This document shows, one piece after another, positions 1 to 64,000 of a stretch of DNA of 64,000 nucleotides. The position numbers and the translations under genes were made by a program. The stretch lies in contig NW_020847100.1 of assembly GCF_003704095.1 (NCBI RefSeq), positions 1 to 64,000 of the forward strand, written 5' to 3'. This DNA comes from Pocillopora damicornis. Lineage: Eukaryota. The notes beneath the pieces are model-generated. The model searched no databases. It saw only the letters and a list, made by a program, of their open reading frames with translations, and was not told where the DNA came from. Each line of letters begins with the position of its first letter. Within the stretch, counting starts at the first letter, position 1.

Positions 1-1706
1 AACCTCTTTTAACCGAATAACAGATACAGGTGCTTAACGGTAACTATAATTGAGAAGAACCACTCCTCATCAGAAATGAATAATGCTTAAGCTCACCTTG
101 CGATGAGACAGAAACAGATATCAAGAAGCACCAAAGTCACAGAACATATATAGGAATCGAATTCTTCATGACGCAGATCGCTTTGTGAGACCGACTTTTA
201 CGAAAGATGCGCAACTTAGTCGAATAAGTTTTATTTAATTTTCTCCTTATGGTAAAAACTTCCAGACTTCTTTTAACCAATGAGACCTGGATGTTACTTT
301 ATCGTGTTCTGTTTTAGTTTGATATCGATCTTTATTCATTTACCAACAGGTTTTCAATTCATTGAGAGAAAAAGGATCATTTCATCTCACTTTACTAAGT
401 TTCTCGATGATTGCTATCACTAACAGCTGTAAGTAGGACGTAATTCTTTCATTTCAGCTCACATCGGCGAAAAGAAACAAACAAAAAGGGTCATATAATC
501 AGACCTTTTCTGAATGGTAACTTAAGAGAGATATTGGCGGTGTAATATTTCTTAGTTTTAGTGACAGAAACACGAATCCGCGAACATTATTAAGAGTCGT
601 CATAGTTCCCCGTAAAAATTGCATCGACCGCGTAAGAAGGAAAGTTAACTGTGAACTAACAGAAATAATTCTCGCCCTACGCTTCCACTTGGTAGTATAA
701 AATTGATTGGTCAGTTTTGAAGTGGTTGGCATTTGCTACGTCCCAGTCAGCAATGTGATTCGAACCACGTTTTTCTAAAGACTGATACTGAGACTGAAAC
801 TCTTTGCATTGGACTTACTAATTGCATCAACTACATTTGTAAAGGTGGATCACTTCTAGATCAGACTTTCCTAAACAGATGTCTTCAACCACCGCAATCG
901 TATGAAAATCTTACTCACGACTTTTAAATTATAAAAGAGCCAAGCAGAACGACCTGACTGTACCTAAAGAAAATAGGGGAAAATTGAAAATTATCAATCA
1001 CGACTGCCTTACGCACTTTAAAGTCCTACAACCCATGAAATTGCGACAGAACAGGCCAATCCGTTCACGTGAACCCGATTTTTACGGATCAAGCACAATC
1101 AAATCGAACTCAGCTTCTGCTCAAAAATATTTGAGCAGAAATGCCTTCAATTTTGTAGCTCGCTTAAGTGTTTTGAGGCCAAGCACTTAAGATGGTAAAA
1201 CTGATTTTTTTTTCAAGACATGGAACGTTCAGTGATTGGCTCAACGCAACAGATGAATAATGGCAAGGCTGAGTTCTTTTTGGAAACCAATAAACGTTAG
1301 TAGATCAAAAAGGATCGAATAGATGCTAAGTTTATGCAGAAGATCTAAACGATGTTTTGAGTGGTTTTTGTGGTTATTTCTGACCAGAACTGATATTAAT
1401 CACTGTGGATATGTTCTCGCCCTTAGCTTTTCCACTTGTATCTTCTCTCCTCGTTACAAAATTTAAATTTGTTTTGAGTGATTCAATTGAATTACGCTCT
1501 TCAAGTGCAATCTCAGAAAAAGACAACTTTGTTCTGAAATTAGAAACTGGAAATCACCTTTGATAAAGTCCTCAACAAAAAATACTGCATCAGTTTGATC
1601 TTGATGTTTTATTAGTTCTTACCCCTTAAGCTACATATACTTTTTAAGGTCTATATGGGTGTGGCTCGAGGTCCATCAGCTTAGGGACGGTTTATTGTCA
1701 CCCTTG

Positions 1707-2412
1707 TCACTGCACCAAAATGTATCCCATGGTTTTGATGTGTTTCCCTCCATTATCTGAAGATGGGCCATTAGCTGCCTCGTTTCCACACGTGTTGGTG
1801 TCATCATGATATCCTCCCGTACCAAAACCAATTCTAGAATCAGGGGTTACGCAGTCTCCCTCATTATTCCCAAGGAAACCAATCCTTGCTCTGGAAGAGC
1901 CGTTATCACTACCCATAGTATTGAACCCTTCTTTGTTGCAGTTATGCTGCAAGGACGCCGGCGAACCAATAAGCGTCTTCCACGTGTTACGACCCAGTGA
2001 GGTTGCGCGGTATTTTCCATCAGCGAGGAGTGCGTACAGTGAGTTGGCTTGCCTGTTGATGACAATGAACCTGGGCTGATGAAAAATCTTCATACCGAGG
2101 CAGATCTTGGAGAAGGATGTGTTCCAGTAGGTCGGTNNNNNNNNNNNNNNNNNNNNNNNNNNNNNNNNNNNNNNNNNNNNNNNNNNNNNNNNNNNNNNNN
2201 NNNNNNNNNNNNNNNNNNNNNNNNNNNNNNNNNNNNATCGAAAATGTACCTGAAGGCTTTCGAGGCAAAGCGTCCTTAACCAGCGCAATAAGATTGTCCA
2301 CTTTCGTTTCAAGCGTCTTAATGGCGGAACATGAATGTTGTCTGGCGTCGCTTAAAACAGGGAACACCGCAAGGATATTTGCGATGAAATGAACTGCAAA
2401 CAGCAAGCGCAT
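1707..2412 (-). CDS. Secreted fibrinogen-related / skeletal organic matrix protein 5 (USOMP5)-like, copy 1; middle exons hidden in an N-gap
   Basis: ATG at 2412 starts a signal peptide ([21 protein letters not shown]). The C-terminal domain [16 protein letters not shown]...SRIGFGTGG...MGYILVQ* ends at 1707. It is a clear paralog of 5866-7067. The gap at 2137-2236 replaces exons 2-3. Confidence 0.8.
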
Positions 2413-5400
2413 TTTGAGAATTGATTGACCTTGGAAAATATTTTCTGTACTGCTCAACCTGTGAATAACTGATTATGATGATTTTGCTTCGTTATTGTTA
2501 GTTATCATCGTCAAACACAACTCGTATTTTCTTGCTCGCATTCAGCGACATCTAATAGACAGGTTCCAAGTTGAAGATTATTTTTAACTTAATTCACTGT
2601 GCTTTGAAATAGACTTTGAAAATCTGCTAACAATATAGCTGTCTTTCTGATGAAAAATCGTTGAACGGCCGATTTGTGAGCGGTGATAATGCAATTTAAT
2701 AAATTCAAACTAATTTTCTGTTTATCTTAACGAATTGACTACACGATTTTTGCATGCATGCATACCACATATTCAACGAAGACACTGATTGTTTTGTCTT
2801 TGGTCCATATATTTTGATATAAATTAGTAAAACGGTAAAGACGGTGATGGGCTTATCGAGGGCTGTGCTTTTGGCAACCGGAATGTTACATTCACTAGTT
2901 TCGCATTTTCCCGGTCAATGAATAAAGTGAGATATTGCCAGTTAACGGAGTCGTGTATAGACATAAAGTGGGTAGGTTTCCAGGGATGTTGGAGTTTTGC
3001 GTCGGTGGGATATTACACGATAGTTTGGTTCTTTCAGCTAAGTTAATAATCTAATTTGGCAACTGTAAACATCATCTAAAGTTAATATTTCGATTGTTAG
3101 CCCTTGTTCAGAGCGAAAGCTCGAAAGCTCTGATCAAGGGCTACGCTCGAACATTATCAACTCAGTAAACAAAACCAAATTATCTCGTATAAATTAAAGC
3201 TTTACACAAAATCAAAAAGATATCAGATCACGCTGTGTTGATATTCTGCCTTGGTTCAACACAAAACATTTGTTGGGCTAATACAGATTTAAAACGGAAA
3301 ACTGAAACTTTAATTCCGGGACCAACTTGAGGACCAGCTTCAACCCTCTCAGTCCTTATAAACTTAATTTACAAATGTTGATAATACAATCTCCTTCCCT
3401 GAAAATTAAATCTGTTCAAGATTAGGCCAAAGTACAGAAAGAACACGTAAACAGTTTCTCTGAATTCATTAAGTGAAATGTCAATCAAATAAGTGTTTCC
3501 TTCTTGAAACCGATTGAAAGTGTCTCCAAAGTGTTTCAGAGTAAATTCAGTTTACATCCGATTTTGCTAATTGAGTGGTCTCCTTTTCGCGTATCTGGAG
3601 GTTTCGCCCCACTACTACCGGTAACTTTCCGAGTTCAGGCAGACCTTGGAATTTGCTGCAAACAGCATAAATTATAATAGTGTCAAAGCAGATAAAGATC
3701 AGAATTATGTAGCGGCCTAGCATCATCATCCTGTTTCAGGCGTTCTGTCAGGAAAACGAAGTGCTATACTAAATCACCCTTCAGTGGTGGAGGAGTGAAA
3801 AAAATACGAGGGAGATTTTGGATCGAGTGCGTAATGACCCGACCCAAGCTTCCCTCGCTCCTATAGCGCCGTTTGCCATTTCGCTCGGTTTTACTGACTA
3901 AAGGCCTGGAACTGGCTAAGTATGACTCATGCGGTAGTCGTGCGTCATGTAACACGTCTAAGAATTTGCAGGCACATCAACACTTTGATTGAGATTACTC
4001 AATTGTGAATAAATTATTTCAAATATGTTAATTTTACAGTTAAATACGGTTAAACCAGCAAGAATAAAGTTGTTGTAGAAGTATAAATTCTGATTAATCA
4101 TATTGTGAAAACTGGAACACTGCATGAAAACTTTCCGCATCATCATCATTATCATTTCGGTTTTAATCGCTGTTAAATTAAATAAATGTTGCAAAAGAGA
4201 GCTTAAACGGTTCAATCATTTCAAAGCCATTTTACTTACAAAATTTATTTTGTGGTCAGCACCCCGCGTTTATTAAACCCTCTGTGATCCAAAGGCTGCA
4301 TCAAGCCAACACTTTCAGAGGTTTTATTATACATTCGATTGCAGTCGTGATCAAAAGAGCAGATCGATAAGATCAAGTGAAAATCAAAACAAAGAAATGG
4401 AAGAAAACTATCGTTATCTCTCACAACTCCGTCACCTAGGTTCCAGTGAAATCCTATCGAATTGTCGGAGTCGTAACCGGGAGACTGTTAGGAAGGGCCT
4501 GAGAACTGCCATTGAAGTTTACCCCAGAAAGGAAAGAAAAGAAAGAGTAATAGTTTTCAATCATCCTTTCATGATATATCGATTGATGAATTGAAAATTT
4601 TCCAGATGAGTTTGTTCATTTAATTGCTACAGTTCCCAAAAGACTGAAGAAAGGCAAAAAATGGTTGTACGGGATCTAATAGGTTGTGATAGATAAAATT
4701 ACCATCCTTTTGAAACAACATCACGAAATTGCCAAATTTGGTGGCCTGCCGAAGATAAGGATACCAATGGCTAACTCTCATCATGCTAGTTCTATGACGA
4801 AATAGTGCAATTTTGGATTTTCGTTTCCTTTTTTTTCAGTACACGTGTGCGTCTGCGAAAAGAGACAACTGACACCATCTCATGAACAGTTTGGCTTAAT
4901 AGTGGTGTTGGTGTAACTTTTGTTTCCCTAGAATCATAAAATCCAAAAATCGCGAGCTAAACGTGTAATTAAAGACAGAAAAAGGTAGTTTTGTGTGGCA
5001 CTCTTCTTCATCGTCTTTTTAAAATGTCCGTTACTTCCTGATTTTATCTCTTCCTATCTGAATTTTAAACCAATCAGAACCAATTTACGCGGCTCAAGTA
5101 GAAAAGCCAATGACATCACAAGATGAGATACTACTGATCTTTTTAAGTCAATATTTCGAATTTAACGTAGGATATCTGACATTTTGGTGAGGGAAGTCAT
5201 GACCTCGGGAAATAATCCGGAAAGAAATCTGTTCGAATGGTGAGCTAATAATCATCTTATTAATATGTACATTCATATTTAACTTACAGACTGACCTCTC
5301 AAATGGTACACAAAAATTTGGTCATTCTGGTGAAAGCGAGAAAGATAAGAAATACTTTGGGAGGGTATTGCTTTTGCATTCTGTTAGTTCTCATATCTGA

Positions 5401-8400
5401 GCTTATTATTTTCTATAAAAATCGTTAACGCCCGTGGGCTGCTGGTGACTTTGTAGAACTGGCGTCATTTTTTAAGTTTTTCACTCGAGCAGAAAGATGC
5501 GTGAGGTGAGCGTAAGGAGTAACGCGCGAAAGAAAAAAAAAACATGAAGGAAGTCACATTTTCCGAGCTTCTTCTTTTCTGTTACACTTCCTTGATTCGC
5601 TCACACTCAACGACGTGGACGTATCATAACATCGAATATGGCGTCTTTGCCAATATTTACTTCGTAAACAATTCCTGAATTGGCTTTGCTAAAATGAATT
5701 CCTCTGAATTTCATTGAAAAAAATTATACTAGAGACAAGCTAACCAGAGAAGAATATAAGGTTAAACTCATTGCTTTATTAGCCTTTCAGGTTTTAGGAC
5801 ACGACATTTTCTTCTTCATGATGGCTTCTCGGCTTAAAATTTGGGAGGTTAAACTGTGTCCCCTATTACTGTACTAGGATGTACCCCATGGCTTTGATGT
5901 GCTTGTGTCCATTATCAGGGGAGTATGTTGCCTGATTTCCACATGTGTTTGAGTCATCATGATTACCCCCTGTGCCAAAACCAATTCGGGAGTCACAGGA
6001 ATCACAGTTATTCTCCTGGTTAGCAATGATGCCGATTCTTGCTTTGGAATGACGAGGGTCGCCTCCCACTGCATTGAATCCTTCCTTATTGCAGCGGGTC
6101 TGCAATGAGGCCTGCGAACCAATCAATGTCTTCCACTTGTTACGACCCAGTGAGGTGGCGCGATATTTCCCATCAGCGATCAGTGAGTACAGTGAGTTGG
6201 CGTGCCTGTTGATGACAATGAACCTGAGCTGATGACCAATCTTCATACCGAGGCAGATCTTGGAGAAGGATGTGCTCCAGTAGGTTGGTAACTTGGTCTC
6301 TTGTGAGTCAAAGCCAGTCCTGCCTCCAAAAAAGTTATAGGCATTTCTGTTCCTCCAGAAATTGGAATCGTAATGGAAGGTTCTCTAAAAAAAAAGAATT
6401 ACATTTTTGATTTGCCCTTGTGAATTTCAGTAATAACGAGAGGTTCTTAAAGGAGGGAGGGAGTTAACCTTCGCGCCATTGATCTTCATGGCTAGTGTCC
6501 ATCCTCCATGCCCACATCCAAAGTTTCCCATGTGACAGTAAACAGGGATCTTTTGTGAACCAAACATCAGCGGGTATACTTGGCTTCGTCTCGATCTTAT
6601 GTAAAAAGAGGAAGTAAAAAAATTTAGTCAGCTTGTACGCAAACGCAGAGTCCTCATATCTACCGCAATGGAATGTGTATACGCATCAAGCAAGTGATTT
6701 GGAATCTTGCAATTATAACAGATTGCTTTGTACTTACCTTCCTATGTGGTACTGTTCCTTGCAAGAGGAGAAGGGACCGGCTGTGAGAGAAATAAGATCG
6801 CCATTTTAAGATCTGAGCGTGTTGAGAAATCATGAAAACATTAAACGCCGTATCCCAAAATATCATCGGAAAAGTACCTGTAGGCTTCGAAGGCAAAGCG
6901 TCCTTTACCATTGCAATAAGATTGTTCACTTTTGTTCCAAGCGTCCTAATGGCTTTGGTGATCTCACCGCAGTGATTAGCGGTACATGACTGTTGCCTGG
7001 CGTCGCTTAAAACAGCGAACGGCGCAAGGACACTTGCGATGAAATAAACTGCAAACAGCAAGCGCATCTTAAGAATAAATTGACTTTGGAAAATATTTTC
7101 TGTGTTGCTCAGCCTCTGAATTACCGATTATGATGATTTTGCCACGTTATTGTAAGTTATCATCGTCAAACACAACTCGTATTTTCTTGCTCGCACTGAG
7201 CGACATCCAATAGACAAGTTCCAAGTTTAAGATTATTTTTAATTTTATTCACTGCGCAGTGTCTTGTGAAGAAATCATCATGGACTTTGAAGATCTGCTC
7301 ACAATATAGCTGTCATTCTGATGAAAAATAGTTGGACGGCCGACTTGTGAGCAGTGATACTGCGATTTAATAAATTCAAATCACTTTTATGTTTATATTT
7401 TCGAACTATTTTTGCATGCATGCATGCCCACATATTCAACTAAGACCCTGATTGTTTTGTCTTTGGTCCATATATTTTGATATAAACGAGTAAAGCGGTG
7501 AAGACGGCGATGGGCTTATCGAGAGCAGTGATTTTGGCAACCGGAACGTTACATCCACTAGTTTCGCATTTTCACGGCCAATTAATAAAGCGAGATATTA
7601 CCAGTTCAACGGAGTCGTATAAAGACATAAAGTGGGTAGGTTTCCGGGGATACTAGGGTTTTGCGTCGGTGGGGTGTTGGTTCATTCAACTGAGTTGATA
7701 ATCTAAATTTGTAATTGTAAAGACCATCCATAGCTGATATTTTGATCGTTAGCCCTTTGTCAGAGCGAAAGCTCTGATCAAGGGCTACGCTCGAACATTA
7801 TCAACTCAGTAAACAAAACCAAATTATCTCGTATAAATTAAAGCTTTACACATAAAGTCAACAAGATGTCAGATCTCGCTATGTCGCCATTGTGTCTTGG
7901 TTCAACACAAAACATTTGTTGGGCTGATACAGAATTAAAACGTAAAACTGAAACCTTTATTCCGGGACTAACTTGAGGAACAGCTTCAACCCTTAACTCT
8001 TCATAAACATAATTTTTACTGACTGAAGGCCTGGAACTAGCTAAGCATGACTCGTGCTCTAACGAAGGGCTGACGCTTCCCCTTTACGGTGGCCAATTTA
8101 CGTTTTCAACTCAGTCGTTAACACTAAATTACCTGCTATACTCTCCTACAGACACAGCACTACAGTTTCTTTAGAAACTTATCCCCTTTAAGAATTTGCA
8201 GGTTGATCAACACTTTAATCAAGATTACTCCATTGTAATTTAATTATTTCAAATATGTTTATTTTACAGTTAAATATGGTTCAATCAACAAGAATAAAAT
8301 TGTTATACATGTATAAATACTGATGAATCATATTGTGAAAACTGGAACACTGCATCAAAACCTTCCTCATCATCATCATTTTGATTTAAATTGCTGTTAA

Positions 8401-8475
8401 ATCAAATAAATGTTGCAAAAGAGAGCTTAAACGGTTTAATTATTTCAAAGCCATTTTACTCACAAAATCTATTTT
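1960..8475. repeat. Tandem segmental duplication, unit about 4.2 kb
   Basis: 2240-3360 matches 6865-8010, 3890-3935 matches 8015-8055, and 3958-4250 matches 8188-8475. The matches include non-coding upstream DNA. Confidence 0.9.
5866..7067 (-). CDS. Secreted fibrinogen-related / USOMP5-like protein, copy 2 (4 exons)
   Basis: Exons 7067-6878, 6780-6738, 6595-6469 and 6384-5866 splice in frame with GT-AG. Product: signal peptide, short coiled-coil-like segment, [27 protein letters not shown] (FReD-like N-terminal motif), then TFHYDS..W...[15 protein letters not shown]...GYILVQ*. Confidence 0.88.
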
Positions 8476-8980
8476 CATAGGTGGTGGTTGATTGACAATT
8501 ATTGTTCACTCACTGCAGTATAAAAACGTACTAGCTCAATAACAAGTGTTCTCTTGTACCTAACACATCATGGAATATTAGCCAGAATTCTTGGTATGTG
8601 CTATTGTGCTTCTGCTAACAAGCAATAGGTTAGCTTAAAAGATTCTTTAGTCTTAACCAAACTGTTCCTGTTGATAAAGGCTGGCAAGAATCACTGACTT
8701 CCACTTTATTAACCTCCTGAGATTTCCATGCATATAATTTAATGCATAACCTTGACAACCCTGGGTAAACTTTGATGGACTGAGAAAGCTTCCAGTTTGT
8801 CAAAAACTCTGCATCACTAAAACTTCTTTCCAAAAGAATTGTAGTGGAAAAAAATTTACATCCAGTGTAGCCATTATAAAATTGTACAGTCAAGCTGGAC
8901 TTTGATCTGCTCTAGATTTTAGTGAAGGTGGATTTTCTGAAAATAGGTAAATTATGGAGAAGGACCCAAGAGGAACTTAA

Positions 8981-10446
8981 TCACTCTTCATCACTGGAAT
9001 GTGAAAGCAAATTCAACTCATCCATGTTAACATGTCCTGGAGCCTGCAAAGACATATAATGAAAAAGACACTTAAGGTACATTTACACAAATGTTTCACC
9101 TTACACAGATTCTTGATTCTCCTTTCTGGAAATGATAAACTAAACCATACCCAAAGAGACAGATTAATTTGAGATGGTAACAGCTTGCATGCTTAATCTC
9201 CACAATAATAAATCATTTATACCATAAACACTCCGAAATAATTCAGGTGTAAGTGTTTTCTTCTATTTAAAGTCCCACAAAACAGCCATAACTGGTTATG
9301 TTTTCTTTACCTATTACAGACACTCTCTAGGAGGAAAGTTCCTCTAACCTCACAGACAAACTCTGGGATTCCACATTCAGCCAACTCTATTTTAAGACAC
9401 TAATGCTGTGCCAATACTCTAACTTTCAAAGTGAGCTCAAAATGCTTTGAAAAATATTTCACAGCTTCTTCCCTTCTCTGAATCAGAGGATAGTCAATCA
9501 CAGGTTACAGGCACCTCTCAACCAATCATTGATTCAAGACAGCACTAATTTAAAACAGCTTCTTGTGAAAACACCACGCAAGTGACAAGGAATGAAGGAT
9601 TCCGTGTTGAAATGCTCTAAAGACACCTTGCAGAAAAATGTTCAGGCTAAGATGAAACATTATGGCCACACCTCAACCAACTTTGAAAGGCTAGCCCAGG
9701 ACAGGACAGGGTGGAGAAGAGAGATCATTGATGGTCTTTGCTCTAGGTGGAGCTATGGACATAGCCATTTAACATTTTGAAACCTATTAAAAACTTAAGT
9801 TTGGAAATGAATTACCTTTCCAAAGTAGCGCACTTTCTTTAGCTTTCGTCGACGGCAACATCTGCACAGCACAACCAGGAATGCAATGAGCAGTGCTGCA
9901 CAGGCTCCTGCACCAATTGGGGTGAGCACATTAACATAGAAAAATTGCACACTCTGTAAAGAAATTATTGAAAATGATTAGTGAATTTAAGAAGCTACTT
10001 AAGAAATTATATCAAGCTAGCTTAAGAGGAAAAAGAAATTAATTATTAACTATTAATATTGGCTAAGGTAATTAATTATTCAATTACCATAAATACTGAA
10101 TATTAAATAGAAATTATCACTGGTAATACCTTTTCATCATCCAAAGGAGATGGCACTGAAAGAGAAAATAACATAAACATTTTATCGATGATTAAGAAAA
10201 AAACAAATTAGAGGGAATAAAGTAATAAGCAACATTAAAAAAGGCAGATGACAACTGTATTGAAACGTCACCACTGAGTCTGTGCCAAAATATAATTGCA
10301 GAAACATAGTACATGCACTCTCGTTAATGCAACTGACTCATGTTAAAGTATAAAAGTGATCAAATTAGTTCTATAAAGGACTGACTAAAATACTGAACAA
10401 ACTATCAACATTTTATTACCACAATTGACATTACTGTACATTAAAT

Positions 10447-10482
<36 letters not shown>

Positions 10483-12660
10483 ATCAATGGGAGAGTATAG
10501 CAGGTAATTTAGTGTTATATAGCTGACGTTTCAAGTGTTAGCCCTTCATCTTGAAATGTTGAAACTTCAGCTTTTTTTACCCTTTATGGTTTCATTTATG
10601 TTTTCAACTCAGTTGAAATTACCTGCTATTACTGTACATTGATTTACAAAACAACTAAGTTCATTATTTCAACTGCTCTTGTTACTGTGAATATTACCAT
10701 TACAAATATTATAAATACTATTGTTATTGTTGTCATTTCTATTATTTATTATCATCTCCACCATTTCAATCATTCTTACAAGTTATATCTGTTTGAATTT
10801 CTTCCCTTTTAAATGGTTTAGTTTAAATGTATTTGGACAGCTAACATTGCTTAAAAATTCATTCATACCAATTACATGGACATGCTGTTGTGGTAGCAAC
10901 CAAAAAACTTTGGCCACATATTTAGTGAATCAGACTTCTTGTGAATTGCTACAACCCTTCTGTTAGGGCTAACATTTCAGTAGCAATATGCACAGTTTTT
11001 CACTCAAGGGTGGAAATGTAACATATATATTCCTGCATGCAGTGCTTGTTTGCAATGAATTCAACTTTTATACCTTGTTAGTGTTTGTGTGGTTATCACA
11101 ACTTAAGTAAACCTCCGAGAGACCAAAGGCTAAAAACGTCTCCAAAACCACATCTTGCTATCTTCCTACTCCTCCACTTGACTATTTTTTACTGATATTG
11201 ACACTAATATCATTGATATCTGCATTCTGTAGAAAATGCAGTGCAACTCAATATCACAACGAAAATTGTTTGCTTCTACTGTAGATTTCCATTGTAAATG
11301 TACTGCATAAACCCGGACTTAATGTAAAATGAGTTGCAGGTGTCTGCAAAGCTGTCATACAAATTAACATAACTTTTAACCATCATATTTGACAGTCGTT
11401 ATTTTAGGTAATTCTCCTGTTGTCGTCAATTTTGAAAGATCTGGTGTTCCTGAAACGTTTTCTCATTTAACAACCTCTGAATTAAAAAAAGGAAATTAAA
11501 AACTTACACGAATGCTGTTGATCATCTTTCGAAGAAGTTGTTCTTTGCAAGGATTCTTGTGTTGTCGTAGTAGTCTGGACTGTTTTCACTGTTTCCTTGG
11601 TTGTGGTGGTCTGAGTTGTGCTTTCTTTTGTGGTAGTTTCCTTAGCGCTTGGAGGAGACGAGGCTTCCTGAGTGGTGATAGAAGCTGTCGATCTCTCGGT
11701 CGTTGTCTCCTCGGCTGTAGTACTTGGAGTAGTCGATTTTTCGGTAGTTGTCTCTTTCGCTGTAGTGCTTGGAGTAGTTGATTTTTCGGTAGTTGTCTCC
11801 TTCGCTGTGGTACTTGGAGTAGTTGATTTTTCGGTAGTTGTCTCTTCCGCTTTAGTTACCGTAGTTGTCGATTGCTGAGTTGCTGTACTCGACATTTCGT
11901 TGCCTTCTTGTGCCTTAGTTGTCGGAGATTCCGTTGCGTTTGAGATTGCACCCTCCAAATTTGTTGTAGTTGGTGCAGCAACGGTAGCATTAGCGGAAGC
12001 GTTAACAGAGATCGAGCTTGAAGTTGTGGTGACATTCCCTTCTGTGGCGTTTTGCGAAGAGGTGCCATTAACTAGCGATCCATTTGTTAAAGTCCCATTT
12101 GGAGTTTGAATCGATGGCGTCGCTGTAGTGGCGTTAATCGAGGATGTTATATTTTCGATAGTGCGATTTCCAGAATTAATTGTGTTGTTTGATGTGATGG
12201 AAGATTTTGTTGCATTAGAAACCAGATCATCGATAAAGGAACTATTTATGACACTTCCATTTCTGCAAACAAGCGATAAATTACCAGTTTTAGCAATCTC
12301 ACAGTGTTTTGTGAGATTTAACGCTGTCCCGTTGCATGGTAAGAGACGCTGAGTTCTATTTGACCCGCATACATTTGTCAAATTAACTTGGACATAGACC
12401 ACAGTTCCGTTGCCCTGCAAAGTAGAATTCTGCGTCGTGCAGTTGGAAATTGTGGCATTACACGTAGTCGTCGAGTTAGCAGCTGTTGAATTCTGCAGCG
12501 AAGAATTATTATTTCTAGATGTGGTGTTAACAGATGAAAAATTCCCTGTATTATTGGTTCCATTCAAAGGAACAGCGTTCGTGTGCGAAGTCCACAGAGA
12601 AATCAGAACTGTAACTGCCGCTGAAATGGCCAACACGTAGTGTCCGTAGTTCTTGTACAT
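8981..12660 (-). CDS. Type I single-pass mucin-like glycoprotein (N-glycan-rich, Thr/Ser-rich ectodomain; TM; short acidic tail)
   Basis: Exons 12660-11508, 10155-10130, 9953-9816 and 9043-8981 are in frame. Signal peptide, about 30 N-x-S/T sequons, Thr-rich repeats, TM VLTPIGAGACAALLIAFLVVL, stop-transfer CRCCRRRKLKK, tail APGHVNMDELNLLSHSSDEE*. Confidence 0.85.
9640..9760 (+). mobile_element. 3' remnant of an RTE-clade LINE in the mucin intron
   Basis: The translation ...FERLAQDRTGWRREIIDGLCSR resembles the C-terminus of RTE-type RT ORFs (AQDRxxWRxxVxGLCS). Confidence 0.6.
11690..11860 (-). repeat. Coding 45-bp tandem repeat (about 3.5-4 copies of AKETTTEKSTTPSTT)
   Basis: The repeat is directly visible in the DNA and in the ORF translation. 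Confidence 0.9.
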
Positions 12661-13607
12661 ATTTTCGTTGAAAATATAAAAAAGTTTCACCACAAAATGG
12701 CACTTAACAATACCTCACAAGTTCCTCGAGTGACTGAGATTCTTTACAATATCTCCCGAATCGTTTACAAGACGATAAAGAACTTTGAACCGGGTAAATT
12801 ATCTTTAACAGCCCGATAACCTACCGTGTAATGCAGTAGAGACTCGGAATGTATGACGTCACATTATTGCCAGTTCCCTCAATGGCTTTTGTCCGATATT
12901 GACACAATTAATAATTCATACTCGAAAGCAATTAAAGCTGCGAATATAGGCTAAGTACTCTATTTGTGTAGTAGAAAGATGTCTGAGCAGCGTAGGCTTT
13001 TCTTTCCTTCTTCTCCTTCAACTGCTTCCTTTTTTTTTTACATGGGTACTACCCACAGAAGGCAATTTTTAAGATGAAAAAGATTGAGACACTTTTCAAT
13101 AGTATGACTACCGGACAAAATGAAATTTTAGTACAGTTTTGACAATTAAACATCACATGAATGCATGAATGTCCCTTCTGCTTGATAATTTCACTTTGCT
13201 TTCATGAATTTGGAATTTTTCATTTTGATATGTTATCATTCAAAAAGAAATTCTAACTATTTTTTTGTTTTTNNNNNNNNNNNNNNNNNNNNNNNNNNNN
13301 NNNNNNNNNNNNNNNNNNNNNNNNNNNNNNNNNNNNNNNNNNNNNNNNNNNNNNNNNNNNNNNNNNNNNNNNCAAGAGGGTTTTGAAATATGGAGTGCAT
13401 AGGTACATTTACACCTGAAAGAGGTTGCTTTGTACAATTTTTTTTTTCTGTTTAATATATATATACATATATATTTTTATATATATATATTAAAGCTGAT
13501 AATGAATCTGACAAAAGTGAGATACAAAGACAAGCCTTGAGTTCTCTCTTAGGATTTGTATGTCTTAATTTAAGTTGAATATCTCTAAAAAAATGTCAGA
13601 TACTTAC

Positions 13608-16475
13608 ATAGCACAAGGTTCCCTCGTAACATAAAGATCATATCCAGTACATAGATAAGGCAATGACTTGCATTTGTTGTCAGTATTTTTCAGAGAGTTG
13701 CACTGCTCACCATAATGAGTAAATCTCTCACCCACCGAACCTTTTTCCATTGAGCTGCAGTCTTTAGAATCATTTTTAGAACAAAGACAGCAAGTTCTTT
13801 GCTGTAATTGTGATCCTTTTTTTTTCAATGTCCATGTTTCATTTAACTCTTGGCAGTCAAGTTTCCAAGCACCTGATGACTGACTGTGTGCCACTAGATC
13901 CAGGCAAACCATGACAGCATGTTGGAGTGGGTGTCCTGCACATCTTAAGTCATGACACACAGCTATGGGCTGGTTCTTCTGTGGATCAACAATCACAGCT
14001 CCAATAGGAAACTGTAAATAAAAGATTCAGAGATTTTTGTTAGCTTGTTTGTATGAGGATAATAAAAAAGAAAGTTTACACAATGAAATTCTGATACTAG
14101 CCACTATTACAGGATTCCTGAGAAACACACAAAACCCATGAGCACTAAAAGTACTTCCAGAATGACTAGATAAAAAGGTGATGTGATCAGGAGCCAATAT
14201 CTAAAATTTACATCAGTCATGTCTCTCCTAGTCTCAACACTATGATAACAAAGAAGAGGCTATCTGCAAAATCAAAGCAGCCACTCCAACACAACTTCTG
14301 GATTAACATCTCAAAGTTGTTGAATGTCTGACTAATTTATTGAACAAGGGCAAACTAGTAAGCAATATGCACTGAACAATAATTTGATTTAGTCATTAAT
14401 TGAAGGAACATCGTGGGACTGGAGCTGGAAGATATCTGAACAAGGAACTGAGTTTTAGATGGGTAAATAAACAAACACTTTGATCCTCACCTGAGATACT
14501 GATGTCTTGATCCTCACCTGAGATAATGATGTATCACTGGTTATGAAAATGACTCATGTTCTCTTTTAATCTTACCTTTCTGGATGTCATATTCTGTGTT
14601 TCCACTATTGCCATTCTCATGAACTTTTCAATCAATGCCACTTCATCTTTGTTAAATAATTCCCCTTTTAATGCTCTTGAAACACTAAATAACATTTTCA
14701 AAGTAAATGAAGAAGATCAACACTAAATGCAGTTTACATAGACTGAGATATATTTTAGCAGGCCACAGCTGTGCACTGAATTATAGGATCTTATTAACAG
14801 CCTCTAAGGTGCCCAGAAATTCACTGCGTTTATATCAAACCATAAATAGAAGACAAATGCATCGGGTCTCCAAAAGGGCATAGTAATTGCCCATCTAAAA
14901 TCTTAATTGTTTCTCTGAACAATAAAGGATGCCTGGTCTTGGTTTACCAGCAAAACAACTCTCAGAGGAAATTTAACCCTTTACACCCTTGCATAATATG
15001 CTAGTCATTTTTAGTGGTCAAAGGGTTACTTAACACATGCAAAGTTTACAAGCCTGCTTGATCTCAAATCATATGTAACTTTAAAAAATCCAGACAATAA
15101 ACTCAAAAGTTTAATAATGTACTATTCTAAAATACAGAAAAAATTTGTCACAAAATATTCTTATATTTTTATGAATGAGGAATAGAATAGGGGTTTCTGA
15201 ATATACATAACACAGCTAACACATCAGGCCATTCCATGATTTTAAATAACCAAATATTAATTAATAACTTACTATTTGTCTTCATGAAAATTGACAGGCC
15301 AAAGGAGAGATGCTTGGTTAAACTGCTCTCTGGTCAAAGGTGGATGTTTTGCCACATTAGCCACAAAGGGCTCCCCAAGAAAATTTGCCGCTGTCTTGTT
15401 TTGTTGTATAAGTTGAGTAAATGAATTGTCTGCTGCTACCTCATTCCTTACACATAAGATTATTTGTAGAAGTGATTCTGAAATTTGAAAAAAGGTTGAT
15501 AAGAAAACGTAATTTTCATAATAAAATTTCGAAAAAAGAATTTAAAAGAATTGGTGAAATAGAAGAAAAACATATTTAAAAAAAAGTCATGCGAAATGAA
15601 AAAGATATCGCGTTCCCATACCGGGAGTCGAACCCGGGCCGCCTGGGTGAAAGCCAGGAATCCTAACCGCTAGACCATATGGGAGATCACATACTACAAG
15701 AGAGAAATTTATCATAAAAATCCCTTTTGTGTATGTTAATGCCATTCACACATAGAATGATATGGCCGTTTTTCAAAAAAAGGCTCCTTCTATACTTTCT
15801 ATGAACGTAGGAAACATTTTGAGTCATAAAGATCTAATTCAATTTGAAATCTCAATCTACTTATATTACAAAGTGAGTGGGAATTTCACGGCTGCCTCAT
15901 TAAAGTCATAACTTACCGTCGTTGACTTTGCGGCATCGCACTCGTCTTAAATGTCCTAACTCCTTCAATGGCAATATTTCATTTAAATCTCTGAGACATA
16001 AAAATTTTGTCTATTAACGTAACAAAATCAAATAATGGAGGAAAATCGCAAGAAATTGAAAAATCCGCGCGGAAATTTAGCACTCGTATGTTTTTTTAAA
16101 ATTCGTTTTTTATTTATACCTTATCAGTTGCGATGTTTGTGTTTTGTCCGTTACATCAGCTGCGTAAACTTGCACTGAAAATTGCCAAATACATAAATTT
16201 AGTCAGTGAAGTAGATGAGGCAAAGAATTGAGAGCAGTTCCGCTTCATACCTGTTTGAAAATCGCGCGTGTACTCGTTTGCCAGAACAGGTCGAGGAAAT
16301 GTTACTCCTTCTTTCATCTTTTCTTCAATGGATGAGGACAGAAACTGATCAGTGTAAAATCGAAGGTCATATTTTACTGATATTTCACTTTGGAGTTCTT
16401 ACCAAGTAATCCCTCACTTATATTATTCAATCTGGCTTTCTTTTCTGCAGGTTCCAGAGACAAATCCGACGCCAT
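13608..16475 (-). CDS. ADAT3: tRNA adenosine-34 deaminase non-catalytic subunit ADAT3/Tad3; last exon not visible, probably in the gap 13273-13372
   Basis: Exons approx. 16475-16403, 16322-16251, 16174-16120, 15990-15917, 15477-15273, 14684-14576 and 14012-13608. Motifs: PVLANE, HLRRVR, PPLTREQF...WPVNFH, GAVIVDP, HPLQHAVM (HAV, no catalytic Glu) and YLCTGYDLYVTREPCAM. Confidence 0.9.
15613..15684 (-). tRNA. tRNA-Glu (anticodon TTC)
   Basis: TCCCATATGGTCTAGCGGTTAGGATTCCTGGCTTTCACCCAGGCGGCCCGGGTTCGACTCCCGGTATGGGAA is a canonical 72-nt cloverleaf with A/B boxes and a downstream T-run. Confidence 0.97.
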
Positions 16476-16532
16476 GATTGTTTTGAAGAGGTGCGCTTGG
16501 TTACTAAGCCAAAAGGTCAGAAAGTTGAAAAT

Positions 16533-19500
16533 ATGGCGGCTTTCTCAAAATATTTGTTGATCTCTGTGCCCGTGGTGGCCCTGGCGGGTATTGCAGCATT
16601 GTGGTGGCAACTGGAAAAGAGAGAGAGGTCTTATACAGAAGTAGGTCGTGTTTCTAGCCTGATCATTTATCCCGTGAAATCTTGCAAAGGAATTCGCGTG
16701 GATAATGCAAAGTGCTTCAAAGAAGGAATGGAACATGATAGGTAAGCCTAGCTTAGCTTGTGTCCAAAGTTACGATACAAAGAAAAAAAGCCAAAGAAAC
16801 GGAACTGCGTGCACAAAAATCATCTAAATGAGCACTGAAACAGCTCACAAGGACCAGAAAGAAAGAGACATAAGCCCAGAACGAGGTTATTTAGTTTGGG
16901 TTGCGTGTGTTTTATGTCTTCGCGTGATTTTAGTTTGGGTTGCGTGATTTAGGGCACGTATTTCCAGTGACAAATTTTGTTACGGAACATTTCAGTGAGG
17001 AAAAGACTGTATCAATTTGATTCGAATTCAGTGGATTACTATCATGGTTGATCCTGTATTTCGCCTATTTGCATCGCAATTTTTTCTAAATGAAATCCTT
17101 GGGCTGCGCACATTATTGGGATGTTTTCAATTAATCCTTCAGTCTGGGGGACCAAAAAATATAGAAGCATCTGTCTGGCATTTGGGACATACTACGTAAA
17201 ACAGAGACTTAGCTTAAGGGGAACCGAGGTGCCCATTATCTACCTTTTTGAGCAAATACATTTTTTCCCCATATAAGTGAACAACGTACAAATCCCTTAA
17301 TTCAGGTGAAAATTCGTGACTCCAGAGAATCTGCACAAGATAAATATTCTCCAATGCTCCCAAGCTAGATACTCAATTTGGAAGTCCTTCTCATCACAAA
17401 TACCAGCCTTCCTTCACCCAAGGCAGAGCATTGGGGGAAGCTATGTTATAAAAGTGCATGATAGTGATTTATGGCTGTGACCCTCCTCCCCCACCTCAGT
17501 CTCCCCCCCACCACCACCACCTTTTGAAAACTCCTAGTTAAGCCACATTACAATGATAATATTTTTGTGAACCACTTTTTCTTGACCATTTACTCTAGCT
17601 CTAGGCCCCCATTCTCCCAAGGCTTTGAAGATATATCCTTGCACTCTTGGAAGCAGCTTAAGTAAAGCATCAATTTACAAACTGTACTGGTTTCTTGTCA
17701 CATGACTGTGACTGCTACATATGATGATTTGATTTGATTATTTTTTTTTATAGGCGTTGGATTCTTTTGGATGAGAATGATATTTTTATTTCTCAACGGG
17801 TAGATCCAAAGCTGGCTTTGGTTGTTCCTCATTTTGAAGGTGGAAAATATCTTTGTCTTGATGCCCCCGGAATGAAAACCTTGAAGCTGAATATAGACTT
17901 ACCAGAAAATCAACAGGAGTCCAAGAGGATACGGTGAGTCATATAGCATGCACAGTCTGCCTTTTAGTTTTAGTTGAACATTCCTTTTTACATAGATAAT
18001 AGGGTAGTCTTTGCAGTTAAGTAATGTACAGTTTCATTACTAGTTAATACTTAGCAGAAATAAACACTCTTAATCTCAATTTGACTTGGAAACTGTAGTC
18101 CAAGAGAAGTGTCACATGTAAAATTCTAATTGAGATTACCAAACATTCTGTATATAAGCAAAAGGAAAACAATTCTTATGAAAGAGAGTCAACAATATTT
18201 AATTTGCAAAACATGTTTCCATGACTGGAAAATGGCAAAGAAATTTCAAAAGGTGTTTGCAGACTACAAAATGTTGTCTCTTCTATACCAGTTTAGATTA
18301 TAATTTTAATGGTCATGTATACTTCATCTCCTGGATAACCTGCATGTTGCCTAGATCAAAAGCCAGTCTTCCTATCACCTTGACATTTCTTGAAATTTAC
18401 CATGTAAATTAAGTTAAGTATGGATATTTAGAGATGAGGGAATTTAAAAATAAAATAGATTTGAAGTTATCCCTATCAAAAAACTACATCTTTGTCCAAG
18501 GATGGTGGAACTTTGTTTGTTTTTGGACTGGATACAAAATAATTAATTTTCTTTTTTGGGGAGAGATCGGCATAGAGCAATCAAGAATTAGAATTGTTGG
18601 GGGGGGGGGGTTTGAGAATAGGGATGTGTTCCAATATTGACTCTATCGGCAGATTCCAGGTTTGTAAAGGTTGGCAGATCAGATAAATATACTAACCTGT
18701 TAGAAAAGACTCAAATGTGGTTTCCTTGCAGGTAGTATCCAAGCCAATCTTTATACTGACATTTCTGTAATTTTTCAGGGTGTATAGGGTTTATGGAGGA
18801 GGTCAGTATATTGGAGATGAAGCTGCTGAATGGTTCTCAAGTTATTTGAAAAGACCTGGATGCAAGTTGTATAAACTCTCTCAGCCTAAGTTAATCTGTG
18901 AGGATGAAAAGTGGGGTGATGTTGCTTTGCCAGGAGACAAGGTAATTTAAACATTATTTGTAATGTTACACCCTTAGTTTAAAATCAGGTGGTCCTATAA
19001 GTCAGAAAACTCTGATTTAATCTTTACAGCCTCAAGCAGACTATTTTCTATTAATTCTTTTAACATATCCTCCTGTTGCTTTTTTTTCACTGAAGACCCA
19101 TCCAGTGGCAAATGCCAGTGGAGGAAGAGGGGGAAGGAGATTTTAGCCCTGGCCCAGCTACCATATTGATGTTACTCTTTATTAAGAGGACACGTTACTC
19201 TGGCAAGGCCTCTCTCTGTCCAAGGGTGTAAATTGGTAAATAATAGTTCCAGCAAACTTTTGGGCACACTTGGGAAATAACTAGGATGGACTGAATTGCA
19301 GCTGCACTGATTATCCTATTCATGTGAAAGGGAAATAACAAGACTTCACATCACTTCAAGATGTGATAAATAACAGTCAGAGTAAAGTTTATTAGTAGGC
19401 TTTCAAGGTCACAAGGCCAAGAAGACTTAAGATGATAACATTCTTTGGGTTTGATGTATATCTATTGTAAAATTATGCTTAAGAAGAAGTCAGTTACGGC

Positions 19501-21260
19501 ATTGGATCACTGTCAAAAGGAAAGTAAAAACTTTTACTTCTTTCATAATTCATATCAGCAAATGAATGTTATGCAAACATGAAGGAATTTTAGAGTTGTG
19601 AGAAGTTTCAATTGTCAATGTATTCCTCGTTTTGTTTTCTCTTCCTTTTTTTTAACCAAGGCATCATTTGGAAATTTTTCTCCCTTCATGATTACAACTG
19701 AACAATCGCTTGTAGCTTTGAATGGAGTACTTCCATCACCAGTTACTATGGAAAGATTCCGTCCAAATGTTGTGGTTGACGGTTTGAAGGCATACGATGA
19801 GGTCTGTGTTCCATCTCATATTTCTTGTGAAAGAAATTAATGCTACCACTGTAGCGCCTTGAGCACTTATTAAATCTGTAGAGCTTGAGATCCAGAGTGG
19901 GTGCCTATTTAAGTTGGGAGCTTATGGGAGGCTGGGTGCTTATAAAATTCTCACCATTTTCAGCAAGTGGTAAATTATTTTGCAATGAAACGACGAGTAA
20001 TAACAAAATTTTAAGATGTACAACAAACTTGTGATGCGTAACCCAGTCTCTCATGCACTTCAGCTTTTTNNNNNNNNNNNNNNNNNNNNNNNNNNNNNNN
20101 NNNNNNNNNNNNNNNNNNNNNNNNNNNNNNNNNNNNNNNNNNNNNNNNNNNNNNNNNNNNNNNNNNNNNNNNNNNNNNNATATTAAAAGGTGATCCATGT
20201 TCTATTTTTCTTTCCACAGGATAAGTGGACAAAAAAGATAATTAAGATAGGGGATGTAGAATTCAGATTTCTGAAGAACTGTGGAAGGTGAGTGAGTGAT
20301 GTTTCCAAGAAGTAGTCCAGATCCATTGACATCCACATTTTACAGTTTGAGAATTTCCAGTCTTTTAATCAATGGCATACTTTGAAAGCTTAGAGATTTG
20401 ATTAAAATATTAAAATGTTTAAAATGATTTTTTCCCAGATGTTCATTGACAACTGTAAACCCTGCAACAGGAGAAAAAGAAGGAAATGAACCCTTAGCTA
20501 CTCTGCAAAGGTAATTTCTTACTTGTTAATAAAGGTACGTATTGCTTGTCCTCTACTTTGTTGACTGCTATTTAACAGTTACCCATGGCCAGAGAGTCAG
20601 AAAAATTTCTTTTGCTGAGAGAAAATTTTTTATTGTATTTAGAAAAAAGTTTCTTGTGGATGCATCAGAAAAAAAGCTCAGTGAGTTCATCTTAGGAAAA
20701 TTGGTTTTCTATTTTAGTTTTACCAATTGGCTTCTTGTAAAAGCCAATTTCATATTGGGAAAATTGTTTTCAGTCAAAAGCCATTGGCCACAGCTTGATA
20801 GCATGACTATGAAAAGTAGATAGCAGTTCTGGGTACAAGTTGATAAAGGGGGTAAGTTTCTAAAGAAACTGTGGGAGAGTATAACAAAGTAGTTTGGTAT
20901 TATGAACCAAATTGATAACTTAAATTGGCCACTGTAAAAAGTATCCAAGCTAATGTTTTGAGTGTTAAGCCCTTCATCAGAGCAAAGGATGAAGGAGGAA
21001 GGGCTAATGCTCAAAATGTGGCCAATTTATGTTTACCTGATTGATAATATCAAATTACATTGATACAAGTTAAATAACAAATTATGAGGGGATCATGGCA
21101 AGTAACTGCTTTAATCAATGTGTCTTTTCACAGGATAAGGCTCCCTGAGGACAGAGATCCCAGGCAGGGAAAAGCTCCTCTTTTTGGAGTACAGTTTGCC
21201 CTTGATGGAGATAGGATAGGGGTTGTAAGGATAGGAGATATAGTGATGGTCTCTGCATGA
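16533..21260 (+). CDS. MTARC: Mitochondrial amidoxime-reducing component (mARC, MOSC_N + MOSC), paralog A
   Basis: Seven exons: 16533-16741, 17754-17933, 18779-18941, 19661-19801, 20220-20288, 20439-20510 and 21134-21260. N-terminal anchor, IYPVKSCKG, DRRW, ERFRPNVVV, NCGR|CSLTTVNP (Mo-ligating Cys), EPLATL, PLFG. Confidence 0.92.
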
Positions 21261-21492
21261 CTGGAAAATTAAGTAGTGTTGGCAGCTCAGCATGCCTTGA
21301 ACTAATTAAAAAAGTAGTTTGTGGTAATATAATGCTGGACCATATATTTCATGCATACTATTTTTTTNNNNNNNNNNNNNNNNNNNNNNNNNNNNNNNNN
21401 NNNNNNNNNNNNNNNNNNNNNNNNNNNNNNNNNNNNNNNNNNNNNNNNNNNNNNNNNNNNNNNNNNNTTTTTTTTTGTTTTAACTAATCCAG

Positions 21493-24417
21493 GGTTTGGA
21501 GGGTTTATGGAGAAGGTCTCTATTGTGGAGATGAAGCAGCAGAGTGGGTATCTACTTTTTTAAATAAACCTGGATATAAGATGTATAAACTTTCCAAACC
21601 AAGAGTGATATGTGAAGATGACAAGTGGGGTGATGTTGCTCTTCCAGGTGACAAGGTAAATATAACATAACAAAAGGGAACAGATGTGTATAGAACAGTC
21701 TTGTTGGCCGCGCGTGGAAGATGCAGTAGCCTACAAGTAACAACACCCTCCCCCTCACAAAGGTAAAATGGAGGCAAGGGAGCCCCTGTGCCACTTTTGG
21801 GGAGGGTGTGGCTACACCTAGGCTAAAGACGCAGTGTTCTACTTGTCAGTGCACTGAATTCTGAGTCGAGGTCTGGGTCCAAGACCTGGTTAGGTGAATG
21901 TGTGATGTTCTTGGGCAAAGCTCTCTCTTTCTCCACCCAGGAGTATAAATGGGTCCTGGCAAATTATCAGGGAAGTCTGATGAAATGTAGGGCTAACCTT
22001 GCAATGGATTTGCACCCCATCCAGGGGAGGGCCAAAGGGCTTGTGTACAGACTTTCCTTTTACCTTTTGTTGGCCATGTTGGACCACATAATGGATGCTC
22101 TCAAAGTCCAGAGCCATCTGACATTTTTGATTAAGGAAGAAAAATGGCAAGGCTAAGAATGGAAATGATTGCAATGCTACATAAAGATGTAATTAAAGTA
22201 TATTTATTTATTTCTATTTCCAAGGATGTTGCAGGATCATTAGTAAAAGCTGTTTAACTCTTAGAGTAAGACTTACCTCATTTATTTTTCTTCTTTACAT
22301 CTTATATATCTTGTTTGTTGTTCAATCCAGGCAGCATTTGGAGATTTTGCTCCATACTTGATTGCAACTGAGGCCTCATTAGAAGCTGTGAATACTGAAC
22401 TTTCATCTCCTGTGACAATGGAAAGATTCCGTCCCAATGTTGTGGTTGAGGGTATGAAGGCATTTGATGAGGTCAGTATGTCAATCCATTCTGTGATATC
22501 GCATAAAAATTGATTAGACTTTCATTATGGTCACACTTTTTCCCTTTTTTACAGGACAAGTGGGCAGCTAAGATAATAAAAGTTGGAGATGTTGAATTTA
22601 GATTCCTAAAACGATGTGGAAGGTTAGTCAGTCATAAAATACATTGAAAAATAGCATCAAAAGTGTCAGTGGCTATCTTGAAAGTTAGTTTTGGTCAGAG
22701 TAGGGTTTTAATAAAAGTTGATTATCAATAGTCTATACTGCTGCCTGTAAGACTTGTGAGGAGGATCTTGGGTTTGGGTTTTGCTTTACAGCCCTTTTCC
22801 AGGCACAGCTGCCTAGTGTGCCATTGGCAGCAGCATATGGAAAAGGAGTTTGAAACCCATGTCAAGGGTAGAAAACACAAGAATTGGGAGAGAAACTTTA
22901 ATCCAGCTAACAATGATGTGAATCAGCAAGAAACGCAGGCTACATGTGAAGCTAGAACTGGAATTTTATTCTGGGTCCATCACAGTTTATCAGTCCATAC
23001 CTTTTTCTCTCTATGAAATCTCCCTTTTTACCAGTTATGCCCCTGGGCCATGAATATTACAAAGAGGAACCTCTTACAAGCTCACTTAAACATTCAAGAA
23101 TCTACATGCACTTTCTGGCTTATATTGTATAAACTAGCATTTTATTTAACAGTTGCTTTGTAATGTTGGTTGCATAGAACTCAATTGCAGTTTGTGTGAA
23201 TGTTGGCTAAAAATTTTGCATATCTTATATGTCATCTTTCAATATAAAGTTACCCAATATTTCTGATTTCCAGTTTCTGAATTGTTTACAAAGGTGTCAG
23301 TTAACAACAGTGAATCCTGACACAGGTGAAAAAGAAGGAGATGAACCTTTGGCAACTTTAAGAAGGTAATTGTTTCTCTATCCCATCACCAACAATTTTT
23401 TGACACAGATTAACAAAGATTAGAGTCAGCAGAATTTCAAATTGACAGTTTACCTTGCAAGGGTTTAGCCCTTATTCCACAATACAGAAATGAATGCATA
23501 CCATACTCCACTGGCGGTTCATGTCAGCACTGAAATCCAACTGAGGTTAAAATGATTTTCATATTAAATTGATTGACCATTGACACTTTGTAGTGTCATT
23601 TGGACTGTGCTCTTTTCAACAATATGGCTTTTAACCACAATCTGGCAGGAACTGATCAAAAGGCATCAGAGAATTGGATACTTTCCAGCTACTTATTGAA
23701 TTTTCTGGCTAATTTTTAAGATTGGAGAGCTTTTTTGTTAATTTTGAGACATGGAGAAAAATTAGTATGCTGCTACATTTATCAAACTTATTTTCCCTCC
23801 CAAGAGTAAACAAGACATAACTTCTCCCTCCACATTTAATACATAATCAAAGGAACAATGTCAGCACAAAATCTGCACACCTACCCCTCCCCTTACCCAA
23901 CATTAACCTTAACTTAGGCCAGGGGATGGGTTATTGGGGAGTTGTTCAGATACAGGCATTGATCCATATCATACAGGCATTGATCCATATCATTCACATA
24001 ATTGATACGAAGACAGTAGGTATCGACCAGGGGACTATATTTTATCCAACAACAAATTCTCAGTGCTAAAATTATAAGGAATTGTGGCAGATGGTAATGA
24101 GAATTACTATGAATTGAAAACAGATTGAGATCTTGGTATTGGAAGGTTTAATCATTTCATGTAATGTGCAATCTTAAGATGAAATCATTGCTTTGGATTG
24201 GTTGCTTTCTAGTTGACCCCTTGTTGATGAGCTGATGCCTAAGAATACATTTAATTCTGCTAACAAATGCAACTTTTAATTTATTTTCAGAATAAGGCTT
24301 CCAGAAGACAGAGACCCAAGACAAGGAAATGCCCCTCTTTTTGGAGTTCTTGTTACCCCTCATGGCAATACAGTGGGAGTTATAAAGATTGGAGATGCTG
24401 TCATGGTTTCAGAATAA
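21493..24417 (+). CDS. MTARC: mARC paralog B; only exons 3-7 visible
   Basis: Exons 21493-21655, 22331-22471, 22554-22623, 23294-23365 and 24291-24417 are open and in frame. Motifs: AFGDFAPY, RFRPN, RCGR|CQLTTVNP. A gap at 21368-21467 precedes them. Confidence 0.85.
21826..22035 (+). mobile_element. tRNA-headed SINE with a Deu/Nin-type central domain
   Basis: A degenerate tRNA-like head is followed by ttcttgggcaa...ctccacccaggagtataaatgggt...atggatttgcaccccatccagggg. A decayed relative lies at about 19130-19330. Confidence 0.6.
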
Positions 24418-25738
24418 CTGCAATTATAATAACAATAAATATTTAATTGTGTTGCTTAATATTTAATTTTGCAAGTGTAGATAAAGCGTTGCTTTGAGTA
24501 GAAGCATTATAGTGTGGAAGATTTGGGGGATTACAATGTCCCTTTTTATTTTTTATTTTTTTATTTATTTATTTATTTTTTTTACAGTAAGCCAAAATTA
24601 TTTTACAGCTTTTTACCTGATAATATCCTTCAGTAGGAATGCAAATTTGGGCTGAAAGGTTTATCATTAACATATTGTATTTATATTTTGTTCCAATCAG
24701 ACTGTTTTCGCTCAGACAATAACTCACCTATTATTTAGAACCGTTTTTTTGTTTGTTTTGTTTTGTTTGTTTCATATTCTCAGATTTCATGCACTCACTA
24801 TTTTTCATGCACTCACTATTTTTCCCTTTGAGGAAGTGGAAACAAAATCTTAATTTAATAGATTGATTTATTCACTGATTTTTGTTACAGGGGAGGGAAT
24901 AGTGTATTTGCTATAAGAGGTTCTTATTTAATATTTAAGCTATGTTTGAAGTGGGTCTACTAATTAAAATGAAGGGTTCAGTTCTTATTTAAATCTGATG
25001 GTTTAATTATGCAAACATGTTAAATGTGAAGTATCTTAATGGTTTTTGGGTTTGTAATAACTTGGGGATAAGAGAAAAAAGGGCAGGTAGCTTAATTGTA
25101 TTGTGGAATAGTCCAGCTTCTCATGAAAATATGGAGTGAGGTTGGTTATACTTCCTCATGCAGAAAGTAAAGTTATGGGGACTACCAATAAATAAACATT
25201 GTATTTGCCAATATTGTTTGTTTTGCATTGACAGGTATAAACTTACTAAGGTCTTGGTAAAGATGTCCAAAATTGAAACTACCACAAAATGAATTAATTC
25301 TTTGACAAACTGGACCTTCTGCTTCCTTCTTTCAAACTCAATGTTTCGTTGCCTGTAATCTGACTGCAAAAGCCTTGCAGGCTTGTCAAAATACGACACA
25401 ACTCATAAAAATACTCAGCAGTACTACACACCAAAATGTCTGATAAAATAAATTTACTGTATTCACAGCTTAGGGTCCAAGGGTCTGTATTGCTCTGCTA
25501 CAAAAATTACCACCAGACAAGAAAGAACAGTTTTCAACTGATTTTAATGTGTGTTATGGAAAGGTAGACAACTACGTGATTTTGAACACCCAGATAAAGT
25601 AACAGTATAATCAATACAACCTTAGACTTGAGTTGCTGTCTTTACTTTTTAAAAGCTATGCATTTTTTGCAGCTCTTTCTGAAATCAAACTTGTTATAGA
25701 ACATAAGGATGATAAGGAATGTTTCCTTCCCTGATGGC

Positions 25739-28700
25739 TCAAGACCAAATCATGACAACGTCTCCCTGGCGTATGACCCCCATGCCATCTGTGTCTGGAG
25801 CAGCATTGATCCCAAACAGAGGGGATCTGTCATATCGTGGATCTCTATCCTCAGGAAGCCTTATTCTGGAATAAGTTGAAAAAACAAATTAAATATGCCA
25901 TAAGGTTTAGTTGATTTTGATATTCCGTGTAGTGATCACCACATGTCAAAAGAAAGGGTGAAAACTGTTGGGAATTGTCACCCACATATATGTTCTACCA
26001 ATCACCTTTCTTTCTTAAGAAAATTTAGAAGAGGAAAAGAAAACATTGAATTAAGTAACATGCTTTTTTTAAGAGCATAGCTAGATTTTGAATTTCAATT
26101 GTACCTTCGCAAAGTTTTCAAAGGCTCTTCTCCTTTTTTCTCTCCTGTTTTTGGATTAACAATTGGCAGACTGCACCTTTTAAAGAAAGATAGTTGTGAT
26201 CAATCAATATTGTAATGTCAATAATTTCTAGTTTTGTAGCAAATACAAGTTCAGTGTTTAGGAAATTATCACCTATTGAGCATTAGCTTTGAATATAAAA
26301 AATATGGCTCGTACAACATATTGAAAAGCTTACCTTGCACAGTTGTTTAGGTATCGAAACACCACATCCCCTATTTGGATTTTTCTTCCACCCTCCCATT
26401 TGTCCTGAAGAGGAATTAAAATTTTATTTTAGGTTTGACTAAAGATGGCAAAAATTTAATTACAGCTTACTAACAAGACATTTCATTTAAATGTCTGCAA
26501 ACAGTTAAGAGCCATGTCAATTGAAATTTTTCTATGAGGTGTCACATTGTAGGTCAAAATAATCATAACGAATGAAAGCATACCCTGAGTTGATCAAGCT
26601 GCATTTTTAAGAATCAGGACATTGAAATTCAAAAATTGATGTAAATGTTCATGATGATTTTATGACCACAGCTATAAAGAGGTAAGGTGAAAATTGGTTT
26701 GTTGAAAAACTGACCTCCTCAAATGCATTTAAGCCATTGACCACAATGTTAGGCCTGAATCGTTCCATTTCCAAAGGTAATGAAAGTTCTTGATTCAGTG
26801 AAGCCAAGCAAGCTTCAGCAAGAATCATGTATGGAGCAAAATCCCCAAATGTTGCCTGTTAATTTAAGACAAAAAGTAAACTGATCTGGCAAAGATTTAA
26901 TGTCAAAATATACATAACACATGCCATACTTAATTCTTTCCTCCCTGAACACTTAAATTATCATCAAAACTTCAAGATCTGTTTTTTTCTTGAAAAAGCA
27001 CCCATGCTCTAATAAGGGCCCTCCCTCGAATAAGCATCCTCCCTCAGCTATAATGTCAAACAAGTGCCCTGCAGCTCCTCCCTTACACCTCTCTCAATTT
27101 CTTAATAGTAGGGATACAAGGAAAACCTGTGTCTGTCACCACTTCATTTATAAACTTTTAGGCTTAATCTACAGCAGAATCAGCACAGAGGAAAAACCAC
27201 AGGCCACCCAGAGAAGAGAAGCTTCTCCTATGTACATAGTAAACCTTGAAATGGATAACATGCTAAAACGGGTTCTTTCCAACATGGTAAGCAGTCAGAT
27301 AACAAGCAATGCACTGTGGAGGTCAGATGAGGTAATTTTATTAAGAATTTGGCTGTGTTTTTTTGTTCCTAAAAGCAGTCATAAATATTCCATACAAACT
27401 CTTATAATTTTGCAATGACTCCCATTTTGTAAGATGATCATCTGACCGCTGGAGCCTGGGCTTCCTGTGGTATAACAGGTGCCCGATTGATTAAGTACCC
27501 TCCTTCCAATGAGCACTTTTTACATAAGCACCTGGCAATGATTTGAAGAAATTTGGAAGTATTTTATAATCTCTTTAATAAGTCTTAAAAACTTTCCAAA
27601 TCACCTAAAAAGAAACTAAACAATAGTAAGTTTGATTAATTAGATTCCAAAGAGATGGCATTAACTACTATCAGTAAAAGAAAAAAGAAACTCTGTTTCA
27701 TTACCTGGTCTCCAGCCTCTCCAATGTCACTCCATTCATCATGTGTCCTTATCACTCGAGTCCTGGACAACTTGTACATCTTATAACCAGGTTTATTCAT
27801 GTATTTAGAAAACCACTCTGAGGCTTCATCTCCTACATACTGGCCCTCTCCTTCCATTCCAAATATTCTGTGTGGTTTGTGAAAATAATTATTTACTATA
27901 ATACATTATTTTAAGGTGTTGGAAGAATGATGAGTAGATTAGGTATGTACATAACCAATTTTAAATTAAGAATTATTACAAATATTTTAAATGCACTCAC
28001 TTTATTCGTTTGAATTCCCTTTGATCCACTGGTAGCTGTATTTCCAGTTTCAACATTTCCATTCCAGGAGCATTCAGGCAAAGATATCTGCCATCCTCAA
28101 AATGAGGAACAACAAGCGCTAATTTTGGATCTTTTCGCTGTGTAATGAAGTTCCCTTTTGCATCCAGAACGATCCAATNNNNNNNNNNNNNNNNNNNNNN
28201 NNNNNNNNNNNNNNNNNNNNNNNNNNNNNNNNNNNNNNNNNNNNNNNNNNNNNNNNNNNNNNNNNNNNNNNNNNNNNNNNNNNNNNNNNNNNNNNNNNNN
28301 NNNNNNNNNNNNNNNNNNNNNNNNNNNNNNNNNNNNNNNNNNNNNNNNNNNNNNNNNNNNNNNNNNNNNNNNNNAGAATGCCGAGGTGTCACGCAAATGC
28401 AATCTTTGCTTGTCACGTTCCGATGTTGACCATACCGGTCGATATTAGACACTAATACATAGCTTTCTAAAATACCGCTTTCTTTTCTTTGTTGTTGTTT
28501 GTTTTTGTCTTTGTTTGTTTGCTTGTTTGTTTTCTCGGAGAAAACGGATCAACTGATGGAGAAAGTTGCGTAATAACCGACCCTGTTGTGACATCACTTC
28601 AAAACAAACCTGGGGTTGAATTGGCACAATGCCAGTATTATAATCATTTTATTTTATTGATTTAAGTAACTAGGAAATTCAATGCGAACCGTGTTAAATA

Positions 28701-29558
28701 AATTAACAACTTAAACGTTGTACTCTAAACATGCAGCACCGGCAGCATTTGAGATCGAAGAGACCAAGTTGTTTTCATGGAACGAAATAATACCTTATAC
28801 GTCCCAAAGTTCAGTGTAATTTGATCTCTGATTTTATCGGTTTATTTAATCGTTGCACACGAATTTCGAAGATATTCATTTTCCAATGCTTTCATGTACC
28901 GCGTTTTCGATGCTTCCATTGCCATCTCCTATATTTGCTTCTATCTACCGTGTATCGATTACTGTATGCATAATCTCCTACTGTTGTTTTATTGCAGGTT
29001 GTTACAGTCACGCGATTCGAACAATCGATCTCTAGTGTACTTATCGTCCGCCACGAACGTTTAGAAGAAACTAGTCGAGCCCTAGCAAACTGAGGAAGTT
29101 CTAATCTACCCATACGATGATTTGTTTTTTCTTTTTTGAATAAGAGTAATCCCAGGTCAGAAGTTTTGTTTTGCGTGCAATGTGCACGGTTGACCGAATA
29201 ATTAGAACCAAGAACTACCTGAATTTGACAGCGCGTCGAATCAAATCAGTCGCACCTTGTAGATATTTCCAGAAAACGAATATAAAGAGGTACAAGGCTT
29301 TGAGATAAACTTTTTGAGGTAAAGAAGAAATCTAGAACTTAAATTTCACCTGTCATACTCCATTCCTTCTTTGAAACATTTGACGCTGTCCATACGGATA
29401 CCTTTGCATGATTTCACCGGGTAGACGAACAGACCAGTAACACTCCCCACTTCCTTAAAGGAGCGACTTTTCACATGCTGTTTCCACCAAAGTGCAGCGA
29501 TGCCTGCTAAAGTTACAACAGGCAAACCAATCAACAGATATTTGGATTGTGGAACCAT
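25739..29558 (-). CDS. MTARC: mARC paralog C
   Basis: Exons approx. 29558-29350, (gap)28178-28001, 27867-27705, 26856-26716, 26404-26334, 26177-26105 and 25865-25739. Motifs: VYPVKSCKG, TQRKDPKL, TFGDFAPY, RFRPN, NCAR|CSLPIVNP, RYDRSPLFG. Confidence 0.92.
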
Positions 29559-30606
29559 CTTGTATTGACCTCGAATTCAGACGCAAGCTCAGGGTAAAAG
29601 CACCGGCTGGTGGGGTGGTGAATCGGAGGGCATGGGCGAGATTGGATTTAATTTGTCTCGAGGTGGGTAGGAGGGGTGGGGAGAGGGTGAGTGATAAATG
29701 GGCTGGCCTTGGTTTTGAGATTTCCCCTCATAATTTTTTTGATTTAGAAGTGTTGACCAGTTACCGAGGTTTCCGTTACCCGTTTGAAACGTAACTGGGT
29801 ACAGAGCGGGTGCTTTTGTTTTGTTTTATGATGGACAAAGTGCAATGTATGGTCTTACAATCCTACAGCAATTAATGAGCTCCTGTTTACAGATAAATCA
29901 TTCAGGAAAACATTTAAAAAAAGCGAATAGTTGACGTTCATTTTGAAAATCTTTTAATTTCTTCAAAGGCCAACCCCAGAAGACCAAATATATGTAAATG
30001 TTTGCTTTTGGATCACGTCACCCCACCTACCTTTCCATCCCTTCCCGACTGGAGGAGACACGGATGCATGAACCCCATTACTTGCTTTCCATTTCCGGGA
30101 AACAAAAATTCCAAATTTTCTTGGTTCTGGGCATGAGTTGGCATATGTGCACTATCAAGACAGCATGTTTATTGACTTGAAGCAATTCAGTACGAAGAAG
30201 GAAAAGTAAAATCACAACTATTTATCTATTCAATTTTCCTATTTACTCTTACACGGGGTAGACGATTGATTGTGTGAAGACGTGTTTGAGGATCTTGAGA
30301 AACACTGTTCTTGACGGCTTAAAATAAATCCTAAAGTATCTTATCTGTTTGTCTTTTATTTGACCGAGAGACAAAAGGAGAGAAGAGGCTGTTAACATTG
30401 ATGTATGTCAGGTCTCAAGAATGCATGAAGCTCTGTCCAGGCTGCGTTTCGTTATGTTTACCCAGAACAAGAGAAAATAGTTAATTGATAATTAATAGTC
30501 ATTTTCCCTTGTCCAGAAGTAACGATAGCGTCACGCAACTGTACCATATCGCCCGGACGTGACATAAACGTTACGCAAAATTCACGCAAATCGACAACGT
30601 TACAAT

Positions 30607-33600
30607 ATGGGCTCATTTCATTCACGATTGTGGAAAATTGCTCTTCCCGTTTCGTTGCCTTTACTTGCATTTGCGTATCTTCGTTGGAGGCAAATGCAAG
30701 TGAAAAAGATCGAACTATTTAGGCAAGTAGGTTATGTGTCCGGGCTATTTATCTATCCCGTCAAATCATGCGCAGGAATTGAGCTGGAAAATGCTATGTG
30801 TTTTACAGAAGGCATACAATTTGACAGGTATATTGAATTCATTAGATCATCCCCATTGCACCGTGTTTATTTATGTTTGCTTTTGTGATATTGACTCTTA
30901 CAAGTTGTTTTTCAATGACCACTTATTCCTTCATAAAGCGACTGATGACAATCGAAAACAATATCCCTCTAGTTAACACAGCTCACGCGCAAACAAGTTA
31001 TCCAAAAGATCCTTGATTTAAAAAAAATTATAATGAAAAGAAAACCAATGAAAGTAAATGGAAATCCACGAGATCCGAAAACCACACAACCCTGCGGCAT
31101 TGGCTTTTAATGATCTCCAATCTCAATCGATTAATTGTTGAGACTATCGTTTGTTGTCATTGATTGTTATTGGTTACCATTGAAAACGCAAAGCAATCTG
31201 TAGTTAAATGGAAACTTTTGGCTCTCTCTCACAGGAATTGGGTGGTAGTAGACCGAAATGATAAGTACCTTACTTCGGTGGACAAACCAGTGTTGGCCCA
31301 AGTGGTTCCACACTTTGAAGATGGCAAACTTTGTCTCAATGCCCCTAGTATGGACACTCTGAGAATTCCTATTCAGCTGGACACTAAGGAGTTTAAAGAC
31401 CTCAAGTATTAAACTTTACCTTTATTGTACAATATTCTTGCAGAAGTTCACATTTCTTGGATTTGTTAATGCACTCAAAATCGGCAATCTCTCTAAGATT
31501 CGTGAAGACCCCTGTATAATTAGTTCAGGATCAATATCAACCTTGTACATGTAATTGGCTCATTCATGGATGATGATGATGATGATGACAAATATTATAA
31601 TTATCATCAATATTATTATATTATGATCATTAAAATATGATCCTGAATGCATTATTCATGACTAACTTTAGGGTACTGAGAATCTCATCCAAGAGTTGCT
31701 ATGTTGGAGATGAAGCTTCTTTATGGTTTTCAACTTTGCTGAACAAACCAGGCTGCAAAATGTATCAAATTCATGAACCCCGAGATTCCACAAAAGATAC
31801 AAAATGGGGCAATCTAGCATCACCGGGAGACAAGGTAGGTTCAGAAATTGTCCATTTTTGTTCTGGTTTGTCAAACTGTGAAATTCAGGTACCAACTTGA
31901 TTTTTAGATACTTCAGTTGAAAGGGTATGTGGCAAACAGGCAAACAAGCTACCTGAAAGACCTCAGGTAGATTGTTATATTGTTGGTTCAAATGGTCTAT
32001 TCCTTGTGAAACACAGGAGATGGTCTCAACAAGGTGATAGTTTTCATGGCTTATGGTTAAAATTTTGACCATTAACTTTCTCCCTTTTAAAAGAAAACAA
32101 AATTGTGGTATAATTTTTTTTCAACTGTTGGTTAAAATTTTTCAATTTTTACACCTAGCAGCTGAATTTTTGAGATAATAGTTACAGCGTATTTAAGGAG
32201 AGGGGGGTGGAAAGAAGTTTTGAGGTAAGGGGTAAGAGGGGGAGAGGAAGTGAGGGGTTGTTACATGCAGCCTTTTGAATGTGAACTTTATAAAATTTAA
32301 TTGAACAGGTTCTTTGGGTAAAACCCTTGCAAACCTTTGATAAACTGATAGCTTTTACTTCTTATTTTCCCCTAAGTTTATAGCTTTTCAATCAATAGAA
32401 GCATTTTAGTCACTGAGAACCTCACCCTTCAATCTTGCGAAATCTTATCATCTCCAATAATACTAGAGCTCAGTAAACTTTTCTATTGGCTTTTCTATCA
32501 ACTTTTCTATCAGCTTATTTGCGTTTTAGTCTATGCCATGAGTTTTCAGCACTGACAATAATTTTTTCACCTAAAATCATTTACTGGTAATTATGATTAG
32601 ATTATATCAAATTGACCAATTTGTGTCTTATTTTGGCTATACAAGAGGTGTTCAGCACAGCGTTTTTTTCACCCAAGACCATTTATCTTTAATTGTAATT
32701 AAATTATACCAAATAAATGTTGTAGAATTTAGAGTTCAATATCAATATCTGAGTAAGTTCTGCACACCTACCCCTCTCCTGGCCTAACAATAAAGCCAAT
32801 TAATTTTGTTTTCAGTTGTTTGTTGTTGGATCAGGGGAGGGGTAGGTGTGTAGTCTCTGATACTGATATATTGATCACAATTCAGTTTCACTCTCTCTTT
32901 AAATGTTCTTATTGGGTAGGTGGGTTATGCAAGTTTTGCAGCATATCATATGACTACAGAGTCATCACTAGTGGAACTGAATGGGATTTTGAAATCCCCC
33001 ATTGGGATGGATAGATTCCGTGCTAATGTTATCATTGGGGGCACTGAGCCTTTTGCCGAGGTTTGTTACTTTAATGAATTTAAATTTCCTGTCCCAGATT
33101 TTTTCCTTTGTAACTATATTACAACAAAGTCAACTCTTTACAGTGAACATCAGTATGCACATTCTCCTTACTGTTCTCTATACATTACATAAGATTTGAA
33201 CAAGGAGAATTTGTTTAACAATCAAGAGCTTCTGTAGGTTGTCATCATTTCCTTTATTCTCATAACCTTAATGTCTGATACAGTGGTGATAAATTGTAAG
33301 GAGAAATTAGATGCTTGTCACTCTGAGGGGTTAAAGGGTTAACCCTTTACACTCAAACATCAGTAAGCATGTTCTGCATAATGTTTACCATACGTTTTCT
33401 AAGGTGCTGTCTAGGTGAATTTGTGGAACGATCAAAAGCTTCTTTAGTTTGTGGTCAATTCCTTTATTCTTGTGACCTTATTGTTTGATTCCAGGGTGAT
33501 ACACCATGGAAAAATTGGTTACCAATTGCTCTTTGGGCTAAAAGGGTTAACCTGTTGACTGTCTTCTCGGGACATTATACTATCTTTTATCCTAGGAGAT

Positions 33601-35029
33601 CTGTATAAGATAAAAAATTGCATTTCAACAGTTTTGTAGAACTGCAGTGTAATGTTCAGTGCAAAACTTGTATGTTTTGGGATAGTACAGCACTCAGGGT
33701 AAGTGCATCCATGTTAGCTAATTGTAAATTATTTACTCATTTTAAGGATCATTGGCACCAAAAATATCTCAAGATAGCAGATATTAGGTTTAGAACTCTC
33801 AAGGACTGTGGAAGGTAAATATTTGTTCAAGTTTTCAAGAAGTAGATGAGGTTGCATGAGCTTTGTTGCCTTGGGTAAGATGCCTATGACTTGGGCTCGA
33901 ACTCAGAATCACTAAGCAGATATGGAGTTTGATGTTTAAAATGGAAAAGTATGCCAGCATTTTCCTGGAGGCCATCACTAGTCTCACTTATTATAAACCA
34001 AATTTTGTCAAATAAACACCTGGGTGCAAAATTTCAGCTCATAAGGAGGGGTGCTTATTCTGAAGAAGGGCACTTAATGGAGAGGGGGGGCTTGTTGAGA
34101 AAGTATTAGCCTGTACTGATCCTGCTGTATTTGAAGCTTAAAATGTTAACTTAAATTGGCAATAGAAACAGGTCTCCTCTGTATCCCCACTGTTTAAGAA
34201 AGGTACTTGTACTTGGTACTCAATGGCTAAGGGGGTTGGCACTTAAAAAGAGCAATGGAGGAGAACCATATTCTGTATGTTCAATGAGTTATTCAACATT
34301 GTTTTCCAAAGATGTACCCAGATCACCATAGATCCTGAAACTGGGATAAAGAATGGACTTGAACCACTCTCAACTTTGAGAAGGTGAACCAACAAATTAT
34401 TTTCCTTTTACTCAATATCATTATTGTGAAACTTGTTACTTCATTGCACTTGACCAAGGGCATGGCACAATTCCTGGAAGTGTTAAACATTCCTTGTGGA
34501 ATTCAAGAGTTTTCAACTTTATGTTGATGTGTCAGCTGTGATCAATAGGGTTAAAATGTAATTGTTTTTCCTCCTCTACCAATGTTTGCAAACAAGGACC
34601 ATATTCCTTTGTCATTGTGGAATCAGAGAAAAATTGTGACCAACAATTCTCAAGTAACCCAGTGAAAGAAATTTAATCCAAATGAGAAACTAATTTGATA
34701 ATAAGTCAACCTGAATCAATGTCACTATATGAGCAATTAGGCACCTACCCCTCCCCTAACCCAACATCAACCCTAACTTGTTATCAGTTAACTGGTGTTG
34801 GGTTAGGGGAGGGGTGAAAAATCCAGTTTTAATTCATTTTTCTATTGCTCTGGGTATAAAGATCATACTGAGGAGAAATGATCAAGGAAGCATCTTATTT
34901 CTCTCTAGGACAAGATTGCCTCAAGACAGAGACCCAAGACATGGTAACGCTCCTTTCTTTGGGATTCAAATGGCTCCAGACTGTGAAGGAAATATCAAGC
35001 TTGGAGACCCTGTGTTTATCTCCTGTTGA
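30607..35029 (+). CDS. MTARC: mARC paralog D (most divergent)
   Basis: Exons approx. 30607-30827, 31235-31405, 31672-31834, 32920-33060, 33747-33815, 34312-34383 and 34909-35029. Motifs: IYPVKSCAG, DRNW, RFRAN, DCGR|CTQITIDP, PFFG. Confidence 0.9.
33135..33550. mobile_element. Two adjacent TTAA-flanked MITEs sharing one TTAA
   Basis: The junction reads ttaaagggTTAAccctttac at 33331-33350, and the second element ends aaagggttaa at 33550. Confidence 0.75.
34740..34820. repeat. Short palindromic MITE (acctacccctcccctaaccc...gggttaggggagggg)
   Basis: The arms are inverted repeats. Related copies lie at 23870-23965 and 32755-32860. Confidence 0.65.
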
Positions 35030-36548
35030 TCAATCTTTAGAGGGGGAATAGATTAGAGGGGAGAGGGGGTTTTGTTTATCAAATGTGAAATATGACTGGG
35101 GGGGTGGGGGAGCAGTGAGTGTCATATGTGAAATATGCTACATCAAGCTGCAAATGGGAAGCCCAATCAGGGCAGTACTTCAACCAATATTGTTTTGAAT
35201 TCTTTTCTAATCAACAGAAAAACAGTCTTACTTTTCATGCACATTCAATATGCTATCACGCAAGCTGGGAAAACTGGGTCATGTTAACTCTGCCACTCCA
35301 GTAACCTTCCCAAAAATTATCAAAAAAAGAATTCAGAGTTATTCTCTCCTGTCAAGTCCATCTCTTTCCATTTTGTTCTTAAATTTTTTATTTATTCAAT
35401 GACTATTATGCAAGATTAATGCCAAATCATATGACAATGGATCATTTTGATCAAATTGTCTTTAGCAAGAGACAATTAAGTTCTGCTGTTTCATGAAGAT
35501 TCTGTGAAAATGAAAGTGGAACAAGTAAAATCCTAAATTTTTATTTTTTAAGTCGACGAAAATTTGTATTTAACAGGGTACTCCCTAGTATTTAATCAAT
35601 AGCACTTTACTGATCTGGAGCATATCTGAGTACAATGAAACTTTGTTAAAAGGTATGAGATTGTATCAATAAATGTATCATATCTGATCACTATTATTAA
35701 TACTCTTTTTCTTATTTAACCCCTTACTCCTAGAAGTGATAAACATGTAACTTCTCCCTAAAAAATCCAAACATTACCCAGCAAACAGGTAATGAGAATA
35801 CTCAAACTTATCAGTTAGAGGTTATCTTGATCTAACACCAAATTCTCATAACATATTTACAAATAGACGTGTTGTAGCTGAAGGGGGGAGATAACAATCA
35901 GATCTTAAAGGGTTACAGGGTTATTGGTTAGTACACACAAGCACCACCCAACAAAATCTGCTTACCTAACAGAGGAATAAACTTGCTTTAGACACCTGGA
36001 GAGTATTTTTCTCATGTGCAATTGGTTGTTTGGGGTTAATTGCCAGCCACAAGAAATTTGGAATGGCAGTTTTCTGAGGATTGGTCCCTCTTTGAAGCAA
36101 TTAGCCACATATAAATGGTTTATTCTCAAAATTTACTATCATGGTTAATCATTAATGACAGGTTATTGCTGTTTTTAACGCCTACTGGTGTAGGCCATCA
36201 CTGCCTTAAATCAAATCAACGAGTAAATAAGCCATCTATTTCACCTCCTTCTAATTGCAAAACCACACACAGATCAAAACCAAAATGTGCAACCATCATG
36301 AATATTTAAGTTCAAATGGTACTGGCTCCATAGTAGTAGTTGTAGAGATCTTCAAACATATAACACACTTTGAAACAGTACTTTTTACTCAAGTTAGTGA
36401 AGTATAAAAAGGGATTAACAAGAAACAACCCCTGAAAAACTGTTCCTTTCCAGACAACGAGTTGGATTTTCAAGATGGCACACAATATTAGGATCTTGCA
36501 CAGAAGTAAACTTGGAAGTGGTATCAATTGTTAAAATCCTTTAAAAAG

Positions 36549-38757
36549 TTACTCTATAAGCTTCTTGGCAATAAAGAATCGTCGCAAGTAGAAAAGTTGC
36601 CATGTTGCTAGACCAAAGAGACACAAAATGGAGAAAATACTGAAGTATAACACTCTAGAATAAGTAGATTCTGCAAAGTAAAAACAAAAATACCTAATTA
36701 GAACTGAGTAAGAAGTAACTTCTCCCTATAACATAGAAGAAAGTTCTCGTAACTGATTAAGGAAATTTGTAGCAGTTAGAGGGATGAATGAACAATCAGA
36801 TGTCTGCAGTAGGAAGGTTCAGTGCATTGTGATTTACCTTTTGACATGAGTCTGTTTTTGTGTATGAACAGGAGCTTATTATATCACAAAAAAACTAAGA
36901 CAGAAATTATCCAATACAAACTTCACAGACACTCCATAACAAAGAAAAACCAAATGTGCAGGTATATCTGTTAGCAGTAGTAGTATTTGTAGAGATATTT
37001 GCCTAAATTTAAATTGATCAACATTATTCTCCACTGAAGCTTAATCAATGAAGACAAAGAAAAGGAAACCATAAACAGAAAATACTGTATATCTGACTAT
37101 AAAATAAAAGAAACACCTTTTAAGGTGTCCATACTTTAGAAAGCAAGTTCAAGTTCCTTACCATTGGTATCTCTCATCTCTTGTTCCCTTTGCCTCATGT
37201 AAGCAAAATCATTTACAATAGCATCACCTAAATCTTCCAGCCTCTTGAGTTCCACTTCCATGGGCTTGAGCTTTTCAGCCTTTGCCAACTATTTTTTGGG
37301 AAAAACAAGAAGTCAGCTAATGATTTACAATATCTACTTTATCCCAAAGAAGCATTTCCCACTGATGAGATAAAGTCAGCTTTGGTAGTTTTAGTACTGA
37401 ATGCAGCATGATTCTAATTTCTTGTTGGTTTAAAACTTTGAACACAATTCAATTGTACTTACTTCTGTCTTGCATTCTTAACCAATAATAAATAAATCAT
37501 GAGGGTGTTAGGCACACTTTTTTTCCAGAGCAATTTATTTGAAAGAAGGACCATTTTGTTCAAAGGAGGAGATTCATAACATTATCAAATAGAAACAAAA
37601 GGGAAGTCTACAAACATTTAACAGTAATAATAGCTTACATCTTCATAATTCTTTGCTTCTACTCCATGCTTCACACTCAAGAAAACCTCACGATCAATTC
37701 CTCCTCCGGCTGTCCCTGTAATTTAGTAGAAAAGAGACAAAAAAGGTGTATTAACATTTTTTTGAGTGAATTGCCATCCCTTTTTATCTACACATACTTT
37801 TAACAGAGACTTAATGTAATATTTCTAAATACATATACCTGAGCAGACCACTAAGTAATCAAATTGCTCTGGGTTTGAGATCAAAGTTAAGGTTATTATT
37901 GATCAAGTTATAAATAATGTGCACATGTAAACCTCAACAGTGCTTTGGAGAGACCCAAGTGCAACTGTTGAAATACATTAATGGCATCATCAAGTTCAAG
38001 GAATATGAAAATCTTGCTCTCAAAATTTTTTCTTTACATGGATATGAATATTACTTTCTGTAGAAAAAATCTGTTTGTTCATTGTATCGCAGTTATAAGA
38101 ATGAATGAACGTTTAATCATTTGTCTCATGATGAGCAATCAAAATCAATATTTAAGACTCAAGGCACTTGAAGAGAGTAACTCTTAATCAGAAGGGCAAG
38201 GAATTATCCTTCCCTTATGACATTTTCTCTCCCTTAGCATTTGCCTTATCTCGTGCAAAATTCAATGCCGTATCATTGATAGTGTACCTTCACTTTCTAG
38301 GCAAACTTTATACATATCGTAGTCGTCCGTTGTAAAAGCAAATTTCCCCTTGCTTGCATCTTCTCTCTTGTATAAGACATGTCCAGTTGAATCACTCACC
38401 TACAAAAATTAAAGGGGATCGTACATTCATGAAAACCCTTTAGCATCGATCTACCATGCACATAATGCACGAGATTAACCTGCGGAAATAGTTTAAAAAT
38501 AAAAGCACCACAGGCTCATAGATAGAGGCCATATGCAATGCAGAAATTTCTACGGTCTTCAAACCCACCGTCAAGTGCGTTTTCATGTTTGGAGCGTCCG
38601 ATAACTTATATTCACCGGTCACTAAGACATCTTTGTGTACTTCCTCTCTCAGACACTTCTCTTGTCCGGGCGGCAAAGTGAACGAAATAGAGCTTACTAA
38701 GGCAAAATATTCCAACGAAACAAAAGGTAGAACTAAGAAGATTGATAACGGACTCAT
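36549..38757 (-). CDS. TMED10: Transmembrane emp24 domain protein 10 (p24delta/TMP21)
   Basis: Exons approx. 38757-38570, 38399-38289, 37716-37639, 37289-37163 and 36671-36549. Motifs: [49 protein letters not shown], and C-terminal [13 protein letters not shown]. Confidence 0.96.
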
Positions 38758-39048
38758 TTCAGAAACGTAGAGTATTTCAAGACTAAATAAAAGTCTTGAT
38801 TTCGGGCATCAATACGGCTTTCAAAATGGAGGGCGACGTGGCATAAAGAGGGAGAAAGAAGATCCGGGAATTCTTTTGTTTGATGCAGACCGCTGATCAA
38901 GCACGGGCAATTAGATGAGCAGGCCTGGTTTCTAAGGAATATGCGATGTTTTGTGTCTACTTACACAACAAAGTTTCTTTAAAGGTGAGCTTCTCAGGAG
39001 GGTGAAATTTTGCGATCGAGAGTCAGAATTGTCCTAATTTTTTTCAAG
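38758..39048. promoter_or_regulatory. Bidirectional promoter TMED10/ATP6V1D
   Basis: The divergent ATGs are about 290 bp apart. A YY1-like caaaatggagg (38822) and GACGTGGCA (38835-38843) lie between them. Confidence 0.6.
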
Positions 39049-42000
39049 ATGTCAGGAGGAGGAAAGGATAGGCTGAACATTTTCCCCTCAAGAATGTAAG
39101 AAGAACAATCGAACTTACATTTCACAGTCTTTTTTGTGAAAGAATTAATAGAGAGAAGATGTTTGTTTCGTTATTTCTTTAGGGCCCTAACCTTGATGAA
39201 AGCTCGACTGAAAGGAGCTCAGAAAGGACACAGTCTTCTAAAAAAGAAATCCGACGCTTTGACGATGCGTTTCAGAAAAATTCTTAAAATGATCATAGAG
39301 GTAACTATTTAAAGCGATAATTGAGATGTTTGAGAATGCTGTCTAGAACAATAGTTTTATGATACTTATGACGCTTCCCTGTTTTACCACAGACCAAAAC
39401 TTTGATGGGTGATGTAATGCGAGAGGCTACTTTCTCTTTGGCCGAGGCAAATTTTGCTGCTGGGGATTTCAGGTAACAATTTCTAATGTGCCTTAATTCT
39501 TAGCAGGGTTAGAACTTCGTTACGTAATGAATTCAGGCTTTTTTGATAGTCGACTGTACCTTGATCATGTGATTCAGTTGCTATTTCGCCTTAACCCTTT
39601 AACCCTTTAACTCCCATGTTTGACCAAGACAGAATTTCTCCTAACAACATCAATACGGTATCAAGTAGACAAGTGATGAGAATAAAGAAAAATATTGATA
39701 AGGGGATTATTAGTTGATCTAATACCAAATTCTTGCAACTAACATCATAAGAACTTTATGGCAGACAGTAAGGAGAATTACTAATTAGATCTTGGGAGTT
39801 AAAGAGTTAACAACCATGAGTGACCAAGAATTTCTCCCTATTATATATATACAATATCATGCAGAAAAGTGATGAGAGTGTGAAAGTATTAATTATGGGA
39901 TTACTACTTGATCCAATACCAAATTGTCTAAACTAATGTAATGAGAATCCTTCAGCAGACAGTATGGGGAATTATGAAAGAGATCTTGGGAGTTATAGGG
40001 CTAATTGATTGGAATTAATTTTAATGCTCAGAGATGATTTCACAGTTAGCTTCTCCCTTTATAACCAATACATTGTGCAGGAAACAATTGACAAGAATGA
40101 AATGACTTATCCACTACCTAGGTATTATTATTTATTTTGATATCATTAATCAGTTGATAAGATTTCCTTTAAACCTTGTACTTCATTATACACACCGTAC
40201 TTGGATGAAATAAAGTGTTTAAAAATTGGCAAAACAGTAGATTACCTCTGGGACTACAGCTTTGATTTGGAATAGCCTGGGGTTATATAGAAGTCCTTCA
40301 GTTAATTTACCAAACTAATTTGTTTATAATTTAATCATAAGAGCAAGGATTTATCCTTTCCTTATGACATCTCCTCTCCATGTGCCTAGAATCTTGTGCA
40401 AAATTCGATACCATGTCTTATAAGCATAGCTACTTTCACTTTGCAGACTTAATAATTTTGTCATTGATTGAAGTGAATTTGAGCTTGTTTCTCTTTTTCT
40501 TTTATCCTAAAATCCCATGTCTTGCTTGTATTGGTACTCAGTCTGCCTATAGACTCTCATTTTGTGTCTTTTTTTTTTTTTTTTGAAAGAATGAAAATTT
40601 TCTTGTACCCTTTTAGTCTGTGATCCATGTTTTTAAGTGCCATCTTACCATTTCAGCTATGTAGTTTTGGAGAATGTTGACAAGGCTCAAACTAAGATTC
40701 GCCTCAGAAAAGACAATGTTGCAGGTAAAGTTTTCAATCACAATTATGTTTTTCAACAGCATGACTTAAAAGCTCACTCAAGTTTGCTCATGAAACCTTG
40801 CCTGAACCTCTCAGCTAATCTGCTGTGGTTCATGTTTTTCTCTTGTTTTACTCCTTTAAACCCTTAGTGTGACCAACATCTAATTTCTTCTTACAGTGAT
40901 ATTGCTGAATAATTCATGAAGATCAGAGAATAAAGGAGATAATCACCTTAGGAAATAAATAGAGAAAATCCTTACTGATGTTAGAGTGTAAAGGGCCATG
41001 TAGCATACATTTTCTTCTGAAAATGACAATGGGTAATTTAAATGCAGCTTATATTTTTCCTTTGTTCTAATTAAATTACCAATTGACAATTCATAAACAA
41101 GGAAAAAGAAAAATTAACAAATTGTCAGTGGCTTAGTGTGGTCTTTACTCTAATGTCAACAATGATATTTGTCATCAAAGTGGTCAAAATGTTGTGGACT
41201 CACGAGGCACAGCCAAGTGAGTTCACAACAAATGTTTATTTGTTTTTTTACCACAATATTGACATCAAATACAATGCTCTCATTATTGCATGACCAAGAT
41301 CATTGTTGTTGTCTGTAGTCTTATCAACAATGGCAAATTGGCCAGTTGGATTGCAACACTACTGCCAATTGTGGTGAAATAAATTGCATAATTCATATTA
41401 AATTCACATAATTATTTTTAATTAATGGTCCTAACTTTGAGATATGCACTGGTCATGTCCCAACTATTGTTAACTTTTATTGTTAGTGTTAGTAACTTTA
41501 TTTTTTATCTTTAAATTTAGGTGTCCAGTTGCCAATCTTTGAAACTTATGCAGATGGCGCCAATAGTAAGTTGGTCTCTACAGAAATCTACATTGCAGAA
41601 TTCTCCAGTCATGTCTGTAGGCCCTTTTTATTGCTGATTTTTCTCTTAAAATGTAGAATATGATGTGCCTAATGCATTTTTGTGGCTCACTAATAAGTAT
41701 TTTGGTCAGATGCCTTTTTTAACATACCCATAATAAGTGAAATTCAATATAAATTTTACTCAGTGACAGAACTACTGTACCAGCATGCTACCCTCTATGA
41801 CTTGCTTTTTTCTTAGCCCACAGTGGTGTGTAGTATTGTCATCTTGAAAAATATTCCTGCATCTCTTCTCACAGGTTATGAGTTGACTGGCTTATCACGT
41901 GGTGGTCAACAAGTTTCAAAATGCCAGGAAGTCTATGCAAAAGCTGTTAAACTACTTGTTGAGCTGGCTTCTTTACAGGTAAATGCCTCTCTTTATGTTC

Positions 42001-43710
42001 TAAAATTAATGTTATTTTGTCTCTTTTTGGTTATTCCTTTGTAATGTAGTATTAATATTAATAAATAATCAGAGGCGATTTTCCTTATGGAAGTCACTAT
42101 TTTTCCTGACTTTTCCTTACCAGTTCTCGAGAATTATCTCTCAGAACTGGACACTCTTATAGTTGAATTTAGATTGATATAGACTTTTTTGGAAAAACGT
42201 ACAAGTCATGTAACAGCTCATGCGTTTGTGAAAGTGCTGTTACATTTGAGCAAGTTACCACTCCATTGAAGAAAGAGTTCCAGCCTTGTGTATGGATTGG
42301 TGTTAAAAAAGGAAAGTACAAGACGCCCTAAACCCAATACAAAGCAAAATAATGAGTAAATTATGTCAGATGTCCAAAGTAACCCAATGTATTTCTTTTT
42401 TTCAGACTGCTTTCATTACTCTAGATGAAGCAATCAAAATCACAAACAGAAGAGTGAATGCTATTGAGTATGGTAAGAATTTAATTTTCTCTCCATTAAG
42501 ATCCTCAGCATTTCCTTTTTTTCAAACCTCTTTGAATGATGTGTTTTTTTGTTTGGTAAAAGTCTTAACTTAATATCTAATCTTTTTCAGTTATCATTCC
42601 CAAAATTGAAGCAACAATAACCTACATCATAGGGGAATTGGATGAAAGAGAGAGAGAAGAATTTTACAGGTATATACTTGCAAATGATTTCTCTAACCAA
42701 AGCAACAAAGATAATGAAAACCAGTTTGTGTCTATGAGAAATTTGTTAGTTGGCTGCTGTATGGGAAATTTTGAGGAGCATTTTGCAAGGACTGAGACAG
42801 TTTTATATGGATTGGGTCTTTACTTTGGTTCTGTCAATGAAGGGCATGTGATAGAGTTTTCTATTTCAGCTTAACAATTTTTTTTAAGTATTTTAAATTG
42901 AATGTGTAATTTATTTTACCATAGTTAGTTATAGGTACAGGTTGGTTCCAAATGTTCATATTATGTGTCACTTGTACTGTTATGTTCAATAAAATTGTCA
43001 TGCTTGTACTTTGTACAGGCTTAAGAAAATTCAGGAAAAGAAGAAGATTAATAAACAAAAGGCAGAAGCATTAAAGAAAGCTAAAGGAATAACTAATGGT
43101 GAGAAAATTTACAACAATTCTTAAAACACCTCATGCAAAGTACCTTTTGGTGCTACAGGCACCATACAAACAGCTTATTTACAAAATTTACACAACAAAC
43201 TAACATTACTGACAGATCAGAACTGGCCAATCATGACCAACCTACACTACTTGAGTCTTAAAGCCAGTAACATGACAGCAAAACTGACCAATTAGATTAA
43301 ACAAACCAAACTTATAACATTGGACCAACAACTGCTCTTTACTCAACTCTGCTAAGGTTTCAAGACATCAGTGAAGACTCTCAACAAATAACCTTCTCGG
43401 AACTAATCTCACTGGGGGGACAACACAACAGGATCAACTGATAGTAGTCACTGACAGAAGAATTGTATACTTATCTATAAGCAAAATCCACAACAATTTC
43501 TCTGATACCTGGAGGACATACTCCTAGTCCTTCACGAGGATCATCTTATAATCTGTCAACTGGAAAGAAAGAACAAGGGAACCTTGCTATGTGCATGAAC
43601 TATATTTGAACCTCTACAATGTGTCATACAATTTTTTTTTTCTTTTTGTGGCAGATCAAACAGCAAATCTACTTGACGATGCAGAGGATGAAGACCTTCT
43701 TTTTAAGTAG
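39049..43710 (+). CDS. ATP6V1D: V-type proton ATPase subunit D
   Basis: Ten exons running from [16 protein letters not shown] through [53 protein letters not shown] and [17 protein letters not shown] to DEDLLFK*. Confidence 0.97.
39591..40003. mobile_element. Tandem pair of ~210-bp piggyBac-type MITEs
   Basis: TTAA-CCCTTT...AAAG(A/G)G-TTAA ends. Related copies lie at 33135-33550 (tandem), 35716-35923, 46457-46873, 54227-54378, 55904-56114 and 23805-24152. Confidence 0.8.
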
Positions 43711-44897
43711 TGTCTATGAAATGATTCACAGTGCCTAAGAACCTGAATTTTATTGTAGCTGTGATGAATTACAAGTTAATTATTACAAGATTATTGTAAG
43801 TTGTACCTATATGTACACCGAACAGATGAGTGGAAGGGGAATCATCCTTCATTTTTATGATTGCATGAATCTTTGAAGAGGTAACTACATGTAATATAAT
43901 TTTACCAGGTTGTGTAATGATGGTGTGAATACAAATTTATAGTTTGAAGGAAAACATGTAGGAGTATGTGTGCCTCTCTATCTGCAACTACATGAAGTTG
44001 AATATGTCTAAAAAAAAGTGGAGTGGTTTAACCCTGTATCTTACTGATAACAACTGAGTATGAACAACGTACCATTTTCTTTTAAGTTGAAATATATGAT
44101 ATGTAATTAAAAAATAATGTTTCAATGTCAAAATAATTTAATTTTTTAATAGGCACCATTTTGGATTGCACTGTAGAATCCCACTACTGTAACTGCAATG
44201 TGGTTAACCCGTCCTCCTCCTGTTAACTCAAACAAGATCTGATTTCAGTTATGTACTATCACCTTACTGGAACCCCCATTAAATAGAACCATTTTTGTTT
44301 CCCTTGGGTGTTCAGATTAGCAGGTTCTACTATACTAGGTCATTATATTAAGGTTGTCACCATACTTTCAAGCTGTAGACAAAGTTCTCTTTCTTTCCTG
44401 ATTGGTTTCCTAAGAAAATCAAAGAGAACATTGCAATTTTATTTTGAAGACTAAGTCTTTTTCTCTTCTTTCTTTTTGTTTTGATATTTTACAACTTAAC
44501 AACTGTGGAAGTTTCCTTTCAGCTCCATCCTTTAAAAGTTCTTGTCAGTGTAAGGAAGTGACAGTCTTGTTGAAATTAATAGCCAAGTCAACTGTCTAAA
44601 GATTTGAGCAGAAAAATTGCTTTAATATTACTGGAATACACTATTAAGTTCAAAGCTTAAAAACTCCCCCCCCCCCCCCCCCCCCCCCACCACAGGGGCA
44701 GGTGGGGATTTGAGTATGAAGTGTCAAGTCTTTCCAGCAGAATATGAGAGTGTTTAAGTTACATAGTTCACTTTTGTGAGTGAATAGCTCAGAAGTAAAG
44801 GTGCTAGGCATTTGAACACAGTTTTTGCCCTGTGGAAGGGAATTTGAATAAACCAATTTTAATGCCTGTGGAAGGAGGACGTTGAAGCTTCTAACTG

Positions 44898-44899
44898 AT

Positions 44900-44931
<32 letters not shown>

Positions 44932-45145
44932 TTGTCTGTGGGAGAGTATAACAGGGTAATATAGTATTATCAACTGTGTTGATATCACAAACTGGCCATC
45001 ATAACAAATTACAGAGCAGAAGTTTGGAGCATTAGCCCTTCATCAGAGTGCAGGGCAAATGCTCAGCTAACCCTGAAAACATCAGCTCTGTAACTCTTTA
45101 CAAGGGCCAATTTACTTTATCACCTGAGTTGGTAATACTAATTTT
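44898..45145. mobile_element. Dispersed fold-back repeat with degenerate minimal-hammerhead core (Penelope/retrozyme-like)
   Basis: Shared blocks: aaagggggtaagtttctaaagaaactgtgg, gcccttcatcagag and ggccaatttac..tcaactcagt. Other copies lie at about 2965-3190, 7630-7835, 8056-8190, 10447-10630, 20843-21060 and 49400-49650. Confidence 0.75.
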
Positions 45146-46008
45146 AAAAAAAATACCCTTCAAATTGATAGAGGTATAACTAATAACTTCAATACATCAA
45201 TGTCCAAGTAAGAATTATCTCTACAAGAATGAGTCAGAGAACTAGACTAAGTGTGTTTTTCTCACTGTGTGTTTATTGAATTAAATGTAACACAATATCA
45301 CTTGTTCTGTTTCAGTCATTACAAACCCATTTCATGGGATTTCAATTATTCCATTTTCCTGTTATGTTTAACTTAGTAATACAATGTACTTATTACATTG
45401 TTTCTTACCATTCTAGGGGTTAAATGTAAGAAATCTGATGACAAAAAAAGTGTTATCAGAAATCTGTAAAATACAACCAATTAATTCAAAATACATCTAG
45501 TTTCATCATCATGTGTTTAAAAGACTTTGACTACAAAAAAGGACTGTGAGGAAGGTGATCAAGAACTTGTAAAAAAATAGAACAATGACACTTACATAAT
45601 AATTTTTGTTGTTGTTCAATAACATATGCAACCCAGTGACATTCTTTGCCAAAATAGCTTCATCTGTAATTAGTACTTATTGTAAAGTGTTGTATAATTC
45701 AGTAGCAGAGTGTTTTCATGGTTCTCTCGAGTTCCATAGCCATTCAGAAGGATTTCAAGATAAGTTTAGGTTTAGATCCGATCCAAAGGGTTTATATAGT
45801 AGTTTAGTGTTTATTTTCTTGGTGTTTCATCCAACCATCAACACCCTTTAAACAAATTTGCACCAGGGTTTTCTTGAAGTACCTCATCTCTGTGATATCT
45901 TCATCTGATGCAAAAAAAAGCAGGTAGCTGACAGTACCTGCAATAACTGTAGTAACCTATCATGGCTAACATGACTTACAATGTAGTATTGATCCATCTC
46001 AGTAACAC

Positions 46009-49000
46009 TCAGTCATCCTGAAAGATGAAATGTATAAGACACAGAATGTTTAATTGTATGTTTCATGCTTTTGTCTTTTTCACGACTTTACTGACTAGTA
46101 CAAGTAAAGGGAGCAGCTTAATACCATAAAAAGTAAATAATAATAACAGCAAAAAAGAATATCATCAACAAACCAATGAGATCTGCAATACTTTTTTAAC
46201 CTTAGGTTCAGAACTATCCACTGACCAATAACTACTAGGGACAGCTGTTCTTGAATCTTACAAAGAATAAAACTGCCAAAACTAACTGATAAGTATTTCA
46301 CAAACAAGTCGTGCACCATTTGACTCTGACAACTTTGACTCTGATGATGACTTCCAAGGATGACAAAAGTCCAGTCATAGCACCAATCCTTTTCAGGGAG
46401 GAAGAAGGAGGGGGGAATGGGGTACCTACATGCCACATGACCCACTACTGCTGCCTTTAACCCNNNNNNNNNNNNNNNNNNNNNNNNNNNNNNNNNNNNN
46501 NNNNNNNNNNNNNNNNNNNNNNNNNNNNNNNNNNNNNNNNNNNNNNNNNNNNNNNNNNNNNNNNNNNNNNNNNNNNNNNNNNNNNNNNNNNNNNNNNNNN
46601 NNNNNNNNNNNNNNNNNNNNNNNNNNNNNNNNNNNNNNNNNNNNNNNNNNNNNNNNNNNNNNNNNNNNNNNNNNNNNNNNNNNNNNNNNNNGAATTTAAT
46701 GTTCTAGCTGCTACACATTTCACTGTAAATTGGTTACAAGAATTTGGTGTTCAATCAAGGTAATATCTTGTACCTGATAAAGTTAAGCATTCTCACTACC
46801 TGTTTGCTGGATAATGTATAGATATTACAGGGAGAAGTTACATGTTAATCACTTCTAAGAGTTAAAGGGTTAAGTTTGATCATCCCAAGATTCTCAATCA
46901 TTAAAGCTGCTTGGGTTAAGATCACTCCTTCTGAAAGGGAGACTAGTTCACACCAGGTAACCCTTTCATTTTTAATCCCCTCTTTCAGATTGATCAGCAA
47001 TCCCCATTAGTACACCTGTCTTCCCTGAAGACACACACCATAATGAAGTAGCTAGGGCTCCAACCTTAACTTCCAATCTGATACTCACCCACTCATCATC
47101 CTCAGCACCATCTCCTTCATCTTGTGGAACATCTTGCTGTCCTTTGAAAGACATCACCTTGTCTGTCCAGGAGCTGCCTGCTCCTTCACCTCCAGTGTAA
47201 TTTGCAGCTGTTGCGCTACCTGCATTGTCAAGTTTGACTATAAACTCTGTCACGAGGAAGGAGAATTGAGAATACTTTCATTTCTGTCATAAGTAACATT
47301 GTCATATTGTAAACCAATTTGGTTTGGTTATAAAAGACTTGGTGTGACAATGCTGAAAGGAAAAAAACAAAAAAAAGGGGACATTGCTAAGGATAAGCTT
47401 TATACCATTTCTAAAGTATTTGTGGGTCTAATTTCTGATTGTGAACTTCAAGGTCACTATATACAGCTTTTTTTCAGTTGTCTTAAATTCTTAATTGATC
47501 TTCAGTTTGGTTGCACTGAATACATACAAAATGACAGTGATCTAAATTTTAAAGCATTAGACGATCCTTTGCCCAAATTGTGCAAAACAGCAGATACAAA
47601 AGTCAGGAGTTCATTGAGAGCTTTATGATGAACTGAGAAACTGGATTAAGTCTTGAGAATAAAATTATTAGGCAACTTCAGGTTTATTAAAAACATGACA
47701 GTAGTGTGCCTCTTGCTTCTAGTGTTTCATTACTTTGTACTGTAATTTGCTTTACATATGTTACATTTATCATGTTAATACTTAGTTTGGGTTTTGACTG
47801 ACAGCCATGTATGTTGCTGTGGGCCACATGCACCCAGATTAGGTGAGTTTGGAGAAGTTTTTTGGCAAGTTTGTATTGAAAAATAAAATTTTTTTGGTGA
47901 AGACAAGTGTAACTTGCAGACCAGTGAGTGATTTATTGTTGTGGGAGCAACAATAGTCAAAAAGACAAACCCAAACATAATCCATTCTGCAAATAATGTA
48001 AAATAGTGAGATTACCGATGAATGGACCTTCTCCTCTAGTCTTTAATCTGACGGGATCCCCTTGAAGTAGTTCCATTTTCTCAATGTCTTCCTCTGCACA
48101 CCAGAATGCTTGACTGATCACATTTCCAGTCTCTGGAAGTTTGTTTTCAGTCAGTCTGGTCAACTCTGTCACTGTTATCATTCTTTTTGCCTCAGCTGCA
48201 TCAATTTTATCAGAATCTGTGGAAGCAGATGTCTCTGGAAAAAAAATTTCTCAAATTTAGAAAAATAAATTGTTTTAGAATCAAAGTAAGGAGGGAAGAC
48301 TGTGGACTAATTTCTGATGAAAACAACTGCAGGTTAACCAGCTTTTCAAGAAGTCTGGAGAGCACTCAAGGGAAGTTGTAAGTTATGCCTCAATCAACTC
48401 TTACACTTCTCTTGTGCTCTCCAAACCTCCCAAGTGCATCCATACCTCAATACACACACAGTGAGCATGAACCAATTCCTATGTGCAATATTGCATACCA
48501 CAGAATCATTCCTGATCACAATACAAAAATTATCGATAGCGTCTTTGGATGAGGAGACAAACAACTGTACAAACCTCTAACTGTGTAGCTACAATAAACA
48601 AAACAGTTCTATTAAAAATAAAAAAAAAACTTACTGTAAGAAGACATTAGATAACCAGTGCTAACTTTCTTGTCCTTTCCATAGTTAGGGTCAATTTCCT
48701 TCCCGCTGAGGGAATCAAACTTCCTCTTCAGGGCTTTTGAGATCTCTATATGTAGCACTACATAGCGCCACTATATCGCAAATAAAAAGTTAGTTCATTG
48801 TGAAAATATATCGAATGCATTATTGGTAACCAATGGCTGAAGCAGAAATCAAAATTAAACATTAACAAAACGATACGATGATTAAATAGAAAATACCTTC
48901 TGAGAACCCGAGAAGGGATCTGATACGGTAAATCTTAGTCGGCCATATACCTTACCCTCTACTATAATGCCGCCAGTCCTTTTATAGAGAGACAGAAGGG

Positions 49001-49213
49001 AAAGTTATTATGAGTAAATCCAAACAACCACTGAAAGAGTGCCATGCTATGCATTATATGTCGCTGAGTTGGTGGAATGTTGCAATCTTTAAATTAAACA
49101 AACCTTTGCCAGCGAAATAACTCTTCCGGTTCCCAACGTTTTTCCCATCTAATTGGAGTAACAGGAATCGATTCCAACGGTCTGTTGTCGTAGAGCATAT
49201 GTGCACGAGTCAT
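46009..49213 (-). CDS. ARPIN: Arpin, Arp2/3 complex inhibitor
   Basis: Exons approx. 49213-49104, 48978-48897, 48770-48635, 48234-48016, 47245-47089 and 46017-46009. Motifs: RKFD...KVSTGYLMSSY, AFW, VRLKTRGEGPF, SWTD, and acidic tail GDGAEDDEW|DD*. An upstream in-frame ATG at 49306 is also possible. Confidence 0.93.
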
Positions 49214-50079
49214 TCTAATGTTGGAAATTTCTAATGCAATATAAATTTCAAGGTCAATTTTCCACAGGCGTTCAACTTCCTCACGAGAGCCTGGAAAAAT
49301 GTTCATTTGACGTCCGTCACGCCAGACCCTCCACGAAGGTCACGCAAAGGGAAAACACCGGTATGGTGTAGGAATCAACATGGTCAACAAACTTTAATCA
49401 GGGGGGTAAGTTTCCCAAGAAACTGTAATGCATCACTGGGGAAGTATATCAAGATAATTTGGCTATATGAACTGAGCTGATGACGTAAATTGGCCACTGG
49501 AAAGAGTTTATAATTAGGGTGATTTTTAGAGCCCATCGCCAGAGCGAATGAAGAAGGGCTTACGTTCGAGATGTCAGCCTTTGCAGAAACTCGTTACGAA
49601 GGCCATTAATTAATGGCCAATTTACATTATCAACTCAGTAAATAAAAACTTTAAAAAAATTTAAAAATTAAAAACTTTTAATCAAAAACAAATTTTGATT
49701 GGTTTTTACATGAGATCTATCAGATGACGTCACCACCGAAACCTTTTTTTTTTTCTTTTTTATACCGTAGATATTTAGCAAGAAGACCATATGTTGCTGG
49801 GCGTCTATTCAGAGTGATAAATCACAGTTGACGTCAAAATGTGGTCAGTCACGCACTTGTCACGCACTCGGCTGCGAAAATGTTTTTAGACTTCTGGCAA
49901 CCAATGGTCAACCGCGGGAGGTCAAGTAGATACAGAAATGCTCGATATCGGCATTGGAATGACGAGACTACACTGCACGAGGCACTGTCAGTTTGCGGAA
50001 CAAGCGTAACTTCTACGATCTGTTATCACTGTTGTTCCTGTAATAAAGGAGTGCACTCTCGTGTAACACGAGTACAAAG

Positions 50080-50345
50080 TTGTAACACGAATGCAAATTA
50101 CAAAAAGCGCGCGTGCGCTGCCAAAATTTCGTCTGTCCTGGACTATCTGTGCTGTTTTTCATGTAAATTATTAAAAGATACAAACATGATTGCGAGTGCA
50201 ATTTAGTGTAATAAACACTAGTAAATTTTTCAAATTTATAAATAGCGCGCGCGCTGCCAATATGTCGTCTGTCTTCATTTTCTAAGATGTTTTTTCATGC
50301 AAATTTTTATCAAGTAATAACATGAGTTCGAGTGCGATTTCTCTG
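50080..50345 (+). repeat. Two tandem ~140-bp units
   Basis: gcgcgcg..gctgccaa..tcgtctgtc...ttttcatg.aaatt...aacatga.t.cgagtgc occurs twice. Confidence 0.7.
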
Positions 50346-52624
50346 TCTCCTGAAGGAGAAACAGCTCTCCTCTTTATGTAGACTGAGGAACTTACGAAGC
50401 CCCAAACCACACACGCCGTCAAAAAGCGTATTTTTAGATAGCAAATAGAGAAGCTTGACTGCGAGATGTTCATCAATAAAGCCAATTTCTCAATTTATTA
50501 CAAACAGGTCACAAAAATAATTATACATTCCTTTCAAGAAGAAGCTTAAAATAATAACGAGACAGAAGAATAAATTATACATTAAATAGGATCTCTCTCC
50601 CCCCCCCCTTAAATACGATCCCTTGTCCTAACTCATATGTATTGAAAGTAATAAACTTGGAGCATGAAGGAAGCGCATTCCCAAAATTAATAATTTTAAT
50701 AGTTCAGTATGATTACCCGTATCTCAGCTTTACTATTGGCTAAAAAAAGTGCAGTTTTTTCGCTACATAGCTGGTACTTATTTAATAATAATTTAACATA
50801 TGCATATTTAGGCCAACAGTTTACTGGCACAACAAGCTTGACCACAGTATCCATTTCTTTACTGAGTACCTTTGACAAAACAAATTGTTTAAACTTCATC
50901 CAGGAATATCCCTTAGTGAGTCGTCGACCATTAATAACGATAAGATTATACAAACTCTTTATCCCATTTGCGGGATTTAACTAAAAATCATAATGTCTTC
51001 ATTAACTGATCCTTCCTAAAATTAGTAGCAACATATATAACCTGTCAATCAATAAGAAACATTATTTTCAATTGTTTCGGGTCCTAAAGTACGCGAGGTT
51101 TGTCTGATGTTGAATAAAAACAACTCCCCGACTTACCAAACTTGCCTTTACCAAACATCAAAATGTCTCTTTCATTCAAAAAGAATTTAAGTAAAAAGCT
51201 TCGATCTTATGTCAAATTCCTTAATATGATCACGTACTTTAGGGCCGTCAAGCATTAGAATAATTATCTTTTAATTGTTGTATGAAATTGTCCATAAATT
51301 AAATACCATTTCATTCAATAAAAAACAATTCCAAGATGCAATTGTCAAAATATTGCCCATGAACTCGAGCGATTATAAATTTGTGCTCAGTTATTTTAAA
51401 TTTTTACTCGAGAGTACAAAATTATTTTCAAACTAAGTTTAGCTTATCTCTCAGCAAAGTAAGAAAATATTCATCTTAATTTTTGCGTTAAAAAAGATAT
51501 TTTCAAATAAATGATTCCGTTAACAGCTGTATACAAAAATATACACTCTATGAGAAACCCCATATGGTTTCTACGTTTTGTACGATGCATAAATTATTGT
51601 GAAAATTTCCAAATAATTCTTCAAAAAAAAAAGTGCGAATTATTGACTGAAGACGCCAAAATTAAAAAAAAATTAAAAATTACATAGTTTCTTTCAGAAA
51701 TAGTATCGATCTGCGGCCTGAAAGAAAAACGCAGCGTGTCTCTTACTCGGCGACAAATATTTGCGTAAATCATTAAAACAAAAAGACATTTTGTGGTTTG
51801 ATTCAATTTCACTAAATTCAGAACAAACGCACTTAAAATGTTGAAAACTTTACTTTTAGCAAAATAAAGCGAAAGTGTTTCATTGCGTTATATTTAACAA
51901 TGCACATTAATTCCGTCAACTACGTGACTACTAAATGGCATAAAATACCAAATTCATTTCTCTATATCGCCAAAAGCGTGTTCAGTTGATAAGCACCTCT
52001 TGACGAATAAAAGGTCAATTTTTTAATGGTTCACTGGTTTTTAAAATCCAGTTATTTTCACTTTTTCCTCTTTCACTCACGAACGCCTCACCTCTCTATT
52101 TCTCTCCCCTTAGGATCGTTGGATCTAATATTCCACGATAATAAATTAGTGAAATGATAACACTTTAAGATACCAAACCGAAAAAATTAGCCATCGTAAA
52201 CATTTCTTAACATAATTTTAAGAGAATCTCGTCAAAATAATTCTAAATGATTGAAAGGGTCATAAACGCGGTTTGACCTCATTTTATGAATTAAATAGTC
52301 TTTAAACACACTAAATTTGTCAACTTAATAACCTTAAAATTCACTAGTATAGCATAACCCCTATCAAAACTACAGAGCGAAGGACTTCGATGTAAAAGCA
52401 CCCACGTCTTCGAGATTGGGCTGTAGATTTCCGGCTCAAAATTTTATAAATTATTTCACTACCACAGGATTCCTCAAACTAGATTCGTGGCAAATTGACA
52501 CTAGATATTAAGTTTCTCCGAGAAAATTTCATACTTCAGCTCAAAGATGGCTGCAGTACTTATACTAGAATCTTACTTACAATATTTACGAACAAATTAG
52601 CAACTTTGGTCACAGAAAAAATTG

Positions 52625-55600
52625 CTACACATACGTTGCGGTGATTTTCGCTTCTTTCGACCATTTCATGGCCCTGAAAATGTCTCTGAGCGCTGCAACA
52701 GTGGAAGTGTCTCTCTGGCCCCATTCCACAAGCATAGCCTCAGTTGCTGTTCTCCTATCCAAAGCAAAATTATTGATCTGGGTGCTGTTGAATTTGAGTC
52801 GTCCCCCCAACTGTTTCCATCTGTCTCCGGGATTTAAATATTGCGATAGATCCGTAATAAGGGTGTAAGGAGCGTCACGTAGCAATTTATCACCTGAATT
52901 GACAAAGAAATGAAAGTGGTATTACAATCAAGATAGTGAATTTGAAACCGACAAAGAAAGGCAATTCTCATGAAGACATAAAAAGGTCTCCTTTTACCAC
53001 AAAATCCCACATGAAAAATTTCTTTGTGGCTCAAGATTGAATAAAATAAGCTCTCACGCCCTCTGGTTGGAGGAGAAGTAGAAGGGGACGATCTTAGAGT
53101 TAAGTGAAGAAAGGCTTACATCCGCGAAAAAAATACGAATGATTAAAAACAAAGCTGTATAAAAAAAAAGCAACAACGAATAAAAACAAACGATGCCACA
53201 AACCTTGTCGTCCCCCAATACAGGGTAAAGAGGTGTAAGGATTTTCTACAGCTCCTACGACTTCGATTGAGTTTGATCTCGTACTCTGTTCCTCGCAAGA
53301 ATCTACTGAGATAAAACGCATATATAACCTTGATGACACGACTCTTTCACTTTACCAAAACGTTGAATAAACAATTGCGACCTTCAGTGCACTTCTCTAC
53401 GCAGCCTAGACTACGAGCAGTCTCTCTCATTAGGCAAATTATGTAACGCAAGTAAAAAAAACTTAAATGGAACTTTCGGAAAACTAGTTGTGTGACTCAC
53501 TCACAGAGTTCCGCGCGCCGCGCTAACATCAATAATTTTCCAATTATCCTTTTTATAAATTTTTTTTTTACTTTACACGACGGACTTCGCCGAAAAGTAG
53601 GAACTGCTCGTGGTTTAGCGCAGCGGGTTACCGATCTGTACCTCAAACATCGTTAAACAGCAAGAAAAGTTAATCATACCCGACTTGCCCCTGTTCTTTG
53701 GGCGTTTTCTGTTGCTCCGCCTCCTGCGCAAGACAAAAATGGCCACAACAATCATAACCAAAACCAGCAATGCGACCAGAGAGAACAAGATAGCCTGAAA
53801 GCTAGTTTCTTCCTCTTCCAAAGATTCATACTCTTTCTGCTTCCCCGTTACAGCCGTCGTAGACGATATAATCGCTGAAACAGAATTAGAAAGACGTGAG
53901 GATGGCGTCCAAGTTGCCTGAACCGCACCTTCTTCCCAGAGTCTCTCTTGTGTACCCACCCACTGAAACGTTTCAGGGGGGAGGGGGAGGAGAAAGGGAA
54001 GGGAGGGGACCCCAGTGACGAGGTTGTCCTTAGCCAGAGGGCACACAGTCACAAGGACTACCTTAAAGAAATTTTCACTACAATTTAGGGATTGCCTGTA
54101 CCTTACGGTGTGCCTTTTCATCGTTCCATTTTAAAATGTCACACATTTCATTGATAATCTCTAAAACTTTCTTATATTTTGGCGGTAAAATCGCATTCTC
54201 GACCACTGATGATAAATTTTTTTCCTTAAGTAACTCCCATGAGTGATCAAGACAGAATTTCTCCTCACAATATCAATACAATATCATCCAGATAAGTGAT
54301 GAGAATAAAGAAAAATATTAATTTGGGGATAATTAGTTGATCCAATACTAAATTCTCTGAACTAACATTATAAGAATTGAAAGAAATTCAGGCTTCGACG
54401 GGATTCAAACCCGTGCCTCCTCTCAGATACTAGTTGGGGGTTGGGGGCTACTACATGTCAACTAAGCTACGAAGCCGCACTTTGCGAGCTCAGTTCATTT
54501 CGTGGGTGTTCTTCTTTCCAGTGGAGGAATCTGATCAAAATTTTTGAGTGGTATTTATTTTATTAAAAATTATGCACCTAAGCGATTGTCTATAATTTTT
54601 TAAAGCAACCTATATCCAAAAAAAATTGATAAAGAGAGACTTACTGGAAAGAGTTGAAAAAGATTCAGATCCTGATGAAGATTTTGACGGCTCTTCCTTC
54701 GCTATCCGTGTATCACCATTAGTTCGTGGCTTTGATTTGGTGGGTACAAGTAAAAAAGGTTTCAGTTTCGAATTATTAAAATCTTTTTCCGGTGTGCACT
54801 TTGTGTTTCTTCTTCGTATGCAGGTTTCTTTAACAACCTCTCCCTTCTGACATTTGCTACATGGTTTACAAGCATCAAAGCCCTTGCCAACTGAGAATGT
54901 TTTTCCCTGATAAGAAAGAAAAGACAATTCACAAACTTGATTTGAAATCAGTAAAATTGGGCTGTTAGTATCTTTGTACCATGAATAAAAATAATTTTGA
55001 ATTTCATCTATGGGGAATTCTCTTAACAAAAACTTTGTCTTTTCTCGTCACAATGTTACTGAATAAGGTATCGATATTTGGAGGAGAAATTAGCAAAGGG
55101 CTCCGTATGAAACCTCAATGGCCGTATTTATTTGATATTGATCATTTCTAGTATCGCGTTTCACTGATCACTGAGGTCATCTGTATCGGACGTTTGTCTG
55201 TTTCATGGTTCTCGAATCTACTTTGACGTACTGCTTTTGAGACACGTGTCATTAAATATATTCGTCGTCCGCATATTTTGGTCGTCTAATTCTAATGCCG
55301 TCTTATTCTTCGTATCGGTAGAGTGTTTTTTTTTCATCGAGCGTCTCAAAGCCAAAAACTAAAGGAATCGCGCCGGCTAATATATTAGAGCGAAGGAAAA
55401 CGCCCTTAAGTGCCATAAAGAGCTCAAATTAATAACAGGCAGAAAAGTGCGGTTGAATAAGACGTCATCAGTTTCTGTTTTGAAAATGATTGGTTAAGTT
55501 TTTGAACCAATCATTGTGTGAAGTAGAGCAAAACCTAAGCGATAACTAATTATTTTTGACACTTGATTAAAGACGCGCTATCGAAGCTTCTGACGTATCC

Positions 55601-58600
55601 CACACATACTTAAGTCTCGAACGAATTTTCCTTCCGCAAAAATAAATGAAAAGAGACATATCTGCTAGGATACGTATTTCACTGGTCTTTCAATACATTG
55701 GAGACCCATCCGACTGATTAATACAACACGTGGCGCAACCGACTGATCATCAGCTCATTTTTAATCGCTATGACAACATATCGCTAAGGAAGCTACGGTC
55801 GTCTGGGTAGTAATCAGGTTAGCGTAATAAAATTTTTCTTTTAATTGGAATATAAGCTTTAAATAATCATTTCCTAGGATGAAAAAACATCAAAGAGGTA
55901 AGATTAAGCCTTTAACACCTGGGACTGATTGGCAGCTAATTTCTCCTCACAGCATCACAGCTGAATTAAACATTAGGGTCGTGAGAATAAAAAAATGATC
56001 GTGAACTGAAGAAGCTATTGACCGTTAAGCAAATTCTCTTTCTCGCTATCATAGGAAGTTGAGAGAGAACAGTGTGGAGAATATACGCACTGATCCAGTA
56101 GTGTAAAGGGTTAAACCAAAACGAAACAAGGATGGCTATGAATAGGGATGATTGCCAACGATTGCACTTGAAAAAACTTGAAAAACTCAAAAGTTTCGTT
56201 ATTCAAGATGAAAATATGGTAGCATCGGTCATTTAGGAAGAAGTTACAGGTAGATCAGAGTATTTTAGGACTTACCCTCTCACACCGTTCACAAACTGTG
56301 TTCGTCGTTGCTGTGCAATTTTTCACAAATCCATATCCTCGTTTACATGGCTGGCACTTGAGACAAATCAGAAATCCGTTAAAGTAGTGACCAGGCAGGC
56401 ACTCGCACTTCGTGTCCGAGGTAGGGGTACATGCTTTGACCATCACGTTGTTCCTACCCATACACCTTTTACACGTCGAACACATTCGTGCATTTTCGTG
56501 AGCCGAAAATGTACCATTTGGACACTTCTGACAAACCAAAGCAGTTGAATTAAGAAAGGTTCCTGGACCGCATCCCACGGCGATTGTCTGCGAAGAGAAA
56601 GTGAAATCAGTTCTTCCTTTTTTTTTTTTTTTTTTGAGGTTTTGCTGTTCCAGTCCTTGTAAGTTGGTTTATCATGACAGTATTGATAAAAAGGAATCCT
56701 CATAAAGCTATTTTTAATTTAATTCGATGGTGAAAATTTGACAATAAATACAAGTGACCAAGCCGTTTTTATGACCAAACAGGCCCCCTTTGACATCAAA
56801 ATCCCCACAACCCCTCCCTACTCAAACACATTTTCCGTTTCGTTAAGGGGAGGAGGAAAACTTGCTCAGGCCAGCTTTTGAGCCTGGTATTGTTGAGTTT
56901 CAGTTCAATTTGCGAGAGCCACCTAAGCAAGACATTCAAGACAATGCGTCTTAACTTTCCCCTCTCACAACACCGGCTGTCATATAATTCGCGACAACAC
57001 CAAACCGTGGAAAACTGGGATAGAGAACTTTGGCGATGTGACTAAGTTCCGTGATGCATGCAAATCCGGATCACGGGCAAATACAAAGGGGGCCCCATGT
57101 CAAAACAGTCTTTGACACTAACCGAAAATTTGGCAGAAATAAGTAAAGATAGTAAAAATTAAGGATTATTCCAAATTATGTTTTGACTTGCTACGCTTAA
57201 AATGCGATTACTTTGTCCATTGCTTAGCGTTCGTACTAAGTCTCGTCACGTTGTTAACGCACGTTCGACATTTATTTCTGCTAAAAGTGTCATTGTTCAA
57301 TCAAAATTTAAGGTCAGGAGAAAATGATAGAAGCCTTTTTATTGTGAATTAAAAATTTTAGGGAAACAGTAAATTTTTCTTCCTCTTCTTCACGTTTTCA
57401 CATGATAATGTATTTAATATTGTTAGGTGAAATCACTCATTTGTCAAGGAAGCTGCACCATACTGCCCGTTTTTTGTTTTTATGTTTTTTTATTTCTTTC
57501 TTTGGGTCTCTATTCGTTTGTGTTTGTTTTTTCGTTTTTGTTTTGTTCTGTGTTTTTTTGAATTTTTCTTCTTTGCAGGAGGAATAAGGAATTTTTTTTT
57601 ATCTTCACGTCATAATCAATCTTCAGACAACATCTAAAAGAACTCGCCGTTTACATCCCTCATGTTTACCGCAGTGAAGCACCACTCCAAGCAAGCCCAC
57701 ATTAATCGCAAATAATGAACCCTGAACGCCGCTTCTCACGTCAGATTTCAATGAAAAATTTAGTAAAACTTTACAACTAAAAGGCAAAAAATGGTGCTTT
57801 TCTTTTGAAACCCCTCTAATTTCCATGTAATTGTCATGATACTGAAAACATCTTAATTGAAGTCAGAAAAACACTGCACCGGGTCACGTCTTGGGGGTTC
57901 AAAGCAACTTTTCATTTGACCGCTCAGTTATGTTTTCTAATTTTGTTTACAGGGTTCATATGACATGTACTCTTCGACCTAGGAGGTAAAAAAAGTTATG
58001 ATGAAATATTTCACACCGAAGTGAAAGGTAAATTGCCCTTTACAGCGTTGCGTGCTTGACTTCATGCACGGGTAATTTACACAGACATCTCGGTAAATAA
58101 CACACGCGAATAATATCAGACGGCAAACAAACTAACCACTTCACGGTCTACGAAAGAGCAAAATTAACCGTCCAAAAAGGGTGTTTTATACTTAAATTAA
58201 GACGAAGTTTCAACGGAAGTCCACAAAACAGAACCCAGTTAAAATCCTCCCCGCTGAAATGAGCCCTAACATAGCGTGAGCTAGCACGAAAAGCCAATTA
58301 ATCGAGCTTGGCTTTATGTGGTTTCCGCCAACACTTAAGTCGGTTTACATTCTAATGTTTGGCGGAAAAAGGTACGAAAAAAGGTCCTCTCAACCGTTTT
58401 AACATGTGAAATAGACAACCAGTAAAATAATTAACATATCAGTGGAATAAAAAAGTTGATTTCGCTTTCCATTGTAAAAATAACGCCACAAATTCAAATG
58501 TTAGACAAGGACATTTCCTTCGTCGAAAAGGCGCTGACTGGGCAAAAAGATTTTGGCTGGTCACGAAATGTTTATCAAGCGCTGGATTCGAACGGGTGCA

Positions 58601-61600
58601 CCTCCTTTAAGCACAAAATACTTCTACATTTCAAACATGAACTGCAACAAAGTGAGAGGATAGAATGGTTTATCGCCTTGTACAGTGATAACATAAATCT
58701 CCACTTGAAATGCCAATTTCCCGCAGGATGAGCATGGTGAAGCAACACCAAGCCACAAACTTTACCTTTAACCTGAAAAAATGTTTCCTTGGCGATTTCC
58801 TTAACAAGAGTGGTTTCGTAATCTTAAATTATCTACAAACGCAAACAATATCTTCTGTTTACGATGAAAATTCACCAACACCTTGTTAACGTGCGGATTC
58901 ATTCAAAACCACTCGCATTAATAACTTGAACAAACATATCATGGCTGCTTTGGCGCCTGCGTCGAAATAACCAAATTTCGCGAAGCAAGTTATGTACCAC
59001 GGAAATTCGGAGTTTGAAAGAAGTTCTTCGCAGATTACCTCATAAGGAGAAACATTTAACTAAAACGCATCTGATAAGCTGAGCTTAACCTTAAATTTTC
59101 AGTTCAGATTTCTCCCTCGCTCACACTTGATATTTTTTTAAAAAGAACATGTGTAGGCGTATGACTTGTGCAATTTGACCGTACACACAATATTAGTAAT
59201 ACTGACCAAATTTTCTCGTTGGTCACCGCGATTGCGAACTAAATTCCTGTAGGAATAATTCTAAATTTCGCTTAAAAAATGCAATTCTGAAGAAAGCCCG
59301 ACATATCGCGCACGGATGAACATTTTATCAGTCGACTGAAAGTAAATGTGTTTACTACAAACGATGTCTTCTGTCGACATCATAATAAACACAAACAAAT
59401 ATAAAAAACGATCTCCAACCTGTACGCTGTGAAAACGTGAAAACGGCATTCCCTGTGATAATAAAACTACGCACCAAAGATACTCAAAGCTTCCAAAACC
59501 CATTTTGGGCTTTTTAACGACGGTGCAGAAGAAACGCAACTTTCCTGCTAGGCAATGCATGAGTTAATGTCAAGTTCGCCGGGCGTAATATGGGGCTATT
59601 GTTCCAGCACTGCCAATCATTTACTTAAAATGCGTCTTGACTTTCAATGTCGTGCTCAGGCATATTTGAAAAGACCACTGATAGAATTGTGCTGTAAAAA
59701 AGGTTTTAACTTTCTTTAAATCTATGTTCCATTTTTATCGCATCAGTTTCCGCCAAGAGTGTGTGTTAAAAATAGCATTATGTAAAGCAAGAACAATTTC
59801 CCATATTCACGTACCAAATACACAATTAGGAGCAAATTTAGCTCTCAATGAAAAAAGTTTCATTTCTTTTCCTTTCCACCGAAAATGTCTCAAGCCGAAA
59901 TGACAAGCCATTTTTCCACACATGTGTAGACAAACGCATCAAACAATTAGCTTAAAAGATAACAAATATTCGAGGGACGAAGTCCATTTTCTATGTAATT
60001 TATATTAAGCGACATTCAATTACAGAAAGAGACAGTTAGTCGCAACAATTCAAATGTTTACCATCTAAATTTCCGATTCTACCCACGAAGGTTTGAAAAA
60101 ATGCACCAAAAGGCAATACAGAAACGCCTTTTCCTTACTGAGGAGCGATTCATGCACGAGTGACGCCCTTTACTAACTTAAATATGGATATAATTTATTA
60201 TTGAGAATGAAAACTTCTGTTCTCAAAGATTCAAGACGATCCATACTTTTAACATAACATTTGCTACAAGAACAATAACGCATCATTATAGGAAAAACGA
60301 ATATGTAAAAATTCGGCTATAGAACATGTCGCCTTGAGTTCACATTTAAGTCACGTGCAATAAATTTCAGTAGAATTCAATTATTGTAAGTGAACATAAT
60401 TTGTCTTCTGTTCTCGAGTTAATACCCCTCAGTTGCCATCAGACCTCTTCGTAGAAAACAGAACTTATATTAATACTTATATCTTTAAGGAAAGTGCCAA
60501 AGGTAAAATATTTTCTTTGGCTACGAGCAATAATTAAAACCTATGAGCTATTTAAGATAAAATGTGACCCTTGTTCAGATAAGGGCCTGCCAGAAATAGG
60601 TCACGCAAGCATGTATCATTGCAAAATCTTACTTGAAATATTTTTAAGTGAGAAACATGGCATCTGGACCGAAAAAAATCAAGTGCACTATCCACTAAAT
60701 AATCTTCAAAGAAGTTCGTTTATTAGAAACAGAAAGCATTCTAATCGCAGCGCTGTAGACCGCGCGAAACACTATGGCGCTAGCTTTGTCTAGCAGATCA
60801 CGACATATTATTCAATCTGTTTGCTTTATATTGCTTTGGTACGAATTCGCGTTCAAGTAGTTAAAACATCATGCTAATTTTCTCCGTTTTCCTGTTTTGT
60901 TTTACAACATTTAGCATTACCTCCCCTATAAAGTGTTTATTTTCTTGTATTTGTGTCCGACAAAGCGTTAAGTAAGAAAGGAAATGTGTATAGTACGTGA
61001 TTTGTTCATGTGAGCTAAACAATATTACACTTGAAAGCGCTGTATGCGTCGTTTTACACGTACAACAAAGAGTTCTGTGAAGTGGTAAAACAGGCGACGA
61101 AAAACTGTGCGGGAGAAGAGTATTTAACCAAAATGCCGTTCCGATGGGAAATAGAGTTCCAGCTGTGTAAAACAAATCGAACGGTTTCCGGTCCTGAAAT
61201 CAGACCCGTCAAACACGCAACCCAATGAAGCTTTTATCTATATTGTATGCAGGGCTTTTTAATGAAAAAGCGCATTAAACAATTTTGAGTGGAAAATTGG
61301 TTTTAAAAAAATCTGTAAATTTGAAAGTACACATCGTTTCCTAGATTGCGATAGAACGATAGATCCGTAAGACTGAGCGATATTTCCGGCGAAAGGAAAC
61401 AGTTTGGAATTTTAATACATTCGCGATGGAATTTCCTTGACATCTTGTATTTAATCCATATCGACAACGATGCGTCTTTACTGAAGTAATGAATTACTAG
61501 ATTACGACGCGATTTAGTTTGTTTTGCCACTTCACCACTTGATAACATGGGAGCATTTTGCAAAAACGAAAGAGTTGTTTTCCTCGACGAAATTATCCCC

Positions 61601-63294
61601 CGAGGACTTAAGCCACCTTGGCTTTTGCAAATATTTTTGTCCATTTCAAAGAGCTGTTTTCGCCGACGAAAATGAATAACTCTAAGGCACCATTCCACAA
61701 GTACGCCTTACAGGTGAATTATTTCAACTATGCTGGTGCTGTTTTGTTGTAAATAAGGGTCGATTAGACCTTTCGATCTTTAGTAGCTCTCCCATCGCGA
61801 TTTCCACAGTCAAAATAATTGCGGTCTGCAATTTAGCTCATTTTGCCACGGGCATTGAACGCATGATGTTTTGTTTTACAACATATTTGCCAACATTAGA
61901 CTTACGACTGGCGCCCCGCAATACACGAGACTCACAGCAAGCTATATCTTCGTAAAAGAAAAAAAAAGGTAAACACGACACGCTCAATGCTCTGCTTTGT
62001 GCAATTTTCACTCGACTGACACCGCAAAGTGCAGCAATGAAAAGAATCTTAAATTTAATTGTGGTCTCTATTTATTGCGTATTGTTTTCGTGAGGCAAGT
62101 TTGAACAGATGCAGGGAGGAGGGTCAGTTTACAAGTCGCCCGAGCATACACACCGGCTAACACGAGCCGACAAAGAATGCTACTTACCATCATTTTAGAT
62201 GTTTAATTTGCCGAAAAGATACGAGAAAAAGAAAACACTCTTGAAATGGATTAAGAAACTCTAGCGAAGCCAAAAGTGCCGCCAACATTTAAGACGGCGT
62301 AATGCTAGCTAATGTGAATCAAGCGAAGTAAAGCGATTTGTCGAAATTTTGTCCGCAGGGCAAAGGCCCCAAATGAAGCGTTGTCAAACGCCTTTTCCTT
62401 TTCTGCTTTCGAGTAACGAGTATTGGGTTGCTTTGCCCGAGTGTTTTAGTCGCTGTTATGTTTTGCAGTCCAAACAAGTCGGATATTTGTATCTCGCAGT
62501 TGGTTTCAAACCACACAGCAATTAGTTGTACATTGATGGAACCGCGTTGAAAGTTAATTATTGCAAAACCCAAATCAAAACATATCTTCCAAAATAAACA
62601 ACGAATCTACTCAACGCGAACGAGAACTAGGAATTATATCCTAATTTAGCACAAATATCGAGTTCAAGACGGCTAGTCGCCTGGCGATAGCAGCTGTATT
62701 CGATTTTCGCATTCACATGGTGGTCTCCAGAACATATGATACGTGATACTTTGTTAAAAGCATGTGCTTGTGCGCTCTCTGAAGACACGAAAACTTCTCA
62801 GCGAAAGGAATAGGTGTAGAACCCACAGCTGAAACGACAATAGCGCAAGAATGAAGAATAAATCCCTCGTGAAAAGCTAGAGTGAGATGTGAATCGTGTC
62901 AATTTCCATTTGTATTGGAACTGTGTGTTGTCACGAGCATAAATAGCAACCAAAGGGAGATTTTATCATAATGCTTTCAAAAACATCCTATGATTATTCG
63001 CATCAAACAACCCCGTGAAAACATAATTTTTTGTGTCATTCATAGAACTAATCTGAACGCTAATGGCCCTGAAACGTTTCGAAAGCGACTCGGTCGTCCA
63101 ACGCCAAGACGATGAAATAAGCAAGGTAATCAAAACCATTCTAGATTTCATAGTGCGGACGCCTCGAAGCCAATATGATACGAAGAAATTGCTATGTTTT
63201 GTAGAAAACAACTTCAAAAAGATGAAGGACCTACCGTAATCAGCAAAGAGCTCCCGAAAATAGTCGCCAGAAGCGCGAGAGAGCGCGCTACCAT
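52625..63294 (-). CDS. TNF receptor superfamily member with death domain (p75NTR/NGFR-like)
   Basis: Signal exon 63294-63235 (MVARSLALLATIFGSSLLIT), CRD exons 56588-56276 and 54906-54645, TM exon 53874-53680, exon 53305-53204, and death-domain exon 52893-52625 (WKQLGGRL...AMLVEWGQ...TVAALRDIF). All intron phases are compatible. Confidence 0.88.
54379..54535 (-). mobile_element. tRNA-derived repeat/SINE abutting a truncated MITE
   Basis: The minus strand has cttcgtagcttagttg (A-box-like) and cacgggtttgaatcccgtcgaagc (B-box-like). It does not form a complete cloverleaf. Confidence 0.6.
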
Positions 63295-64000
63295 CTTTGG
63301 TCCCTCCTCGATCCGCGAAAATGCTAAGCTCGGCAATCTTTTGAAGGTCGACCCCACGTGAGTGTGTTCGGGTTTTTTTCCCTTCCATGTGACGTCACTG
63401 TTTATTTTTGTCATGCCTTGATTCCCATGGGTTCCCGCGACATTCTTGAAAGTCTCGTACATTAGAGGGATTTGGTAAAGAAACTTATTAATTGGATTAA
63501 CTTTATGTTAAGAGAGTAAACACCTCAAAGAATGATAGCAACGTATTGTTTTAGAGCCAGAGAATTATTTGAATTAATTTGTGACTGAAATGACAGGGAA
63601 AGGAAAAATCAAAAGTGGTTTTATTCGAGAATGGAGCAGATGTCATCGACCAGAGGCCCATCGCCGCTAATACTGCTCAATTGATAAGACCTACATTCAG
63701 GCAGACTCTTTTGAAAGAAAAAAAAGAACAAAATTATTCTTCTTCCAAGATCGGTTGAAAAAAAATAATGAATAACTGTTTATGTTTAGTGACCACCAAA
63801 GTTTTGAAGGTAAAAGATTACCGTCACAGAAAGTGGGGCCAAGGTAATCAAATGGATCGACAAGATACTTTAAGTGCCATATGCGGAAATAATTTAACTG
63901 GCAGAGAGTGATAAGCGCGTGATGGCCTCTTTACAGGCGCGCGAGATTGAAACGCCCTCCGAATCCTTTGATCAGTTCTTATTATACTGTTATATTCGCC

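Follow-up and report, generated by a model that had tools for sequence, protein, structure and literature searches.

Four expressed mARC-type genes, one of a putative divergent subfamily, in a tandem array of the stony coral Pocillopora damicornis

Introduction

The closest described relatives of the genes analyzed here are human mARC1 and mARC2 (MTARC1, MTARC2), which combine a MOSC_N and a MOSC domain, contain a CxRC motif with C273 as well as K67/S68 and an RFRPN motif, possess a hydrophobic anchor, and are N-myristoylated (PMC4200515). mARC is a drug target in fatty liver disease, and both its physiological substrates and the cause of the divergence of mARC1 from mARC2 continue to be debated. 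Bacterial YcbX (N-hydroxylaminopurine reductase) has the same two-domain core but no membrane anchor. Plant ARC1/ARC2 and Chlamydomonas crARC, which were compared by description, represent independent paralog expansions as well but are not mitochondrial; crARC reduces nitrite to NO with electrons supplied by nitrate reductase, and the donor partner can change the reaction. Eukaryotes were reported to contain one or two mARC genes, three at most (2018 review), and biochemistry of any cnidarian mARC was not found in our literature search.

The window analyzed here encompasses 64,000 nucleotides of contig NW_020847100.1 of Pocillopora damicornis (RefSeq assembly GCF_003704095.1). It contains an array of four mARC-type genes (A to D), so that stony corals exceed the maximum of three given in the 2018 review. 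Like humans, the coral has more than one paralog per genome, but the proteins are only 29–36% identical to the human enzymes and the four copies, compared to two, were duplicated independently. Furthermore, the D-type lacks R107, D209, and P212 of the human enzymes, A carries D209N, and the A, B, and C types have no Gly2, whereas the MGxxxS consensus is common to the D-type and the human proteins. Of the roughly 50 columns conserved with YcbX, nearly all are retained in A–C.

Results and Discussion

Cluster Layout and Gene Models

The four genes are located at positions 16533–35029 (Table 1). According to the exon models, A–D are seven-exon MOSC_N+MOSC genes with GT-AG introns throughout, and the intron sites and phases (2,2,0,0,2,2) are identical in all four, as an earlier note on this DNA had observed for the intron positions. 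Pfam searches matched PF03476 (MOSC_N) on exons 1–2 of A, C, and D, and PF03473 (MOSC) on exon 4 with single-exon scores at or near the curated cut-off; B shows the MOSC half only within the assembled letters. Both domains are present in the public proteins P0107, P0110, and P0332, which are near-identical to A, C, and D, respectively, and served as their stand-ins in the search, fold, and look-up steps; the spliced models themselves entered the alignments and trees. The CxRC motif noted previously was confirmed in every copy (CARC in C and CGRC in the other three), and the column of the Mo ligand (human C273) is Cys in 245 of 249 family sequences. A putative signal-anchor was read from the sequences of A and C, in which about 19 hydrophobic residues precede a stretch rich in K/R; D has a comparable hydrophobic anchor stretch after MGSFHS, and the N-terminus of B falls outside the assembled letters.

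A genome-wide domain search recovered A–D and MOCOS (Moco sulfurase) as the only MOSC_N/MOSC loci of the assembly. The MOCOS C-terminal domain thus is the sole other MOSC_N-bearing locus, but it is joined to a NifS-like domain, differs in exon structure, and lies outside the cluster on contig C1014, adjoining Aminotran_5 exons. MoaE was found in the host genome, which indicates that the host is able to make Moco.

Table 1. Positions of genes, diagnostic codons, assembly gaps, and the C–D spacer in the window.
Feature	Position	Strand	Exons or basis
Gene A, complete mARC paralog, 319 aa, 7 exons	16533..21260	+	16533-16741, 17754-17933, 18779-18941, 19661-19801, 20220-20287, 20439-20510, 21134-21260
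Codon AAT (Asn) of A at human D209 column	19673..19675	+	alignment column
Assembly gap in A intron 4, without coding effect	20070..20179	.	exon 4 end 19801, exon 5 start 20220
Mo-ligand Cys codon of A (human C273 column)	20440..20442	+	alignment column
Assembly gap covering B exons 1-2, 100 N written	21368..21467	.	A stop 21260, B exon 3 acceptor 21493
Gene B, exons 3-7 in assembly, 189 aa	21493..24417	+	21493-21655, 22331-22471, 22555-22622, 23294-23365, 24291-24417
Mo-ligand Cys codon of B (human C273 column)	23295..23297	+	alignment column
Gene C, 320 aa, 7 exons	25739..29558	-	29558-29350, 28178-28001, 27867-27705, 26855-26715, 26404-26334, 26176-26105, 25865-25739
Mo-ligand Cys codon of C (human C273 column)	26173..26175	-	alignment column
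Assembly gap clipping C exon 2 (acceptor and about 2 nt; XX in model)	28179..28374	.	exon model and P0110 alignment
Head-to-head spacer, C start to D start, about 1.05 kb	29559..30606	.	model coordinates
Gene D, divergent D-type paralog, 318 aa, 7 exons	30607..35029	+	30607-30827, 31235-31405, 31672-31834, 32920-33060, 33747-33814, 34312-34383, 34909-35029
Codon GTG (Val) of D at human R107 column	31278..31280	+	alignment column
Codon AGT (Ser) of D at human D209 column	32932..32934	+	alignment column
Mo-ligand Cys codon of D (human C273 column)	34313..34315	+	alignment column

Assembly Gaps and Expression

Three N-runs interrupt the cluster, and the underlying assembly, which is based on short reads, is known to lack some repeats and tandem duplicates, so that haplotigs or mis-joined copies around the gaps had to be considered as a source of the array. 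For A, RNA contigs (three runs from two studies) displayed every junction from exon 2 to exon 7 as a GT..AG joint and crossed the gap in intron 4, joining exon 4 in frame to exon 5 (joint 19799>20218); the protein is 98.1% identical to P0107 of Pocillopora meandrina. The copies are 43–73% identical on the protein level with a pairwise dS of at least 1, and each has its own transcripts or coral orthologs. This divergence and the transcripts refute a haplotig or assembly duplication, and an artefactual origin of the array in general is exceedingly improbable.

In the same RNA data, the mRNA contigs of B contained joints 3–4, 4–5, and 5–6, with exon 7 as a loose end. Upstream of exon 3 they comprised at least 260 nt, in which the likeness to A exon 2 is only about 81%. 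Since the B mRNA reads on upstream of 21493, the gap preceding this position must be far longer than the 100 N written, and because the contigs extend 5' of exon 3, B exons 1–2 are present in the mRNA though hidden in the assembly. The same upstream part, which differs from A exon 2 at 25–28 of 134–145 letters and whose last 43–54 letters lie off A, rules out that B exons 3–7 are an alternative 3' block on A exon 2. B as a 5'-truncated pseudogene was likewise ruled out by the spliced mRNA contigs of up to 1839 nt, the intact frame, and a dN/dS of 0.16 against A (NG86); the family invariants are all kept where visible. One backward joint (23365>21135) is an artefact of B exon 7 having been placed on A exon 7, and a loose end at 21190 continues as B exon 7.

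All 320 residues of C aligned to the transcript-derived P0110 without an indel across the gapped junction, the differences being four substitutions and the XX. The public protein pdam_00003781 (P0111) also matches C exactly, apart from its lack of residues 52–77, and residues 33–318 of D are identical to the transcript-derived P0332 (286 residues). Thus, A–D are all expressed, as documented by RNA contigs for A and B and by intron-less transcript-derived proteins for C and D. With pdam_00003781 being short by 26 residues and B only half assembled, the family is undercounted in gene counts from this assembly.

Phylogeny, Age, and Selection

A careful phylogeny was calculated with IQ-TREE (clade supports are given as paired values). 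It recovered a hexacorallian clade (98/90) and, as separate groups, a D-type clade of eight rows, among them Porites lobata, Acropora millepora, Oculina 378, and Orbicella (100/100), and an ABC clade (99/98). The stem branch of the D-type (0.52) is about three times as long as that of the ABC clade (0.18). C grouped with Oculina 376 (100/100), but the remaining branch order inside the ABC clade was weakly supported (83/56 to 91/87), and any orthology of A and B is therefore tentative.

The four genes had previously been taken for a lineage-specific radiation in which C looked ancestral. Neither view agrees with the tree. The array is scleractinian-wide, and the D-type occurs in complex (Porites, Acropora) as well as robust (Oculina, Orbicella) corals. 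C keeps the consensus letters at the columns that had been listed for it, but it is nested deep in the ABC clade with Oculina 376 and has a derived T277I of its own, four residues from the Mo-Cys. Three Oculina locus tags (G041374, G041376, and G041378) share one chromosome, and two ABC-type genes of Montipora are neighbors, judged by adjacent accessions, which indicates that the array is conserved. Together with the distribution of the D-type, the Montipora pair implies that the array is at least as old as the split between complex and robust corals. Pairwise dN/dS values among A–D ranged from 0.11 to 0.24 (NG86).

Conserved Residues and the Substrate Pocket

Human residue numbering was calibrated on the PDB chains 6fw2, 7p41 (A165T), and 29aj (M187K) and on Cys273 (2023 review); a PDB search with A exon 2 alone gave no mARC1 match, and a primate mARC1 homolog was used for the numbering. 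The earlier note had proposed that the substrate pocket was systematically rewired at five positions across the four paralogs. All its residue letters were correct: R107 is R in A and C and V in D (hidden in the gap in B), and, in the order A to D, the letters are Y, W, F, and L at H152, N, D, D, and S at D209, and G, G, A, and G at S271. However, the position it called Y317 (Q, Q, Y, and H) is the column of human Y308 (KLYGKSP), and the true Y317 column (FGQYF) reads Q, L, N, and Q.

Only a part of the proposed rewiring stood up to comparison with the family. Column 107 holds R in 233 and column 209 holds D in 231 of the 249 family sequences, and both residues are present in 192/192 bacterial ones, a measure of conservation that was derived in this analysis and not from a published family definition. 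This near-invariant pair is absent from D, where its replacement is fixed in the clade, and is partly changed in A, whose D209N also occurs in P. meandrina, P0230, and Oculina 374. In contrast, columns 152, 271, and 308 are ordinary variable sites with an entropy in non-coral eukaryotes of 2.67, 2.56, and 1.96 bits, respectively, and with family-wide ranks among the more variable ones (199th for 271 and 276th for 308 of 281 columns). Three of the five columns vary as much in single-copy animals and in bacteria, an outcome that the earlier note had itself named as a refutation of its proposal. Essentially all residues that are at least 85% conserved in the YcbX/mARC family are retained by A, B, and C; D209N in A is the sole departure at a top-conserved residue, and the others, L180M and T277I among them, are minor. 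A, C, and D also have K67, S68, R238, N240, R272, E251, D252, and W254, as does B at its visible columns. On sequence grounds, A, B, and C are canonical mARC copies.

A radiation of N-O reductases with five re-specified pocket positions, different substrates, and a link to symbiosis or stress, as envisaged previously, can draw on the fact that the listed residue differences are real, on the strong conservation of R107 and D209 elsewhere and the fixation of their changes within clades, and on the differences between human mARC1 and mARC2 for N-oxides and N-hydroxyurea described in the literature. Against it stand the variability of columns 152, 271, and 308, the mis-mapped "Y317", and reviews according to which mARC1 has no well-defined substrate pocket, a solvent-exposed Mo ion, and no clear structure-activity relationships, and owes its differences from mARC2 to redox potential. 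Our literature search, which did not extend to the structure paper Kubitza 2018, found no text naming the five columns pocket residues or 152/271 as discriminators of the mammalian paralogs, and nothing relevant on D209/Y317, Moco contacts, or mutational scans. Moreover, the array is not confined to symbiotic lineages but scleractinian-wide, the cold-water coral Desmophyllum included. We consider this explanation improbable, and a systematic rewiring of the substrate pocket across the four paralogs is not established. N-oxide, NO, peroxide, or symbiosis substrates for the coral paralogs are speculation, and an NO-forming role by analogy to crARC would be pure conjecture. For coral biology, the array adds modestly to the tandem expansions already listed, and a link to symbiosis or bleaching would be speculative. 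In the tree, a sequence labelled "Macaca mARC2" had a near-zero branch distance to two mARC1 sequences and is not counted here as a true mARC2.

The D-Type Subfamily

The eight members of the D-type clade (from Pocillopora, Oculina, Orbicella, Porites, and Acropora) have all lost R107 and D209 (8/8), with V, Y, or F replacing the arginine and S or A the aspartate. Further changes, L114 to Q, P212 to A or S, and G260 to A, are clade-wide. The proteins keep the Cys ligand, K67/S68, R238/N240, and R272, and all full-length ones begin with MGxxxS, which matches the N-myristoylation consensus and whose Gly2 is absent from the ABC types. The fold of D predicted by AlphaFold2 (pLDDT 96.9, pTM 0.93) resembles human mARC1 (TM-score 0.89 to 6fw2, 7p41, and 29aj; Foldseek E 1e-25). 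Our verdict is that the D-type represents a new, divergent subfamily of the known enzyme family mARC.

The loss of two family-invariant and three further conserved residues and the long stem branch might also suggest a catalytically dead or cofactor-poor pseudoenzyme that acts as regulator, Moco carrier, or partner-binding scaffold, as losing two residues invariant in bacteria could mean lost catalysis. Such a role appears quite improbable, because the eight D-type proteins, from lineages that parted at least 245 My ago, all keep C270, R272, C273, K67, S68, R238, N240, E251, D252, and W254 as well as roughly 45 of 52 conserved columns, the fold is predicted to be intact, and the D-type is expressed (P0332, whose cluster has 25 members).

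R107 and D209 were both kept in 230 sequences (four window models included) and both lost in 13; D209 alone was lost in three, with D to N in all, and R107 alone in none. The pair was also lost in sponge and jellyfish branches, and the covariation rests on three or four lineages. AU tests, for which the groups were named only after the tree had been seen, rejected a single origin that the coral D-type would share either with both the sponge and the jellyfish group (p 0.0045) or only with the jellyfish group (p 0.007). These tests reject the D-type as an ancient paralog common to the sponge and jellyfish forms. It is conceivable, although we put this forward as a rather doubtful proposal, that the D-type is a hitherto undescribed, scleractinian-wide subfamily in which coupled loss of the Arg-Asp pair, otherwise invariant between bacteria and mammals, remodels the Moco surroundings, so that redox potential or reaction and a myristoyl-dependent location differ from those of the canonical neighbors, and that calcareous sponges and scyphozoan jellyfish underwent the same change on their own. 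If true, R107/D209 would act as a natural switch by which the function of mARC enzymes is determined.

As tandem duplicates account for nearly one-third of the genes predicted in two coral genomes (PMC10236652), the four genes might simply be ordinary duplicates retained because of dosage or because their expression is specific to a tissue or stage, with chemically equivalent, promiscuous N-reductases as their four products and neutral or structural changes in the D-type. The low and similar dN/dS values across pairs, the open and promiscuous Mo site described in reviews, and the two largely overlapping paralogs likewise retained by mammals would be consistent with this. However, a residue pair found in all sampled bacteria has been jointly replaced in every D-type protein over at least 245 My and jointly lost in two other animal lineages, the D-type stem is disproportionately long compared to the ABC stem, and the MGxxxS start is confined to the D-type. 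Equivalence of all four copies is thus possible but unlikely.

The locus is probably an old tandem array of four expressed mARC-type Mo enzymes, of which A–C are canonical and D is divergent in its cofactor surroundings or interface and in its targeting. Each protein would begin with a membrane anchor, followed by a MOSC_N beta-barrel and a MOSC domain that carries the Mo-binding Cys, and all four would still bind Moco and receive electrons from cytochrome b5 and b5 reductase. The D-type may differ in the second shell of the cofactor or in the interface of the two domains, and its redox tuning or substrate range would then differ as well; its membrane targeting is probably different, too. It offers a natural, long-conserved variant without two residues that are invariant in all sampled bacterial homologs. 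The presence and absence of R107/D209 in similar proteins of one organism is a ready-made comparison for enzymologists, which could address cofactor binding, redox tuning, or substrate range. The differences among A, B, and C may mainly concern regulation, besides ordinary drift of the surface that surrounds an open, promiscuous Mo site. The spacer between the divergently oriented C and D is possibly a common promoter region.

Gene models and copy number

Genes A-D of the window are all expressed and maintained by selection, each with the full mARC architecture, and one of the four is part of a divergent, conserved subfamily. Across the whole window, a six-frame scan and local BLAST of exon-sized pieces gave 26 that resemble mARC exons, and all of them map within 16.5-35.0 kb. 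The interval in which the earlier note had seen four mARC paralogs with common intron positions (16533-35029) extends exactly from the start codon of A to the stop codon of D, and the exon models bear that reading out: all introns are of the GT-AG type, and the six introns occupy the same codon positions across the paralogs (phases 2, 2, 0, 0, 2, and 2). B and C are arranged tail to tail with a spacing of 1.3 kb, and C and D head to head with a spacing of 1.05 kb. Pfam matches were obtained for MOSC_N on exons 1-2 and for MOSC on exon 4, and every testable defining feature places the four genes in the mARC/YcbX family.

Features of the window, with positions on the 64,000-nt stretch
Feature	Position	Strand	Remarks
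Cytidine/deoxycytidylate deaminase zinc-binding region, exon piece	13607-14026	-	
tRNA-Glu (anticodon TTC)	15612-15684	-	~850 bp upstream of the start codon of A; Rfam 63.6 bits; ARAGORN
Gene A	16533-21260	+	319 aa
Assembly gap	20070-20179		inside intron 4 of A
RNA-covered piece, ~32 nt	20843-20874		intron 6 of A
Assembly gap	21368-21467		written as 100 N
Gene B, exons 3-7	21493-24417	+	189 aa visible in assembled letters
Gene C	29558-25739	-	320 aa
Assembly gap	28179-28374		in C
Gene D	30607-35029	+	318 aa
MGxxxS(R) start of D	30607-30624	+	N-myristoylation consensus
p24/GOLD family protein, exon piece	38443-38808	-	
Arpin, exon piece	47960-48250	-	
TNF-receptor-like gene, exons	52628-56668	-	
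Death domain of this gene	52628-52921	-	
Transmembrane-like piece of this gene	53618-54130	-	
TNFR cysteine-rich repeats, ORF piece	54613-55047	-	
TNFR cysteine-rich repeats, ORF piece	56258-56668	-	

Public proteins served as stand-ins for the gene models, namely P0107 for A (98.1% identity), the transcript-derived P0110 for C, and P0332, which is identical to residues 33-318 of D. In RNA contigs (three runs, two studies), exon 4 of A is joined to exon 5 across the intronic gap, and all other junctions of A from exon 2 on are likewise present exactly as modelled. The gap in C takes the acceptor and ~2 bases of exon 2, which were carried as XX; P0110 aligned with 320/320 residues, no indel, and four substitutions, and exons 1 and 2 of C are thus continuous and in frame. 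Apart from the 26 residues 52-77, which the public P. damicornis model pdam_00003781 (P0111, 294 aa) lacks, gene C is identical to that protein. The public annotation appears to have been spliced around the gap, which leaves P0111 without part of its MOSC_N domain. Since the stop codon of A lies at 21260 and the acceptor of exon 3 of B at 21493, with a gap between them, exons 1-2 of B cannot sit in the assembled letters. RNA contigs of up to 1839 nt link 21493 to upstream sequence with ~81% identity to exon 2 of A (25-28 of 134-145 letters differ) and, beyond it, to unplaced sequence. Given this divergence, the expressed exons 1-2 of B are its own, and the true length of the gap must be far above the 100 N written. 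This is consistent with the observation that short-read coral assemblies often miss tandem duplicates (PMC10236652).

Searches of the same genome using Pfam's MOSC and MOSC_N families and exon 4 of D recovered A-D and, as the only further hit, a MOSC_N exon of contig C1014 (G000:C1014:99917-103297, +). The latter lies on the same strand as Aminotran_5 exons, 2.4 kb downstream of them, and is therefore assigned to MOCOS, the Moco sulfurase gene; MoaE was found as well, so that the host is able to make the cofactor. Pairwise dS was at least 1 and dN/dS 0.11-0.24 for all pairs (exons 3-7), which led to rejection of a haplotig reading of A-D; the copies are of old origin and evolve under purifying selection. 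Eukaryotes have been described as carrying one or two mARC genes, three at most (2018 review, PMC6321594).

Phylogeny of the coral array

In the calculated tree the coral clade holding D (D-type) fell inside a hexacorallian clade (support 98/90, starred) together with the sea-anemone sequences and the clade holding A, B, and C (ABC-type), separate from the sponge and jellyfish groups. The sea anemones Nematostella, Actinostola, and Exaiptasia contributed one sequence each and formed a single clade, and the stony corals split into a D-type (100/100) and an ABC-type (99/98) clade, both starred. The D-type spans complex (Porites, Acropora) and robust (Pocillopora, Oculina, Orbicella) corals, which indicates that the D/ABC duplication is older than their split at least 245 My ago (PMC10236652). 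Within the ABC-type, A grouped with P. meandrina and P0230, and the placement of B and Oculina G041374 was weakly supported. The two Montipora genes, which have adjacent accessions, fell into different ABC sub-clades, so that part of the ABC multiplication is old too. The three Oculina genes have neighbouring locus tags on one chromosome, indicating that the array itself is conserved, and its presence in the cold-water coral Desmophyllum argues that it is not tied to symbiosis. The earlier note had proposed a lineage-specific radiation with C as the ancestral-looking copy. Judged from the tree, the radiation is scleractinian-wide with later additions rather than Pocillopora-specific, and C is not basal but groups with Oculina G041376 and another coral sequence (100/100, starred).

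Column conservation and the proposed substrate pocket

Residue columns follow human mARC1 numbering, calibrated on the mARC1 PDB chains 6fw2, 7p41 (A165T), and 29aj (M187K) aligned to marmoset mARC1 (P0261); the human number is the marmoset number minus 1, which reproduces A165, M187, and the C273 of the literature. The letters reported in the earlier note for R107, H152, D209, and S271 agree exactly with the alignment. Those assigned to Y317 (Q, Q, Y, H) belong to the Y308 column (KLYGKSP), the true Y317 being that of FGQYF.

Residues of the four models at selected columns
Column	A	B	C	D
R107	R	not visible	R	V
H152	Y	W	F	L
D209	N	D	D	S
S271	G	G	A	G
Y308	Q	Q	Y	H
Y317	Q	L	N	Q

The alignment comprised the four models and 249 family members, 52 labelled eukaryotic/reference and 197 mostly bacterial YcbX-like. 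These columns had been read as a systematically rewired substrate pocket, a reading that is supported in part. R107 (R in 233/249) and D209 (D in 231/249) rank 26th and 30th in conservation among 281 columns and are both invariant in 192/192 bacterial sequences; of these near-invariant residues D has lost both, and A carries D209N. Columns 152, 271, and 308, however, are sites of ordinary variability: non-coral animals have W, F, Y, H, or K at 152 (2.67 bits), position 271 holds G, T, S, D, A, or E (2.56 bits, rank 199), and column 308 ranks 276th of 281. In three of the five listed columns, single-copy orthologs thus vary just as much, an outcome that the earlier note had named as refuting its reading; animals have N, H, Y, Q, or E at the true 317 column. 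mARC1 is described as having no well-defined substrate-binding pocket, with the Mo ion exposed to solvent in an open bowl and no clear structure-activity relationships; the difference between mARC1 and mARC2 has been ascribed to redox potential (PMC10637980, PMC11513889). The literature searched, which did not include the 2018 structure paper, yielded no mention of R107, H152, D209, S271, or Y317 as pocket residues or of 152/271 as mARC1/mARC2 discriminators. With the R107 and D209 changes in its favor and the variable columns against it, a re-specified substrate pocket is an improbable account of the four genes. The comparison set contained no true mARC2, as P0243, named "mitochondrial amidoxime reducing component 2" (Macaca mulatta) in UniRef, had a near-zero tree distance to two mARC1 sequences.

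The D-type subfamily

Departures were scanned independently of the above list in all 52 columns conserved to at least 85%. The sole departure of A was D209N, and B and C had conservative departures only; T277I, four residues from the Mo-Cys, occurs in C and its orthologs. Pure dosage or regulatory redundancy of all four copies is possible but doubtful. The departures of D were R107V, L114Q, D209S, P212A, P239A, and G260A. They recur in the D-type clade, whose eight members are D, the transcript P0332, Oculina patagonica G041378, Orbicella faveolata (P0335), Porites lobata, Acropora millepora, and two further sequences: 107 is V/Y/F, 209 S/A, and 212 A/S, and mostly 114 is Q and 260 A (107 and 114 being unreadable in one fragment). 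Although these losses could mark a pseudoenzyme, ~45 of the 52 columns are kept, and the Cys ligand, C270, R272, K67, S68, R238, N240, E251, D252, and W254 are retained in 8/8 members. The AlphaFold2 model of D (pLDDT 96.9, pTM 0.93) matched human mARC1 in Foldseek with a TM-score of 0.89 (E 1e-25), and we regard a pseudoenzyme as very improbable.

All full-length D-type proteins (D and the orthologs P0333-P0336) start with MGxxxS(R). Primate mARC1-like sequences likewise have an MGxxxS start, and human mARC1 and mARC2 are N-myristoylated by experiment (PMC4200515). A/B/C-type proteins start with M[A/V/S/P]..SKY and lack Gly2, as do the sea-anemone proteins.

Coupled loss of R107 and D209

In the alignment including the four window models, R107 and D209 were both kept in 230 sequences and both lost in 13. 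Three sequences had a change at D209 alone, in each case to N (A, the P. meandrina ortholog of A, and Oculina G041374), and R107 was never lost without D209. One double loss, P0067, is an unrelated repetitive protein; the others form three groups, which are the coral D-type, a sponge pair (Sycon ciliatum P0062 and P0044) with L114 changed to K/Q as well, and a scyphozoan group (P0120, P0240, P0242) in which P0240 clusters with a Rhopilema esculentum protein. With groups named after tree inspection, the AU test rejected uniting all three (p 0.0045) and uniting the coral and jellyfish groups (p 0.007). By this test with post hoc groups, the sponge and jellyfish losses arose separately from that of the coral D-type clade. 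Repeated joint loss, with the Arg never lost alone, is the pattern expected of a directly interacting pair, and from the alignment R107 and D209 may form an Arg-Asp contact near the cofactor.

Proposed function and neighboring features

By analogy with characterized mARC enzymes, each protein would be anchored in the outer mitochondrial membrane by its N-terminal helix, hold Moco by the conserved Cys and the K67/S68/R238/N240/R272 set, and reduce N-oxygenated compounds with electrons from cytochrome b5 and its reductase. A, B, and C may perform largely redundant chemistry and differ in regulation. The D-type would be altered in its cofactor shell or domain interface and would probably also differ in targeting in a myristoyl-dependent way. 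Orthologs are already named "mitochondrial amidoxime-reducing component 1-like" or "2-like" by the NCBI pipeline. No discussion of mARC in corals was found in the literature searched, and the D-type subfamily and the recurrent coupled R107/D209 loss appear to be unreported so far.

The window contains no cytochrome b5 or b5 reductase, and the deaminase, p24/GOLD, and Arpin neighbors have no functional link to molybdenum enzymes. In all four runs, the summed RNA contig depth over the ~32-nt piece in intron 6 of A was 730-4450; dozens of differing loose ends lie on both sides, and the piece appears to be a short sequence common to many transcripts or repeats.
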